Below, piece after piece: positions 1-64,000 of a DNA stretch of 64,000 bases. How positions within the stretch are numbered: the stretch's first letter is position 1; each line of letters opens with the position of its first letter. The DNA comes from Candidatus Falkowbacteria bacterium (GTDB lineage: Bacteria > Patescibacteriota > Patescibacteriia > CAIXNZ01), in contig CAVZGV010000003.1 of NCBI GenBank assembly GCA_963774955.1, forward strand, positions 469,695 to 533,694, given 5' to 3'. Under the pieces are notes generated by a model. That model saw nothing but the letters and a program-made list of their open reading frames with translations. It had not been told where the DNA came from and did not search any database. The translations under genes and the position numbers were made by a program.

Positions 1-1250
1 CCGCTCTTTTGCATACATTAAGCGATCGTATTAGCCGTCATGCGCCGTTAACCGGGGTAGTTCATGAATTTAAATTTACCACGCCCAGCGGCGCCGGTGA
101 GGCAGGGGATTATATCCGCATCAGCTTTGACGGCGGTTTTGATCTTAGCCAGATTGTTTTTTCCGATGTTACTCTGACTCACGGATCGTTTAGCGGCTTA
201 GAAACCAGTGAGACTGTCGCCGCCGTAGCGTCTGCCACCAGCTGGGGCTTGGCAGTTTCAGGTAACCATATTGATCTGGTTCATCCGACTAATGCGGCCA
301 ACGGCGATATTGCGCCTAATGATATTATTCTCATCAATATCGGTGCAGCCAATAAAATAATTAATCCGGCAGTCATCGGCTCAAAAATTATTGCCCTGGC
401 TATTTATGACAGCGCTGATAATTTGATTGACAGCGGCCGGCTGGCCGTGCCGATTGCTGAAGATCAGATAGGAGTTACAGGCGCGCCTGAGGGCAGTCTG
501 CCGACTCCGGTTATTTTAAATTTTCCATATAACGTAACCACAAATTCCCTGGATCTTGATTGGAGCCAAAATTTTGATTTTAATTTCCACCGTTACGTTT
601 TATATATGGGTACTACTCCGGGTGTAACCGAATTAAACGGGACTTTTTTGCCGATTCCCGGCCAGCTGAACCCGAGTGATCCGAGTGACCAGACAGCGAC
701 TATTTTTAATATTGACGGCTTGGCGCCGTTGCGAACTTATTATTTCGTGGTTTATGTTTATAACACGCTGGGTAACGGCGTTATTTCCAATGAAGTTTCA
801 GCCACAACGCAAAGCAGCGGCAATCCCTGGCCGCCACCTCCGGCTCAGCCGACAATCAATGAGCGGGTCTGCCCGATTTTCTTACCCTCGGTTACAATTG
901 ACGGTACCAAACCGGCCGGTACTACTATTTTTATCAATGGTTATTCCGATTATGTTAATTATCCAACTGATTTAACCTGGAATTCTCTGGTCAGCCTGGG
1001 TCTGGGCAGTAATTTATTTTTGATTTTTGCCCGGGATGCTTACGGCCAAAACAGTCCTTTTTTGACGGCGACTGTTAACCGTTGTGAGGTTGGTGATACC
1101 AATTGCAGCGATGTGATTGATGATTTTGATCTGGCTGGCTTGGCCTATCACTGGAATACCAATTGGTGCTACGCGGATTTTAATGAAGATGGCCTAGTGG
1201 ATGATTTTGATTTGTCTGGGTTGGCTGCGCATTGGGACTCGGTTTATTAA
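1..1250 (+). CDS. secreted surface protein, N-terminus cut by window edge; fibronectin type III-like domain plus C-terminal dockerin-like tandem Ca-binding repeats
   Basis: ORF 9..1250 is open to position 1. There is an FnIII-like segment (LDWSQ...YYFVVYVYN). There are two C-terminal repeats of the form D-x-(N/D)-x-DG-x-VDDFDL-x-GLA-x-HW (DFNEDGLVDDFDLSGLAAHW). Confidence 0.5.
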   Translation, partial: ALLHTLSDRISRHAPLTGVVHEFKFTTPSGAGEAGDYIRISFDGGFDLSQIVFSDVTLTHGSFSGLETSETVAAVASATSWGLAVSGNHIDLVHPTNAANGDIAPNDIILINIGAANKIINPAVIGSKIIALAIYDSADNLIDSGRLAVPIAEDQIGVTGAPEGSLPTPVILNFPYNVTTNSLDLDWSQNFDFNFHRYVLYMGTTPGVTELNGTFLPIPGQLNPSDPSDQTATIFNIDGLAPLRTYYFVVYVYNTLGNGVISNEVSATTQSSGNPWPPPPAQPTINERVCPIFLPSVTIDGTKPAGTTIFINGYSDYVNYPTDLTWNSLVSLGLGSNLFLIFARDAYGQNSPFLTATVNRCEVGDTNCSDVIDDFDLAGLAYHWNTNWCYADFNEDGLVDDFDLSGLAAHWDSVY

Positions 1251-1328
1251 ATTTAAAATAAAATATAAAAAAGAAAATATGATTGATGTGAATCAAAATT
1301 TTAATCTAAAATCCATAATCTAACACCC

Positions 1329-3896
1329 ATGAATAAACTTTCGAAATTAATTTTAGCCTTGATATTCTTCAGTCTTTTTGTCCCGATTATTCCGGCTCAA
1401 GCAGCTGGGGCGGCTATTTTCAGGTTGACTTCGGTTAAAACCGATTATTATGTTGGTGATAATATTTATATTGACGTGATGGTTGAACCTAACGGTGAAT
1501 CAATTAATACCGTCCGATTAATTTCTGATTTTACCGGTTCCGGGGTTTTGCAAATCAATGATTTTAATCTCGGTACTGCCTGGCCGTTTCAGAGTCCGGG
1601 AGAAGAATTAAATAATACGACTCAGCATATTAATGTCGGCGGTTTCATCCTGGTCAGCAGTGTCAGTACAAACAGTAAGTTTGGGACTTTGATTTTCAGG
1701 GCCAATGCTGTCGGCACCTCAACCATAAATATTTCCACTGGTTCCCATTTAATTTCCCCGGATCAGATTGAAAGATTAGATCTGGCTGCCAGTCAAAATA
1801 TTACCATCAATGTTTTAGGCGCTTTACCACAGCCGAATCAAGCCCCGGTTTTTGATCCGGTTGGTACAAAAACCATTGATCTGAGCCAAAATGTCAGTTT
1901 CCATGTCCGCGCCAATGATCCGGACGGCGATAATGTGGTTTTAACCGCTGATATTCCGGCTGACGCTGTTTTTAGTAATATTACTTCAGGTCCAGTCGCC
2001 GAAGGTGATTTTATCTGGACGCCCACAGCCAATGGCAGTTATGCTTTGAAATTTTATGCCACTGATGATAACAGCCAGGGTGTCAAAATCGGTAGTCTGA
2101 CAGTGAATGTCAATGTTTCTGTGCCTGTGCCTGTAGCTAATGTCGCTCCGATTTTTCAGCCGGTTGCCAATAGGTCAGTTGAAATAGGACAAACAGTCAG
2201 CTTTCATGTTCAGGCGACTGATCCGGACGGGGATTTGGTAAATTTGACTTGGACAATTCCGACAGGCTCAACTTTCATTAATGTCGTCAATAATGCGACC
2301 ATTGTCAGCGGTGATTTCAGTTGGACTCCGGATAGTCAAGGTGTTTATACTGTGACTTTTTTGGCTGAGGATAATAATCCGACTGAGCCCAAGATCCGAA
2401 CTTTATCCGTCAGTATCGGCGTTTCCGTCCCGCCCAATCATACTCCGGTTTTTGAAGCCATTACTGAAAAAACAGTTAATGCCAATGATACTTTAACTTT
2501 CAATGTTTCAGCCACGGATCCTGACGGTGATCAGGTGATTTTGAGCATGGAAAAATTGGAAAGCGCCACCTTAACTCCAATCAGCAACGGAGTAACTTCA
2601 ACTTCTGCTTTTAGCTGGAAGCCTCAGAATTTTGGTATATACTATGCGGTCTTTAAAGCTCTGGATGATAATCTTAATCCGCTAGAAAGCACCAAAACCG
2701 TGCGGATTACAGTTTTTGGCGGCCAGTGTCCGCCCTGTAGCGGAGGCGGCGGAGGCATTGGTAACGTTTGTCCTATACCACAATGCCAAGAACAGATATT
2801 TGATAAACCGCTGGTAAAGAGTTTACCGATCATAAATTCGGTTACCCATCCCAATCAGGTAAGCTGGTACAGTAATAATATGCCCAAATTTACCTGGGAT
2901 ATTGCTGAACAAAATTTAGGCTATACCTTTAATCTTGACCAAAACCCTTTGTCTGATCCCTCAGTCGGTTATTTCTTTTCCGAGGATAGGGTTTTTTCTT
3001 TCAGCGAACTTCAAGACGGCTTTTGGTATTTTCATTTGAAAGTCAAGTACAGCGATGGTTATGGCCCGACTGCTCATTTTGCAGTTAAGATCGATACCAC
3101 GGCACCGGATCTTTTTCTGCCCAGCATTGAAGGCAATAAAATATATTTTTCCGCTATTGATAAATATTCAGGGCTGGCCTATTTTGAAATAAAGCTGGAT
3201 GACGGCCAGTGGCAAAAAATCCAGAGTCCGTATCAGCTGACAGAAGCAGATAAGCAGGGCCAGATTCTGACTCTGCGAGCGGTGGATAAAGCCGGCAATG
3301 TGATTGAGTCCAGAATTGATTTGCCGAAAATGGAAGTGATCAAAGAAGAACAGAAAAAATATATTATCAATCAGCCGGAATTTGTGGTCGCAGTGCCTGT
3401 TATCACTCAAGTTGAATATCCCATAGTCCGTGGCCAGTCTTTGGCCGGCGCCAAAATTTATCTGTTTATTTCCGCTGAACCGCAAATAATTATTTATACT
3501 TTAGCTGATTATCAGGGTAACTGGCTGGCTTATATTGATCCGGCATTAACCCCGGGCAAATATAGCGTTTATGCTATTGCCAATTATAATAATCTAGATT
3601 CCCAGCCATCGGAAAAAGTTTATTTTACCGCAGCCGAAACTGGAATCGTCCCAGCCGGAAAATTTAAATTTCCCTTTCAATGGCCTTCTATACCTTTGAA
3701 TATGGATACGCTGGCTTTATTGGCAGGAACGGTGGCTGCCGCGTCTTTATTGTTACTTGGGGCAATCAAGGGTATAAAATTTGTTATTAAACAGATTATT
3801 TATAGAATAAAAGACTTGTGGGAAAATTTTAAACTTGAGGGCAGAGTGAGCGAAATACAAAAAAAATTAAAAAATTATGGTCGTAAAAAGAAATAA
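1329..3896 (+). CDS. cell-surface protein with four cadherin-like/putative-Ig (He_PIG-like) repeats, a Cys-rich linker, an Ig-like domain and a C-terminal TM anchor with basic tail
   Basis: Signal peptide MNKLSKLILALIFFSLFVPIIPAQA. Four repeats of the form P(V/I)F.PV......(V/L)SF.V.A.DPDGD. A CPPCSGGGGGIGNVCPIPQCQ linker. IDTTAPD motif. A C-terminal hydrophobic helix LALLAGTVAAASLLLLGAI followed by a K/R-rich tail. Confidence 0.6.
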   Translation: MNKLSKLILALIFFSLFVPIIPAQAAGAAIFRLTSVKTDYYVGDNIYIDVMVEPNGESINTVRLISDFTGSGVLQINDFNLGTAWPFQSPGEELNNTTQHINVGGFILVSSVSTNSKFGTLIFRANAVGTSTINISTGSHLISPDQIERLDLAASQNITINVLGALPQPNQAPVFDPVGTKTIDLSQNVSFHVRANDPDGDNVVLTADIPADAVFSNITSGPVAEGDFIWTPTANGSYALKFYATDDNSQGVKIGSLTVNVNVSVPVPVANVAPIFQPVANRSVEIGQTVSFHVQATDPDGDLVNLTWTIPTGSTFINVVNNATIVSGDFSWTPDSQGVYTVTFLAEDNNPTEPKIRTLSVSIGVSVPPNHTPVFEAITEKTVNANDTLTFNVSATDPDGDQVILSMEKLESATLTPISNGVTSTSAFSWKPQNFGIYYAVFKALDDNLNPLESTKTVRITVFGGQCPPCSGGGGGIGNVCPIPQCQEQIFDKPLVKSLPIINSVTHPNQVSWYSNNMPKFTWDIAEQNLGYTFNLDQNPLSDPSVGYFFSEDRVFSFSELQDGFWYFHLKVKYSDGYGPTAHFAVKIDTTAPDLFLPSIEGNKIYFSAIDKYSGLAYFEIKLDDGQWQKIQSPYQLTEADKQGQILTLRAVDKAGNVIESRIDLPKMEVIKEEQKKYIINQPEFVVAVPVITQVEYPIVRGQSLAGAKIYLFISAEPQIIIYTLADYQGNWLAYIDPALTPGKYSVYAIANYNNLDSQPSEKVYFTAAETGIVPAGKFKFPFQWPSIPLNMDTLALLAGTVAAASLLLLGAIKGIKFVIKQIIYRIKDLWENFKLEGRVSEIQKKLKNYGRKKK

Positions 3897-4623
3897 TAAA
3901 ATTGAGCGGATTAAAAGTCAGGCAAAATTATACGGTAAAATATTTGCTTTGGCTTTGGTTTTGACTCTGGCCCATGAGTCAATCGCCGGCATGTCTAGTG
4001 ATAAATATCAGATTTGGCTGGACACTCTGGATGCTGGCGGGGGCATGACCAATAGTTCAGGCTTTAAAGTTGATTCCAATTTATCAGATTTTGCAGCCAG
4101 TGAGAGTGAGAGTGAGAATTTTACCCAGAAAATTGCTTTTTCCGGGATTGAAGGGGAGCCGACAGTTGGATTTAACGTTGAGACTGTAAGCCTTGATTTT
4201 GGCGAACTTTCGCCAAGAATAACTCGTTATTCCACACATGCTTTTTCTGCTTTTACCAATGCCAAAGAAGGTTATACCATCAAGGTTTATGGTCAGTCTT
4301 TGCATTCAGCCGATTATACTATTGCTGCGATTGGCGCCACAGCTTCAGTCTTGACCATTGGCAACGAGCAATTTGGTCTCAATCTGGTAAGAAATACTTT
4401 GCCGGCTTTAGGCGCTGAGCCCAGCGGTGGCAATGGTCAGGCAGCTGCCAATTATGACCAAGTCAATGAATTTGCATTTAATGATGGTGACACAATTGCT
4501 TATGCCACCAGTTATTCATATCAGACAGACTTTACAGTTACGGCTATAGTCAATATTGCTGATGACACTCCGGCCGGCTCATATGGAACTGTTTTAACTT
4601 ACGAATTCATTCCTGTTTTTTAA
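3877..4623 (+). CDS. small secreted protein carrying a short variant of the locus-specific C-terminal domain (starts TVSLDFGELSP, ends GSYGTVLTYEFIPVF-COOH)
   Basis: N-terminal hydrophobic signal. Its start overlaps the end of the upstream gene. Pattern similarity to the C-terminal domain family of the downstream genes and to WxL-type domains (LSL..DFG ... GxYGTxLTxxL). Confidence 0.45.
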   Translation: MVVKRNNKIERIKSQAKLYGKIFALALVLTLAHESIAGMSSDKYQIWLDTLDAGGGMTNSSGFKVDSNLSDFAASESESENFTQKIAFSGIEGEPTVGFNVETVSLDFGELSPRITRYSTHAFSAFTNAKEGYTIKVYGQSLHSADYTIAAIGATASVLTIGNEQFGLNLVRNTLPALGAEPSGGNGQAAANYDQVNEFAFNDGDTIAYATSYSYQTDFTVTAIVNIADDTPAGSYGTVLTYEFIPVF

Positions 4624-4858
4624 AATTTACTTCCATAGTTTTGAGTTCTAAATTTTTAGTTATTAGTTATCAAAACTCATAGATGAGACTGCTCAATTCG
4701 CTAAAATCTTGGGAGCAAGCGTTCTTACGTTACGAGGCAAGAGGGAATAATGGATTTATAGTTATACCCGAATATTTTCTTTTTTCTATTTAATCTTTGA
4801 TTTGACCGAACTTATCCACAGATTTTCTTTGCTAACCCAAAACAAAACTATTATTTTG

Positions 4859-4867
4859 TGGTATACT
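4859..4867 (+). promoter_or_regulatory. extended -10 element TGgTATACT in the 326-nt leader of the surface-protein operon
   Basis: TG at 4859-4860. TATACT at 4862-4867. No good -35. Confidence 0.3.
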
Positions 4868-4949
4868 ATAAACAGCAGGTAAGTACCTGTGGATTAATTT
4901 TTTTAAAAATAAATATTTAATAAATATAAATTACTTAATTAAATTTTTT

Positions 4950-6098
4950 ATGAAGAAATATTTTCGTTTTCTTTCATTGTTAACCATAATTGCGATTGTG
5001 GCTTCAATGTCATTACTTGCTCCTTTATCCGTAAATGCCGGCAGTTTGACCGAGATTCAGGTTTCATTAAGCAGTTACGATGTCTCTTCGTTAGCTGATC
5101 CTGTAGATGTTAATTTGACTGCCAATGTTACTTTAGCAACGCAGTTAAGCGGAACAGCTGGAGATAAAGTCGTTATTACTTTTAATGAATATGAGGCAGC
5201 AATGGAAAATCAATTTTTAATTGATGAAGCCAGTTTAGTTGCCGGAGATATAACTTTAAGTTGTGATACTGATGATTTAGCTGTTGATAGCATCGTTGCA
5301 GATGACGGCGCTGGTACTGCTTCAGGTATCATTACCATCACAACAGCAGCTGGTAGTACGGTTGATGTATGCGATCCGGCCAGTGTTTTGACAATTGCAA
5401 TTGCCAATGCAAGAATCAGGACTCCGTATACTGCTGATACAACGCCTCCTAGCGGGTACAGAATTAAGTTTGAAACTACAGATACTACCAATGCATTGGA
5501 AGATTCAGGTACAGCGGCAGTTTTTATAAATGATGTGGGAGCTAATCAGGTGCTGATAACTGGTACGGTTGATCCGGTTTTAACTATGAGTCTAAACACT
5601 AATGCTTGTGATCTGGGTGTTTTAACGAAGGATCAGGCTAGAACTTGTTCTTACACAGTAACAGTTGGTACTAACGCTGATTTGGGCTATGGCGCTTATA
5701 TTCAATCAGACGGTGAACTTGATGATAATATTACCTTAGCAAAAATTCAGAGCGAGGCGGATGGAGATGATAATGATCAAATTGATAATGATGCTCTATT
5801 GAGCGCTTCAGAATACGGTATTGGCGTAGAGACAACAGATACAATTGATTTTTATCCTGATTTTACCACCACCGGCTATGGTACTTGCGCTGCAGCAGCT
5901 GATGCTGGTTTAACTTATGATATTCCTGTCGGTTCATTAGACTCCGGCACCGCGAACAGATTTGCTTATTCTACTGATCCGGTTGATGCCACGACCTCAG
6001 GTATAACCACTCTTTGTCATGTGGCCAGAATTTCCGGTGACCAGCCTTCAGGTAATTTCACTCAGACAGTAACCATTACTGTTGTCGGTAATTTCTAA
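4950..6098 (+). CDS. secreted protein, member 1 of the 'GNF-terminated' C-terminal domain family
   Basis: Signal peptide. The last ~170 aa share these motifs with 8168, 9270, 10551 and 13597: VDPVLTMSLNTNACDLGVL, C.Y.V.V.TN, GIGV.TTDT and a terminal PSGNFTQTVTITVVGNF. Confidence 0.55.
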   Translation: MKKYFRFLSLLTIIAIVASMSLLAPLSVNAGSLTEIQVSLSSYDVSSLADPVDVNLTANVTLATQLSGTAGDKVVITFNEYEAAMENQFLIDEASLVAGDITLSCDTDDLAVDSIVADDGAGTASGIITITTAAGSTVDVCDPASVLTIAIANARIRTPYTADTTPPSGYRIKFETTDTTNALEDSGTAAVFINDVGANQVLITGTVDPVLTMSLNTNACDLGVLTKDQARTCSYTVTVGTNADLGYGAYIQSDGELDDNITLAKIQSEADGDDNDQIDNDALLSASEYGIGVETTDTIDFYPDFTTTGYGTCAAAADAGLTYDIPVGSLDSGTANRFAYSTDPVDATTSGITTLCHVARISGDQPSGNFTQTVTITVVGNF

Positions 6099-6149
6099 AA
6101 TAAAAAATTATTAATTAATATATAAAAATAATAATTAAGAAAGGGGTAT

Positions 6150-7151
6150 ATGAAAACAAAAAAAATATTGAGTTTGTTTGTCGCCTTTATCGTCTTGGGA
6201 GCTTTAGTGATGCCATTGGCCAGTAATGCCTTGACAGTTTCGCCTCCGATCATTGAAATTGACGCTAAAAAGGGGGATGTAATTAATCAGGTTTTGAAAG
6301 TCAAGAATGAAGGTGCCGAGAACGCAGTTTACTACCTGAGTTCACAAAAGTTTATTGCTGCAGGTGAAACAGGCGCGCCGCAATTTGTCGAAGGCCAGGC
6401 TGAAGATGTTGATTTGGCATCTTGGATTAAGTTCGGGATTACCAGTATCACTATTCCGGCCGGTCAGACAGTTGAATTACCGTTTACTATCGTGGTACCG
6501 CAATTTGCCGGACCTGGTGGACATTACGCAGCTATCTTTTTAGGCACAGTGCCTCCAAATGCCGCAGGTGATGCTTCACAAGTAGCAGTGGCCAGCAGAG
6601 TTGGCGCCTTAGTCCTGGTAAAAATCGCCGGTGAAATCAAAGAAAGCGCTGAATTGTCAGAATTTGGTACAGTTGCATCATCTTATGCTTCATTACCTGT
6701 AGATTTTAATATCAGAATTAAAAACAGCGGTAATGTTCATTTGAAACCAAGCGGCAGTATTTTGATCAAAAACATGTTTGGATCAGTTGCCGGAAAAGTA
6801 ACTGTTAATGAAACAGGCGGTAATATTTTACCTGATCAGATCCGTAAATTTGACGCTTCCTGGGTCAAAAATGCCAATGCTATGGGAGCGACTACTTTCT
6901 GGGGCAAGTATCGTCAGGAAAAAGAAAATTATGCCTTTGGTAACTATACAGCTGATATTTTGCTGGCTTACGGCACGGCAGGTAGAACCTTAAATGCCAG
7001 TACCAGTTTCTGGGTTATACCCTGGCATGTAATTATCGTTAATTTGATAGTCATTGTCTTAGTGGTTATAATTTTGTACTTCTTAGTCAAGAAATATAAT
7101 GCCTGGTTGATTGCCAAAGCCAGAAAAACCGAGAAAAAATCTAAAAAATAA
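6150..7151 (+). CDS. membrane-anchored surface protein with DUF916/DUF3324 (CscA, WxL-interacting protein)-like architecture; PapD-chaperone-like N-terminus
   Basis: Signal peptide, a ~260-aa beta-rich ectodomain (LTVSPPIIEIDAKKGDVINQVLKVKNEG...), a single C-terminal TM (VIIVNLIVIVLVVIILYFLV) and a KKYNAWLIAKARKTEKKSKK tail. Sits inside a cluster of proteins sharing one C-terminal domain. Confidence 0.45.
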   Translation: MKTKKILSLFVAFIVLGALVMPLASNALTVSPPIIEIDAKKGDVINQVLKVKNEGAENAVYYLSSQKFIAAGETGAPQFVEGQAEDVDLASWIKFGITSITIPAGQTVELPFTIVVPQFAGPGGHYAAIFLGTVPPNAAGDASQVAVASRVGALVLVKIAGEIKESAELSEFGTVASSYASLPVDFNIRIKNSGNVHLKPSGSILIKNMFGSVAGKVTVNETGGNILPDQIRKFDASWVKNANAMGATTFWGKYRQEKENYAFGNYTADILLAYGTAGRTLNASTSFWVIPWHVIIVNLIVIVLVVIILYFLVKKYNAWLIAKARKTEKKSKK

Positions 7152-7192
7152 GTTAGAATTTTGACATCATTGAAATAGAACATTTACAAAGA

Positions 7193-7230
7193 GGGACTGT
7201 GTATATACATTGTCCCTCTTATGGTTTTAT
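7193..7230 (+). terminator. intrinsic terminator after 6150..7151
   Basis: AGAGGGAC-loop-GTCCCTCT followed by a T-rich stretch. Confidence 0.55.
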
Positions 7231-7277
7231 TGGTAGGTTTATTGGCAAAGCCCTGTTTGTTTGGTTGTTCTTGAAAA

Positions 7278-7740
7278 CTAAGAACTAAAAACTTTGATGT
7301 AATAACTTTAAAAAATAGATAATAATTAATAACTAAGATGTAAGAACTATGGAAGCGGAAGCAAATTTAAAATCTGATTTGAGGTATAGAACTTATAATT
7401 TTTCAATTTCAGTCATTAGATTTATAGGGGATTTACCCGAGAAAAAAGTATTTTGGGTTATTTCGGATCAGCTTTTAAGGTCGTCAACTTCTATCGGCGC
7501 TAATATCGTTGAAGCCAAAGCATCCTCATCACGTAAGGAATTTATCAGATATTACCAAATTGCCTTAAAGTCAGCCCACGAAACCAATTACTGGCTAAGC
7601 CTTCTAAACGACGCTACTGATATAAATAAAGATAGAGTATTGGTTTTAATTAAAGAGTTAGATGAAATAATAAAAATGTTGACCGCCAGTATACTAACCC
7701 TAAAGAATAAGCAGTTTTAAGTTTTTAGTTGGGTTCTTAG
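7278..7740. repeat. inverted repeats CTAAGAACTAAAAAC (7278-7292) and GTTTTTAGTTgggTTCTTAG (7721-7740) flanking the four-helix-bundle gene
   Basis: The right arm is the reverse complement of the left apart from a GGG insertion. A further partial copy AGTTCTTAGTT lies at 7752-7762. Confidence 0.55.
7349..7720 (+). CDS. four-helix-bundle protein (TIGR02436 family, formerly the '23S rRNA intervening sequence protein')
   Basis: Length 123 aa. Family motif SIGANIVEAKASSSRKEFIRYYQIALKSAHETNYWL. Flanked by 15-bp inverted repeats. Confidence 0.7.
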   Translation: MEAEANLKSDLRYRTYNFSISVIRFIGDLPEKKVFWVISDQLLRSSTSIGANIVEAKASSSRKEFIRYYQIALKSAHETNYWLSLLNDATDINKDRVLVLIKELDEIIKMLTASILTLKNKQF

Positions 7741-7772
7741 ATATTACATATTAGTTCTTAGTTTAACTAAAA

Positions 7773-8171
7773 ATGCGCAAAATCATTTCATTAATTATCA
7801 TAGCAGTAGTATTAAATCTGACCATTTTATCCATTACCCACGGCCAGTCAAATGTTAGTATTGGGGGCATTGTGCCGGTAACTGATTTAAATAGAAACAG
7901 TCCCAGACAGCAGATTAATGTCAAAAATCAAAATCCTGCTACCGGTGAAAATAAGTATTTATACTTTTTTGAAAAGACTTTGGGCTTGGAAACAGAAGCA
8001 GGGAAAAATCCTGACGCAGCCACAGCTGAGGGTCAGACTGTCCATGATCGGATTTTTAGTTCTTTGCTTTTGTGGCTATTAATGATAATTGTTGCGGTTT
8101 TGGTAATTATAATTTTAAAAATGTTTGATCGTGTATTTTTCAAATTACCTAAAAGCCGAAGGAAATTATGA
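7773..8171 (+). CDS. small surface protein with a signal peptide and a C-terminal TM anchor
   Basis: N-terminal signal MRKIISLIIIAVVLNLTILSITHG. C-terminal helix LLLWLLMIIVAVLVIIIL plus a basic tail. There is a 4-nt ATGA overlap with the downstream gene. Confidence 0.4.
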   Translation: MRKIISLIIIAVVLNLTILSITHGQSNVSIGGIVPVTDLNRNSPRQQINVKNQNPATGENKYLYFFEKTLGLETEAGKNPDAATAEGQTVHDRIFSSLLLWLLMIIVAVLVIIILKMFDRVFFKLPKSRRKL

Positions 8172-9226
8172 AGTTAAATAAAAAAAATAAAATCAAAAAA
8201 TACACCCATCACCCTATAATGTTGTTGTTATTAGTATCGTTATTGTATTTAACTTTACATCAGGCTAAGGCTGGTTTGGTGGCTAGTTTTAGCGATGAAT
8301 TAAGTAGTCAGACTATTAGCACTGCTGCCAACCATACAGTTAATTTTACTAATTCGTCCGTTTTTAGTCCTGATAAAACCTTGGAGTTATATTTTGAAAG
8401 CGGTTTTGATCTTACGCAGATTGATTATACTGATATTGATTTATTGGCTGATGACGTAAATAAAAATTTAGGTTCGGTTCCGGGCACAGGGGTGGGTAGT
8501 AATATCGGAGTTACGATTTCAGGACAGACCATTATTTTTACCCAAAATGATACTGATACGATTGCGGCCGGATCAGTGATTACTATTAAAGTCGGGGCCA
8601 ATGCTTCCCATCAGACTATTGGTGATCAGCAAATATATAATCCTGAAACTGCAGAGGTTTATTATATAAGTTTATCAGGGAGCTTTGGTGATATGGGCAC
8701 AATTTCCGTTCAGATTTTGACTACTGATACTGTGGGCTTTAAAGCCACGATTGAACCAAGTTTGAGTTTTGAATTACGCAATAGCGATGACACCGGTTAT
8801 TTCCAGGGCTGTAATTTCGGGGTCGTTTCACCCAGTATAGTCAGTCAATGTTCGTATCGGCTGGCAGCTGAGACCAATTTGACCTCAGGTTTTCAGATTT
8901 TTATAGATTCAGACGGTAATTTGCGCAATGCCAACAGCTCAATTGCTAATGTTGAGGAGGACCATATAGTCGCAGCCGGAACAGAAGGTTATGGACTGGC
9001 TTTGGTGGCCGCAACCGGTCTGACCGAGGCAGGGGATTTCAATGATGATGACACCCCGATTTCATCCACAGGTACGCTTTTAGTAAGTTCAAATTTAGTG
9101 TATAATTACATACAAGGAGACTTATCCACAAGTAGTCTAATTACCCAAAAATTAGCAGTTTCCCGGATAACACTTCCTGGTTATTATAACCAGAGAATTT
9201 CTTATTCCATTTTGGGAAATTTTTAA
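8168..9226 (+). CDS. secreted protein, member 2 of the 'GNF-terminated' C-terminal domain family (divergent)
   Basis: Signal peptide. The C-terminal module is IEPSLSFELRN...CNFGVV...CSYRL...GYGLALV...ISYSILGNF-COOH. Confidence 0.5.
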   Translation: MKLNKKNKIKKYTHHPIMLLLLVSLLYLTLHQAKAGLVASFSDELSSQTISTAANHTVNFTNSSVFSPDKTLELYFESGFDLTQIDYTDIDLLADDVNKNLGSVPGTGVGSNIGVTISGQTIIFTQNDTDTIAAGSVITIKVGANASHQTIGDQQIYNPETAEVYYISLSGSFGDMGTISVQILTTDTVGFKATIEPSLSFELRNSDDTGYFQGCNFGVVSPSIVSQCSYRLAAETNLTSGFQIFIDSDGNLRNANSSIANVEEDHIVAAGTEGYGLALVAATGLTEAGDFNDDDTPISSTGTLLVSSNLVYNYIQGDLSTSSLITQKLAVSRITLPGYYNQRISYSILGNF

Positions 9227-9269
9227 AAATATTTTATTAATATATAAATTCTAATAATTTTTTAAAATT

Positions 9270-10442
9270 ATGCTCAACAGAAAATTTATTATCTTTACTC
9301 TGCTCGTACTTTTAATGCCGTTGCTGACAATTTTATTACCTTTGCCGGTAAATGCTGCGCCTCCAGCGATTACGATTACACCGGTACAATCTGCTGTTAG
9401 TACTAATGTTGATTATTGTTTTGGGTGGGCTTCAAGTGGGTTGGCTAACACTGATACTTTATTTGTTTTATTTCCAACTAATGAAACTGATGCTAATATT
9501 AGATTTGACGTTGAGGCTTTAACCGCTTCTGAAGTGACTTTTTATGTAGGCACTAGTACTTGTTCAGGCGGTACATCACGTGCTACTGAAACAGGATCGA
9601 CCGACGATAACGGACAAGATAAAGTTACTATAGTCAATCGGGCTACCTCATGGATAACAGCCGGAATGTATGTTGGAATTATATTGGATTTAGATAGCCT
9701 TGATGGTACTACAAATCCTTTTATAATTGCTGATAGTACGCCAATTAGTATTGGTTTTGCCAATGTTGCAGGCGATTCAGTATTGACACCGGCTACCGCG
9801 GGTAATTATAAAGTAGTTTTAGAACAAATTGTTGAAGGCACTAATCCAACTGAAGTAGACTGGTTTGATACTCAATTGTTATATATTGGTGACCTTAATA
9901 AAGTAAATATCACTGCAACTTTGGATCCCAGCATTTCGTTAGCGTTAGATACAAATACTTGCAATTTAGGAATTTTAGCAGTTGACGCAATCAAAGCTTG
10001 CGGATACACGGCAACTGTTACGACTAATATTGGTACGGGATATACTGGCTATGTTGAACAAAATCATCCTTTTCAGAGTATTGTTAATGGTGTGACAACC
10101 GCCATCACCGGGCCTGGTAATAGTGTAATTGAGGGGGATGAGGATCCAAACCCGCTTTCAGGAGATTATGGCGAGTATGGCTTTGGTATTCAAACAGATG
10201 ATACAACTTCTATTCCTGAGTTCACAGGTGCTTGCGGTGATTATGATGATGCTGTCACAGATTTACCGGCTACATCTTTGGCAGCTGATAATACCAGATA
10301 CGCATTTGCCTCCTATACTGCCGCAACCAATGGCGTAGATCATGGTGTAACTGCTTTTTGTAACGGTGTAAGAATAAAATACACTACACCTCCAGGACAA
10401 TATGACCAGACATTGACTATTACTATTGTTGGTAACTTCTAA
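9270..10442 (+). CDS. secreted protein, member 3 of the 'GNF-terminated' C-terminal domain family
   Basis: Signal peptide. The C-terminal module is LDPSISLALDTNTCNLGIL...CGYTATVTTN...GFGIQTDDT...FCNGVRIKYTTPPGQYDQTLTITIVGNF. Confidence 0.55.
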   Translation: MLNRKFIIFTLLVLLMPLLTILLPLPVNAAPPAITITPVQSAVSTNVDYCFGWASSGLANTDTLFVLFPTNETDANIRFDVEALTASEVTFYVGTSTCSGGTSRATETGSTDDNGQDKVTIVNRATSWITAGMYVGIILDLDSLDGTTNPFIIADSTPISIGFANVAGDSVLTPATAGNYKVVLEQIVEGTNPTEVDWFDTQLLYIGDLNKVNITATLDPSISLALDTNTCNLGILAVDAIKACGYTATVTTNIGTGYTGYVEQNHPFQSIVNGVTTAITGPGNSVIEGDEDPNPLSGDYGEYGFGIQTDDTTSIPEFTGACGDYDDAVTDLPATSLAADNTRYAFASYTAATNGVDHGVTAFCNGVRIKYTTPPGQYDQTLTITIVGNF

Positions 10443-10550
10443 ACAAATTTAAAATTGAAGTCTATATATGCGCCGGAGGCAAAAATTGTCTCCGGCGTTG
10501 GTTGATTAAAGAGTGAAATAGCTTGATTAATAACAAAATTAATCTAAATA

Positions 10551-13500
10551 GTGATGGAAAAATCAGTTAAAAACATACTATTATATTTTAGCCTTGGTGT
10601 ATGTTTTTTGCTGATTTTTTTTGTTATAAAATTTTTGCCGCAAAAATACCTGATTAAAGAGGCTATAGCAGCTGATTCTATTAGTTGCAGTGTTACTCCT
10701 TTTGCGCTTAAACCCGGAGAAGATGTCACTATTTCCGCAATTATTAATTTTACAGCCAGTGATGTCTGGGCCGTGATTGAAAATGAGGCTGGCCTGGCTG
10801 AAAGTCATTATTCTTTAACAGAAGATGATGTCACTCATTATTCAAAAATTTATACAACTTCAGGCTCGGATAATGGTCAATATAATATTAGGATTGTTGG
10901 TGCAGTGGACGGTACCGGGGAAGAAGTGATTTGCAATCCTTCAACCGGTGCTGAATGGATCAGAAAATCATTGAATGAAATTCCCTGGTCCAGACGTGCT
11001 GGTCATGCTATGCAGAGTTTTAACGGTCAGCTCTGGCTTCTAGGCGGTTCTACTCAGGAACCTAATTCAGATGTTTGGAGATCAAAAGACGGATTAAACT
11101 GGCTGAAAGTAACCAGCAGTGCTTCCTGGGGTGAAAGGCGATCAGAATTTAAAACAATTGTTTTTAATAATAAACTCTGGCTGATGGGCGGTTTTAAAAT
11201 TAACAGCGATGCTACCTCCTTGACTTTTCAGCGTGATGTTTGGAATACCTCTGACGGGTATAAATGGGATTTGGTCACTGCCACTGCTGATTGGGCAGGT
11301 CGCAGTATGTTTGGCTTAGCCGGATATAATAATAATTTATGGGTTGCCGGCGGCTGTACTCATGTTAATGCCAGTTTGGTTTGTGATGGCACAGATAATC
11401 AGGTTTGGTTTTCTGCTGATGGCGAAACTTGGACTCAAAAAACAGGAGCTAAGCTTTGGTCAGGCAGAGCCGCACATCAGCTGATCAATTTTGATGACGG
11501 TGCAGTTGGCGGCGAAAAATTATATTTAGTCGGCGGTGTTTCTCTGGGTCCGACAACGTCCTTGGATGATGTTTATTATTCTTCAGACGGCGATACCTGG
11601 ACTTTGGCCACAGAGGAGCCAGACTGGGAACCACGCTATGCTTTTGAATTAAAAAATTATGACAATAAACTTTGGCTTTTGGGCGGGTTAAATAGCGCTA
11701 GCGGACTTCAATTCAATGATATCTGGACAACCTCGAATGGCACTGATTGGACCCAAACTAAAGCAGATGTCACTTTAGGAGGTATCGGTTATCAAGCCAG
11801 TACCTGGACACATTGGGCTCCGCGTCGTAGCATGGCTGTGGCATTATATGATGATGGCAACGGCATCCAATTTTGGTTAAGCGGCGGTAGTAAAGGTTCT
11901 GATGCATTAAACGATGTTTGGAAATCAGCCGATGGTATTGATTGGAATATGGTCAATACTCATTTTAATGCTGAATTTGGCGAGCGTTTTCAACCGGCCA
12001 CAGTTACTTATAATAATCGTTTGTGGTTAATGGGCGGGTTAGTTAAAAGCTTGGGAACTGAAAAAAATATTACCAACGATGTCTGGAGTTCGGCTGACGG
12101 TATTACCTGGCGTTGTGATTTCGGACCTTACAATGCTGATCCTCAGGGTATTCAGTGTGTTCACAGTGTGCCTGGCTGGGTGGCCCGCTGGGATCATCGT
12201 CTAGTGACCTTTGATGAACCTAGTGATGATCCGGACAAAGGAGAACAAATATTTCTAGTTGGAGGATGTTCCGCTAATGCTGGTTTTACCAATTGTCCCA
12301 CAGCCAATGAATTGCGTGACGTTTGGTCTTATAATGCTGTTGATGATGTCTGGGTATGTGAAGCCGGTTCTGCTTTAGGGTGCGAAAATTCAGCCCCAGC
12401 CTGGAATGGACGCTATGGGCCGACTGTTACTGCTTTTAACGATAAAATATATTTGATGGGTGGATATAGAATTACTGCTGCAGTAGGTCAGCAAGTTTGG
12501 TATTCTAGTGACGGTGTAACCTGGACGCAGACTACAAATGCTACCTGGAACGGTCGGATGCAGGCACAATCATTGGTTTTTGAAAATAAATTATGGGTTT
12601 TAGGCGGTTGGAGCGGCGTCCGTGAAAATGATGTTTGGTCTTCAACTGATCCTATAAATGATGGCTGGACCGAAGCTACTGGCAATGCTGCCTGGCCAGG
12701 ACGTTATACTTTTTTAGCTTTAAATTACAATAATCGCATGTGGGTTATTAGTGGCAATGTCGAAGCTGCGTCTATCCCGGCGACTTTGATGCATGATGAT
12801 GTTTGGAGTTCAACTGATGGCATAACTTGGAATGAAGTAACTTCTGATGCTGGTTTTATTGCTCGTGATTTTTTTACAGGTGCAGTTTTTCAAGATAGAA
12901 TATGGCTGACCGGCGGTGATAGCAGGGCAGGTAATTCCAATGAAGTCTGGGCCACACGTTTCGGTGACATGACTTATTACGTGATGCAGCCGCAAGACTG
13001 GCAGGTAAATGTTACAGCCACGGTTGAGCCCGAAATCAGTTTGTCTTTATCAAATAATGCCTGTGCTTTAGGGGTTTTAACTGCGGATGCGATTCAAACT
13101 TGCGGTTATAGCGTAGCAGTCGCCACTAATGCTCAAAGCGGTTATACCGGCTATATCCGTCAAAATCATGGTTTTGAATCCACCATAGGCGTAACTACTC
13201 ATGAAATTCATAGTGAAAATGGCACTCCGTTGCAAATTGAAGCCTCAGGCACCTTAGTCGGTGAAAATGGTGAATATGGAGTCGGTATTTTAACTGCAGA
13301 TACTACGGACTGGCCTGAATTTACTGGTCTCTGCTCAGATTATGATAATCAATCAAGTACTTCATTACCGGCAAAAGCAGTAGATTGGAGCACAGCCGCT
13401 GATCCGGATGCTTATCTGGGTGATAATGTTGATAATGTTTTTGCCACATCATACTGATCCGGTTCAGGGCGTTGATAACGGGCTGACTTATTTTTGCCAT

Positions 13501-13578
13501 GGCGTCAGAATCAAGTGGGACACACCGCCGGGCAATTATTCTCAAACAGTGACTATTTCAGTAGTGGCAAATTTTTAA
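10551..13578 (+). CDS. large N-anchored/secreted protein: two Kelch-type beta-propellers (~12 blades) plus the GNF-terminated C-terminal domain; reading frame broken by a 1-nt insertion near 13455
   Basis: N-terminal hydrophobic segment. Repeated Kelch motifs (DVWSSxDGxxW ... LWLxGG ... W.xR). ORF 10551..13457 stops at ...NVFATSY*. The +1 frame 13458..13578 encodes DPVQGVDNGLTYFCHGVRIKWDTPPGNYSQTVTISVVANF, which is identical to the C-terminus of paralog 13597..16599. Confidence 0.55.
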
Positions 13579-13596
13579 AGTCTAAAAGGTAAAATC

Positions 13597-16500
13597 ATGC
13601 TAGCTAAAAAGTTTTCAATCTCCATGATTTTATATCTGACGCTGTTTTGTATAATTGTGGTCAGTTTTTTATTTTCCCATAGATTGCTAAAAGAAGTTTC
13701 AGCTGCCAATACCATGACTTGTTCCTCTACTCCGTATGTAGTAGATCCCGGAGAGGAGGTGACTATTTCAGCAGTGATTAATTTTACACCTGCTGATGTT
13801 TGGGCGGTGATTGAAAATGAGGACGGAGTGGCTGACAGCCATTATTCTCTGGACGAGGATGATGCGACTCATTATTCCAAAGTCTATACCACTTCCGGAA
13901 CGGCTAATGGACGCTATGATATCGGTATTTTTGCCACTGTTGACGGTACAGGCGAGCAGGTCTTTTGCAATCCTTCAACCGGTGCTGCCTGGATAAAAAA
14001 ATCATTGAGCGATATTAATTGGACCGGACGTTTAAGGCATAAGGTTGTAATAAATAACGGTAAACTGTGGATTTTAGGCGGTTTTGACTATGATTATCAG
14101 TCAGATGTCTGGTCATCTGCTGATGGTCAGAAATGGATACAGGTAACCAAGGAAGCTCCCTGGGGAATCCGCCGATCTGATTTTGGCGCTCTGGCTTTGA
14201 ATAATAAAATATTTGTTTTTGGCGGCTATAAACTCAATAGCAATTGGACTGTCGCCACTTTGCAAAATGATGTCTGGAGTTCAGCTGACGGCGCTCATTG
14301 GACCCGAATAAATGCCGGGGCCGATTGGTCAGCCCGTAGTTCGTTTGGTTATACTGTTTATAACAATGAACTTTGGCTGGCCGGCGGTTGTACCAGCCTT
14401 AATCCTTCGACTTTAGGTTGTGCTTCTGCCAGCGATGAGGTTTGGTCCAGCTCTGACGGCATAGACTGGACTTTGGCTACAAATAATCCTGGCTGGAGTG
14501 AACGTTCTTTAAGCAAACTTTTGGTTCATAATGATGGTAACGATGACCGATTGTTTTTAATTGGCGGGGTAGATTATCCCGGCGGTACAGCCAATAATGT
14601 CAAAGATGTTTGGTCTTCAGCTGATGGTGCTGATTGGGCAGAAAAAACTGCGGCTGCTGATTTTGAAGCCAGATACTTATTTGATGCTTTTTCTTATGAT
14701 TTTGGGGATGGTCAGAAAATTTGGCTCATGGGCGGCAGGGAAATGGACGCTGGTATTACTCAGCATAATGATATCTGGTCATCGGTTGACGGCGCTGATT
14801 GGGATCTGGAAAAAGATGATGTGGCCATTCCTGGCATCGGGGTTCAGCCAAGTAAATGGACTCATTGGACACCGCGCCGTTTTTTCCAAACTGTAATTTT
14901 CAATGCCGGTAACGGTCCTAAAGCCTGGCTTTTGGGCGGTTATGATAAAATTGTTAATCGAAATGATATTTGGACAACCACGAACGGTGTGGACTGGACT
15001 TTAACCAATGAATTTGTCGAACCGGAATTTGGCAGCAGGTTTGATACTCCGGTGGCTGTTTATAATAATAAATTATGGCTTGTTGCCGGTTTAGCCAAAG
15101 GCAAAGGATTAGGCAGAGATGTCTGGAGTTCAGCTGACGGCATTTCTTGGACCTGTGAATTTGGCAGCTATACAGCCGGAACAGAAGGTGTTGATTGCAA
15201 TCATGCTACACCCGGGTGGGTAGCTCGTTTTGATGATAAATTGCTGGTCTATGATGACGGTGACAGTGAAAAGCTTTTTATGATTGGCGGCTGTACCTGG
15301 CCCGGTCCAGGTTATGGCTCCTGTCCCAGCGGCTATGGGCTTAAAGATGTCTGGTCTTATGACGATAATGTGCCTGAAATAAATAAAATCTGGATCCAGG
15401 AAACAGCTGCCGCTGCCTGGGATGTTAGAAATTTACCGGCCTTGGCTGTTTATGATAATAAAATGTGGCTAATGGGCGGACTTAAACAAGCAACTACTTT
15501 ATTACAAGATGTTTGGTATTCAAGCGACGGAACGACCTGGACGCAGGCTAGTAATGCGCCTTGGTCTGTAAGAACAGGGCATAGTGCGGTTGTTTATGAT
15601 GATAAGCTTTGGGTCATGGGCGGGCAGACAACCGGTCCAACGCGTTTAAATGATGTTTGGTATAGTACTGATCCCATCAATTCTGGTTGGACCCAAGCGA
15701 CCAGCAGCGCTGCCTGGTCACCCCGGCTTACTTTTGGTTTGCTGAATTTTAATAATCGCATGTGGGTGGTTTCTGGTCAGCAAGACGGTACAACTTTTGC
15801 TGAATATTTGGGCACTCAAGATATTTATTGGTCACAAGACGGTGCGATTTGGAACTTGGCAACTGATACAGCTGATTTTGCCGGCCGTGATTTTTTTTCC
15901 TCAACAGTTTTTCAGGATAGAATCTGGTTGACCGGCGGTGATTCTAATGCCGGCAACAATAATGATGTCTGGGCTAGCCGTTATGCTGATTTGAATTATT
16001 ATGTTATGACGCCTTTGGATTGGAAGGTGAACATTCGAGCTCAGGTAGATCCCACTCTCAGTCTGGTTTTGTCCTCAAATGCCTGTGAACTTGGTGTTTT
16101 AACTGCGGATGCGATTCAAACTTGCGGTTATAGCGTGGCAGTCGCCACTAATGCTCAAAGCGGTTATACCGGTTATATCCGCCAAAATCATGGTTTTGAA
16201 TCAACCATAGGTCTGACTAATCACGAAATTCATAGTGAGAATGGTACTCCATTGCAAATTGAAGCCACCGGCACTTTAGTCGGAGAAAATGGTGAATATG
16301 GCGTCGGTATTTTAACTGCAGATACTACGGACTGGCCTGAATTTACAGGTGATTGCGCAGATTATGATAATCAATCAAGTACTTCATTACCGGCCAAAGC
16401 AGTAGACTGGAGCACAGCCGCTGACCCGGATGCTTATCTGGGTGATAATGTTGATAATGTGTTTGCCACATCCTCTGACCCGGTACAGGGCGTTGATAAC

Positions 16501-16599
16501 GGACTGACTTATTTTTGCCATGGCGTCAGGATCAAATGGGATACGCCACCGGGAAGTTATTCACAGACAGTGACAATTTCAGTCGTCGCCAATTTTTAA
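13597..16599 (+). CDS. paralogous large protein: double Kelch beta-propeller plus GNF-terminated C-terminal domain (intact)
   Basis: 1000 aa. Same architecture as 10551. The C-terminal ~200 aa are near-identical at nucleotide level to the upstream paralog. Confidence 0.6.
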   Translation: MLAKKFSISMILYLTLFCIIVVSFLFSHRLLKEVSAANTMTCSSTPYVVDPGEEVTISAVINFTPADVWAVIENEDGVADSHYSLDEDDATHYSKVYTTSGTANGRYDIGIFATVDGTGEQVFCNPSTGAAWIKKSLSDINWTGRLRHKVVINNGKLWILGGFDYDYQSDVWSSADGQKWIQVTKEAPWGIRRSDFGALALNNKIFVFGGYKLNSNWTVATLQNDVWSSADGAHWTRINAGADWSARSSFGYTVYNNELWLAGGCTSLNPSTLGCASASDEVWSSSDGIDWTLATNNPGWSERSLSKLLVHNDGNDDRLFLIGGVDYPGGTANNVKDVWSSADGADWAEKTAAADFEARYLFDAFSYDFGDGQKIWLMGGREMDAGITQHNDIWSSVDGADWDLEKDDVAIPGIGVQPSKWTHWTPRRFFQTVIFNAGNGPKAWLLGGYDKIVNRNDIWTTTNGVDWTLTNEFVEPEFGSRFDTPVAVYNNKLWLVAGLAKGKGLGRDVWSSADGISWTCEFGSYTAGTEGVDCNHATPGWVARFDDKLLVYDDGDSEKLFMIGGCTWPGPGYGSCPSGYGLKDVWSYDDNVPEINKIWIQETAAAAWDVRNLPALAVYDNKMWLMGGLKQATTLLQDVWYSSDGTTWTQASNAPWSVRTGHSAVVYDDKLWVMGGQTTGPTRLNDVWYSTDPINSGWTQATSSAAWSPRLTFGLLNFNNRMWVVSGQQDGTTFAEYLGTQDIYWSQDGAIWNLATDTADFAGRDFFSSTVFQDRIWLTGGDSNAGNNNDVWASRYADLNYYVMTPLDWKVNIRAQVDPTLSLVLSSNACELGVLTADAIQTCGYSVAVATNAQSGYTGYIRQNHGFESTIGLTNHEIHSENGTPLQIEATGTLVGENGEYGVGILTADTTDWPEFTGDCADYDNQSSTSLPAKAVDWSTAADPDAYLGDNVDNVFATSSDPVQGVDNGLTYFCHGVRIKWDTPPGSYSQTVTISVVANF

Positions 16600-16630
16600 A
16601 TTGAGGTAAAAAGTGGTATAATATATATTA

Positions 16631-19600
16631 ATGAAGAAGATCAAAAATAAAGGAAACTTAGTTAAAATTTCACGGTTAGAGCAGGTAAAATTGCAAATAA
16701 GCAGGGTAAATAAGCCGGTGCTAGTTTTTAGTTTTGCTTTGATTTTTGGTGTGATTATAGCTTTTAGCCTGGGGTATGTTTATTCACTATACTACAGTAA
16801 GCTTTTGGCCGGAGAAGGTATTAGAGACACCCTTAGTTATCAGGGGAAAATTGTTAATGCTGACGGCGTACCGCCGCCTGATGGTAATTATAGTATGCAA
16901 TTTAAAATCTATGATGCGCTAAGCGGAGGTAATTTATTATGGACTGAAATTTGGGATAATCAAGTGCATACAGGTCAAAGCACAAACAGTAAAGTTGCAG
17001 TCAGTCAGGGTGTGTTTACTGTTGAATTAAATTCTTTATGTCTAAACTGGGTAGGTGATTGCTCTGCCAACGGCGGTGTAACTTTTCAGCAAGACAGTTT
17101 TTACTTGCAGGTTGAGCTGGATTATGACAATAATGCTACTTTTGAAGAAATTTTTACGCCCAGAAAAAGATTTACAGCCACGCCATATTCTATGAATGCT
17201 GATAAACTTGACGGCCGTGATTCTCTTGATTTTGTCCTCAAGTCTGGGGGAACTATGACCGGTGAATTAATTGTGCCCAAAGTAACTGATAGTTCGCTGA
17301 TTGCCTATTATCAATTCAACGGAACAGCTAATAACAGCAGCTCTTATACTGATTTGGACGGTACTCTTCAAGACGGGGCAAATATCGGCTCAGACAGTCT
17401 ATTATTGGATGGTGACGCAGATTATATCTTGGTTGATGATAATGATTTGTTAAGCTTTGGTAATGGAACTATTGATACGACTTTTACTTTTTCAGCCTGG
17501 GTCAATCTGATTGATCCAACCAATAGTTCAATCATCAGCAAAGGGATTTATAACAACGGCGATGCTGAGTACAATTTTGGTACAGACTCTGACGGTAAGT
17601 TTTTTATTCATATTTTCGATGAAAGTGTAGCTGACTGCTACATTGGTCGTATGTATAGTGCTCAGGCAGTACCTACCGCCAGCTGGATAAACGTGACTGC
17701 AACTTATAGCGGTAGCGGTCTGGCCAGCGGGTTGAAACTTTATTTAAACGGGGAACTGGTAGATGACGCTGATAGTTCCGGAACCTGTTCGTATGTAGCC
17801 ATGGAAAGTTTAGCCGCTGATTTATTTTTAGGCCGTTATAATACTGAATATGCCAATGGTAAACTGGATGATATCAGTATCTTTAACCGTACCTTAACAG
17901 CAGATGAAGTCAGGTCTTTGTTCAGTACTTCCAAACAAAGATATCTTGATGTTGAAGAGATTACTACTTTATATTTGTATCTCAATGCCATAAACCCGAA
18001 TACTGAAGTATTTGACAGCGGCTACCTGTATTTTGATCCGGTTTTCAATCGGATTATGCTGAGTTCCTCGGCTTTTATACCAGATTTTATGCCCTATAAA
18101 GATAATTTTGGCAACGATCGTGACTATACTCATTTTATTGATGAAAACAAAATTTTGGCCTATGATTTTTCTGATCCAATAAACGGCGTAATTGATCTAG
18201 AAGGGAATGCGAATGGTACTGTCGGCGGTGATGCCAATTTTGCCAACAATGGTTTTATCGGTTATGGACTAGTGATGGATAATAATAATGATTATATTTC
18301 TTTCAGTGATCCTGGAATTTCCACAGCTGCGGGTACTTTTGAAATGTGGGCCAGATTAAATAATATTGCCACCTCAGAAACTGATTATCTGGCTTATTTC
18401 AGGGAATCAGGCGGAACTCAACTGGAAATTGCCAAAGAGGGAACTTCTGATTTATACACAAAAATAGGCGATTCAACTTTAATTGATACCACTTTTGATA
18501 TCCCGGATACCAATTGGCATCACTATGCTCTAACCTGGACCGGCGGTAGCTATTTTGTTTATGTGGATGGGGTTTTAGTATACGAAGGTTATTATAGTAC
18601 ATTTACGACGCCAACCACCTTTTTACTGGGCTATGGCAATACATCTGATACATCATTGAATGGAGCAATGGATAGTGTGGCTCTTTATGATGAAGTTATT
18701 ACTGATGGTGAAATTGTAAATCATGCGCAGTCATCTTTTAATACTTTGTATGTGAATGATCAGCTGAGAGCCGGCGTAGTCTCATCCAGCTTAGAAAATC
18801 TCTTGGCATTACCGGCAAATATAAATGAAAAAAATAGTAATGATCCGGTTTATTTACAGTATACCGGTAACAAACAGTTTTCTTTCAGTTTTAGCGAAGG
18901 TAAGGGACTAAATACATATAGCTATGATAATGATTATATATATGCGGCCTTAAACGGCGCGACCTGGAATAAAGGCGGTATGTTTGGTCATGGAATGAGT
19001 TTTGATGGTATTAATGATTATCTTGAAGCCAATGATGATTATAATTTAAATCCCAATACTGATGATTTTGCTATTGAATTTTGGATAAATGGAGCTGCTA
19101 CGGGTAATAATGGTAAAACTGTTCTTTCAAAACGCAGTGGCGATACAGGTTATGAAATTTATTTTGACGCCAGTTCTAATAATTTGCAATTTTTTATCGG
19201 TGATAATGAGTCGACCCCAAACACTGTTACTTCAACTGTGTCAGGCCACAACTTTTCTGACGGCAAGTGGCATCATTTTTTAGTGAGTTTTGAACGTGGC
19301 GGGTATGCTGCTATTTATAGTGACGGCGATATTTTTAATATTGGCGCTGTCGATATTTCTTCACTTACCGGCAGTATTACCAATAACGCCAATTTATTGA
19401 TAGGTAAAAATGCCAGCGGTAATTATTTCAATGGTAAATTAGATAGCATTGTTATGTATAATTTGTCAGGTCAGGATCAGTTTAATCTTTATGATGCTTT
19501 TGCCCACTCTTACACATCTACGGATTTTTTATTTGTTGACGGTAAAAATACTCCAGCGGGTATCGGCACCTTATCATTATTAAATCAGTCTCAAAACGGA

Positions 19601-20143
19601 CATGGCGCGGTTATCGGCATGAGAAGCAGTAATAATACGTCTAATTATCCTTTGGCTTTATGGAATGATAATGCTGATAGTGATATTTATAACCTAATAT
19701 ATTTTGGCAGCACAACCTTGGGCGGCGGCGGGGCTTCGGTTGAATATGGAAATTTAAAATGGGATAGCGGTAATAGCAAGTTTATGTTGAGTCAAAGTTT
19801 GGATGTTACAGGAGATTTAGCTGTCAATTCAGTTAGCACTGATGGTAATGAAAAGTTAGTCCATGATGTTATCAGACATACAGTCACTTCCGGAGAGGCA
19901 ACAGCCAATACCTTTACTGAATCATCCTGGGGCAAGGCAACTCAGGATAAAATCGTATCTCTTTCGGCGCTTACGTTGGATCTGAGTGCTGATCCTGATT
20001 TGGTAATTGCCAATGACTGGTCAGTTAATTTAATGGATTGCAATGTGGTTTATGACGGCACTGATATTACTGTGACTGAACAAAATGGTGCTACCTGGGC
20101 AGAAAATGATATTGTCACTATTTATATTGTCTATGAAAAATAA
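16631..20143 (+). CDS. giant N-terminally anchored surface protein with three LamG/concanavalin-A-like lectin domains
   Basis: Signal-anchor helix PVLVFSFALIFGVIIAFSLGYVY. Three LamG signature segments: GKLDDISIFNRTLTADEVRSLF, GAMDSVALYDEVITDGEI and GKLDSIVMYNLSGQDQFNLY. Confidence 0.6.
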   Translation: MKKIKNKGNLVKISRLEQVKLQISRVNKPVLVFSFALIFGVIIAFSLGYVYSLYYSKLLAGEGIRDTLSYQGKIVNADGVPPPDGNYSMQFKIYDALSGGNLLWTEIWDNQVHTGQSTNSKVAVSQGVFTVELNSLCLNWVGDCSANGGVTFQQDSFYLQVELDYDNNATFEEIFTPRKRFTATPYSMNADKLDGRDSLDFVLKSGGTMTGELIVPKVTDSSLIAYYQFNGTANNSSSYTDLDGTLQDGANIGSDSLLLDGDADYILVDDNDLLSFGNGTIDTTFTFSAWVNLIDPTNSSIISKGIYNNGDAEYNFGTDSDGKFFIHIFDESVADCYIGRMYSAQAVPTASWINVTATYSGSGLASGLKLYLNGELVDDADSSGTCSYVAMESLAADLFLGRYNTEYANGKLDDISIFNRTLTADEVRSLFSTSKQRYLDVEEITTLYLYLNAINPNTEVFDSGYLYFDPVFNRIMLSSSAFIPDFMPYKDNFGNDRDYTHFIDENKILAYDFSDPINGVIDLEGNANGTVGGDANFANNGFIGYGLVMDNNNDYISFSDPGISTAAGTFEMWARLNNIATSETDYLAYFRESGGTQLEIAKEGTSDLYTKIGDSTLIDTTFDIPDTNWHHYALTWTGGSYFVYVDGVLVYEGYYSTFTTPTTFLLGYGNTSDTSLNGAMDSVALYDEVITDGEIVNHAQSSFNTLYVNDQLRAGVVSSSLENLLALPANINEKNSNDPVYLQYTGNKQFSFSFSEGKGLNTYSYDNDYIYAALNGATWNKGGMFGHGMSFDGINDYLEANDDYNLNPNTDDFAIEFWINGAATGNNGKTVLSKRSGDTGYEIYFDASSNNLQFFIGDNESTPNTVTSTVSGHNFSDGKWHHFLVSFERGGYAAIYSDGDIFNIGAVDISSLTGSITNNANLLIGKNASGNYFNGKLDSIVMYNLSGQDQFNLYDAFAHSYTSTDFLFVDGKNTPAGIGTLSLLNQSQNGHGAVIGMRSSNNTSNYPLALWNDNADSDIYNLIYFGSTTLGGGGASVEYGNLKWDSGNSKFMLSQSLDVTGDLAVNSVSTDGNEKLVHDVIRHTVTSGEATANTFTESSWGKATQDKIVSLSALTLDLSADPDLVIANDWSVNLMDCNVVYDGTDITVTEQNGATWAENDIVTIYIVYEK

Positions 20144-20153
20144 TTATTAATTT

Positions 20154-20390
20154 ATGTTTAAAAAAGAACAGTCAAAGAAAATAAGCTGGCTGCAATTGGT
20201 AATTGTTTTTATTTTAGGCATTTTAATCGCCTCTAATGGCTTTTTATTACGGAATAATCTGGCCCTGAAGCAAGAAGTTGCGAGACTTAAAGCTGATGAT
20301 TTGGCCCTTGCTCAGGTGATTAATAATATTTTGAGCCAGATTAAGCCGGTTCAAAATTTACCGGCTCAGCCTGTGACCCCGCAAAAATAA
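20154..20390 (+). CDS. FtsB/DivIC-like septum formation initiator (TM helix plus coiled coil)
   Basis: 78 aa. N-terminal TM WLQLVIVFILGILIAS followed by a heptad-like LALKQEVARLKADDLALAQ. Confidence 0.4.
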   Translation: MFKKEQSKKISWLQLVIVFILGILIASNGFLLRNNLALKQEVARLKADDLALAQVINNILSQIKPVQNLPAQPVTPQK

Positions 20391-20407
20391 CCGTAAACGA
20401 AACAATA

Positions 20408-20698
20408 ATGGATACTATTAAAAATTTATTATTTAGACGCATCAAGCAATCAGGGCTGGCCAGGCAAGTCGGCTCTGCTTTATTAATTGAGGAGTTTTCC
20501 AAGATAATAACCAGAGAATTCGGTCCGGAAATAGCCAAGAAAGTCAGCCCGCTTTATATCAAGAATTATGTTTTAAACGTGGCCTGTTTGAGCAGTGTCA
20601 TGAGCCAGGAATTAAATTTCAAAAAGCAGCAAATTATTGAGGAACTTAATGCCAAGGCCGGTGCCGAATTTATCAAAAATATCAGGATCGTTTTGTAA
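20408..20698 (+). CDS. DUF721 (DciA-like) protein
   Basis: 96 aa. Matches the DUF721 pattern (LARQVG...LYIKNYVLNVACLSSVMSQELNFKKQQIIEELN). Confidence 0.45.
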   Translation: MDTIKNLLFRRIKQSGLARQVGSALLIEEFSKIITREFGPEIAKKVSPLYIKNYVLNVACLSSVMSQELNFKKQQIIEELNAKAGAEFIKNIRIVL

Positions 20699-20786
20699 TA
20701 ATTTTATCTAAATTTAGCACAAAACTATTTGTTGTCAGAATGAATTTTATATGTTAATATTATTTTATTAATAATTTCATATTTAT

Positions 20787-21179
20787 ATGACTTTACGCAG
20801 CTATATCATCCTCATGCTGATTGCTACCATCGCCTGTTATCTGGCTTTGGCCGCGGTAATTTTATTTTTCGACCCTTTATCAGGCGGGTTATTGGCTTTA
20901 ATCTTTTTTTACCTGAGTTTGTTTTTGGCTCTGCTCGGGACGTTTGCCATTATCGGTCTTATTTTTAGGATATTGTTTACCAGTGATAAATTGATTTTTA
21001 AAAAAGTAACCACCTCTTTTCGACAGGGGATTTGGTTTAGCCTGCTGATTATTGTTTGTCTGTATTTAAACGGCATTAATTTATTGGTTTGGAAATATGT
21101 CGCCTTGTTAATATTGGCTTTAGCCCTGCTGGAGCTATTTTGTATAAGTTATAAGTCAAAACCAAACTTAAAAATATGA
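20787..21179 (+). CDS. small integral membrane protein (4 predicted TM helices), unknown function
   Basis: Hydrophobicity pattern only. Confidence 0.4.
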   Translation: MTLRSYIILMLIATIACYLALAAVILFFDPLSGGLLALIFFYLSLFLALLGTFAIIGLIFRILFTSDKLIFKKVTTSFRQGIWFSLLIIVCLYLNGINLLVWKYVALLILALALLELFCISYKSKPNLKI

Positions 21180-22459
21180 AACAGTCATTTCTGTTTACTA
21201 AAACTTCAAGGGTTATTGCGGCTGAGGAAAAAAGCATTAATGCCCAGTATTTACAGCGCGGCGGATATATTGACCGCTTAATGGCCGGTGTTTATACCTT
21301 ATTGCCCCTGGGACTTTTAGTCTTTAAAAAGATTGAAAATATTATTCGTGAAGAAATGAAGGCTATAGACGGCCAGGAAATTATTATGCCGGCTTTGCAG
21401 CCCAAGGAAAACTGGGAACAGACAGGACGTTGGAGCAGTATGGATGATTTATATAAGCTGACAGATTCACAGAAACATGAATATGTTCTGGGGCCAACTC
21501 ATGAGGAAGTCGTTGTCCCGCTGGTAAAAAAATTCGTTAATTCTTATAAGGATTTGCCGGTTTATGTTTATCAGTTTCAGGATAAATTCCGCATGGAATT
21601 GCGGTCCAAGTCAGGTATATTGAGGGGCCGGGAATTTGTGATGAAGGATTTGTATTCATTTCATTTGGATGAAAAAGATTTGGATGAATATTATGAACAA
21701 GCCAAACAAGCATATTTTAATATTTTTAAACGTTGCGGTATTGGGCCAGAAACATTTTTGACCTTTGCTTCAGGCGGTAGCTTCTCTAAATATTCCCATG
21801 AATTCCAGACAGTTACTGATGCAGGTGAAGACATTATTTATATCTGCCAAAAATGCCAGTTGGCCATAAACAAGGAAATCAAGGGTGAAACTGACCAATG
21901 CCCGGAATGCGGTTCTCAGGATTTTAAAGAAGCCAAAGCAATTGAAGTCGGTAATATTTTTAAGCTTAAAACTAAATATTCAGCTCCTTTTAATCTAAAA
22001 GTAAAGGATCAGGCAGGTATTGATAGGGAAGTAATTATGGGTTGTTATGGCATTGGTTTGGGCAGGTTATTGGGCACGATAGTTGAGATTAGCCATGATG
22101 ACAAGGGAATAATTTGGCCCATGGCCGTAGCTCCTTTTCAGGTGCATTTACTTAGCTTAAAGGCAGAAACTGAACTTGCAAAAAAAGTCGAAGACCTATA
22201 TAATGGCTTAATTAAAGGAGGATTTGAGGTTTTATATGATGATCGTGAGGAAACAGCCGGTGTTAAGCTAAATGACAGCGATTTACTGGGTTTGCCGATC
22301 AGACTGGTTTTAAGCCCCAAGACCCTAGAACAGGATAGCGTGGAAGTCAAAGCCCGTAATTCTGATAAGGTTGAATTGATTAAACTTAAAGAAATTGAAA
22401 AATATCTTAGTAAATTAGTTCCGCGAAGCGGAATGCCGCTACGCGGCATAGATTCGTAG
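21176..22459 (+). CDS. proS: prolyl-tRNA synthetase, compact form without INS editing domain
   Basis: Class II motif 2 REFVMKDLYSFH. ProRS-type N-terminus (FLFTKTS...AGVYTLLPLG). C-terminal anticodon-binding region. Length 427 aa. Confidence 0.8.
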   Translation: MKQSFLFTKTSRVIAAEEKSINAQYLQRGGYIDRLMAGVYTLLPLGLLVFKKIENIIREEMKAIDGQEIIMPALQPKENWEQTGRWSSMDDLYKLTDSQKHEYVLGPTHEEVVVPLVKKFVNSYKDLPVYVYQFQDKFRMELRSKSGILRGREFVMKDLYSFHLDEKDLDEYYEQAKQAYFNIFKRCGIGPETFLTFASGGSFSKYSHEFQTVTDAGEDIIYICQKCQLAINKEIKGETDQCPECGSQDFKEAKAIEVGNIFKLKTKYSAPFNLKVKDQAGIDREVIMGCYGIGLGRLLGTIVEISHDDKGIIWPMAVAPFQVHLLSLKAETELAKKVEDLYNGLIKGGFEVLYDDREETAGVKLNDSDLLGLPIRLVLSPKTLEQDSVEVKARNSDKVELIKLKEIEKYLSKLVPRSGMPLRGIDS

Positions 22460-22463
22460 CAAT

Positions 22464-23516
22464 ATGATTTTTGACCGAATTTTAGGAAAATTTTCCAAGG
22501 ATGTGGGTATTGATTTAGGTACAGCCAATACTCTGGTTTATGTTAAAGACAAAGGCATTGTTATAAATGAACCTTCAGTCGTGGCGATTAATTTAAAAAA
22601 CGGACAGATTTTGGCAGTCGGAGATGAAGCCAGAAAGATGGTTGGTAAGACTCCAAGTTATATTTCCGCGGTCAGACCATTGGTAGACGGCGTAATTTCA
22701 GATTTTGAAGTCACGGAAAAAATGCTTAAATATTTTATTGATAAGATAAATCAAGGGCCTTTTAGCTGGTTATTCCGGCCCAGGGTGGTAATCGGGATAC
22801 CTTTGGATGTGACTGAGGTAGAAAAAAAGGCGGTTGAAGATGCTGCCTTGTCAGCCGGAGCCAGACGAGTTCACTTGATTGAAGAACCTATGGCCGCAGC
22901 GATTGGATGTAGGTTGCCTATCAGTGAAGCAGTCGGTAATATGATTATTGATATTGGCGGAGGTACGACTGAAATTGCGGTCATCTCTTTAGGCGGAATA
23001 GTTACCTGGCGATCGATAAAAATAGCCGGAGATGAGATGAACAAAAATATTGTTCAATATGCCCGAAACAAATTCAATCTTTTATTGGGCGAAAAAGTAG
23101 CTGAGGAAATTAAAATAAAAATTGGTTCAGCCGCTGAACTGAGAGCGCCTTTAGAGGCACAAATGCGCGGCCGTGATTTAATTACAGGTTTACCAAAGGA
23201 AATAATCGTTAATGACGAACAGATCAGGGAAGCCCTAGGTAAATCAGTGCGTTTAATTATTGATAATATTAAAGCGACTTTAGAAGTGACTCCGCCCGAA
23301 TTGGTGGCTGATATTTATGAAAGAGGTATTTTGCTGACAGGTGGCGGAGCTTTGCTCAAAGGTCTGGATCAGGCTATTTCTCATGCTACCCAGATTCCTG
23401 TTTACGTTGCTGATGATCCTTTAACCGCGGTGGTGCGCGGCACCGGTTATTTATTGGATAATATAGAACTGCTAAAAAATGTAGCCGTTTCTTCAACTTC
23501 AGAAGAATCAAGTTAA
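22464..23516 (+). CDS. mreB: rod-shape determining protein MreB
   Basis: DLGTANTLVYVKDKGIVINEPSVVA. Actin-like ATPase motifs (IIDIGGGTTE, LTGGGALL). Confidence 0.9.
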   Translation: MIFDRILGKFSKDVGIDLGTANTLVYVKDKGIVINEPSVVAINLKNGQILAVGDEARKMVGKTPSYISAVRPLVDGVISDFEVTEKMLKYFIDKINQGPFSWLFRPRVVIGIPLDVTEVEKKAVEDAALSAGARRVHLIEEPMAAAIGCRLPISEAVGNMIIDIGGGTTEIAVISLGGIVTWRSIKIAGDEMNKNIVQYARNKFNLLLGEKVAEEIKIKIGSAAELRAPLEAQMRGRDLITGLPKEIIVNDEQIREALGKSVRLIIDNIKATLEVTPPELVADIYERGILLTGGGALLKGLDQAISHATQIPVYVADDPLTAVVRGTGYLLDNIELLKNVAVSSTSEESS

Positions 23517-23522
23517 AAAAAT

Positions 23523-24329
23523 ATGCTAGTTGAACGCAAAAATCGTTTAATTAAATTCTATATAATAGCAGTTATCATACTGCTTATTTTTTTCCATTAT
23601 CTCGGAGTTTTGAGAGTTGTCGAGGATAGTTTTTTTAATGTAATGGGGATAGCTCAGGGCAATACTTTTAATTTTTTAACCAAATTGAAGTATTCGTTCA
23701 TTAATTATCAGGAAGCTCAAAATTTAAAAACAGAAAAGGCGGAACTGCAGCAACAGCTAAATAGATTAAGTTATGATAATAGCCAGCTAAAAGCTTATCA
23801 GCTGGAAAATGAAAAATTGCGAACTATTCTTAATTTCAAGGAAGAGAAGAATTATAATACGATTGTAGCCTCGGTTATCGGTAAAGACACCAATAAGGCC
23901 AATACTTTAATTATTAATAAAGGCTGGCAGGACGGTATCAAAGAAGGCTTTGCCGCAGTGGTTGATCAGGGCGTTATTGTAGGTAAAATAATTGATGTTA
24001 AGGACTATCTTTCTACGGTTTTACTTTTAAATGACAAAATGAGTCAGTTGGCCATTAGCCTGGAATCCAGCAATAAAACCAACGGTTTGGCTGAAGGCGA
24101 ATTCGGTCTTAGCTTGAAAGTAAATTATATTCCTCAAGACATATTAATCACCGAAGGAGATTCTATTATTACTTCCGGTACCGAAGAGAATATTCCCAGG
24201 GGTCTTTTGGTTGGCAAGATTAACCGGATAATCAGCCAAGGCAACGAACTTTTTCAATCAGCTACCATTAACTCCTGGATAGCTTATAATGAAATTTCCA
24301 TCGTCGCTGTTATAATTCCTAATCAATAA
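23523..24329 (+). CDS. mreC: rod-shape determining protein MreC
   Basis: Immediately downstream of mreB. N-terminal TM, a coiled-coil segment and a beta-rich C-terminus. Confidence 0.65.
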   Translation: MLVERKNRLIKFYIIAVIILLIFFHYLGVLRVVEDSFFNVMGIAQGNTFNFLTKLKYSFINYQEAQNLKTEKAELQQQLNRLSYDNSQLKAYQLENEKLRTILNFKEEKNYNTIVASVIGKDTNKANTLIINKGWQDGIKEGFAAVVDQGVIVGKIIDVKDYLSTVLLLNDKMSQLAISLESSNKTNGLAEGEFGLSLKVNYIPQDILITEGDSIITSGTEENIPRGLLVGKINRIISQGNELFQSATINSWIAYNEISIVAVIIPNQ

Positions 24330-24332
24330 AAG

Positions 24333-24857
24333 ATGCTAAAATATTTTTATTGTTTTTTATTGTCATTAGTTTTGGTTTATCTAAGCCAAAGCGTTTTTAC
24401 GGCTTTTATACCGTCAGAAAGACTGAATTTGCTGGTGGTTTTTTTGGTCTTTATTACTTTTGTTTCAGGACTGAATTGGGGTTTTGTTTTTGCTCTTTTT
24501 ATCGGCTTGTTAGTCAATTTTTATTCATACTTACCGTTCCCCAGTTATATTCTCATTTATTTGTTTATTATTTTTATGGTTGATTATTTGCATCAGCAGA
24601 TTTTTATTAATTTTACTTTTGCCACAAATTTTATCCTGATTATATTAAGTACTGCCATGTTTTCGTTATTATTGGCGTTGACTAATTTTATTTTTTATTT
24701 CCTGGGAGTTTCCTTGGTATATATCAGCCTTGATTGGGACTGGCTGGCAAATTTTATCTGGCAGGTTATAAACAATATAATTTTGATGAGCCTGATTTTT
24801 GTTTTAGCCAGGGCCATCTTTAAAAAATTAAATTTAACAATTTTGGTAAAAAGATGA
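24333..24857 (+). CDS. mreD: rod-shape determining protein MreD (polytopic membrane)
   Basis: Position between mreC and PBP2. About 5 TM helices. Its stop overlaps the PBP2 start. Confidence 0.5.
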   Translation: MLKYFYCFLLSLVLVYLSQSVFTAFIPSERLNLLVVFLVFITFVSGLNWGFVFALFIGLLVNFYSYLPFPSYILIYLFIIFMVDYLHQQIFINFTFATNFILIILSTAMFSLLLALTNFIFYFLGVSLVYISLDWDWLANFIWQVINNIILMSLIFVLARAIFKKLNLTILVKR

Positions 24858-26797
24858 GTGAATTAATAATAAAAAGAGAATATCGAGCCAGTACAGAAAT
24901 TGACGATTTTTTATTCTTTGACGATAATCATGGCCGGGAAAACATCGGCCAGACTCAAACCGATGTCACTTTTTTAGGTAAGTATTTGTCTGATAAGAAA
25001 ATTAATTTTTTCCTGCTTATTTTGGGCTTGGGGCTGGGCGTACTTTTAATTAAAAGTTTTTATTTGCAGATTATTAAGGGTGATTATTATAGCTCTATAG
25101 CTGATACTAACCGTACCAGAGAAAAGGCCATATTAGCTGATCGAGGTTTGATTTATGATTCCGAGCGGCGGCAATTAGTAAGAAATTTACCTTTTTTTGA
25201 CGCTTTGGTTATGCCTAAAGATTTCGCCTTAGCAGAAAAAACTCGTCAGGAACAAATAGATTATATTGCCCAAACATTAGATATTAAGGCCGACGATATT
25301 CTTCTGGTCCTGAATAAATACCCCAAGAATTTTAAGTATCTTTTGCCTGTTAAGGAAAATATTGGTTATGAACAGGCAATGCTTCTAATGATAAAAGCTA
25401 ATAATATCCCCGGGCTTTATATTGAAACTAGATATGAACGGCAATATATTTATGGCAATGCGTTTTCACATATTTTGGGTTACGAAGGTAAAATTACCGA
25501 GGCGGGTTTTGCCGCTAAAAGCAGTGAGGGTTATTTGTTAGGTGATTATTTGGGTAAAACAGGCGTGGAAGCTCAGTTTGAATCAGTTTTAAGAGGCAAG
25601 TATGGTAAAGAAGGCGTGGAGGTAGATGTTTCGGGTCAGGAAAAAAAGGTGCTATATTACCAGGAAGCTGAAAACGGTAAAAATTTAATTTTAACTATTG
25701 ATCAGGAAGTTCAAAATAAAGTCAGGGAAATATTACAAAACAGCCTCAAGAAATACGATGCCAATCGCGCCAGCGTGGTCATGATTAATCCGCAAAATGG
25801 ACAAGTCCTTGGTTTAATTTCCTGGCCTGATTACGATAATAATTTATTTTCAGGCGGAATTTCAACTGAAGAGTATAATAATTTAATTAATAATAAGAAT
25901 AACCCTTTATTTGACCGGGCAATTAAGGGTGAATATCCTTCTGGCTCAACCATTAAAATGGCCGTGGCTGCCGGAGCTTTGCAGGATAAGCTGATTACCG
26001 ATAGAACAAGCATAATGAGCAGCGGAGGCCTCTGGGTAGCTGACCGCTGGTTTTTTCCTGACTGGGCAGCCGGAGGGCATGGGGCGACGAATGTCTACCG
26101 GGCAATTGCCTGGTCTGTTAATACCTTTTTTTATACCATTGGCGGCGGTTATAATGATTTTCAGGGCTTAGGACCGGAAGGCTTGGAAAAATATTTTGAG
26201 CTTTTTGGTTTCGGCGCTAAAACCGGTATTGATTTGCCTGGTGAAGCAACTGGCCTGGTTCCTGATCCTTTATGGAAGTTGAAGGAAAAAAATGAACAGT
26301 GGTTTATAGGTGATACTTATCATATTGCTATTGGCCAAGGTGATCTTTTGGTTACGCCGCTACAGATTGCTAATTATACCGCTGCACTTGCTAATGGCGG
26401 CACCTTATATAAGCCTTATTTGGTAAAAGAAATTGATGATAAGATAACGTCCGTTGAGGTCATTCAGCCGCAAATTATAAGAAAGGACTTTATCAGTCCT
26501 GAAAATTTGAAAATAATTAGAAACGCTATGCGCCAGACAGTTACCATAGGTAGTGCTCAGTATTTGAATAATTTAAGTATTGAGGTGGCTGGTAAAACCG
26601 GTACAGCTCAATGGAATACTGAGAAAAAAAATCATGCTTGGTTTACTGGTTTTGCGCCGTTTGAAAATCCCGAGGTGGCGATTACTGTTTTAGTTGAAGA
26701 GGCAGGAGAAGGTAGTGCAGTTGCGGTACCCATTACTTATGATATTTTAAATTGGTATTTTAATGATTATAAAAAATCGTTAAGCGATAATCGTTAA
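24854..26797 (+). CDS. mrdA: penicillin-binding protein 2 (peptidoglycan D,D-transpeptidase)
   Basis: N-terminal TM. SxxK motif (SGSTIKM). KTG motif (GKTGTAQ). Sits in the mreBCD context. Confidence 0.85.
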   Translation: MSELIIKREYRASTEIDDFLFFDDNHGRENIGQTQTDVTFLGKYLSDKKINFFLLILGLGLGVLLIKSFYLQIIKGDYYSSIADTNRTREKAILADRGLIYDSERRQLVRNLPFFDALVMPKDFALAEKTRQEQIDYIAQTLDIKADDILLVLNKYPKNFKYLLPVKENIGYEQAMLLMIKANNIPGLYIETRYERQYIYGNAFSHILGYEGKITEAGFAAKSSEGYLLGDYLGKTGVEAQFESVLRGKYGKEGVEVDVSGQEKKVLYYQEAENGKNLILTIDQEVQNKVREILQNSLKKYDANRASVVMINPQNGQVLGLISWPDYDNNLFSGGISTEEYNNLINNKNNPLFDRAIKGEYPSGSTIKMAVAAGALQDKLITDRTSIMSSGGLWVADRWFFPDWAAGGHGATNVYRAIAWSVNTFFYTIGGGYNDFQGLGPEGLEKYFELFGFGAKTGIDLPGEATGLVPDPLWKLKEKNEQWFIGDTYHIAIGQGDLLVTPLQIANYTAALANGGTLYKPYLVKEIDDKITSVEVIQPQIIRKDFISPENLKIIRNAMRQTVTIGSAQYLNNLSIEVAGKTGTAQWNTEKKNHAWFTGFAPFENPEVAITVLVEEAGEGSAVAVPITYDILNWYFNDYKKSLSDNR

Positions 26798-26907
26798 CCG
26801 ATAATTTGGATCATCTTATCCACTTGACACAAGTAATCGTTTTTGGTATTTTATAAATTATTATATCCAGAAGCTATAAAAAAATTTTTATTTTTAACTT
26901 CAATAAA

Positions 26908-27375
26908 ATGTCAGAAGATAAACAATATTTGACCAAGGAAGGCTTGGAAAAAATTACTGAGGAATTAACCAGATTAAAAACAGTGCGTCGTCGCGAGATT
27001 AGTGAAAAAATCGAAGAAGCCATTAAACTTGGAGATTTATCAGAAAATGCAGAATATCATGAGGCTAAAGATGAACAGGGTATGAATGAAGCAAAAATAC
27101 GTGAACTAGATGATATTCTAAATAATGCTGAAGTTATTGCCAATGCGGCTGGCGCTAAGAAATGCGTTTCAGTCGGTTGTACAATAGAGGTAAAGATTGA
27201 TAGCCTGACTAAAAAATATACGATTGTCGGTCCGAGTGAAGCCAATCCCGCCCAAGGTTTGATATCCAATGAATCACCGATTGGTCAGGCTTTTTTAGGC
27301 AAGAAAATAGGGGAGACAGTGGAAGTTGAAGCACCGGCCGGCACAGTAAAATATAAGATTTTGTCACTTGAATAA
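26908..27375 (+). CDS. greA: transcription elongation factor GreA
   Basis: YLTKEGLEKITEELTRLKTVRRREISEKIEEAIKLGDLSENAEYHEAKDEQ matches the GreA N-terminal coiled coil. FKBP-like C-terminus. Confidence 0.9.
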   Translation: MSEDKQYLTKEGLEKITEELTRLKTVRRREISEKIEEAIKLGDLSENAEYHEAKDEQGMNEAKIRELDDILNNAEVIANAAGAKKCVSVGCTIEVKIDSLTKKYTIVGPSEANPAQGLISNESPIGQAFLGKKIGETVEVEAPAGTVKYKILSLE

Positions 27376-27389
27376 AGATTTGATTTTAA

Positions 27390-27420
27390 AAATCGAGCCA
27401 GTAGATTGGCTCCTTTTTTA
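27390..27420 (+). terminator. intrinsic terminator after greA
   Basis: GAGCCA-gtagat-TGGCTC followed by TTTTTTA. Confidence 0.6.
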
Positions 27421-27523
27421 TTTTGACTTTTATCAGATTTTTAGCTAAAATTAATATATACTAAAAACAACTAAACTAACTTCAGCTTCAGCCTCTGGCT
27501 GATAATTTAACCTTATAAAACCT

Positions 27524-28964
27524 ATGTCACTAGATGAACGCAAAGTCAGAGTGGACAAATTAAATCAAATTAAAGATTCAGGCATAAATCCTTATCCGGC
27601 CAAATTTGATAAAAAAGTCAGCTTACAAAAAGCTTTTGATTCCAAGGAGGGGACTAAGGTAAAAACTGCTGGCCGCTTGATGACCATTCGTGATATGGGT
27701 AAGCTTTGTTTTTGCCATTTAATGGACGAAAGTAAGAAAATGCAGATTGCTTTGCAGGCGGATAAAATAGGCAAGGAGAGTTACGATTGGTTTGTAAAAA
27801 ATATTGACATTGGTGATTTTATCGGTGTAGAAGGCGAGATTTTCAAAACCCATAAAGGTGAGATTTCTATTTTGGTAACAAAATATGAATTATTAGCCAA
27901 AGCGTTGCGACCCTTGCCGGAAAAATGGCATGGCTTAACTGATGAAGAATTAAAACTGCGTAAAAGATATTTGGATTTTATTTCCAATCCTGAACTCAAG
28001 GAATTATTTTACCGCCAAGCAAAGTTCTGGCAGACTATGCGCAATTTTTTGTTAGACGAAGGTTTTCTTAGAGGTTGAAACTCCGGTTTTGGAAACTACT
28101 GCCGGCGGCGCTGATGCTGAACCTTTCGTAACTCATCACAATGCCCTGGATATGGATGTTTACTTAAGAATCACTATGGGTGAATTATGGCAAAAAAGAT
28201 TGATGGTTGCCGGTTTTGAAAAAACATTTGAAATCGGACGTCAATTCCGGAATGAAGGCATGAGCAGGGAACATTTGCAGGATTATACCCAGATGGAATG
28301 TTATATGGCTTATGCTGATTATAAAGATATGATGGCCCTGATAGAAAAAATGTATAAAAAAGTCATTAAAGAAGTTTATAATACCATGGAATTTGAAATT
28401 AATGGCTTTACTGTTGATTTTAATAAGAAATGGGGAACCATTGATTATGTGGAAAAAATCCAGAAAGATTTTGATTTGGATGTAACTAAGGCGACAAAAG
28501 ACGCTATTGTTAAAAAACTTAAAGATTTAAAAGTTGATTTTGCTGCAGATTTATCAAGGGCACGCTTAATTGATATTTTATGGAAACAGGTCAGAAAGAC
28601 AATTGCCGGTCCGGCTTTTTTGGTTAATCACCCAGTTGAGGTTGCACCTTTGGCCAAACGTGATCCCAAAAATCCTGGTCGAGTTCAGGAATTTCAAATA
28701 ATCTTAGCCGGGTCAGAGATGGGCAAAGGCTATAGTGAATTAAATGATCCTGTTGATCAGGCAGAACGCTTTCAGGAACAGGCTCAGATGCGCGCAGCAG
28801 GGGATATGGAGGCGCAAATGCCTGATAATGACTTTGTAGAGGCCTTAGAGTATGGCATGCCGCCTACGGCCGGTTTTGGAGTGTCTGAACGCTTATTTTC
28901 ATTCCTTGAGAATAAAACAATCAGAGAATGCCAGATTTTTCCGTTAATGAAGCCTGAAAAGTAA
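27524..28964 (+). pseudogene. lysS: lysyl-tRNA synthetase (class II) interrupted by a +1 frameshift (1-nt insertion ~28070); possibly a sequencing error
   Basis: ORF 27524..28078 is the LysRS anticodon-binding N-terminus and ends LLDEGFLRG*. The other frame reads ...FLEVETPVLETTAGGADAEPF and continues into ORF 28089..28964, the class II catalytic core (FEIGRQFRNEG). Confidence 0.8.
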
Positions 28965-28989
28965 AGGTTTATAAATTAAATAGAATATT

Positions 28990-29961
28990 ATGTACGAAGC
29001 ACCAAAAGTTCAAAAAATTGAAAAAGAGGCTGACTATGTTTTTGAAAAATTTAAGGCTTTTAAGGCTATTGATTTTAATATTAAAGAATTTCCAGAATTA
29101 CATGAACGCCTGGTGGAACTGGCTAATATGCCTGATTCTCATTTTGAAGATGCGGTTAAAATGGCTGAAGTGGTTGAATTACTTTGGTCTGATATCAATA
29201 AAGAGCCTGACATTGAATCGAAACAGGAGGAATTACTATTGGCCTGCTTATTTCATGATATCGGCAAATCAGGGCCATTAAACGCCAACAGGGAACAGCG
29301 TTTAATGATTGAACAGATTTTCAATCCTGTTTATTTTGATATTAATAATAAGAATTTCAAGAACAATCCTAAATTTTTCGGTAAATCAGTTAAGGAACAA
29401 AAAATGATGATGAAGGACTTGTCGATAAATGAAATTCTTGATATTGAAGATTTTTCTAATAAAGACGCAATTAAAGAATATTTACAAACGCTAGAATTGC
29501 ATATATATGATGAAGAGACGAATCAAATTACTGTTGAGCCCTTGGACTTAAATAATCATTCCATGATTCAGCTGTGGCGCGAGCATGATTATTGGACCTA
29601 TGAGTTATTAGATCACTTTAAAAAGGGAAAGATAACTCGCGAATTAATAATTATTGCCAGCTCTCATCATACCTTGGAAGGTCATGATCCGGCCTTGGTT
29701 GACGGCAATGTCCCAAACGAAGCGATTGCCCTGGAAACCATAGATAAGTATTTGATCATTACTTTGGTGGATAAATATCAGGCCTTTATTGACCGGGAAA
29801 AAGTTGATCATTCGAAGGCGATTGAGATTTTACGCGGCATGGCCAAAGACAGCAAGGATAAGAAAATTATTAATCATCAGGACCGGGTTTACAACCTATT
29901 TATTAAGTATATAGGCATTCTGGAAAAACATCCTGAAATAGCGGAAATTATCGGAAAATAA
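28990..29961 (+). CDS. HD-domain phosphohydrolase family protein
   Basis: LACLFHDIGK (HD motif). Later His/Asp residues (SSHH). Confidence 0.5.
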   Translation: MYEAPKVQKIEKEADYVFEKFKAFKAIDFNIKEFPELHERLVELANMPDSHFEDAVKMAEVVELLWSDINKEPDIESKQEELLLACLFHDIGKSGPLNANREQRLMIEQIFNPVYFDINNKNFKNNPKFFGKSVKEQKMMMKDLSINEILDIEDFSNKDAIKEYLQTLELHIYDEETNQITVEPLDLNNHSMIQLWREHDYWTYELLDHFKKGKITRELIIIASSHHTLEGHDPALVDGNVPNEAIALETIDKYLIITLVDKYQAFIDREKVDHSKAIEILRGMAKDSKDKKIINHQDRVYNLFIKYIGILEKHPEIAEIIGK

Positions 29962-29978
29962 AAAAAATTTTCATAAAG

Positions 29979-30012
29979 AAAACCCTCTCCGAAAAACGGA
30001 GAGGGTTTTGGT
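29979..30012. terminator. bidirectional terminator between convergent HD-domain and amidotransferase genes
   Basis: AAAACCCTCTCCG-aaaaa-CGGAGAGGGTTTT, a 13-bp stem with A/T runs on both sides. Confidence 0.7.
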
Positions 30013-30014
30013 TG

Positions 30015-31646
30015 TTAAACACATTTGGCCAGTGACATTTTTGTCTGGTTGGGATCAATAGGCACCGGATACTTTCCGGTAAAGCAGGCTGCGCAGAAGT
30101 CTGAAGACCGGAGTCCATGGATTTTAGCGCCCATAGCCAGCATGTCTTTGACAGACAAATAACCGACATAGTCGGCGCCAATGCTTGCCCTGATTTTTTC
30201 AATATCACCATTTAAAGATACCGCCAGTAAATCATCGCGTTCGCAGGTATCTATGCCATAGTAACAGGGGAAAACATAGGGAGGCGAGGTCAGCAGCCAG
30301 GCGATCCTGATTTTGTCGTAGATAGCAGGAAAGTCTTGTTTCAGGGAAGCTCTAGCCATGTTGATCAAAGTGCGCGAAACGTTTGATCTGACCAGGGAAT
30401 CGTCTATGAAAATCAGCCAGATTTCCTGCTCAGTCTTGTTTAACTGCATCAGCTCATCTTCGACAGCCTTAAACAGGTTGAAATACTTTTTCTTGTTTTT
30501 CCCGATACGGTCATCCTTAGAAGGTTCTAAGAATGTTCTGCCGACATGGGGATTTTTGTAAAAGGCTGGAAAGTCGAATGAACGTCCGGGGAATTGCAGG
30601 CTTTGTGCGAATTTATAGCCATGCATGGCCATTTCTCCGGAATTCATAATGGGAATGACAAGGCCGGGTTTGGGATGTTGTTTGAAAAGAATTTTCCCAA
30701 AGTTTTTACGGATAACCGTAACCCGTATATTGTAGCCGGCCTGCAGATAAATATCCTCAAAAATACAAAAAGCTCTTTTTTGAGGCTTTAAACCAATGTG
30801 GATCTTCAGAGTTTTGGCTCCGATTCTGGCTTCAACAATGTTGCCGGGTGTAACATTGCCTAGGAAAGTAGCATCGCGGCCATGCCAGGCAACCGGTTCA
30901 GAAGCAAAAATGAAGCTATCGTGTGTTTCCGCCACTTTGAGCGGTCGAATGCCTTTGGGGTCGCGAAAAGCCCAGATACCATCATTGCTCAGCACCAGGC
31001 AGGAGTAGGCACCGCGGATCATCCCCATGGTTTTTTTGATGGCTGTAACCATCTTGGGCACACCTTTATGGTGCGCCCGAGGCGGATTTTCCAGAAAATA
31101 AACAATGAGCTGTAAAATTAGCTCAGTGTCAGTTTCTGCCTTAAAGTTGGTTATGCCTTTGCTGATCAGAAAATTCCGCAAAGCGACGACATTGGTCAGG
31201 TTGCCGTTATGAACAACGGCGTATCTGGCCTTTAATTTTTCCGAGGCCAAGTAAAAAGGCTGGCAATTTGCCAGTCCAGGAGAATGGTCCTCCATGTCCT
31301 CGGATTCAACCATCGGGTTGATAGGTTTGGGTTTGTTTCTTTCCAGCAAAGTAACGCCGCTGCCAGTGGTGGAGTATCTGTTTTGAAAAATTGCGGCCAG
31401 TCCTTTCTTGACTTCCACCCAGATCAAGTCCACAGCTTCTTTGAACTCGCCGTAACCTTTTTTTGTATGAACATCAATGCCGTCAGTCATGGATACACCG
31501 GCTGATTCATTGCCGCGGTAATTGATCAAGATGCCTGAATTCCTTACCCTTCTGGCTATATGAACCTTTTGGTTCGTTTTAACCACCTCACCACCGATTC
31601 CACACATGAGTCCCTCCTTTAATGGGTAGGCTACTGGTATTATCAA
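30015..31646 (-). CDS. amidophosphoribosyltransferase-like protein (class II Ntn glutamine amidotransferase plus PRTase domain); true start probably at M-CGIGG (31607)
   Basis: MCGIGGE Ntn Cys1. PRTase motif IFIDDSLVRSNVSRT. C-terminal CAACFTGKYP as in PurF. Confidence 0.65.
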   Translation of the reverse strand: MIIPVAYPLKEGLMCGIGGEVVKTNQKVHIARRVRNSGILINYRGNESAGVSMTDGIDVHTKKGYGEFKEAVDLIWVEVKKGLAAIFQNRYSTTGSGVTLLERNKPKPINPMVESEDMEDHSPGLANCQPFYLASEKLKARYAVVHNGNLTNVVALRNFLISKGITNFKAETDTELILQLIVYFLENPPRAHHKGVPKMVTAIKKTMGMIRGAYSCLVLSNDGIWAFRDPKGIRPLKVAETHDSFIFASEPVAWHGRDATFLGNVTPGNIVEARIGAKTLKIHIGLKPQKRAFCIFEDIYLQAGYNIRVTVIRKNFGKILFKQHPKPGLVIPIMNSGEMAMHGYKFAQSLQFPGRSFDFPAFYKNPHVGRTFLEPSKDDRIGKNKKKYFNLFKAVEDELMQLNKTEQEIWLIFIDDSLVRSNVSRTLINMARASLKQDFPAIYDKIRIAWLLTSPPYVFPCYYGIDTCERDDLLAVSLNGDIEKIRASIGADYVGYLSVKDMLAMGAKIHGLRSSDFCAACFTGKYPVPIDPNQTKMSLAKCV

Positions 31647-31774
31647 GATTTCCCTATATCAGAAAAATTGTAAATGAACTTTACTGATTATAGCTTAGGC
31701 CTGCTTGGCAAAAAAGTCAATTTTTGCTAAGATTAGAATATCCACCTTGGCTCTCCGAGCTACGGTGGACAAGT

Positions 31775-31857
31775 AGATTTAAGATATAAGATCTAAGATT
31801 TAAGTTAAATTAAAGCAATTAAGCGTGCTTAAATCGTAAATCCTAAATCTTAAATCC
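31775..31857 (+). promoter_or_regulatory. ~83-nt imperfect palindromic AT-rich leader upstream of serS built from GATTTAAGAT / ATCTTAAATC units
   Basis: 31775-31803 is an approximate reverse complement of 31828-31857. The loop contains TTAAGCgtGCTTAA. Confidence 0.4.
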
Positions 31858-31865
31858 AATAAAAT

Positions 31866-33185
31866 ATGTTAGATATAAATTACATCAGAGAAAATTTAAA
31901 GGACATTAAAAAGGCTGCTAAAAATAAGAAAATAGGAATTGACCTGGATAAGCTTTTGAAATTAGATGAAAAGAGACGCCAATTAATCCAGGAAATGGAT
32001 TTATTGCGTAGTAAACGAAATGAAAATGCTGATTTGCTTAAAGACCCCAAAAAACGTACGGACAAGCTGATTAGCGAGGGTAGGGAGCTGAAAGATAAAG
32101 TTTCCGCCTTAGAGCAGGAACAGCAGGGCGTCTTGGCTGAGTATGAAGAATTGATGGTCAAAGTGCCGACTATACCTTCTGCTGACACGCCTATCGGTAA
32201 GGATGAGAGTGAAAATGTGGAAGTTTATAAATGGGGTGAACCCACTAAATTTGATTTTAAGCCTAAATCATACATGGACTTGGTTGAAAGTTTGGATTTA
32301 GTTGATATTGAAAGAGGCGCCAAAGTAGCCGGTTATCGTGGCTATTACTTAAAAAATGAAGCAGTCATGCTGCAAATGGGTTTAATGATGCATGCCTTAA
32401 CTAAATTAATTGCTAAAGGGTTTGTTCCGATTATACCCCCAACACTTGTTAAAGAGTTTGTTTTATTCGGTAGCGGTTATTTTGCCGGCAGAAATTACAA
32501 TTCATCTGTAGATGAAATTTATAAGATTGCCAATGAGGAAAAACTAGCTGACGGCACCCTTAAAAAAGAAGATAAATTTTTAGTGGGGACGGCAGAGCCG
32601 TCTTTGTTATCATATTATGCAGATGAGATTTTAGATGAAAAACAATTGCCCATTAAATTTGTGGGGTTTTCCCCATGTTATCGTAGTGAAATCGGCAGTT
32701 ATGGCAAGGATACCAAGGGTATTTACCGCGTTCATGAATTCATGAAAGTGGAGCAGGTCTGCTTAACCAAGGCTGATATTAAGGAATCAGATAAAATGCA
32801 TCAGGCCATGATTGAAATTTCCAAGGAAATACATGAAGAATTGAAAGTGCCTTATCGTTTATTACAGATTTGTACCGGTGATATGAGCGCCGGCAAGTAT
32901 AAGATGTTTGATATAGAAGCTTGGATGCCAAGCCGAAATAGTTATGGGGAAACTGGCTCAGCGTCAAATTTTCTGGATTGGCAGGCTCGTCGTTTAAATG
33001 TTAAATATAAAGATGCCGAAGGCGATAAAAAATATGTGCATATGATAAATAATACTGCCATAGCAAGCCCCAGGTTCTTAATTGCTTTATTAGAAAATTA
33101 TCAAAATAAGGATGGTTCAGTTACTATACCTGAAGTTTTAAAGTCATATTTAGGGAATCAAGATAAAATAAAGCCAAGAAAATAG
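31866..33185 (+). CDS. serS: seryl-tRNA synthetase
   Basis: N-terminal coiled-coil arm. Motif 2 FSPCYRSEIGSYGKDTKGIYRVHEF. Confidence 0.9.
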   Translation: MLDINYIRENLKDIKKAAKNKKIGIDLDKLLKLDEKRRQLIQEMDLLRSKRNENADLLKDPKKRTDKLISEGRELKDKVSALEQEQQGVLAEYEELMVKVPTIPSADTPIGKDESENVEVYKWGEPTKFDFKPKSYMDLVESLDLVDIERGAKVAGYRGYYLKNEAVMLQMGLMMHALTKLIAKGFVPIIPPTLVKEFVLFGSGYFAGRNYNSSVDEIYKIANEEKLADGTLKKEDKFLVGTAEPSLLSYYADEILDEKQLPIKFVGFSPCYRSEIGSYGKDTKGIYRVHEFMKVEQVCLTKADIKESDKMHQAMIEISKEIHEELKVPYRLLQICTGDMSAGKYKMFDIEAWMPSRNSYGETGSASNFLDWQARRLNVKYKDAEGDKKYVHMINNTAIASPRFLIALLENYQNKDGSVTIPEVLKSYLGNQDKIKPRK

Positions 33186-33313
33186 TTTTTTTTGCTAAAA
33201 TTAGCCAATAAATTTAAAATTCAGCCAAATAAACAGGGGATAGGGTGCCTTTTATTATTGTTTGAATAACTTATTTATCCGCCCGAATATAATCAATAAA
33301 TACGGGTATTTAC

Positions 33314-34300
33314 TTGAAGAATGCTTTGGATAAATTTTGTGTTCATAAAAATAATCTCTATAACATGTGGCGCAGTAAAAATAAAAATAAATTATTCAAA
33401 CCTAAAGTTTATAAGATTGAAAAGCCCAAAATTAAGTATAAGAATCCTTTATCTTTTAAAAAGGGTATTTTTAAATTGAGAGTTGTTAAAATTGTCAATT
33501 TAATCTTATTGTTAGGTATTTTGGGCTGTTTTTATTTTTTTATTTTTTCACCATTTTATGATATTTCGGAAATTATAGTTAGCGGTAATAAAATAGCCTC
33601 TACAGAGGATATTTTAGAGGTAGCTACCAATTATCTAGCTCAAAACAGGGCAGTTATCTTAAAAAATCGGAATATTTTCCTTTTAAATGAAAAGCAATTG
33701 ACTCAGAAGATCAATGAATTAATTTTATTAGACAACTTGGAGATTAATAAAAGGTTACCAAATACGATTAGATTAACTTTGACTGAAAAGGACGCCGCCG
33801 TTAAGTGGTTAACTAATAATGAATCATATTTAATTGATAGTAACGGTCAAATTATCAAAAAATACTACAAAATAGTCACTCCAGATATCTTTTCTTTAAG
33901 TACGGATCCGGATAGGCAAATTCCGCCTCTAGATGATGACATTTTAGTAAGTATGCTTAATTTGGCCAATCAGCCTGTTAATTTAGGTGATAAAGTCTTA
34001 AATCCTCAGAATATGACCTTTATCAAGGATTTGTTGAATAATATGGCTGTAAATGGCTATAAAATCAATAAAATTGAGGTTCCAAACAATTTTCCGCAAT
34101 ATTTAAGCTTAAATATCAACGAAGGCTGGCTAATTCATTTTAGTTTAAATGATACTTTAGCCGCTCAATTGGCCAGATTAAATTTATTAATTGATAAGAA
34201 AATTAACAAATCAAATTTAATTCGGCTGGAATATATTGATTTACGTTTGGGAGAAAGTATTTATTATAAGTTTAAGGGGCAAGAACAGATAAAGCCCTAA
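33314..34300 (+). CDS. FtsQ/DivIB-like cell division protein (TM plus POTRA)
   Basis: Basic N-terminus. TM IVNLILLLGILGCFYFFIF. POTRA-like segment (ISEIIVSGNK...LPNTIRLTLTEKDAAVKW). Confidence 0.5.
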   Translation: MKNALDKFCVHKNNLYNMWRSKNKNKLFKPKVYKIEKPKIKYKNPLSFKKGIFKLRVVKIVNLILLLGILGCFYFFIFSPFYDISEIIVSGNKIASTEDILEVATNYLAQNRAVILKNRNIFLLNEKQLTQKINELILLDNLEINKRLPNTIRLTLTEKDAAVKWLTNNESYLIDSNGQIIKKYYKIVTPDIFSLSTDPDRQIPPLDDDILVSMLNLANQPVNLGDKVLNPQNMTFIKDLLNNMAVNGYKINKIEVPNNFPQYLSLNINEGWLIHFSLNDTLAAQLARLNLLIDKKINKSNLIRLEYIDLRLGESIYYKFKGQEQIKP

Positions 34301-34419
34301 GCCAAACCTGCAAATTCAGATTCGGTGAAGTAGTTGGGGATAAAGGGATTTGACGTAAATAGTCCATAATTATATACTGATAGTAACTTCGCATAATATA
34401 GCTTAAACGCACTTAGGAT

Positions 34420-35400
34420 ATGGCTAATAACGATAAAACCTTAATTAGTTATATTCCAGGCTTTCTGGAGTTTTTAGAGGTGGAAAAAGGATTAGCCCAT
34501 CTTAGTGTAAAGAATTATGATCGATTTTTAAATAAATTTAAAATCTGGCTGGATAAAAATTATCACAATTTAAAGCCTGCTGATTTTACCGGCGATATTC
34601 TTTACCAATTCAGGATCTATTTATCACGTCTAGATGTGAATAATAAAACCGGCCAAAACCTTAAAAAATCAACTCAAAATTACTATTTAATCGCTTTACG
34701 CAATTTTTTAGCCTATTTGATTGAAAAGGATATAAATACCCTACCTCCTAATAAAGTTAAGCTGGCTAAGGATAAATCACAGGATAGAGTCGTAAAATTT
34801 TTAAGCCTGGAACAGTTGAAAAGGCTTTTAGCCGGACCTGAAACTAAAGATATAAGAGGTTTAAGGGATCGGGCTATTTTGGAAACACTTTTTAGTACGG
34901 GTTTACGCATTGCTGAATTAGTCGCCCTAAATCGCGAGCAATTCAATTTAAAGGTTATTTCCAATACTAAATTAGATTCCTTAGAATTAACGATTGTCGG
35001 CAAAGGCAGTCATCCCCGCCCGGTGTATTTTTCTCGTCGCTGTCTTGATTGGTTGATTAGATATTTGAATGCGCGTAAGGACATGGATAAGCCATTATTT
35101 GCCGGCCATGGACCAAATTCCAGTTCGACCGAAGAAAGCCGTTTAACTCCGAGGGCAATTGAGAATTTACTAGGTAAATACAGCAAAATAGCCGGCTTGC
35201 CATTTATGGCCACGCCGCATACTTTAAGGCATACCTATGCTACTGATTTATTGAACCAGGGTGCTGATTTAAGGACAGTGCAGGAATTTTTAGGCCATAA
35301 GAATATAATGACCACACAAATATACACGCATGTTACCAACAAGAGATTGAAAGATCTGCATCAGAAATTTCATAGCGGCAAGGATTTAAATAATGATTGA
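34420..35400 (+). CDS. tyrosine site-specific recombinase (XerC/XerD family)
   Basis: Catalytic residues LRHTYATDLLNQGADLRTVQEFLGHKNIMTTQIYTHV. SAM-like N-terminal domain. Confidence 0.8.
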   Translation: MANNDKTLISYIPGFLEFLEVEKGLAHLSVKNYDRFLNKFKIWLDKNYHNLKPADFTGDILYQFRIYLSRLDVNNKTGQNLKKSTQNYYLIALRNFLAYLIEKDINTLPPNKVKLAKDKSQDRVVKFLSLEQLKRLLAGPETKDIRGLRDRAILETLFSTGLRIAELVALNREQFNLKVISNTKLDSLELTIVGKGSHPRPVYFSRRCLDWLIRYLNARKDMDKPLFAGHGPNSSSTEESRLTPRAIENLLGKYSKIAGLPFMATPHTLRHTYATDLLNQGADLRTVQEFLGHKNIMTTQIYTHVTNKRLKDLHQKFHSGKDLNND

Positions 35401-35947
35401 AATTATAATGGATAAAAGTACAGAATCATTATTAAATATTTTTTATTCAAATTCCCCGTTGAATATAGATTATCAGGCAATTGATGAATTAGAATATTTA
35501 ATAGATGAACATTTAATCGTGGTTACCTTAACGCAATTATGTAATGTCAGAAAGTTGCATGAAATTATTGATAAAATAAATAGCGGAAATATAAAAGCCA
35601 TTGATTATCAAGGCGGCGGCATAAAACATATGGCACTTAAAAAACTGGGCGAAGATTTACTTTTAAATCTTAATAAAAAGGCCAAAATTGAAAGTCTATT
35701 TAATAATCGGTACCCGGATGTGATTTCCTTAGATTTAAAGGTTATTATTGAATGCGGCGATACTGATCCTAATAAAATCTTAGAGTATTTTAATTCCGGT
35801 GTGGAAAGTGTGATTATACTCCCCTATCCCAATTCCGAAGAAGTGAATTATTATGAATTTAGCTATAAAGACTTGAAAGAAGTACAAGAATATATTAAAA
35901 ATAGTTATTTTAATGATAAAATTAAGCAGATAATAAACAGAAGATAA
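35393..35947 (+). CDS. hypothetical protein, translationally coupled to the recombinase (ATGA overlap)
   Basis: ORF only. No recognisable motif. Very AT-rich. Confidence 0.35.
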   Translation: MIEIIMDKSTESLLNIFYSNSPLNIDYQAIDELEYLIDEHLIVVTLTQLCNVRKLHEIIDKINSGNIKAIDYQGGGIKHMALKKLGEDLLLNLNKKAKIESLFNNRYPDVISLDLKVIIECGDTDPNKILEYFNSGVESVIILPYPNSEEVNYYEFSYKDLKEVQEYIKNSYFNDKIKQIINRR

Positions 35948-36079
35948 CATGTTATTAATGACTAAAATAGCTGTTATTGTGCGACTCATACACTTAAACA
36001 CAGACAAGCTATCTAAGGACTCCTCTATCCAAAAAAAAGAGACTATATATAGCCTCTTTTTTGTTTTATAGAATAAAAT

Positions 36080-37177
36080 TTAATTACCACCGCCTGATGC
36101 TTTGCATTGATTAAAAAACTTCATTGCTTTTTGACCATAAGCTGCAGCTTTAGCTCCCCCACCATTATAGCGGGCAAATGCAGTTTGATAGTCTGAACCA
36201 TTAAATTTGCTTTTCCATAGCTTTAAGGATGTTTCAATATTCTTTTTGACACTTAAAGCCATTCTGGGCGTGAAACATTCTCCGGAAAACTTACGACTTA
36301 CCACAGTTGCATTGTTATTGCAGGTTTCCCAATATTTATAGCCTTTGGGAAAGAAAGTTAATTGACCCAATCCAATGCCATGGGAGTAGCGCCAATCTAA
36401 CCCTAAATCTTCAGTATTTTGAATAGGTTCTTTGGGGCATTTGGTATCACCTCCATATTGTCCTTTCATTTTTCTGTATGCTTCAGTTGCGCTGGAACTG
36501 ATATCATGTCCTATTGCATTAGGTTTACCAGCAGATTCCATTTTAAATTTGGTCACAATAACGCACGGGTCAATTCCTAATTGTTTGGCAATTTCCTTGC
36601 CTAATTTTAAAATTTCATCACTAGTCATGTTAGATTGATCAATATCTTCTCCCATGCTTTCCATCATAAGGTTTACTAATTCAGGCGGTACATATGAGAT
36701 GCCCAATAGTTTTTGAATTTGAGGTGTTTTTAATTCTTTGATGCCAACAAAAGAAAGAAAGATATAGCTAAATAGAATTATCCCCAAACCAATTACACCA
36801 TGGGTAATATAATCCTTGGCATTTTGAATAAGTTTTTTGTCTCCACCTGAAATAGCCCATAAAGCTCCTGCAAAGATCATGATCGCTAAAATAATAGGAA
36901 TAATAATATAGAGTGCCATTTTGTATATGTTGAAAATATAATCACCGATATCCCTTGCCTTTATATAACCAAAAATTGGAACTTGTAATTCAATGGTACC
37001 TTCATCTGCGGCTGCTTGTTCTGCTAAATCCGGATCAATATTTGAAAAACCTATGGATGCAGGAGCTTCTTCTGGAAGTTCAGCTTTAACTATAACTGGC
37101 AAAAAACAAATAATTACAAAGATGGCAAAGCTAAGTATCATTAAATATTTTTTTCTATTGTAATTTAATTTTTTCAT
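36080..37177 (-). CDS. membrane-hairpin-anchored lytic transglycosylase (signal peptide, conserved two-TM VirB2/TrbC-like hairpin, SLT lysozyme-like domain)
   Basis: LQVPIFGY motif and hairpin ALYIIIPIILAIMIFAGALWAISGG...ITHGVIGLGIILFSYIFLSFVGIKEL. SLT motifs MESAGKPNAIGH ... GIGLGQL. Confidence 0.6.
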   Translation of the reverse strand: MKKLNYNRKKYLMILSFAIFVIICFLPVIVKAELPEEAPASIGFSNIDPDLAEQAAADEGTIELQVPIFGYIKARDIGDYIFNIYKMALYIIIPIILAIMIFAGALWAISGGDKKLIQNAKDYITHGVIGLGIILFSYIFLSFVGIKELKTPQIQKLLGISYVPPELVNLMMESMGEDIDQSNMTSDEILKLGKEIAKQLGIDPCVIVTKFKMESAGKPNAIGHDISSSATEAYRKMKGQYGGDTKCPKEPIQNTEDLGLDWRYSHGIGLGQLTFFPKGYKYWETCNNNATVVSRKFSGECFTPRMALSVKKNIETSLKLWKSKFNGSDYQTAFARYNGGGAKAAAYGQKAMKFFNQCKASGGGN

Positions 37178-37185
37178 AAATTATT

Positions 37186-38286
37186 TTATTTGGCGCAAGG
37201 ACCGAGCCATTCAAAATGCATATTATCGCATTTGCTCTTATAATCCCCTCCCCAGCGAAAGCCAGGTGTCGATTTGAAGGCATTTATCACCGCTGTCGGA
37301 ATGTTTGGTTTACAGTTACATTTGCTTCGGCTGGCATTGTCACAGGCGCCGCATTCCCAGGGGCTGATATCAAGAGCAATGCCAAAAGAATGAAAACTGC
37401 GGTTTGTTGCTGACGGGCCATGTCCAGTATTAACCATGCGCCAATTAAAAGTACCGTTTATACTGACATTTTTGCCGCAGGTTAATTTTTGGCCTGTTGG
37501 TATTTTACTGCACGCTTGTTTATAGGCATCAGCTGCTAATTGATGAACTTTTAAAGTCCCGTTTAAACCCGGACAAGGCACACTAACTAATTTGCTTTGT
37601 ACTACACTGCTCGAATTGCCAAAGGTGCTATAATAACAGGCTTGGCCCTGTGAACCAATAGTACCACCCGAAATTTCTGAATTGTCAGTAGGCACCGCTT
37701 CTTCCAAATCGATCAGTTTAAATTCCTCTATTTTTTGGGCAGCTATATATTCTATGGTCGGTTCTTTTAACTCTTTAATCCCCACTATTGATAATAAAAC
37801 ATAACTAAATATAACTATGCCCAAACCTATAAATCCTTGGATTATTTGCGAAATGGCTTTTTTCTTTTGTGATTCATTAAAACCGGAAGACATCCAGAGC
37901 ATGCCCCCATACATAACAACAATAATTAATAAAGGCACTATAATATAAAGAGCTGAGCTGTAAATAGTTAATATGTATTGAGCCATGCCTGAAACCTTGG
38001 TAAAAGTGAAAATCGGAATATTTAATTCAATTTCGTTGGGTTCTATTGTTCCTGTTGGCTTTTGGACACCTGGGCAGCAGATCAAACCATTGCATAAGGT
38101 ATTATCTGGATCAGGAGTTTCTCCATCCCCACATTGGTATTCGCAATGGCCAATGGTGTCAGGATATTTTTCTAGGCAGGTTTTAGCCTGACATAACTGT
38201 ATATTTACACAAAAAAATAGTATCAAAAAAAAGATAGCAGAAAATAGTTGTATTGTTTTTTGTTTTTTAAATTTTTTTATTGACAT
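37186..38286 (-). CDS. membrane-hairpin-anchored peptidase M15 (VanY-like) cell-wall hydrolase with a Cys-rich N-terminal ectodomain
   Basis: Same hairpin (ALYIIVPLLIIVVMYGGMLWMSSG...IQGFIGLGIVIFSYVLLSIVGIKEL). M15 motifs SFHSFGIALDI and DNMHFEW. Confidence 0.6.
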   Translation of the reverse strand: MSIKKFKKQKTIQLFSAIFFLILFFCVNIQLCQAKTCLEKYPDTIGHCEYQCGDGETPDPDNTLCNGLICCPGVQKPTGTIEPNEIELNIPIFTFTKVSGMAQYILTIYSSALYIIVPLLIIVVMYGGMLWMSSGFNESQKKKAISQIIQGFIGLGIVIFSYVLLSIVGIKELKEPTIEYIAAQKIEEFKLIDLEEAVPTDNSEISGGTIGSQGQACYYSTFGNSSSVVQSKLVSVPCPGLNGTLKVHQLAADAYKQACSKIPTGQKLTCGKNVSINGTFNWRMVNTGHGPSATNRSFHSFGIALDISPWECGACDNASRSKCNCKPNIPTAVINAFKSTPGFRWGGDYKSKCDNMHFEWLGPCAK

Positions 38287-38300
38287 CTAATTAGATAATT

Positions 38301-39281
38301 TTAATGCCCGCTTGGTGAAAAGTGCCAAGGTTCGCTAACCTTTCCACCTTTGATTTCGGCTTTTAAGCCGGCAGCATTAAAACATTTTTTTAAGATTTGA
38401 TCAGAGTTTGCCCATGTCCCTACCCTGCCACCGTCAATTCTGACATCAAAAGCAGCACCTGTCCCATGATTAGAACAACATGGATTGGCTGCCCAACCTG
38501 GATCTTTAGTTTTAAAAGTTGTATATTGTGCTGCTGCTGAGCGCCAGCCGCTTCCAGTTATAGTATGACCAGTTGTGGATTTGACACATTCTGCCGCTTT
38601 TATAAAAGCAGCTAAACCAGCTTCTGAGGCAAAAAGACCACCACCAGCACCATATTTCCCCATGGGTACAATTTTCATACCTGGAGGTGCATTATTTCCC
38701 AAGGCTTTGCATTTTAGACCAATATCTTCACGATAACCCTTATAACCTCTGGCAGGATATTGATCACAAATTGCCTGATATGGATTAGCTCCAAATTCAC
38801 CCGAAGATGCGCTGGTTGTTTGGCCGCTTGTATCAGAAGCATCAAACTCAAGCTCCTTTAAGTCAAATTCTGGGATCTCTTCGCCTTTTATAGTTTGAAG
38901 TCCGGGTAAATTTAATGTTGTTAAGCCGATAAATGACAAAATAGCATAGCTCAAGGCAGCCAGTACAAGTCCTAAAATAGCGCTGGTAATATAAGTTTTT
39001 GCTGTTTTAATTGCCGGCGGATAGGCGCCTGAAAAGACCCACATAAAGCCGCCCCACATAATCATAACTATAGCTATAGGTACAATTAAGAATAAGGCAT
39101 ACTCAAAAATTTTGCCTATATATTCGGCTATATTTGTGGCTTTAGTATAACCAAATATCGGCACCTGGAGATCAAGGTTTGGTTGATCGGCAGAAACAAC
39201 AGGGACTGAAATTAAAAAGTAAAAAACCAGGCAGCTGCAGATAACCAATTTAAATATTAATTTTAGATATATATTTTTCAT
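38301..39281 (-). CDS. membrane-hairpin-anchored peptidase M15 (VanY-like) cell-wall hydrolase
   Basis: LQVPIFGY plus hairpin (ALFLIVPIAIVMIMWGGFMWVFSG...ITSAILGLVLAALSYAILSFIGL). M15 motifs SNHGTGAAFDV and EPWHF. Confidence 0.6.
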   Translation of the reverse strand: MKNIYLKLIFKLVICSCLVFYFLISVPVVSADQPNLDLQVPIFGYTKATNIAEYIGKIFEYALFLIVPIAIVMIMWGGFMWVFSGAYPPAIKTAKTYITSAILGLVLAALSYAILSFIGLTTLNLPGLQTIKGEEIPEFDLKELEFDASDTSGQTTSASSGEFGANPYQAICDQYPARGYKGYREDIGLKCKALGNNAPPGMKIVPMGKYGAGGGLFASEAGLAAFIKAAECVKSTTGHTITGSGWRSAAAQYTTFKTKDPGWAANPCCSNHGTGAAFDVRIDGGRVGTWANSDQILKKCFNAAGLKAEIKGGKVSEPWHFSPSGH

Positions 39282-39724
39282 TAGGTAATTTTATTAAAAA
39301 ATATTTGTTTCAACCAGCGGGTAGATATAAAAAACAGCAAGGCAAAAATCAGATTGGTTGGTTCGATTTTTTGAGGATTCAGAATAAAGCCAATCAGTAA
39401 GATAAGGACACTGCCGCCGTAAATTATAATATCGACCATGAAAAAGTCAAAGCTGGTAATAATAATCTCAAATTGAGTTCTCCCCCGTTCCCTTTCCCGG
39501 CTAAGCCGAAAATAATTTGTGGTTAAAGCCAAAAATAAGGCTAATAATAAAATCGTCGCCGGAAACCAAAATACAATAATTTGGCCGACGGTATCAATTA
39601 GATTGGGGAAAAAATACCAGACTATAATTACCGTGCCGATTATCAGCCAGACCAAATATACACTTACCAAATTTTGGATAAATTTTTTAAATTTTTCATA
39701 GCCGGTGGATTCTGGATAAGACAT
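39281..39724 (-). CDS. small polytopic membrane protein, first gene of the hydrolase operon
   Basis: 147 aa, 3-4 TM helices. There is a 1-nt overlap with the downstream gene. Confidence 0.4.
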   Translation of the reverse strand: MSYPESTGYEKFKKFIQNLVSVYLVWLIIGTVIIVWYFFPNLIDTVGQIIVFWFPATILLLALFLALTTNYFRLSRERERGRTQFEIIITSFDFFMVDIIIYGGSVLILLIGFILNPQKIEPTNLIFALLFFISTRWLKQIFFNKIT

Positions 39725-39769
39725 TCAATTTAAATTAAAAGTCAGAAATAAAATCTATAGTAATAATAA

Positions 39770-41014
39770 TTATGGCAGGTATTCCAGTGGATTTACCGGT
39801 AAGCCGTTTAAGCGCACTTCAAAATGCAAATGAGGGCCTATGGTCATGCTGCCTGCGCCTTTGGTGCCGGGCATACCCCCGGTTAAGCCAATAACATCGC
39901 CTTTTTTAACATAACTGTCCTCTCTTACATAGATAGCGCTGACATGGCCGTAAACTGTCGATAAATCATTGTCATGAATCAAAATGATATAACTATATCC
40001 CAGACCTGCGTCTTTGGCTCTGGCAACATAGCCATCAGCCGGTGCGCTGATTTGTGAACCTTGTTTGGCTCTGATATCGATAGCCGGATGTTCATAAACG
40101 TAGCGAAAAGGATATTCCGGATCATGAAAATATGCCGTTATATAATGGCCTTCAACCGGCCAATCCAGAGTATTCGATGCCGTGGTCCCTGAATTTTTTA
40201 GTTTTTGAATTTTATCTTTAAGCTGGATCTGTAGATTTTTAATGTCATCATCAATTTGACTTTGTTTTTGTCGAGAATCTGCCAGCATTTTCTGAAATTG
40301 GATTTGAGAAGTTTTTGTTTCCATTAACACCATTTCCTTGGACAATTGGTCATCTTTAAGTTTAGACTGCTTTTCGCTAAGCTGGATTTTTAAACTTTCC
40401 AAATCAAGCATTTGTCTTTCTTTGTCAGCTTTGCGGACTTCAAGGCTCAGTTTTAAATCCTGTAATCTGTCCACGGCTTTTTGAATGTCGGCTTGAACAG
40501 ATTCCAAGTAATTTATCTGGTTGAAAAATTCTGAAAATGAATTATTTAAAATTAAAATTTCCAAATATGATTTCTGATCGTTTTGGGCTATTTGCCTGAT
40601 AAATTCCACCAAACTTGTTTTTTGGCTTTCAATTTCATTTTGTTCACTCGAGATCTGATATTCCATGGCTTGGATTTCCAGTTTGGTTTTATCTACCTGC
40701 ATTTGCAAGGTTTTCGCGTCCAGTTCGACTTTGAGTATCTGATTATCCAATAATCCCAGTTGATCTTTTAGATCAGCGGACTGTCCTTTGTATTCCTCAA
40801 TTTTTTGGGCGTATTCGGCCGCGGCTTTTTTGAGGTTTTCGATGCTAATTTTGTTGGCTTCAATTTTTTGATTAATTGCCTCTAATTCCGGATTATTTTG
40901 TTCCAGCATAAGATCTGTATTTGGTTGTTCATCTTGAGCAATTGAAAAACCAGCGCATAAAATAAATACGCCTAAAATTAGGAAAAAAATTGTTTTCCCG
41001 AGATAATGTTTCAT
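39770..41014 (-). CDS. EnvC-like secreted coiled-coil protein with C-terminal M23 (LytM) peptidase domain
   Basis: Signal peptide. Long Q/K/E-rich coiled coil. M23 motifs HPAIDI and GPHLHFEV. Confidence 0.75.
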   Translation of the reverse strand: MKHYLGKTIFFLILGVFILCAGFSIAQDEQPNTDLMLEQNNPELEAINQKIEANKISIENLKKAAAEYAQKIEEYKGQSADLKDQLGLLDNQILKVELDAKTLQMQVDKTKLEIQAMEYQISSEQNEIESQKTSLVEFIRQIAQNDQKSYLEILILNNSFSEFFNQINYLESVQADIQKAVDRLQDLKLSLEVRKADKERQMLDLESLKIQLSEKQSKLKDDQLSKEMVLMETKTSQIQFQKMLADSRQKQSQIDDDIKNLQIQLKDKIQKLKNSGTTASNTLDWPVEGHYITAYFHDPEYPFRYVYEHPAIDIRAKQGSQISAPADGYVARAKDAGLGYSYIILIHDNDLSTVYGHVSAIYVREDSYVKKGDVIGLTGGMPGTKGAGSMTIGPHLHFEVRLNGLPVNPLEYLP

Positions 41015-41037
41015 CTGATCTAATTATAACACAAAAA

Positions 41038-41076
41038 CCGGCCAGATTATAGAAATTCAGCCGGTTATGTGGATAA
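41038..41076 (-). terminator. intrinsic terminator after gltX
   Basis: AACCGGC...GCCGGTT stem followed by a U-run on the minus strand. Confidence 0.55.
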
Positions 41077-41124
41077 AAATGGACAAGTCTAAAGTACAAA
41101 GTCAAAAGTCAAAAGTTAGGAAGA

Positions 41125-42603
41125 TTATAATTTGGAGATGGCGTAGGCAATTCTTTCCAGTGTTACTTTTTTGCCCATGACCCAGGCAATTTCAAAGGGG
41201 CTGGGCGAATTTTGTTGACCTGATAAAGCTACCCTCATAGGCCAGAGTATATCCCCTACTCCGAGGTTATTTTCTTTGATCCAGGGCATAATTTTTTCTT
41301 CCAGAGATTTGATTGTTTTAAAATCTGAATCCTTGAAGGTCTGAATAAAAGTCATCAATTTACCGATATTTTCCTTGGTTTGGGCTGCAGTTGATTTTTT
41401 CCAGACTAAAAGTTCAGGCTGATAAGTAATTTCCTGGGTGATCAGGAAATTTATATTTTGCGTGATATCTCCCAGTTTTTTAAGTCTTTCCTGACTAATT
41501 GTCACGATTTTTTCGGCTAATTCTTGGGAAATATCAGGCTGAACCTGTTTTAAATACGGCAGACAAAGTTCAGTTAAATCTTGAATTGATTTAGCTTTAA
41601 TATAATGGGCATTAATCCAGTCCAGTTTATCCAGATTAAAAACCGCTCCAGATTTAGATAAGCGAGTGATATTAAACTTTTTAATTAAATCTTCAAGTGA
41701 GTAAATTTCTTGTTCATTACCTGCTTCTTCATTCCAGCCTATGGTGGCAATAAAATTTATCAAAGCTTCCTTTAAGTAACCCTTTTGCAGAAAATCTTCA
41801 ACTGCCACATCGCCTTTACGTTTGCTCAGTTTTGTACGGTCGGGATTAAGCAATAATGAAAGATGAGCAAAATATGGTATTTCCCAACCAAAATATTTAT
41901 ATAAGAGCAGGTGTTTTGGTGTAGAAGATAACCAGTCATCACCACGTATAACATGTGAAATTTGCATTAAATGATCATCAACAACAACTGCTAAATGATA
42001 AGTCGGGTAACCATCTGATTTAATCAACACCTGATCATCTAGATCATTAGAATTAAATGAAACATCGCCCCTGATTAAATCATGGAAATTAATAGTCTCA
42101 TCATTAGAAATTTTCATCCGCATGACATAGGGCAATTTGGCGTCAAGTTTTGTTTTAATTTCCTCGGAAGTTAAGTTACGGCAAGTGCGGTCGTATTTTG
42201 GCGGTTGGTTGTTTTTTTGCTGCTCTGCCCTCATTGTGTCTAATCGTTCCGGGGTGCAAAAGCAATGATAAGCATGACCTTTTTCTATTAATTCCTGGGC
42301 TTGCTTCTGGTAGATGTCTAATCGTTGTGATTGTATGTATGGTCCGAATTTACCTTTGGTTTCAATTTTACCGTTTTTCAAAATTGGCCCTTCATCATAA
42401 ACAAAACCCATATTGGTAATTGTTTGCAACAGTGCTTCTTTAGCCCCAGGCAGCTCCCTTTTCTTATCAGTATCTTCGATGCGTAATAAAAATTCACCTT
42501 TATTTTGTTTGGCAAAAATATAGGCAAAGATCATAATTTCCAAGCCGCCGACATGGAGATAGCCGGTCGGACTGGGCGCGAATCTGGTTCTGACTTGTTT
42601 CAT
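41125..42603 (-). CDS. gltX: glutamyl-tRNA synthetase
   Basis: HIGH-type motif PSPTGYLHVG. KMSKS-type motif KLSKRKG. Confidence 0.9.
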   Translation of the reverse strand: MKQVRTRFAPSPTGYLHVGGLEIMIFAYIFAKQNKGEFLLRIEDTDKKRELPGAKEALLQTITNMGFVYDEGPILKNGKIETKGKFGPYIQSQRLDIYQKQAQELIEKGHAYHCFCTPERLDTMRAEQQKNNQPPKYDRTCRNLTSEEIKTKLDAKLPYVMRMKISNDETINFHDLIRGDVSFNSNDLDDQVLIKSDGYPTYHLAVVVDDHLMQISHVIRGDDWLSSTPKHLLLYKYFGWEIPYFAHLSLLLNPDRTKLSKRKGDVAVEDFLQKGYLKEALINFIATIGWNEEAGNEQEIYSLEDLIKKFNITRLSKSGAVFNLDKLDWINAHYIKAKSIQDLTELCLPYLKQVQPDISQELAEKIVTISQERLKKLGDITQNINFLITQEITYQPELLVWKKSTAAQTKENIGKLMTFIQTFKDSDFKTIKSLEEKIMPWIKENNLGVGDILWPMRVALSGQQNSPSPFEIAWVMGKKVTLERIAYAISKL

Positions 42604-42607
42604 AAAT

Positions 42608-43795
42608 TTATAAATAGTCTTTAAAATTATCTAAACCGATTTGAATTAGTTCTCGTCTTTGTGGGGAAGCGACATTTAAAATATTGGTCTTATCTACCCA
42701 CTGCCAAGCTGAGTGTTCATGCAGATCAAGGACAATATCAGAATCTTGCCCTATAAATTTTAATAAAAATAAAGTTTGAATTTGGCCGACATATTTATCC
42801 TGATTCCAGCGTGAATTGTTTCTAGGGAATTTATATTTATGGCAGTTTTTAATAAATTTAACAATTTCAAATTTATCAGTTCCAAGCTCCTGCTGCATTT
42901 CTCGGCAAATAGCCTCTTTATATTCACTATCTGATTTGGCATTCTTAGCGCCACCCTGAGGAAATTTCCATTCATTGGTTTTTGAATGTTTGCCTAAAAA
43001 TATTTGCTTTTGATCATTTATGATAAATCCTGCTACATTTTTACGGTAAGTAAACTCATTGCAAACTCGCCAATAAATACAGACTAATGGGAATAGTATA
43101 ACAGCTTTAAAGATTCTTTTCCAGCGCCAGGGTTCCTGGATTAAGCGCCACAGCCATTCTAAGCCTATTTTGCGCCATGATTGCGGTGCTCGCTTAATTT
43201 CTTCAGCTAAAAAGTCTATTGTCCCCCCCACCCCGATCATAATCTTTGTCTTGATTTTATGAAGATTATTAGCCATAAAATACTCTTGCTTGGGTGCGCC
43301 GAGGCAAGTAAAAATTATATCCGGTGCAATATTATTAATCTGGCTAATTAGGTTACTTTGATCGCTAATTCCTTGGCTGTCAAAATTACCTCCGTTTAAA
43401 TAGGAAATTTTTAATTTCGGGTATTTATAACTGCATAACGCAAGGGTTCGCTCCCCGACTTCCGTGACTCCACCCAGAATTAACACTGAGTAATTTTTTT
43501 GTTCAGACAATTTAATAAGTTCAATCGCCAAATCTGAACCGGTTGTAATATTGTTCAGTTGTGAACCTAAGATTTTAGCACCGACTTTCAGACCAAACCC
43601 GTCAGGAATTGAAAGTAATGATTTTTGGTGAAGACGGCGAAAAGGTTTATCCTTGTAGCCTAGGAGACAAATCTCGGGATTTGGTGTGGTAATATAGCCA
43701 TGGCGATCAGATGACAAAAAATCAGCAATTATTTTAATTGCTTCTTGTAGAGAAACGTCAGTAATTTTTGTGCCTAAAATGTAGATTTCTTTCAT
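42608..43795 (-). CDS. fusion protein: WecB/TagA/CpsF-family glycosyltransferase plus C-terminal Nudix-like hydrolase domain
   Basis: FTCLGAPKQEYF (WecG/TagA signature). C-terminal FPQGGAKNAKSDSEYKEAICREMQQELG resembles a Nudix box. Confidence 0.55.
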   Translation of the reverse strand: MKEIYILGTKITDVSLQEAIKIIADFLSSDRHGYITTPNPEICLLGYKDKPFRRLHQKSLLSIPDGFGLKVGAKILGSQLNNITTGSDLAIELIKLSEQKNYSVLILGGVTEVGERTLALCSYKYPKLKISYLNGGNFDSQGISDQSNLISQINNIAPDIIFTCLGAPKQEYFMANNLHKIKTKIMIGVGGTIDFLAEEIKRAPQSWRKIGLEWLWRLIQEPWRWKRIFKAVILFPLVCIYWRVCNEFTYRKNVAGFIINDQKQIFLGKHSKTNEWKFPQGGAKNAKSDSEYKEAICREMQQELGTDKFEIVKFIKNCHKYKFPRNNSRWNQDKYVGQIQTLFLLKFIGQDSDIVLDLHEHSAWQWVDKTNILNVASPQRRELIQIGLDNFKDYL

Positions 43796-43882
43796 AATTA
43801 GTTAAATTATAGCATAATTTGGTATTTTTTCAATAAAAAAAGCGGTCTATATTGCAGGCCGCTTAAATATAAGACTTTGAAG

Positions 43883-45298
43883 TTAATAAATTTTTACCTG
43901 TGTGCCCACCTTGGACCAGTCATAAAGCCATTTAGCATCCGATAATTTTAAATTAACGCAACCGTGGGAAACTCTGGTGCCGAATTTCCAGTGCCAATAA
44001 GCGCCGTGAATGGCGTAATCACGATAAAAATACATGACACTAGGGACATTGGGCAGATCGTAATTATCAGGATTATCTGGCCCGTAATATCTGGCCATAT
44101 TTGTTTTGGGTAATTTGGTTAAAATTTTATAACTGCCTACAGGCGTCGGAAATTTCCATTTGCCTGTGGAAATTATAAAATCCTTAATGGCTGCACCTTT
44201 AAATAACGCGTAAAGATGCTGTTTGCTTAGATCAATGGTAATTTGTTTGTAGTTGCCGTATTGATTTAGCGGTGAAATTGTTTGGGTTGCGACCAGCAGT
44301 TCGGTTCGTTGATCATTATTAATATCGAAAGCCGACACAGATAAACCGCCTTTAAAATCAGGATAAGTAAAAAATTTGGGATTTATTTTATTCTTACCAG
44401 TCAGGTCAAAAAATCTGACATGCGCTCCCCCGCTAAAACCAGCTCCGGTTATTAAGTCAGTTACGTGATCATTATCAATATCTGCCGCAGCCAAATTAAC
44501 GCCGCCGCCAAAACCGGGATCATAGGCATAGAATAGCCTGATTAAATTACCATCATAATCAAAGGCACGAATTTCCGGAGCATAACCGGTATTGGGCGCA
44601 ACCAGAATTTCAGCTTTTTGGTCATTATTAAAATCAACAGCCAAGACATTAACACCGTTTTTATAATTTTTATCAAAGACAGGAAACGACTTAATGAAAT
44701 TGCCATAGTTATCAAAAATTTTAATCACGGATTCTTGTTCATAACCGGCACCGACAATTATTTCTGTTTGGCCGTCATTATTGACATCTGCGGCTGCTAG
44801 GTTCACGCCACCGGTTATGGCTTGATCAAAAGCATAAAAATTAAATATTGGTTTGCCTGTAGCCGTAAAGATTTTTATCTGACTGGAACCAGTTTCCAAC
44901 TGTGACACCAAGATTTCCATATTGTTGGCATGATATAAATCAGCGACTATAACTCTAACCCCACCAGTGTAATTTTCTTCATAAGCCAAAAACTCCCTTA
45001 GCCATTGGCCGTTTGAATCAAAGATTTTAACCAGCGGCTTCTCATTACTGCCGGCGCCGATAACAATTTCACCCAGGTTATCATTATTGAGATCGGCTGC
45101 CGCAATACTTAAACCCAAAACACCCGAAGTATCAGGAAAAGGAAAAAAATCTTTTTTCAGTTCACCGGTTAACGGATTAAAAATCCTGACTGAAGGCCTG
45201 ATTATTTTAGTTGTTTCCGGTTTAGTTGTATTTACAGCCGCAAAAGTACTAAGCGGAAATATTAACAAACAAATTATTGTAACTAAATATTTTTGCAT
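43883..45298 (-). CDS. secreted FG-GAP repeat beta-propeller protein with C-terminal L,D-transpeptidase (YkuD) domain
   Basis: Signal peptide. Five or more FG-GAP-like repeats (AADxNNDxxxExxxGAG). L,D-transpeptidase catalytic motif HG...SHGCVNL. Confidence 0.7.
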   Translation of the reverse strand: MQKYLVTIICLLIFPLSTFAAVNTTKPETTKIIRPSVRIFNPLTGELKKDFFPFPDTSGVLGLSIAAADLNNDNLGEIVIGAGSNEKPLVKIFDSNGQWLREFLAYEENYTGGVRVIVADLYHANNMEILVSQLETGSSQIKIFTATGKPIFNFYAFDQAITGGVNLAAADVNNDGQTEIIVGAGYEQESVIKIFDNYGNFIKSFPVFDKNYKNGVNVLAVDFNNDQKAEILVAPNTGYAPEIRAFDYDGNLIRLFYAYDPGFGGGVNLAAADIDNDHVTDLITGAGFSGGAHVRFFDLTGKNKINPKFFTYPDFKGGLSVSAFDINNDQRTELLVATQTISPLNQYGNYKQITIDLSKQHLYALFKGAAIKDFIISTGKWKFPTPVGSYKILTKLPKTNMARYYGPDNPDNYDLPNVPSVMYFYRDYAIHGAYWHWKFGTRVSHGCVNLKLSDAKWLYDWSKVGTQVKIY

Positions 45299-45410
45299 AA
45301 TGAGTATTATAATTAAAATTTAGTGTAAATATAAGCTATAATTTGATTACGGTTATAATATATCAATTTTTACAATTAGTAAAATCAGAAAGTTGATTTT
45401 ATTGAAATAG

Positions 45411-46445
45411 TTGATATGTTATAATTATACCATGAATTTAGCTCAGTTTTGGACAATAAATCAAGATAAGATTCAATGTCAGCTTTGTAACCATTATTGC
45501 CTGATCAGCGAGGGCCAGACCGGTATTTGCGCTGTGAGGAAAAATATTGAGGGTAAGCTGTATTCTTTGGTTTACGGCAAAGTCATTGCTGCCAATATTG
45601 ATCCGATTGAGAAAAAGCCGCTGTTTCATTTTTTGCCTGGCAGTTTAAGCTATTCAGTGGCCACAGTGGGTTGCAATTTTAGATGCGCTCATTGCCAAAA
45701 TGCGGATATTTCGCAACTGGCTGAACAGACCTTTGGGACTGATTTTATTCCTGGCCGAGATAGCACGCCTGAAGAAATTGTGATCCAAGCACAAGCCAGT
45801 GGTTGTCATTCCCTTGCTTATACCTACACCGAACCGACAATCTTTGCTGAATTTGCTCTTGATTGTATGAAATTAGCAAAAGTAGTAGGACTAAAAAATA
45901 TCTGGGTATCCAACGGCTATACTGCCAAAGAAGCCTGGCCCCAGATACTTCCCTATTTGGATGCCATTAATGTTGATTTGAAATTTTTCATCAATGAAAC
46001 ATATCTGAAAATTTGCGGGGCCAAACTGCAGCCGGTTTTGGATAATTTAAAATTACTGTACCAGAATAAAATTCATCTGGAAATTACAACTCTGATTATC
46101 CCTGGCTTAAATAATTCGGATGAAGAATTAATGAATATTGCTAAATTTATAAGCAGAGAACTTAGTCCTGATGTCCCCTGGCATGTATCCCGCTTTTTTC
46201 CGCAATATAAACTACAGGATCTGAATCCGACCGCTGAGGATTTAATTTATAAAGCTATGTCAGTCGGCAAAGAGGCGGGTTTAAAATATGTTTACGGCGG
46301 TAATGTCACTAGCCAAGGTTTAGAAAATACTTATTGTCCCCAGTGCGGCGAATTAATTATTGTTAGGCAAGGTTACAAGATTAAAAGATTTGACAACAAG
46401 GGGAAATGTCCTGGTTGCAGAATTAAAATAGAATTTATAAATTAA
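45411..46445 (+). CDS. AmmeMemoRadiSam-system radical SAM enzyme (PflA-like); start may be M8 (45432)
   Basis: N-terminal Cys cluster CQLCNHYC...GIC. DPIEKKPLFHFLPGS. CNFRCAHCQN (CxxxCxxC). Confidence 0.6.
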   Translation: MICYNYTMNLAQFWTINQDKIQCQLCNHYCLISEGQTGICAVRKNIEGKLYSLVYGKVIAANIDPIEKKPLFHFLPGSLSYSVATVGCNFRCAHCQNADISQLAEQTFGTDFIPGRDSTPEEIVIQAQASGCHSLAYTYTEPTIFAEFALDCMKLAKVVGLKNIWVSNGYTAKEAWPQILPYLDAINVDLKFFINETYLKICGAKLQPVLDNLKLLYQNKIHLEITTLIIPGLNNSDEELMNIAKFISRELSPDVPWHVSRFFPQYKLQDLNPTAEDLIYKAMSVGKEAGLKYVYGGNVTSQGLENTYCPQCGELIIVRQGYKIKRFDNKGKCPGCRIKIEFIN

Positions 46446-46452
46446 GATATTT

Positions 46453-46484
46453 TAAAACCCGAGAATTTCTTCCCGGGTTTTATT
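46453..46484. terminator. bidirectional terminator between the radical SAM gene and the cyclase gene
   Basis: AAAACCCG-loop-CGGGTTTT. Confidence 0.5.
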
Positions 46485-46485
46485 G

Positions 46486-48312
46486 TCAGCTTGGTATGCT
46501 GACAACTTTGTTAAACTTTGATTTTTTAGATTCAGCCAGGGAATCAAAGTTTTTGAGACGGAAATCAGCGATTTCATAGATGTAGTAATCAGGCTGATTG
46601 GTTGCCGTGGGGTCTTTAGTTATCGACAGGTTGACCACGTAGATGTTATAAGCGGCTTGTTCCTGCTGGTAACCTTTTACCTGGAAATGATTCGGTGATT
46701 CGTCAAAGTCAACTCCGTCAAAGAAAATGCTGCTGATGAGCTGATAAGTATTTTCGGAAATGAGAATGTGACCGATCTGACAACTGGCTTCCATCCGATT
46801 GGCCAGATTGGTGGTTTCACCGATAGAAGTGTATTCCAGTTTCAGATCACTGCCAATGGCGCCGGCAATAACATTTCCGGAGTTAATGCCGACTCTCATT
46901 TCCAGGACTGTTTTGCCCTGCTGTTTACGCTGAGCGTTAAATAGGCGTAAGCTTTTCTGCATTTCAATGGCGCAAGCAACCGCTTTTTCCGCATGGTTGT
47001 CCAAAAGTACCGGCGCACCAAAAATGACTACAATCGCATCGCCGATATATTTGTCAGGAAACCCGCCCCATTTTTTAATGATGGGGATAAGAATGTCAAA
47101 ATAGTCATTAAGCAATCTGACAATGTCCTCAGGTTTCATGTTTTGGGTAATGGTGGAAAAACCGGCAAAGTCAGTAAATAAATTACTGACCTCGATATTT
47201 TGTCCGCCTAAAACCAAACCATGTTTGGCTGCTTGTTCAGCCAATTCCTTAGACAGGAGTTTTTCCAGCGTTTGCTTCATGTTCAAGCGTTCTTTGAGAT
47301 TGGTAATCATCAGGTTGAAAAAATTTATCAGCTTGATAAATTCAACACTTCCTGATTTTGGGACCTGATGTTCAAAATTACCCTGCATAATTGCTTCAGT
47401 GCCGCTAACCAAATCATGAATCGGACGTGACAGGTAAAGACTCAGCCTTGATGTCATCAGGATAATCCCCAGAATAATTAGCAGACTGATCACCATTAAG
47501 CTGATAGCAATGTTGACCATCATTTTTTTAATGACGACAGCATCAAGGTCCAGGGCAAATACATTGTATTGGCCACCTTGTTTGCTGGCTAGCCAAACAG
47601 AAAACCAAGTCCCCCACTCATCAGTATTGAACTTGGGAAAAATGTGCCAGACATAATGCCTGGGATCATGGTCAAAGCCTGTTCCTTGCTGTAAATAATT
47701 GCGGAAATACGGACAGTCATTGGCAACAACGTCATATTCCTGGCCAGGATAAGTGCTTTCAAACCAGCTGGAACCATCCAGCAAGAAACAGAGCTTAGTG
47801 ACATCATCAACCATAATGTAAGCATCATCAAAGATAAAACCGGCTGATTCAGCTGATTTTATTTTGTTGCTTAGGACTTGTTTGTATTGCCTGAAAACAA
47901 AAAGTAATTCAGGTTGAATAAAGAATTGTTCTTGCCAGAATTTGAAGGCCGTCTGTAATTGCTGATAGTCAAATTCCCGGTCTTGGTCATTTTCGCTGAG
48001 GATTTTTTCAATTTCTTGCCGCCTTAATAATTGGTCACGTTCCATGATCTGCCCAAAGGCAAGGGTTAAGTAATCGTCTTCGGGCTTGTCAGTAAGCTCT
48101 GAAATCCTCAGGGCAAAATTATTCATCTGCCTTAAATCATCAGGAGCGAATTTTGTTTCCATATCGGAAACCACAATATTGCCCCGTAAAATCAATTGAT
48201 CCAATGCTTGCCAGGGCCGTTGTGCTTCGATAACTAATACCGGCAAAGCAATAATTGAAACCAATACAAGACCAAACATGACCAGTTGCTTCCTAAAAGA
48301 ATTTGTTTTCAT
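46486..48312 (-). CDS. membrane sensor adenylate/guanylate cyclase (extracytoplasmic domain, TM, HAMP-like region, class III cyclase domain)
   Basis: Two TM segments flank a ~230-aa external domain. Cyclase motifs FTDFAGFST, KYIGDAIVVIFGAP and MRVGINSGNVIAGAIG. Confidence 0.8.
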   Translation of the reverse strand: MKTNSFRKQLVMFGLVLVSIIALPVLVIEAQRPWQALDQLILRGNIVVSDMETKFAPDDLRQMNNFALRISELTDKPEDDYLTLAFGQIMERDQLLRRQEIEKILSENDQDREFDYQQLQTAFKFWQEQFFIQPELLFVFRQYKQVLSNKIKSAESAGFIFDDAYIMVDDVTKLCFLLDGSSWFESTYPGQEYDVVANDCPYFRNYLQQGTGFDHDPRHYVWHIFPKFNTDEWGTWFSVWLASKQGGQYNVFALDLDAVVIKKMMVNIAISLMVISLLIILGIILMTSRLSLYLSRPIHDLVSGTEAIMQGNFEHQVPKSGSVEFIKLINFFNLMITNLKERLNMKQTLEKLLSKELAEQAAKHGLVLGGQNIEVSNLFTDFAGFSTITQNMKPEDIVRLLNDYFDILIPIIKKWGGFPDKYIGDAIVVIFGAPVLLDNHAEKAVACAIEMQKSLRLFNAQRKQQGKTVLEMRVGINSGNVIAGAIGSDLKLEYTSIGETTNLANRMEASCQIGHILISENTYQLISSIFFDGVDFDESPNHFQVKGYQQEQAAYNIYVVNLSITKDPTATNQPDYYIYEIADFRLKNFDSLAESKKSKFNKVVSIPS

Positions 48313-48419
48313 TACAAGCCTCCATAAAATAGATTTTAAAAAGAACTAAGATATCCACTGATTATTTGAAATTACTAAAAAAGCTAGGTTTTGTCAAGAT
48401 TTGTCAACTTTTCCTTGCC

Positions 48420-48448
48420 TTGACATTTGGAATATATTTTAATATACT
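48420..48448 (+). promoter_or_regulatory. sigma70-type promoter TTGACA-17-TATACT upstream of clpB
   Basis: TTGACA at 48420-48425. A 17-nt spacer. TATACT at 48443-48448. Confidence 0.6.
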
Positions 48449-48452
48449 ATAT

Positions 48453-48479
48453 TTAGCACTCTATATTGACGAGTGCTAA
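48453..48479 (+). promoter_or_regulatory. CIRCE operator (HrcA binding site) TTAGCACTC-N9-GAGTGCTAA
   Basis: Perfect match to the CIRCE consensus 5 nt downstream of the -10 box. Confidence 0.85.
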
Positions 48480-48559
48480 GATTTCAACCTACTGAAATCT
48501 GTGCCGCAAAGCGGCATCCCGCTGCGCGGGGTAATCTTAAATCCTAAATCTGTATATAT

Positions 48560-51184
48560 ATGTTCAACCCCAATCGTTTAACCACTAAGTCACAAGAGGC
48601 TTTGCGTAATGCCCAGCAAATTGCCTTGGATAACCAAAATCAGCAGGTCGATGCCCTGCATCTTTTGGCGTCCATGCTGCTTCAGGAAGAAAGTCTGGTA
48701 GTGACCGTAGTCAAAAAATTGGAAGTTGATGTGACTGAATTAAAAAATGAGATTTTCAAGGCTATTGAAAAAACTCCAAAATTTAAGGGCGAGATAAATT
48801 TAACCCAAATGTTTTTAACCGAAGATCTGGCCCGCATTTTGGCTGGTTCTGAAAAAGAGGCCATGGACCTCAAGGATGAATATATTTCCACTGAACATTT
48901 ACTACTCTCGATGTTAAATACCAAAAGTAAAGTTAAGACCCTTTTGGAATCGTATGGTATTCAGTATGACAATGTCTTGCGCTTACTCGCCCAATTGCGT
49001 GGTTCAACTAGGATTACTGATCCTGAACCGGAATCAAAATTTCAGGTTTTGGAAAAATACGCTCAAAATTTAACCGAACAAGCGCGCCAGGAAAAACTTG
49101 ATCCTGTTATCGGTCGTGATGCGGAAATTCGCCGTGTTATGCAGGTTCTTTCCCGCCGTACAAAAAATAATCCGGTTTTAATCGGTGAAGCCGGTGTTGG
49201 TAAAACAGCCATTGCTGAAGGTTTGGCGCAAAGAATTGTAGCCGGAGATGTGCCTGAAACTTTAAAGAATAAAGAAGTAATTGCCTTAGATTTAGGTTCC
49301 CTAATTGCCGGTACAAAATTTCGAGGTGAATTTGAAGATCGACTAAAAGCTGTTTTAAAGGAAGTTGAAAATTCCAACGGCCAAATAATTTTATTTATTG
49401 ATGAATTGCATACTGTTGTCGGCGCCGGTGCAATTGAAGGTTCTATGGATGCTTCCAATATGTTAAAGCCGGCTTTGGCTCGCGGCAAACTTCATGCAGT
49501 CGGAGCCACCACATTAAAGGAATATCAAAAATATATTGAAAAAGATCCGGCCCTGGAAAGACGTTTTCAACCGGTTTTTGTGCTGGAACCTTCAATTGAA
49601 GATACAATCGCTATTTTACGCGGTATTAAAGAAAAATATGAAGTTCATCATGGTGTGAGAATTACTGACTCTGCCATTGTAGCGGCTGCAGAATTTTCTC
49701 AAAGATATATTACTGATCGCTTTTTGCCGGATAAAGCAGTTGATTTGATTGATGAAGCCACTTCTGCTCTGCGCATGGAAATAGATTCCATGCCCGATGA
49801 ATTGGATACCATGAAACGTAAAGTTATACAATTTGAAATAGAAAAAGCGGCCTTAAAAAAAGAATCCGATAAAGATAGTAAACAAAGATTGAAAGATTTG
49901 GATAAGGAACTGAATGACCTGAAGGAAAAATCCAACCAATTGGAATTGCACTGGAAAAGTGAAAAAGAAATTATTACTAAAATTCGTGAAGCAAAAAAAC
50001 AAATTGACGTTTTGAAAATTGAAGCTGATATTTTGGAAAGAAAGTCTGAATTGCAAAAGGTGGCGGAAATTCGTTACGGTAAAATTCCTGCCGTGGAAAA
50101 AGAAATTAAATCTCTGGAAAAGAAGCTGACTAATGTCCAAAAAGAACATAAAATTCTTAAAGAAGAAGTGACCGAGGAAGATATTGCCGAGGTTGTTTCC
50201 CGCTGGACAGGCATTCCTGTTTCTAAGATGTTACAGTCTGAAATGGAAAAATTAGTTCATGCCGAGGATGAATTAAAAAAGCGTGTAGTTGGCCAGGAAG
50301 AAGCCATTAACAGCTGTTGCTAATGCTATTCAGACGTTCACGAGCCGGTATCTCCGAGGAAAATAAACCAATTGGTTCTTTTATTTTTTTGGGTCCAACT
50401 GGCGTAGGTAAAACTGAATTGGCCAAAGCTTTAGCTGAATTTATGTTTAATGATGAAAATTCCATTATCAGAGTTGATATGTCAGAATACATGGAAAAGC
50501 ATGCTGTGTCGAAGATGCATCGGCTCCCCTCCAGGTTATATTGGCTATGAAGAAGGCGGACAGTTGACTGAACAAGTGCGACGACGCCCCTACTCCGTAG
50601 TTTTGTTTGATGAAATTGAAAAAGCGCATCCTGAAGTCTTTAATATTCTTTTACAACTCTTGGATGATGGCCGTTTAACAGATGCCAAAGGCCGGGTGGT
50701 AAATTTTAAAAATACTATTATTATCATGACTTCCAATTTGGGCAATCAGCTCTTGAAAGAAGTTTCCTTGGGTTTTGAAGACAAGTCGCTAAAGGGAGAA
50801 CAAAAGTTTAATGAAGATAAAATGAAGGAAGGTGTATATGAGGCTCTCAAGGCGCAGTTTAAGCCTGAATTTATCAACCGCGTAGATGAAATTATTATTT
50901 TCCATCCGCTGGGCAAAAAAGAAATTGAAAAAATTATTGATTTACAGCTGGAAATAGTAAAAAAGCGTTTGTCTGACAAGAAAATCAAACTTGAATTTAC
51001 CGAATCATTGGAAAAATATTTGGCTGAAAAAGGCTTTGATCCGCAGTTTGGTGCCAGACCGCTTAAACGAGTGATTCAAAGTGAAATTCTTGATGATCTG
51101 GCTCTGCAGATAATTGAAAATAAAATTCAAGAAGGTGCAAAAGTTAAAGTAGATGTAAGTCAGGGTAAAGTTACATTCAAGTAA
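48560..51184 (+). pseudogene. clpB: ClpB disaggregase (AAA+ chaperone) reading frame broken by three separate 1-nt insertions (~50312, ~50332, ~50512); likely sequencing errors
   Basis: ORF1 carries the N-domain, AAA1 ([13 protein letters not shown]) and the M-domain. ORF 50317..50550 carries the AAA2 Walker A ([15 protein letters not shown]). ORF 50450..51184 carries [14 protein letters not shown]...FDEIEKAH... Each frame shift is exactly +1. Confidence 0.85.
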
Positions 51185-51197
51185 ATTAGCTAATATA

Positions 51198-51230
51198 AAA
51201 AGAAACCTCGAGATATGGGGTTTCTTTTTA
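51198..51230 (+). terminator. intrinsic terminator after clpB
   Basis: AAAGAAACC-tcgagatat-GGGGTTTCTTTTT. Confidence 0.65.
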
Positions 51231-51659
51231 TGTTATTTGAATTTGTATAGATTCGTCCAGATGAAGCGGGATGACTCTTGGCGGCTTAAGCCGCTATCAA
51301 AAAAACGCCCTGCTACAGTACTGATGATGTACCATAGCAGGGCTAAGGAAAATGACGCAGGTTTTTGGGGCTCTTGATGTTTCCACTTGATTTTAGTCTC
51401 TGCCTTAGAGGGTGGCTTTGGTAGATTTTACGAAAGTAGATGTCCTTGGTCAGCAAACTTTATCGTAGTTTCCTACACATTACTAAAGTATTGCTGAAAG
51501 ACATACATAGTAAAAACGAACCGCCTGTGTCATGTATAATCATTCTATATTAATTTATCTTATTTGAGATGGGGATAACTTTGTAAATTTAAAAATTAAA
51601 ATAATGGAAGATTATTCAAAGAATTTGAAAGTTTAATCTTTTTATGCTATTATTATCTT

Positions 51660-53063
51660 ATGAAAAAGATGAAAATTATCACAATTTTAGCCTTATTTTG
51701 TACAATATTTCTGCAAGGTTTGCCCATCAGGCCAGCCCAGGGTTTTGAGTTTGATCCGAATGATATTATTACAGATAATGAACTTTATGATTATGATAGC
51801 ATGAATATGGCTGAAATTCAGGAATTTCTAGAAAACCAGTCAGGTGTTTTGAAAAATTATTATACGAATGATTCTCATGGAAATAACATGTTAACCGCTG
51901 AAATAATTGCCAATGCAGCCTTAGAATACAAGGTAAACCCCAAGTGGATTCTAGCTACTTTGCAAAAAGAACAAAGTTTAGTCACCAATCCCCTGCCAAG
52001 CCAGCGTGATTTTGACTGGGCTATGGGCTACGCTGTTTGTGATTCCTGCTCTAAAGAAGATCCTCAAATTGCCATGTTTAAAGGTTTTGGCCAGCAGATT
52101 GACAGAGCCACCTGGAGAATAAAATATTATTATGATAATCCGCAAAAATTTAATTTCAGAGTGGGTCAAATTTACAGCATAGACGGACGTGATGTTATGA
52201 TGTTTAATCAGGCCACAGCAAATTTGTATAATTATACCCCGCATTTACACGGTAACTACAATTTTTGGAATATTTGGAATCGCTGGTTTGCCAAGATTTA
52301 CCCGGATGGTACATTATTAAAACAAGCTGGAGCTGCTGGGGTTTGGTTGGTTGAAAACGGTCAGCGTCGTCCTTTTTGGTCCAAAACAGCCTTGATTTCA
52401 CGTTATGATGAAAGCAAAGTTATAGAAGTCAGTAAAAATGATCTGCAACGATACACTATTGGTTATCCTATTAAATACCCGAATTATTCCCTGCTTCAAT
52501 CACCCAGTGGTCAAATTTATTTAATTGTTAATAATGAAAAAAAGGAAATTGAATCTGATGAAGTTTTTAAATCAATCGGTTATAACCCTGATGAAGTAAT
52601 TCCGGTTGCAGATGACGAATTAGTTCATTATGAATCTGGCCGTAAAATTACGCTGGAAAGTATATATCCGCAAGGAGCCTTGCTCCAGGATAATAAAACA
52701 GGCGGGGTCTACTACGTAGAAGACGGAATTAAATATCCGGTCTTATCCAAAGAAATTTTAAGAATCAACTATGCCAAATATATCTTAACAAAAGTTTCGG
52801 TTGATGAACTTAATAAATATGTAACCGCTGCCAATGGCGTCAAATTGAAAGACGGCACCTTAATCGCCATGGCCAATGAGCCAAAAGTATTTGTAATTTC
52901 CAATGGCCAGCGTCGCTGGATAGCTAATGAAAGTACTTTTAACCAACTTGGTTATGAGTGGACTGATATCGTAACTGTGACTGAAAAAGTATTGAGTTTA
53001 CACCCTGAAGGCGATAAACTTGATTCTCTGGTTCAAACTGATACTAAAATGGCCACTAATTAA
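51660..53063 (+). CDS. secreted protein with four ~45-aa tandem modules in its C-terminal half; unknown function
   Basis: Signal peptide. Repeats GVWLVENGQRRPFWS / GQIYLIVNNEKKEI / GGVYYVEDGIKYPV / KVFVISNGQRRWIA. Confidence 0.4.
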   Translation: MKKMKIITILALFCTIFLQGLPIRPAQGFEFDPNDIITDNELYDYDSMNMAEIQEFLENQSGVLKNYYTNDSHGNNMLTAEIIANAALEYKVNPKWILATLQKEQSLVTNPLPSQRDFDWAMGYAVCDSCSKEDPQIAMFKGFGQQIDRATWRIKYYYDNPQKFNFRVGQIYSIDGRDVMMFNQATANLYNYTPHLHGNYNFWNIWNRWFAKIYPDGTLLKQAGAAGVWLVENGQRRPFWSKTALISRYDESKVIEVSKNDLQRYTIGYPIKYPNYSLLQSPSGQIYLIVNNEKKEIESDEVFKSIGYNPDEVIPVADDELVHYESGRKITLESIYPQGALLQDNKTGGVYYVEDGIKYPVLSKEILRINYAKYILTKVSVDELNKYVTAANGVKLKDGTLIAMANEPKVFVISNGQRRWIANESTFNQLGYEWTDIVTVTEKVLSLHPEGDKLDSLVQTDTKMATN

Positions 53064-53090
53064 ATTTTTAATATCTCTAACCCCTTCAAT

Positions 53091-53879
53091 ATGCTAGTTT
53101 TTTCTGCCATTTGTCCTCATCCTCCGATTTTAATCCCGACTATTGGCAAGGACAATATTAAAAAAATTAAAAATACAGTTGAAGCCATGAAAAAGCTGGA
53201 ACAGGATCTTTATGCGGCTAAACCTGAAGTAATAATAATTATTTCTCCGCATGGCGAAATGATCCCGGATGCATTTTGTGTGAATTTAAATGCCAATTAT
53301 AGTGCGAATTTTGAAGATTTTGGAGATTTTACTACCAAGCTTGAATTTAAAAGCAGTCCCATGTTGGCTTTGAAAATCAAAGAAAGAGTAGAAGATGAAT
53401 TGCCGATTGTCTTATCGAGTACGGAAAAATTAGATCATGGCGCAACCGTGCCGTTATTTTATTTGACTAAGCATTTGAAGGATATTGAAATTATACCAAT
53501 TAGTTATAGTTTTTTAGATTATAATACCCATTTTCAATTTGGCCAGCTGCTTAAAAAAGAAATTGCCAAAAGCGAAAAAAGAGTTGCCATCATTGCTTCA
53601 GGCGATATGTCTCACTGTTTAATTAAAGGCGCGCCGGCAGGATATTCACCCAAAGGTGCTGAATTTGACAAGGAATTTCAGGCTTTATTAAAACGAAAGG
53701 ATATTCCAGGAATTTTAAAAATGAAACCAAAGCTGATCGAAGAGGCGGCTGAGTGCGGTTTTCGCTCATTTGCGATATTATTCGGAGTTATTGAAGAATA
53801 TAAATTTGAAGTCGATATTCTGTCTTACGAAGGTCCTTTTGGCGTCGGTTATATGGTTACAAATTTCAGAATTATTTAA
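53091..53879 (+). CDS. Memo-like / class III extradiol-dioxygenase-fold protein (candidate AmmeMemoRadiSam system protein B)
   Basis: ICPHPP...IIISPHG...LDHGATVP...SGDMSHC motifs. Sits next to the AMMECR1 gene. Confidence 0.5.
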   Translation: MLVFSAICPHPPILIPTIGKDNIKKIKNTVEAMKKLEQDLYAAKPEVIIIISPHGEMIPDAFCVNLNANYSANFEDFGDFTTKLEFKSSPMLALKIKERVEDELPIVLSSTEKLDHGATVPLFYLTKHLKDIEIIPISYSFLDYNTHFQFGQLLKKEIAKSEKRVAIIASGDMSHCLIKGAPAGYSPKGAEFDKEFQALLKRKDIPGILKMKPKLIEEAAECGFRSFAILFGVIEEYKFEVDILSYEGPFGVGYMVTNFRII

Positions 53880-53964
53880 AACAACCTTATATAATAAACA
53901 CATTCAGAGGCGGTTACTTAAATCGCCTCTTCGTTTTTATAAAAATATCTGATATATTTTAACT

Positions 53965-54477
53965 ATGAATACTTATACTAAATTGGCCAAAGATACAATT
54001 GAACACTATCTAAAATCAGGCAAAACAATGGCTGTGCCTGAAGGTTTGCCCAAAGAACTGCTTTTAGCTAAAGCCGGTGTTTTTGTTTCCTTGCATCGAC
54101 TGGGCCAATTACGCGGTTGTATCGGCACTTTGCAGGCAACAACCGATAGTATTGCCCAAGAAATAATGCAAAATGCTTTATCAGCTGCACTGGAAGATCC
54201 GCGTTTTAAACCCCTCGAGGCTAATGAATTGGCTGATCTGGAAATATCCGTTGATATTTTAAATCACGCTGTATTAATCAAAGATAGGCAGGAATTGGAT
54301 ATAAAAAAATACGGTATTATTTGTCAGTCAGGTTATAAAAAGGGGTTGCTATTACCAGATATTGAAGGCGTGGATTCGGTTGAACAACAAATCGAGATTG
54401 CCTGTCAAAAAGGCGGGATCAATCCCCTGCGAGATAAATTTGAGATTTATAAATTTACAGTCACGCGTCATGAATAA
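53965..54477 (+). CDS. AMMECR1-domain protein (AmmeMemoRadiSam system protein A)
   Basis: GVFVSLHRLGQLRGCIGTL (the conserved RGCIG motif). Confidence 0.75.
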   Translation: MNTYTKLAKDTIEHYLKSGKTMAVPEGLPKELLLAKAGVFVSLHRLGQLRGCIGTLQATTDSIAQEIMQNALSAALEDPRFKPLEANELADLEISVDILNHAVLIKDRQELDIKKYGIICQSGYKKGLLLPDIEGVDSVEQQIEIACQKGGINPLRDKFEIYKFTVTRHE

Positions 54478-56368
54478 AATCGCACAAATTATTCCGGCCG
54501 TACGATTAAAGCGCAGTCTGAATTATTTCGATTATTTAATCCCGGATGAGCTTGCTGCTCAAATTAAAATCGGCCAACTCGTAGAAATCCCCTTTCGTAA
54601 CCAAGTAGTTAAAGGGGTTGTTTTAAATTTACAAGAAAAATCTGATTCCAAATACGCTTTAAAAACTATTATAAAAATCATTGATTCTCTGCCATATTTA
54701 GCGCCCTGGCAACTGGAATTAATCAAATTTATGGCTGAATATTATTTTGTTTCCATGGCCATGGTTTTAAAAATGATGTTACCGGAAATTCCTAAAAGGA
54801 AATCTGAAAGATGTAAGGAAATGAAAATTGAATTTGTTTCAGGTCCTTTAATGAAAATTGCTGTGCCGGATATTGTACTTTCTGAAAAGCCTCTGCTTTT
54901 GTCCTATGCTGATTGGGAAAATAAAATTAGCGTATATTCGCATATCATCAAAAACAATATCAGCCAAAACAAGCAGACAGTCATTATCGTTCCGGAATTG
55001 AATAATTTGGAGCAAATTTATAAATACCTCGGAGAGTACAATGGCAGTATTAGCGTTTTATTAAATGATTTGTCGAAAAATAAATTTTGGCAGGAATGGC
55101 TGAAAATAAAAAATGGTCAGTCAAATATTATTCTGGGTACCAGAAGCGCTATTTTCGCTCCCTTTAAAAATTTAGGTACTATAATTATTGACGAAGAAGA
55201 TAATGTTAACCATAAACAGGAAGAACCAAATCCAAGATATAATGCCAAGACCATTGCTTTAAAAATCGCCGATTTAACAGGAGCTAAACTAATTTTCAGC
55301 GCTATGACTCCGTCCCTTAATTCATTATTCAAAGTTCAAACTAAACAATGGGATTACTGGCAAATTGATCAGCCAAAAGAATTGCCGCAAATTACAATAA
55401 TTGACCGACAGGAAGAATTCAGAAAGGGCAATTATTCTATTTTTAGTGAGAAATTACTGCAAAGTTTGGCCAATAATCTGAGCCAAAAAAAGCCAAGCTT
55501 TTTATTTTTAAACCGTAAAGGATCGGCGACTTTAGTTACTTGCCAGGATTGCGGCTATATTGCTGTTTGTCCCACCTGCAAATTGCCGTTAACCTATTAT
55601 AAAAAAAGCGAAGAACTCCATTGTCATCATTGCCAGTATAAAACGCCGAATCTCTTAAGCTGTCCTCAATGTAAAGGTACAGCCATTAAACTAACCGGAA
55701 GCGGGACGGAAAAGGCGGAAAATGAAATAAAAAAAGAGTTTCCTCAAGGTAAAATTATTGTTTTTGATCAGGAGCATGCGCAGTCCGTCAATTTAATGAA
55801 TGCTGATATAATTATTGGTACTCAGTTTGCCTTAAATTATATTGACTGGTCAAGCATTCAGACCACAGGTGTACTAAATGCCGATATCGGTTTATATTCG
55901 GCAGATTATCGGAGTTTGGAGGTTACTTTTAATCTATTGACAAAATTAGCATATTTTTTACCTGATCAGAACAAAGACTTGATTTGTCAGACCTTTTCAC
56001 CGGATAATTATATTTTTCAGACCTTTAAAAACAACAATTTGAAGAGATTTTATCAAAAAGAAATGCAGGAGCGTAAAACTTTAAAATACCCGCCTTTTGC
56101 CAAATTAGTAAAAATAATCTATCAAAGTATTGATTTTAACGGCGGGCAGGAGGAAATCAATGAGGTTTACCAGTTTATAAAAGCACAAATTGCCGATAAC
56201 CAAAATTTTATAATCAATCCCCCGCTTTTGGCTTACACCCGGCAGGTACGCGGACGTTTCCGCTGGCAGCTGGCCATTAAAATTTTACAGCCTGGAGTAA
56301 ATTTAGACTTTTTAAATCAACTGCCGGATTCAGTCATTATCGACATAGATCCTGAAAATTTAAATTAA
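54470..56368 (+). CDS. priA: primosomal protein N' (PriA)-like with degenerate ATPase motifs
   Basis: PriA N-terminus VRLKRSLNYFDYLIP...VEIPFRNQVVKGVV. Cys4-Cys4 zinc ribbon CQDCGYIAVCPTC...CHHCQ...CPQCKG. Walker A position reads SYADWENKISVY and DExH reads DEED. Start chosen at the ATG overlapping the AMMECR1 stop. Confidence 0.6.
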   Translation: MNKIAQIIPAVRLKRSLNYFDYLIPDELAAQIKIGQLVEIPFRNQVVKGVVLNLQEKSDSKYALKTIIKIIDSLPYLAPWQLELIKFMAEYYFVSMAMVLKMMLPEIPKRKSERCKEMKIEFVSGPLMKIAVPDIVLSEKPLLLSYADWENKISVYSHIIKNNISQNKQTVIIVPELNNLEQIYKYLGEYNGSISVLLNDLSKNKFWQEWLKIKNGQSNIILGTRSAIFAPFKNLGTIIIDEEDNVNHKQEEPNPRYNAKTIALKIADLTGAKLIFSAMTPSLNSLFKVQTKQWDYWQIDQPKELPQITIIDRQEEFRKGNYSIFSEKLLQSLANNLSQKKPSFLFLNRKGSATLVTCQDCGYIAVCPTCKLPLTYYKKSEELHCHHCQYKTPNLLSCPQCKGTAIKLTGSGTEKAENEIKKEFPQGKIIVFDQEHAQSVNLMNADIIIGTQFALNYIDWSSIQTTGVLNADIGLYSADYRSLEVTFNLLTKLAYFLPDQNKDLICQTFSPDNYIFQTFKNNNLKRFYQKEMQERKTLKYPPFAKLVKIIYQSIDFNGGQEEINEVYQFIKAQIADNQNFIINPPLLAYTRQVRGRFRWQLAIKILQPGVNLDFLNQLPDSVIIDIDPENLN

Positions 56369-56409
56369 AAAAACCCGCTCCGAGTTACGGAACGGGATAA
56401 GATGAGGCT

Positions 56410-57018
56410 TTAAGCCCTTGACGACGCTTGACTTGTGAGTGTTGGTTCACTCTTGTCATCATCCGGTTTGGCTGGCCAATAGACCAGATCAGTGTCCAAG
56501 AGGTCATTTAGTAAAATGACTTCGCCAAGATTTGCCAGTTCTGCGGCAATATTGGCTTTAGCACTGATGATGATGATATTTTTTCCGCTGGCTTTTACTC
56601 TTTCCAGGATGAACTGATAATCACCATCGCCTGAAAAGAAAACCAGGGTATCAAAATCATCATTATGAAGATGTTCCATCAGGTGAATGGTTATCATCTG
56701 ATCTGTCCGACTTTTAGTCATTTTACTGCGGGAGGCTACAGCTCGTTGATAGATTTTCTTGGGGACAATAATGATTTCATAGCCTCTTTTTTCCATGGTC
56801 TTCAAAAAACTGTTTTCATGATTAAAATCCGGCATTAAAGTGACTTCATCGACATATTCATCAGAAAAAATCTTTTTCTTAACAATTACATTCTGGTTAA
56901 GGGCTTCAATTTCTCTTTCTAAAGCTGAAAAGCTGACCCTGATTCCCAAATCATTGGTCGATCCTTTTAAATTTGGCCCATCAATAATAAAGATTACTCT
57001 GTTGGTCTGGTTTTCCAC
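56410..57018 (-). CDS. NYN-domain (LabA-like, PIN-like nuclease fold) protein
   Basis: IFIIDGPNL ... DQMITIHLMEHL ... VFFSGDGDY. Confidence 0.7.
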   Translation of the reverse strand: MENQTNRVIFIIDGPNLKGSTNDLGIRVSFSALEREIEALNQNVIVKKKIFSDEYVDEVTLMPDFNHENSFLKTMEKRGYEIIIVPKKIYQRAVASRSKMTKSRTDQMITIHLMEHLHNDDFDTLVFFSGDGDYQFILERVKASGKNIIIISAKANIAAELANLGEVILLNDLLDTDLVYWPAKPDDDKSEPTLTSQASSRA

Positions 57019-57141
57019 GAATTATACCTCCTGATAGGAACTTTTTAAATTTTTGAGATTGCAAGGTGCTCTGATTATATTATACCCCAAATAGTTAGGT
57101 AGGTCAAATAAATAACCCTGATAATTATTTTAAAAAAGTAT

Positions 57142-57172
57142 AAAAAAACCCCGGAATTTTTTCCGGGATTTG
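57142..57172 (-). terminator. terminator after NYN gene 57194..57718 (palindromic; could act in both directions)
   Basis: AAAAAAACCCCGGAA-tttt-TTCCGGGATTT. Confidence 0.6.
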
Positions 57173-57193
57173 AAATTGTTGATTTGATCATCT

Positions 57194-57718
57194 TTAAGTT
57201 TGAAGAAGCAGAACAGAATCTTTCCGTATTTTATCAAGTCTGACAGCGTGAGGAGTTATTTTTATCAGCGCGCTTGATAAGCTAGCTGACGTAGAATAGA
57301 TGCGGATTTTTTTGCCGGCATCAACGACTTTTTGTAAAACAAAGCGATAATCGCTGTCACCGGTAAAGAAAAGCAGGGTGTCAAACTCTTCCTTGAGCAG
57401 ATGTTCCATTAGGTGAATAGTTATCATCTGGTCAGTACCGCTTTTATAATTCCGGCCGCTGATCTGTCCAGAAATTCCGTAAATATGCAAGGGTACGGGA
57501 ATAAGTTCAAATCCCATTTTAGACAACGCCACATAAAAATAGTTTTGCGTGTCTTCCCCCGGCATTTCGTCAAAAAATAATTTAAGAATAGGCATTTCAG
57601 GATTATTCTCGCCGATTATTTTCAGCAGTTCGCCGAAATTAAAATGTAATTTGGACTTTTTCATCGAGTAATGAAAATTCGGACCGTCAATGATAACCAG
57701 CACCCGCTTATACTCCAT
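57194..57718 (-). CDS. NYN-domain (LabA-like) protein, paralog of 56410..57018
   Basis: VIIDGPNF ... SGTDQMITIHLMEHL ... LFFTGDSDY. Confidence 0.7.
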   Translation of the reverse strand: MEYKRVLVIIDGPNFHYSMKKSKLHFNFGELLKIIGENNPEMPILKLFFDEMPGEDTQNYFYVALSKMGFELIPVPLHIYGISGQISGRNYKSGTDQMITIHLMEHLLKEEFDTLLFFTGDSDYRFVLQKVVDAGKKIRIYSTSASLSSALIKITPHAVRLDKIRKDSVLLLQT

Positions 57719-57801
57719 AATTCCCCCTTCCTCTTGATATATGTGGCTTTTTATGTTACTATAAAGAACATAATAGTTAAATATAGCTGATTCAAAATAT
57801 T

Positions 57802-58239
57802 ATGTCAAGTTTACCTATAATTAAAGAACCAAATCCTATATTAAAGCAAAAATCCGCTAAAATAAAGGATATAACCCCTCAAATCAAAAGGCTTATTTTA
57901 GATATGGCCGAAACCATGAAATCAGCGGAAGGCATTGGTTTGGCGGCTCCGCAAGTGGGTCAAAATATCCGTTTGTGCCTGATAAATACAGCTAATGGCC
58001 CTTTAGCCATGATTAATCCGCTGATAACCAAAAAATCATTGCGGAAAACCGTGGAAGAAGAAGGTTGTCTATCCTGCCCAAATTCCTTTGTTAAAGTTAA
58101 GCGATCGAAAATAATTTACGTTAAATGCCTGGATCAGGACGCTAAAGAATTATCATTTCGCGCCGAAGATCTTTTTGCCCGGGTGATTCAGCATGAGGTT
58201 GATCATTTGGACGGAATATTGATTATAGATAAAAAGTAG
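57802..58239 (+). CDS. def: peptide deformylase
   Basis: GIGLAAPQVG, EGCLSCP and QHEVDHLDG motifs. Confidence 0.9.
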   Translation: MSSLPIIKEPNPILKQKSAKIKDITPQIKRLILDMAETMKSAEGIGLAAPQVGQNIRLCLINTANGPLAMINPLITKKSLRKTVEEEGCLSCPNSFVKVKRSKIIYVKCLDQDAKELSFRAEDLFARVIQHEVDHLDGILIIDKK

Positions 58240-58270
58240 ATTTTAGGTTTTAGATTATAGATTTTAGCTT

Positions 58271-59215
58271 ATGAAGAATGGGTTAAAACAACTTAAAGTA
58301 ATCTTTATGGGTACACCTGATTTTAGTGTGCCTTCTTTATTGTCTTTGATAAATAATTCAAACGTCATTGCTGTAGTTACTCAGCCGGATAAGAAAGTTG
58401 GGCGCAAACAGGCAATTACTCCAGCACCTATAAAAAAAGTTGCGTTGGAACATAAAATTGAAGTTTTACAGCCGGAAAAGATTAAAGGCAACGCTAATTT
58501 TGAAAAACAAATTAAAGATTTACAGCCGGATTTAATCGTAGTCGTAGCTTATGGTTTTATATTACCTCAGGAAATTTTAGATATTCCCAAATATGGTGTT
58601 ATAAACGTGCATGCATCGTTACTGCCAAAATATCGCGGCGCTTCCCCTATCCAGTCGGCGATTTTGAACGGCGACCAGGAAACAGGTGTGAGCCTTATGC
58701 TGATTGATGATCAAATGGATCATGGTCCAGTACTTACGCAAGAGTCTCTAAAAATAAATGATAATGATACCTTTGAATCTTTGCATGATAAATTGGCTCA
58801 GTTAGGTGCTGATTTACTGGCTGAAACTTTGCCTAAATATATAAAAGGAAGCATTAAGCCAGTTACTCAAAACGAAAAAGATGCTACTTATTGCCAATTA
58901 ATAAAAAAAGAAGATGGTAAAATTGACTGGACTAAGTCCGCTGAAGAAATTGAACGTCAAGTCAGGGCATTTAACCCTTGGCCAGGCGTTTTTACTTTCT
59001 GGAAAGGTAAACAGTTAAAAGTTATAAAGTCTAAAGTTATAAAGTCTAAGGAACATAATGTTGGAGAAATTTTTAAGGATAATGAAATGTTGGCAGTTGC
59101 TTGCGGTAAAGATACTTTAGAAATACTGGAATTACAAATAGAAGGAAAGAAACAGATGAGCGCAAAGGAATTTTTAAATGGATATTCTGAAATTATTGGA
59201 GCAATTTTAAAGTAA
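58271..59215 (+). CDS. fmt: methionyl-tRNA formyltransferase
   Basis: FMGTPDFSVPSL, NVHASLLPKYRGASPIQ. Contains a 15-bp tandem duplication (KVIKSKVIKS). Confidence 0.9.
   Translation: MKNGLKQLKVIFMGTPDFSVPSLLSLINNSNVIAVVTQPDKKVGRKQAITPAPIKKVALEHKIEVLQPEKIKGNANFEKQIKDLQPDLIVVVAYGFILPQEILDIPKYGVINVHASLLPKYRGASPIQSAILNGDQETGVSLMLIDDQMDHGPVLTQESLKINDNDTFESLHDKLAQLGADLLAETLPKYIKGSIKPVTQNEKDATYCQLIKKEDGKIDWTKSAEEIERQVRAFNPWPGVFTFWKGKQLKVIKSKVIKSKEHNVGEIFKDNEMLAVACGKDTLEILELQIEGKKQMSAKEFLNGYSEIIGAILK
59018..59047 (+). repeat. perfect 15-bp tandem duplication (aaagttataaagtct x2) inside fmt
   Basis: Read directly from the sequence. Encodes KVIKS-KVIKS. Confidence 0.8.
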
Positions 59216-59308
59216 AGCGTTTTTTGTCATACCGACCGAAGCGGAGGTATCCCTTAGTAATTTAGGGATTTCTCGATTTCGCCCGAAATGACAAAAGACA
59301 AAAAGCGC

Positions 59309-59340
59309 AAAAAAATCGCCCCGGTTGGAGCGATTTTTTA
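59309..59340 (-). terminator. terminator after the zinc-ribbon gene
   Basis: ATCGCC...GGAGCGAT stem with a U-run on the minus strand. Confidence 0.5.
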
Positions 59341-59541
59341 GTTTTCACCAATTTTTTGGTACTTTTTCTTGCAAACCGTACAAATACGTACATTAATCTC
59401 ACCTTCTTTGGTATTGATCGTAGTCCTCAGATGACTATTATTACGGTCGCCACAATGGGGACATTGATTACCAATGGCTTTTTTAATGTCATTTTTATGT
59501 TGTAGCCATCTTTTTCTAGGTCTTTTTTTTGCCTGTGCCAA
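59338..59541 (-). CDS. small basic zinc-ribbon protein (67 aa) with a TTG start and a strong Shine-Dalgarno sequence
   Basis: AAGGAGGGA, a 6-nt spacer, then TTG. CPHCG...CTVCKK. The longer ORF to 59667 lacks any RBS. Confidence 0.4.
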   Translation of the reverse strand: MAQAKKRPRKRWLQHKNDIKKAIGNQCPHCGDRNNSHLRTTINTKEGEINVRICTVCKKKYQKIGEN

Positions 59542-59567
59542 TATATCCCTCCTTAAATTATATATTG

Positions 59568-59624
59568 GGAGGAGGCTGGGGTTCCCCGGCACTTCTAGTG
59601 CGATGTTACTCAGCCTCCTCCCCC
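59568..59624 (-). promoter_or_regulatory. 5' leader stem-loop: 12-bp GC-rich stem pairing GGGAGGAGGCUG with CAGCCUCCUCCC, enclosing two mini-hairpins, upstream of the zinc-ribbon gene SD
   Basis: Arms at 59611-59624 and 59568-59579 (forward coordinates). Lies between the promoter and the SD/TTG. Confidence 0.4.
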
Positions 59625-59638
59625 GATGGTACGTAAAA

Positions 59639-59667
59639 ATTTTATTACATAATTTACGGATAGTCAA
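59639..59667 (-). promoter_or_regulatory. promoter TTGACT-17-TAAAAT for the zinc-ribbon gene
   Basis: Minus strand. -35 at 59662-59667. -10 at 59639-59644. Confidence 0.45.
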
Positions 59668-59671
59668 GCGG

Positions 59672-59700
59672 AATTAAAAAGAGGGCTTATTAGGGCCCTC
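59672..59700 (-). terminator. terminator after the CPPR gene
   Basis: GAGGGC-ttattagg-GCCCTC followed by a U-run on the minus strand. Confidence 0.6.
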
Positions 59701-59988
59701 TTACAGATAAAATTTGTCCAATACAGCCTGCATTTTTTGCCGGCCGACCGGATTGGATGTCACCAGGACGATCTGTCCGGGTAAAAATTCAGGATGCTCT
59801 TCCAGCCAGCACAGAAGCTGATAGCCGTTTTTCGGCTCAGGCTGACCCAGATCATGATCCAGGTATAGAACGTCCCAGTTGCCTTCTTTTAAGGCTTTCA
59901 GCCCAGCTTCAAAGGTCCTGGCGATTTGGGTCATGCCATCATATTCCCGCTGGTCGTCAATTAGTAATTTTCTCATATTTTCGCTCAT
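59701..59988 (-). CDS. cyclic-phosphate processing receiver (CPPR) domain protein
   Basis: 95 aa. LYLDHDLG...GYQLLCWLEE...IVLVTSNPVGRQKM matches CPPR family patterns as I recall them. Confidence 0.5.
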   Translation of the reverse strand: MSENMRKLLIDDQREYDGMTQIARTFEAGLKALKEGNWDVLYLDHDLGQPEPKNGYQLLCWLEEHPEFLPGQIVLVTSNPVGRQKMQAVLDKFYL

Positions 59989-60155
59989 GTTCCTACCTCC
60001 TTATAGGCTGTACAGTAATATAAAATATTAACAAATTTATTTAATTTTGTCAAATACCATTTGATTAAGCACCAAATATCAAACCATAAATTACAAATAA
60101 ATCTTAATTTCAAAGTTTCAATATTTAAATTTGTTTATAATTTTAATTTTGCTAT

Positions 60156-61412
60156 TTAAAAATCCTGTTCACAATAAGAAACTTGAGATTCTTTCTCCTC
60201 TACATTTACGGATTTTCTAAAACCCACTCTGTCCGGCGTATTGTCAGCAGTCCCCCACATGGTGCCTGAACAAATTGTGTATTCACCAAATTTATCATTA
60301 ATCTGATCTAATGCCAGAGTCAGATTTTTTTGTTTTGGCGCATAGAATAAATTGAGCTGACCGGAAAAGCGTTGTAATTTAGTGACTGAGACAGCCAGCA
60401 TATAAACCTTGCCTTGGGGCCAATTGGATTCAATAAGTTTATAAGCAGATTTAAAAATATTATGAGTAGTAAACAAAGGTTCTTCTGTTTTATGGCTTTG
60501 CCAAAAACCACCACCGTACTTAAGACTGTAGCCGGCAGTAATGCCCCTGGCTTCCAGTTGGCTTTCCCGCAATCTGCGACCGGTTTTTTCGCATAATTTC
60601 ATTAAAATGGCGCTTAAATATTTGGGATCATTAGTTTGCTTGGGAATGCAATAAGAATGGCCGATTGACTTTGGCAGGATTTCCTCCTGGGTTCTGACGC
60701 CTTCAATTTCAATGCCATTGGCATTGGCCCAGAGATAATAGCCTGGTTTGCCAAGAGATTGCAGCAGATTGGCCACAGGATGCCGCTTGAGGTCATTTAG
60801 GGTAAAGATACCCAATTGGTTTAAACGACGTTCTGTGGCCGCCTTAATGCCCCAGGCTTCAGTGATTTTGACTGACTTAAAGATTTCTTCCATTTTGGGG
60901 ATAGTATCAATAACCAGGTAACTGTCTTTAGGACAGATGTCCGAAGCAAACTTGGCCAGAAAGCGGGTCCAGGACAGGCCGCAGGATGAAGTCAGCCATT
61001 CCCCCACTTCTTTTTTAACTCGCTGTTTAATTGACTGAATTATTTTTTCGCCTTGTTCCCAAGTTTTAATATAACCGGTCAAATCTAAAAAAGCTTCATC
61101 AATACTGTAAGGCTCAATTCTTTCCGTATAGTCGTTAAAAATGCTAAAGATCCTTTCTGTGGTAGAGCGGTACTTGGCCGGTTCATTTTCAATTAAAACC
61201 ACTTCCGGGCATAATTTTTTAGCGTCTTTAACCAGGCACCCTGTTTTAATGCCCAGCTTTTTGGCTTCCTTGGAAGAAGCAATTATACAGCCATTTGGTG
61301 ACATATAGGCAACCACACCCACTGGTTTGCCGCGCAAAAAAGGATTGGCCTGCTGTTCCACAGAGGCAAAGTAGGAGTTCATGTCGATATGTAAAATAAA
61401 GTTATTAGGCAT
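60156..61412 (-). CDS. dinB: Y-family DNA polymerase IV
   Basis: ILHIDMNSYFASVE...IIAS...SIDEAFLDLTG. Confidence 0.8.
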   Translation of the reverse strand: MPNNFILHIDMNSYFASVEQQANPFLRGKPVGVVAYMSPNGCIIASSKEAKKLGIKTGCLVKDAKKLCPEVVLIENEPAKYRSTTERIFSIFNDYTERIEPYSIDEAFLDLTGYIKTWEQGEKIIQSIKQRVKKEVGEWLTSSCGLSWTRFLAKFASDICPKDSYLVIDTIPKMEEIFKSVKITEAWGIKAATERRLNQLGIFTLNDLKRHPVANLLQSLGKPGYYLWANANGIEIEGVRTQEEILPKSIGHSYCIPKQTNDPKYLSAILMKLCEKTGRRLRESQLEARGITAGYSLKYGGGFWQSHKTEEPLFTTHNIFKSAYKLIESNWPQGKVYMLAVSVTKLQRFSGQLNLFYAPKQKNLTLALDQINDKFGEYTICSGTMWGTADNTPDRVGFRKSVNVEEKESQVSYCEQDF

Positions 61413-61449
61413 TGGTAATTAGTAATTGGTTATTGGTAGGGCGAAAACG

Positions 61450-61481
61450 GCTGAATTCGGAATCCAATTCCCAATTGGGAA
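61450..61481. promoter_or_regulatory. perfect 32-bp palindrome GGAATCCAATTCCCAATTGGGAATTGGATTCC between the small ORF and dinB
   Basis: Self-complementary over the full 32 nt. No adjacent U-run on the coding (minus) strand, so not an intrinsic terminator. Confidence 0.5.
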
Positions 61482-61561
61482 TTGGATTCCTTGATGAGAA
61501 CTTTTTTATTTAATACGAATACGTAAAACACTTCTTTCCCTTCTTGCCCGCCTACCCCCTC

Positions 61562-61837
61562 TTACCCTTCTGAATACACCTCCTCAATCCGCCACCTCAA
61601 ATTATTGGTCTCAAAAACCAATTTGAAGTAATTACTCTGGCTGGTCACGGAAAAGTAAACCAACTTGCCATCCCCTGTCCTTTTTTCATAAACCAGGTTA
61701 ATTTTTTCCACTACCCATTTTTTGCCGGCGTACTTAAAAATAAGCGGTTGCGCGCCGTTCTTGGTGAATTTGGTGATGACTTCGATTGGTTCGTTGAGCT
61801 TAGTTAACATATAATCGGAACCACGAAAATTGTGCAC
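61562..61837 (-). CDS. small hypothetical protein upstream of dinB in the same operon (possible YolD-like accessory); start uncertain (GTG at 61837 or ATG at 61810)
   Basis: ORF only. Position immediately upstream of the Y-family polymerase. Confidence 0.3.
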   Translation of the reverse strand: MHNFRGSDYMLTKLNEPIEVITKFTKNGAQPLIFKYAGKKWVVEKINLVYEKRTGDGKLVYFSVTSQSNYFKLVFETNNLRWRIEEVYSEG

Positions 61838-61893
61838 GAAAAATCACTAAAGCCGTTTTTCGTGTGTTTTCGTGATTATAATTTCGTGGTTCG
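61817..61893 (-). promoter_or_regulatory. promoter-operator region: inverted repeat GGAACCACGAAAATT / AATTTCGTGGTTCG enclosing five CACGAAAA / TTTTCGTG copies and a TATAAT box
   Basis: Arms at 61818-61832 and 61880-61893. The internal motifs are read directly from the sequence. Overlaps the 5' end of ORF 61562..61837. Confidence 0.45.
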
Positions 61894-61943
61894 TCCTTCT
61901 ATTATAAGCCGAACAAAAACCGAATGTCAAATAAAGCTGCAAA

Positions 61944-62036
61944 TTTACAAATCAATACAAATAGTTACAAATGTGTTGAACCCTAACTTTATTTGTAATA
62001 ATTTGTAAAAGATTTGTATATTTGTAACAAATACAA
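61944..62036. repeat. array of eight or more TACAAAT / ATTTGTA heptamers in both orientations
   Basis: tttacaaatcaatacaaatagttacaaatg ... tttatttgtaataatttgtaaaagatttgtatatttgtaacaaatac. Confidence 0.5.
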
Positions 62037-62060
62037 AAACATCCCCTTGCGAGGATGTCT
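62030..62060 (-). terminator. terminator after the CxxC-x17-CxxC gene
   Basis: ACATCC-ccttgcga-GGATGT followed by UUUUUGUAUUUG on the minus strand. Confidence 0.5.
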
Positions 62061-62083
62061 TTGGTATCTTGGTAAGTTATAGA

Positions 62084-62299
62084 TTAAAATCTATCTCTTG
62101 AAAAAGATTTCTTCCTATTTCTGTTGCAATCGCGGCAATAAACCGGGCGATCACCAGAAGGTTGGAAAGGTAACTGGGTGATAGGAGCGCTACATTCAGC
62201 GCATTTCAAGTTCAATGCAGTAACATCGAACATTGGTCTTTGTCCACCACCATTGTCACCCTGATAATTTGAATAAGCCATAGTAAGTACTTGTGACAA
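62084..62299 (-). CDS. CxxC-x17-CxxC domain protein
   Basis: CAECSAPITQLPFQPSGDRPVYCRDC. Confidence 0.6.
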   Translation of the reverse strand: MSQVLTMAYSNYQGDNGGGQRPMFDVTALNLKCAECSAPITQLPFQPSGDRPVYCRDCNRNRKKSFSRDRF

Positions 62300-62521
62300 G
62301 GTTTCCCTTGTAAATTTAAATTAATTGGTTTTTGCCTTGCCGACTCAATATCGCTTTGGGCGAATACAAGGACTTAACTTTGACTTATTGAATATTTCGC
62401 TAAGTTTTGAGTTAAAATAACCATTTGCTTACATTATACAGGATTTAAAAGATTCTGTCAATAGTCATGACCAGAGTGCTTAAGCTTGAAAAATTAGCTG
62501 GAATTTGTAAAAATTAAGGGT

Positions 62522-63394
62522 ATGAACTGTAATTTATGCCCTCATAATTGTAATGCTGACCGGATCACTAAATTCGGTGTCTGCCAGGCGCCGCTAGATT
62601 TTAAAATTGCCCATATTCAGCTTCATAATTGGGAAGAACCTTGTATTTCAGGTTCAAATGGTTCTGGTACTATCTTTTTTACACACTGCAATTTAAAATG
62701 TGTCTTTTGCCAAAATTACGAAATTTCTCAATTGGGCCAGGGTAAAATTTTGTCTAAAAATGACTTCTTGGGTCTTTGCCAAAAACTCAAAGAACAAGGA
62801 GCGCATAACTTAAACTTTGTTACCCCGACGGCATATTCTGATTTGCTAATTAAGCTATTGCCGGAAATTAAAGAAAAGACAGGCTTGCCCATTGTCTGGA
62901 ATTCCAATAGCTATGAAAAAGTTGAGACTTTAAAACAATTAAATGGTTTAGTTGATGTTTATTTGCCTGATTTAAAATATGCCGGCAATGATTTGGCGGT
63001 AAAATATTCCCAGGCTCCAAACTACTTCCCTGTTGCTTTAGCCACCATTAAAGAAATGGTCAGCCAAGTCTCTGATATTGAAATTGATGAACAAGGGTTA
63101 ATAACCAAAGGAGTTATTATCCGTCATATGAACTTACCTGGTCATATTGAAGATTCAAGAAAAGTCCTAAAAGCCATTAAAGATAATTTTGGCACTCGAG
63201 TCTGGGTTAGTTTAATGGCCCAATATTACCCTGCTTATAAAGCCAAAGATTATCCTGAAATAAATAAAACCTTAAGTCAGCAGGAATATAAGGAAATTAA
63301 GGAATATTATAATGAATTAGGTTTTGACGGGTATGTGCAGGATTTGAGTTCAGCGACTGAAGAATATACGCCAAAATGGCCGTTGTCACCCTGA
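62522..63394 (+). CDS. radical SAM enzyme, PflA/PflX-like activase family
   Basis: N-terminal Cys cluster CNLCPHNC...GVC. CNLKCVFCQN. Confidence 0.6.
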   Translation: MNCNLCPHNCNADRITKFGVCQAPLDFKIAHIQLHNWEEPCISGSNGSGTIFFTHCNLKCVFCQNYEISQLGQGKILSKNDFLGLCQKLKEQGAHNLNFVTPTAYSDLLIKLLPEIKEKTGLPIVWNSNSYEKVETLKQLNGLVDVYLPDLKYAGNDLAVKYSQAPNYFPVALATIKEMVSQVSDIEIDEQGLITKGVIIRHMNLPGHIEDSRKVLKAIKDNFGTRVWVSLMAQYYPAYKAKDYPEINKTLSQQEYKEIKEYYNELGFDGYVQDLSSATEEYTPKWPLSP

Positions 63395-63530
63395 GCCCTT
63401 CGGCTTCGCTCAGGGCAGGCTCCGTCGAACGGGTGGCGCCGACGGTGTCTATGGTTCGACTATGCTCACCATGACAAGGGATCTTTAAACAAAAAACCCC
63501 GAACGAGTGTCCGGGATTTTTTTATTAAGT

Positions 63531-63803
63531 TTAATCTTTGCCCCAGAATTCATCTGCTTCATTTTCCATTTTCTCCAAGCGGGTGTAATAATCGGCAAAT
63601 TCGTTTAAATGCGCTAAGGCAATTTTACCGGTCATAATAGGATCATCATTGGTCACATTGGTACTGGGGCTGACTGTGCCGTGTTCCAATTCCACATCCA
63701 GGCCCATGCGAAATTGCTCAACGTCCCATTTTGACCAATCAATACCCAATTTGGCGCCGATTTCTTCTGCTTGTTCAGCAGTAAAGACTTTTTTTTCTGA
63801 CAT
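63531..63803 (-). CDS. small acidic hypothetical protein
   Basis: ORF with ATG start. No recognisable motif. Confidence 0.4.
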   Translation of the reverse strand: MSEKKVFTAEQAEEIGAKLGIDWSKWDVEQFRMGLDVELEHGTVSPSTNVTNDDPIMTGKIALAHLNEFADYYTRLEKMENEADEFWGKD

Positions 63804-63807
63804 AATT

Positions 63808-64000
63808 TTATTTATTTAGATAATAAATATTCATGGCCAAAAAAGTGGCAAAGGCCACCCAGGCAGCATAAGGTAAAAGCAAACCGGCTGCCAAGCGGGA
63901 CAATGGCCAAGCCAAAATTATGATGGCGATTGTTGAGGCTTCCAAAAATATCATTTCAAAGATTGATGCCAGAATCATATGCTGGTTAAAAAACAGTAAG
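63808..64000 (-). CDS. TspO/MBR-family membrane protein, C-terminal part (N-terminus beyond window)
   Basis: Open frame to the window end. Ends ...GLLLPYAAWVAFATFLAMNIYYLNK*, resembling the TspO C-terminus. Confidence 0.45.
   Translation of the reverse strand, partial: LLFFNQHMILASIFEMIFLEASTIAIIILAWPLSRLAAGLLLPYAAWVAFATFLAMNIYYLNK

Follow-up and report, generated by a model that had tools for sequence, protein, structure and literature searches.

Among the closest known counterparts of the proteins considered here are the PF18895 (T4SS_pilin, VirB2-like) proteins of Patescibacteria. The T4SS cluster of Southlakia epibionticum contains an essential pilin array of short stand-alone PF18895 proteins (PMC10633639). 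A census of 3,035 Patescibacteria assemblies detected VirB4 in 2,417 of them; a recognisable VirB1 is missing from most genomes with VirB2-like genes (PMC12102498). The same 2025 census scored any PF18895 match as "VirB2", with length and extra domains not reported (PMC12102498); therefore, proteins of the fused kind would have entered its counts as ordinary pilins. No description of hairpin–hydrolase fusions was found in the searchable literature.

The window, i.e., the whole 64-kb stretch of DNA analysed, contains three tightly packed hydrolase genes on the minus strand, p1 (36080–37177, 365 aa), p2 (37186–38286, 366 aa), and p3 (38301–39281, 326 aa). Upstream, on the same strand, are TM147, encoding a polytopic membrane protein of 147 aa (39281–39724), and the first gene of the conserved block, encoding a coiled-coil M23 peptidase of 414 aa (39770–41014). 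This confirms the hydrolase operon described in an initial annotation, with every ORF position recovered exactly, as well as the 1-nt overlap of the small membrane protein gene with the next gene (the p3 start codon and the TM147 stop codon share one nucleotide, TAATG) and the 45-nt spacing on the upstream side, from the end of the M23 gene to the start of TM147. The intergenic gaps are 14 nt between p3 and p2 and 8 nt between p2 and p1; as a minor correction, the public gene model of p1 starts 12 codons downstream, yielding 353 aa. The AT-rich DNA noted beside the operon is a convergent intergenic region (35948–36079). Within it lies a palindrome with A and T runs at its sides, AAAAAAGAGACTATATATAGCCTCTTTTTT (36033–36062, no strand assigned; inverted repeat I3, 95% complementary), which is terminator-like and probably closes the operon, working in either direction. 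Next to the operon lie a Xer-type recombinase gene and, translationally coupled to it, an uncharacterised gene. The neighbours in the window are cell-wall and division genes (mreB, mreC, pbp2, ftsQ, ykuD, and wecG), a setting in keeping with action on the cell's own wall, which speaks against the T4SS-linked toolkit proposed below.

Hydropathy analysis shows an N-terminal hydrophobic signal sequence and two more hydrophobic helices in each of p1, p2, and p3; besides the signal peptide, the motif LQVPIF and a two-helix hairpin of 95 residues are common to all three. The hairpins, delimited by hydropathy, gapless alignment, and HMM, occupy residues 62–156 of p1 (36710–36994), 86–180 of p2 (37747–38031), and 36–130 of p3 (38892–39176), all on the minus strand. 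They align without gaps over 95 residues with 42–46% identity and 27 invariant columns, a similarity far exceeding chance, and the hairpin HMM, built from 84 relatives, retrieves from the window, translated in all six frames, only these three hairpins (E 1e-33 to 1e-36). The AF2 model of the p1 hairpin has helices at 77–109 and 114–143 (pLDDT 80–90). At the PF18895 cutoff of 26.6 bits, p2 (27.4) and p3 (30.9) are above and p1 (22.2) is below, and the family is matched by 81 of the 84 closest relatives. Hence, the likeness to VirB2/TrbC hairpins pointed out in the initial annotation is borne out, the hairpin being PF18895, and its remark on the lack of a named family is not supported for the hairpin itself. 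No sequence match was found to solved VirB2/TraA pilins, and structure comparison pairs the hairpin with many generic helical hairpins in addition to a conjugative pilin; both results weigh against a pilin-linked toolkit. The previously suggested N-out/C-out topology is supported by the combination of a cleavable signal peptide and two transmembrane helices. Conservation within these proteins is highest in the hairpin. Over 15 hairpins, alignment columns average 60% identity, with the polar loop (G-G-D...AK..I) and the motifs on either side included, while the payload domains behind them are not alignable. By this measure, the hairpin appears to be conserved more strongly than an anchor would need.

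All three enzyme assignments of the initial annotation (SLT, M15, and M15) are supported, and with them the idea of several wall-cutting activities on one common anchor. In p3, the signal peptide (probable cleavage VSA|DQ), LQVPIF, and the hairpin are followed by a disordered linker (~45 residues) that leads to an M15B (LdcB/VanY-like) zinc peptidase at the C terminus (about residues 205–325; 38307–38669, minus strand), whose closest solved relatives are LdcB/DacB. In p2, a Cys-rich mini-domain of ~40 residues, whose motif is seen again in the consensus of the 84 relatives, lies between the signal peptide and the hairpin; a linker leads to a Cys-rich Peptidase_M15_4 domain (catalytic core at residues 294–360; 37207–37407, minus strand; PF13539, 50.8 bits, Pfam cutoff 25). 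Its motifs SxH..D and HFE align with the Ply500 L-Ala-D-Glu peptidase, and the domain, aligned to structures 2vo9 and 6akv, is kin to Ply500/LysB4-type L-Ala-D-Glu peptidases. In p1, the signal peptide is followed by an acidic N-terminal segment, the PF18895-type hairpin, a linker, and a divergent SLT (GH23-type) lytic transglycosylase (about residues 186–360; 36098–36622, minus strand).

The M23 protein has a hydrophobic N-terminal segment (8–26), a coiled coil of ~250 residues giving SMC-like matches, and an M23 domain (308–409; PF01551, 83.1 bits) with intact zinc motifs HPAID (309–313) and HLH (395–397); from its sequence, it is predicted to be a secreted or anchored coiled-coil metallopeptidase. 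The label "EnvC-like" thus fits the architecture but not the domain, in which the zinc ligands are retained and whose EnvC-model score of 41 bits is far from the cutoff of 270. TM147 has about four transmembrane helices by hydropathy and belongs to no known family; DUF2304 is matched only below threshold, and comparison with PrgI/VirB3 revealed no similarity. Through the 1-nt overlap, its translation is coupled to that of p3, the first hairpin gene.

In at least nine related genomes the gene order is ykuD, wecG, gltX, the coiled-coil M23 gene, a 146-aa membrane protein gene (missing from two of the genomes), the array, ftsQ, and serS, which shows the operon to be vertically inherited on the chromosome of a Parcubacteria-type CPR bacterium. 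TM147 heads the array in seven of nine syntenic loci (37–78% identity; it is absent in L009 and L011), and M23 orthologues occupy the equivalent position in eight related loci (58–69% identity). At this fixed locus the array comprises one to five genes, and eight payload families are seen in the arrays: M15B, M15_4, SLT, M23, Amidase_2, NlpC/P60, C39_2, and 3D. The flanking genes are 50–80% identical between genomes whose arrays differ in gene number and enzyme family. Hairpins 71–74% identical bear M23 in one case and M15_4 in the other, or C39_2 and M15B; therefore, the payloads have been swapped. Hairpins with the same payload type are only ~45% identical. Among relatives, no fewer than eight unrelated hydrolase families have been joined to the hairpin by recombination. 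Because other enzymes sit on the anchor at the equivalent chromosomal spot, the locus has the look of a wall-cutting toolkit with exchangeable parts, not of a mobile element. The alternative of housekeeping genes at syntenic positions, raised initially, holds for the position and not for the genes, which are non-orthologous between genomes.

Hairpin–hydrolase fusions are not confined to this genome but widespread: 99 of the 107 single-hairpin relatives collected extend C-terminally by 120 aa or more, and the domains found on hairpin relatives among public proteins are almost all wall hydrolases. At L007 and L013/L014, the clusters hold virB4, PrgI, a TraC-like gene, and, one gene downstream of virB4, a fusion of the hairpin with p1's SLT subfamily; at L008, a related SLT protein directly follows virB4, and the hairpin HMM does not match it. 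Of the hairpin–SLT loci retrieved from metagenomes, most do not adjoin virB4, and within the 64-kb window no VirB4, VirB6, PrgI, T4SS ATPase, relaxase, or phage genes were found; the former, and the absence of VirB4, VirB6, and PrgI, count against the toolkit.

We tentatively propose, with a probability of about 0.4, that p1–p3 are a membrane-tethered, co-assembling wall-opening toolkit tied to a pilin/T4SS apparatus. In the common N-terminal module, LQVPIF is a short beta motif between the Sec signal peptide and the hairpin. After signal peptide cleavage, the hairpin would lie N-out/C-out in the membrane, holding each enzyme at the outer face on a disordered tether of ~40–50 residues. SLT would cut the glycan strand, M15_4 the stem peptide at the L-Ala-D-Glu bond, and M15B would trim the stem peptide's terminal residue. 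Beyond anchoring, the hairpin is a candidate docking or co-assembly module that would gather these complementary activities at one membrane site, most likely where a pilin/T4SS-type apparatus crosses the wall. The array would thus supply VirB1-like wall opening in a fused and exchangeable form, and its action may reach the wall of an attached partner cell.

A serious rival, although somewhat less probable, is that p1–p3 act with the coiled-coil M23 peptidase to remodel the bacterium's own wall as it grows and divides, the hairpin being a membrane anchor only. Coiled-coil hydrolases such as EnvC, PcsB, and CwlO are typical division factors; LdcB/DacB are housekeeping trimming enzymes of Gram-positive bacteria; and the conserved chromosomal position among mreBC-pbp2, ftsQ, ykuD, and wecG, tethers short enough for reaching the cell's own wall, and the lack of an adjacent virB4 in most related loci all agree with such a role. 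However, housekeeping enzymes are normally orthologous, unlike these arrays of one to five genes from differing families with payloads swapped on near-identical hairpins; the hairpin is conserved well above anchoring needs; and homologous fusions sit inside T4SS clusters.

It is unlikely that the enzymes are weapons or feeding tools directed against a host or competitor, in the boldest form decorating a VirB2-like T4SS pilus or, alternatively, released by cleavage after the conserved GITELKxP motif, with payloads varying along with host wall chemistry. The build is polymorphic-toxin-like (a constant N-terminal module with variable C-terminal enzymes), the combined specificities would dismantle peptidoglycan completely, and Patescibacteria have been suggested to weaken host envelopes with their lytic enzymes (PMC11665869). 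By analogy, the N-out/C-out topology would turn the payload outward on a VirB2-type filament. Display on F-pilin is a precedent for this. On the other hand, the gaps of 8–14 nt between the hydrolase genes hold no immunity genes, T4SS genes are absent from the window, a pilus would be crowded if each subunit bore a 200-residue domain, this lineage may have no host with peptidoglycan, and PF18895 members are not known to form pili, a point that also counts against the toolkit.

The suggestion, also made initially, of a cryptic mobile module (conjugative, integrative, or for phage entry or lysis) introduced by the adjacent tyrosine recombinase is largely refuted and rejected as highly improbable: although that gene and its coupled partner adjoin the operon, the M15 and M23 domains resemble those of phage endolysins, and the Xer protein is 69–76% identical to copies in two relatives (above the flanking housekeeping genes), at least nine genomes have the locus in the interval from gltX to ftsQ/serS, only three of them with Xer and six without, the GC content of the locus is similar to that of the flanks, att-like direct repeats were not found, VirB4, relaxase, and phage structural genes are absent from the window, no relative was found among 2.9 million viral contigs, and the 8–14 nt gaps are too small for integron attC sites.

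Among known systems, Firmicutes LdcB/DacB (M15B) and CwlK-type (M15) enzymes resemble p3 and p2 in catalytic folds, zinc ligands, and an outer-face membrane tether, but each of them is one conserved orthologue held by a lipid or a single helix, not a member of a shuffled array on a pilin-type hairpin. EnvC with FtsEX, PcsB, and CwlO share with the operon M23 protein a long coiled coil, a C-terminal hydrolase, and proximity to division or elongation genes; EnvC, however, has a degenerate LytM domain and acts via FtsEX, whereas the operon protein keeps HxxxD and HxH, has no adjacent ftsEX, and falls far below the EnvC-model cutoff. Polymorphic toxins and antibacterial T4SS effectors (e.g., Xanthomonas X-Tfe peptidoglycan hydrolases) likewise combine a constant targeting or trafficking module with interchangeable C-terminal wall-degrading domains, in repertoires differing between close relatives; p1–p3 have no cognate immunity genes, their N-terminal module is an integral-membrane hairpin, not a VirD4-recognised signal, and any delivery to another cell is hypothetical.

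Monoderm VirB1 analogues (PrgK of pCF10, TraG of pIP501, CwlT of ICEBs1; SEML1_0006/0007 in S. epibionticum) are also membrane-anchored, cut glycan and peptide, and open the wall for a secretion machine, and other CPR lineages have p1 homologues one gene downstream of virB4. The described cases have several catalytic domains per polypeptide and an ordinary N-terminal transmembrane segment, whereas p1–p3 have one activity per protein on a pilin-family hairpin, in a set varying by genome, with virB4 not adjacent in this lineage. The PF18895 pilin arrays (e.g., SEML1_0014–0019 of S. epibionticum; Wang et al., 2023, PMC10633639; Quinonero-Coronel et al., 2025, PMC12102498) share the Pfam family, the signal peptide with two helices, the arrangement as tandem divergent paralogues (2–11 genes reported), and CPR hosts. 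Those pilins are short (about 125–140 aa), end just past helix 2, and are encoded inside the T4SS cluster, whereas p1–p3 carry a hydrolase of ~200 residues on each hairpin and lie in a cell-wall/division locus with an M23 peptidase.

The operon is encoded on the minus strand and begins, in transcription order, with a coiled-coil M23 peptidase of 414 aa (39770–41014). After a 45-nt gap follow TM147, a 147-aa membrane protein with about four transmembrane helices (39281–39724), and the three hairpin-anchored hydrolases p3 (326 aa, 38301–39281), p2 (366 aa, 37186–38286), and p1 (365 aa, 36080–37177). The start codon of p3 shares one base with the stop codon of TM147 (TAATG), p2 starts 14 nt after p3, and p1 starts 8 nt after p2. 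These positions coincide exactly with the open reading frames placed in the initial annotation. The operon ends in a convergent intergenic region of 132 nt, where a palindrome at positions 36033–36062, with A and T runs on its sides, looks like a terminator usable in either direction. A promoter scan yields 25 sites against 23.6 expected from shuffling, that is, no excess.

Hydropathy profiles of p1–p3 each show a hydrophobic signal sequence at the N-terminus, whose cleavage site is AxA-like, and two further hydrophobic helices. The 95-residue hairpin regions align without gaps at 42–46% identity, and 27 columns are invariant. In the six-frame translation of the window, an HMM made from 84 relatives detects the three hairpins (E-values 1e-33 to 1e-36) and has no other match. 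Judged by these alignments, the hairpin is a real module common to the three proteins. In the AF2 models the helices span residues 77–109 and 114–143 of p1, and 51–83 and 88–117 of p3, with a short polar loop between them.

The layout of Pfam family PF18895 (T4SS_pilin), i.e., a signal peptide and two hydrophobic helices with a short polar loop, is present in all three proteins. The family is matched by p3 (30.9 bits) and p2 (27.4 bits; gathering cutoff 26.6), and by 81 of the 84 closest single-hairpin relatives; p1 falls below the cutoff at 22.2 bits, its hairpin still being 42–46% identical to those of p2 and p3. Matches to TrbC/VirB2 (PF04956) and to a mycoplasma ICE pilin-like family are weak: the best PF04956 score among the window proteins is 15.3 bits against a cutoff of 27.9, and only 5 of the 84 relatives reach E ≤ 1e-3. 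The initial guess of a VirB2-like hairpin was therefore right, whereas the accompanying remark that no named family existed is wrong for the hairpin, which belongs to PF18895. Comparison of the hairpin profile with PDB sequences yielded nothing but transmembrane noise, rhodopsin included, so that homology to solved pilins could not be shown.

Each hairpin precedes a hydrolase domain with its catalytic residues in place. The p1 domain is a divergent lytic transglycosylase of the SLT (GH23) type, whose motifs E214-S215, HGIGLGQ (266–272), and Y337-N-G are either invariant or conserved among 20 homologues; the ES motif aligns with the catalytic ES of g-type lysozyme, and the domain has a lysozyme-like fold. 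The PF01464 (SLT) model gives no match to p1 at E < 0.1 and matches 9 of the 20 homologues (best E-value 1.9e-11). The p3 domain is of the M15B (VanY/LdcB) type, with the LAS fold and the H-x6-D...H zinc triad contained in the SxHxxGxAxD and ExWH motifs. Peptidase_M15_4 (PF13539) matches p2 with 50.8 bits (cutoff 25), and the p2 motifs SFHSFGIALD and HFEW align to the L-Ala-D-Glu peptidases Ply500 and LysB4 (2vo9, 6akv). In the M23 protein both zinc motifs (HPAID, HLH) are intact, hence it is an active-type peptidase. All catalytic assignments made earlier are thus borne out by motifs and profile matches; of the label "EnvC-like" for the M23 protein, only the coiled-coil-plus-M23 architecture stands, as EnvC has a degenerate LytM active site, while the protein here has an intact one and scores 41 bits with the EnvC model NF008644 (cutoff 270). 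The soluble catalytic domains offer a concrete handle, being expressible and assayable. Between its signal peptide and hairpin (residues ~35–75, window 38062–38184), p2 has a Cys-rich mini-domain (C-x7-G-x-C-x3-C...LC-x5-CC), which is also present in the majority consensus of the 84 closest relatives and matches no known family.

When 1.84 billion cluster representatives are scanned in full by HMMER, using the profile of the three hairpins, 484 proteins reach E ≤ 1e-10. The domains accompanying the 84 best single-hairpin matches are Peptidase_C39_2 (12), M15_4 (10), 3D and M23 (8 each), NlpC/P60 (7), VanY (6), M15 (4), Amidase_2 (3), SLT (2), and glucosaminidase (1). A C-terminal extension of at least 120 residues (median 209) is seen in 99 of the 107 single-hairpin proteins gathered, so this hairpin subtype is mainly an enzyme carrier; a large subfamily of the "pilins" in fact forms the N-terminal part of wall hydrolases, which belong to many catalytic families. 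A different arrangement is found in the "polypilin" proteins P0033, P0035, P0036, P0099, and P0107, which contain 6 to 16 tandem PF18895-like hairpins per polypeptide; P0033 (552 aa, 6 hairpins) has a single signal peptide and linkers of ~15–20 residues. Such covalent chaining suggests side-by-side packing of hairpins in a membrane or filament.

Among named organisms, the nearest relatives are MAGs of Candidatus Parcubacteria and Buchananbacteria. The gene order ykuD, wecG, gltX, M23, (TM147), hairpin genes, ftsQ, serS is repeated in eight other loci from related genomes (L001, L003/L004, L005, L006, and L009–L012), i.e., in at least nine genomes with the window, and the flanking proteins are 47–82% identical to their window counterparts. 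A search for loci with the alignment of three hairpin sequences found only 4 genome loci, and a search for TM147 homologues only 3 proteins; TM147 shows no similarity to PrgI or VirB3. The MAGs of L009 (CAZHFK010000022.1) and L010 (CAYNWH010000004.1) are titled "uncultured Gammaproteobacteria", which is probably wrong: both contain a complete CPR-type syntenic locus with 48–70% identity to window proteins.

Housekeeping genes in the window include mreB, mreC, pbp2, greA, several aminoacyl-tRNA synthetases, ftsQ, clpB, and priA, as well as those for a WecG-NUDIX protein and a YkuD L,D-transpeptidase. A class II aminoacyl-tRNA synthetase (OB anticodon domain and tRNA-synt_2 core), which is a single 479-aa gene in relatives, is split by a frameshift near 28075 into 27524–28078 and 28089–28964 (plus strand), by either an assembly indel or pseudogene formation. 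ClpB is likewise split into plus-strand ORFs of 587 and 244 aa (48560–50323 and 50450–51184), with several stop codons between them, and is a single 873-aa gene in L005; the two cases together suggest indel errors in the assembly. Three giant proteins of surface type encoded in a row at 10551–20143 (plus strand), two with Kelch repeats (~1000 aa) and one of 1170 aa with a Laminin_G_3/ConA-like domain, may be adhesins; GC content in this stretch is 0.43–0.46, compared to 0.35–0.39 elsewhere.

At the fixed locus, an array contains one to five hairpin genes, and the C-terminal enzyme domains (payloads) differ. In gene order, they are M15B, M15_4, SLT in the window; M23, Amidase_2, M15B in L001; M23, NlpC/P60, C39_2, M15_4 in L003; NlpC/P60 only in L005; M15_4, C39_2, and an unassigned domain in L006; NlpC/P60, SLT-like, M15_4-like in L009; C39_2, unassigned, C39_2 in L010; a homologue of the L009 NlpC/P60 protein, 3D, M15_4-like in L011; and 3D, M15B, 3D, 3D, Amidase_2 in L012. 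By pairwise identity, the hairpins group independently of the payload. The hairpin of the L001 M23 protein is 71% identical to that of the L003 M15_4 protein, and 74% identity is seen between the hairpins of the L003 C39_2 and L001 M15B proteins, while the M15B hairpins of the window and L001 share only 45%. Conservation ends about ten residues beyond helix 2 (GITELKPPSAEYIEPE). Similar hairpins with unrelated payloads, together with this abrupt stop, show that unrelated enzyme domains have changed places behind a conserved N-terminal module. Such swapping of payloads at an unchanged chromosomal site is a clear case of modular evolution in a very small genome, and may also report on host-wall specificity. 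Some arrays also contain genes with neither a detectable hairpin nor a Pfam match: a ~390-aa family at the array end (L001 8745–9920 and L012 7096–8265, 32% identity) and a 1271-aa protein in L003 (3679–7494).

The type IV secretion system (T4SS) and its arrays of VirB2-like pilins belong to the small set of machines whose essentiality for the epibiotic lifestyle of Patescibacteria has been demonstrated. VirB4 is found in 2,417 of 3,035 Patescibacteria assemblies, VirB2-like gene arrays of 2–11 genes are reported for 383 assemblies, and a recognizable VirB1 wall hydrolase is missing from most genomes with VirB2-like genes (PMC12102498). The same census calls each PF18895 match "VirB2" and does not give length or extra domains, so fusions like p1–p3 would count as pilins; this is a warning that counts of "pilin genes" include enzymes. 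Hairpin–hydrolase fusions also offer an explanation for the missing VirB1.

Association of hairpin–SLT fusions with the T4SS is real, in a minority of cases. In L007 and L013/L014, a hairpin–SLT protein that is a more distant member of the p1 SLT subfamily is encoded one gene downstream of virB4; prgI and a TraC-like gene are part of these clusters, and the L007 cluster lies near dnaA. In L008, a related SLT protein, with no match to the hairpin HMM, directly follows virB4. At about a dozen other metagenomic loci the hairpin–SLT gene is not adjacent to virB4 and is often paired with a hairpin–M15 gene, followed by radA and recG. In L019, L020, L024, L025, and L027, from other CPR lineages, the hairpin–SLT gene, often with a hairpin–M15 gene, is located upstream of radA and of recG in convergent orientation; this radA/recG block also occurs in L008, where a virB4 cluster precedes it, and in L025 a DsbA-like thioredoxin is encoded beside the hydrolases.

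With the signal peptide cleaved and two helices following, both protein ends would lie outside the cell, the topology already proposed in the initial annotation, and a disordered tether would hold the enzyme at the membrane's outer face (in p3, ~45 residues, 119–164, with pLDDT below 50). Conservation is highest in the hairpin with its polar loop and in the motifs on either side of it; the remaining regions cannot be aligned. Judging from this pattern, the hairpin probably has specific contact partners, be they other hairpins, TM147, or pilin-handling machinery, and is more than a mere anchor. We propose, with a probability of roughly 0.4, that the hairpin gathers complementary glycan- and peptide-cutting activities at one site, likeliest where a pilin/T4SS apparatus crosses the wall; the array would then be a fused, exchangeable VirB1 function.

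Somewhat less probable, and the main rival, are growth and division autolysins acting on the cell's own wall. The mreBC–pbp2–ftsQ–ykuD neighborhood and the presence of the coiled-coil M23 peptidase are consistent with such a housekeeping role; however, the array content is non-orthologous and shuffled. If this reading is true, the finding would still define the way in which autolysins are anchored in these bacteria. A third reading, with the enzymes directed against a partner cell's wall and perhaps carried on a pilus, would fit the pattern of polymorphic toxin systems, in which, as in the hairpin proteins, a constant N-terminal module is combined with variable C-terminal domains. There, however, each toxin gene is followed by an immunity gene, while the hydrolase genes here are 8–14 nt apart with no ORF between them; as immunity genes are lacking, the toxin idea is retained as an analogy only. 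This lack and the hypothetical nature of filament formation count against the reading, which we regard as unlikely. Still more doubtful is a variant in which the PF18895 hairpin keeps the polymerizing ability of VirB2 and co-assembles with plain pilins into a filament or membrane ring of T4SS type, covered on its outside with exchangeable wall-cutting enzymes. An ultra-small epibiont would use this "enzymatic pilus" or drill to open the partner wall, with payloads tuned to the wall chemistry of the partner.

An integrative mobile element, ICE, or prophage is rejected, since the site is shared by at least nine genomes and lacks repeats, deviant GC, and transfer or phage genes, as is an integron with a cassette array, since the 8–14 nt gaps are too small for attC and the recombinase is convergent and absent from six of nine loci. 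The idea of a conjugation or phage module, raised in the initial annotation, is accordingly unsupported: the Xer-type recombinase occurs in only three of nine syntenic loci, and the two checks suggested at that time speak against it, as operon GC (0.35–0.39) is similar to that of the flanks and the search for att-like repeats gave nothing beyond short, AT-rich matches attributable to chance. The 64-kb window encodes no ATPase of VirB4 size, no relaxase, and no phage gene, a scan of a viral contig collection found no relative, and PHROGs matches are confined to the M15 and M23 catalytic domains.

The Xer gene (34420–35400) encodes clear Phage_integrase and SAM-like domains and, with the XerC/XerD models, scores 219.6 bits for TIGR02225 (cutoff 329.6) and 211.9 for TIGR02224 (cutoff 335). 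Within the region 34420–35947 (plus strand), the recombinase shows 76% and 69% identity to the copies in L001 (12168–13148) and L005 (11835–12809), exceeding that of the flanking housekeeping proteins (48–66%), and the small partner ORF differs by locus (a 184-aa protein of no assigned family in the window, a GIY-YIG protein in L001). The gene may have inserted independently, as a small unit, where the array adjoins ftsQ. Cumulative GC skew climbs steadily to ~36 kb and is then flat, at the switch in gene orientation beside this gene.

PF18895 pilin-like hairpins, T4SS-associated hydrolases, and Patescibacteria pilin arrays are already known. A literature search, with most subscription journals outside its reach, found no description of pilin–hydrolase fusions. 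To the extent of this search, no account exists of such fusions, of so wide a payload range, or of a shuffled array whose fixed locus lies outside a T4SS. Bona fide VirB2/TrbC pilins are small, end soon after helix 2, and are encoded with VirB4, VirB6, and VirB3, whereas p1–p3 have C-terminal extensions of ~200 residues with enzyme folds, and none of these partner genes is encoded within the 64-kb window. Southlakia epibionticum has short stand-alone PF18895 proteins as its essential pilins and, encoded beside virB4, separate proteins as its essential hydrolases (PMC10633639, PMC12102498), while in p1–p3 the hairpin and the hydrolase are joined in one polypeptide.
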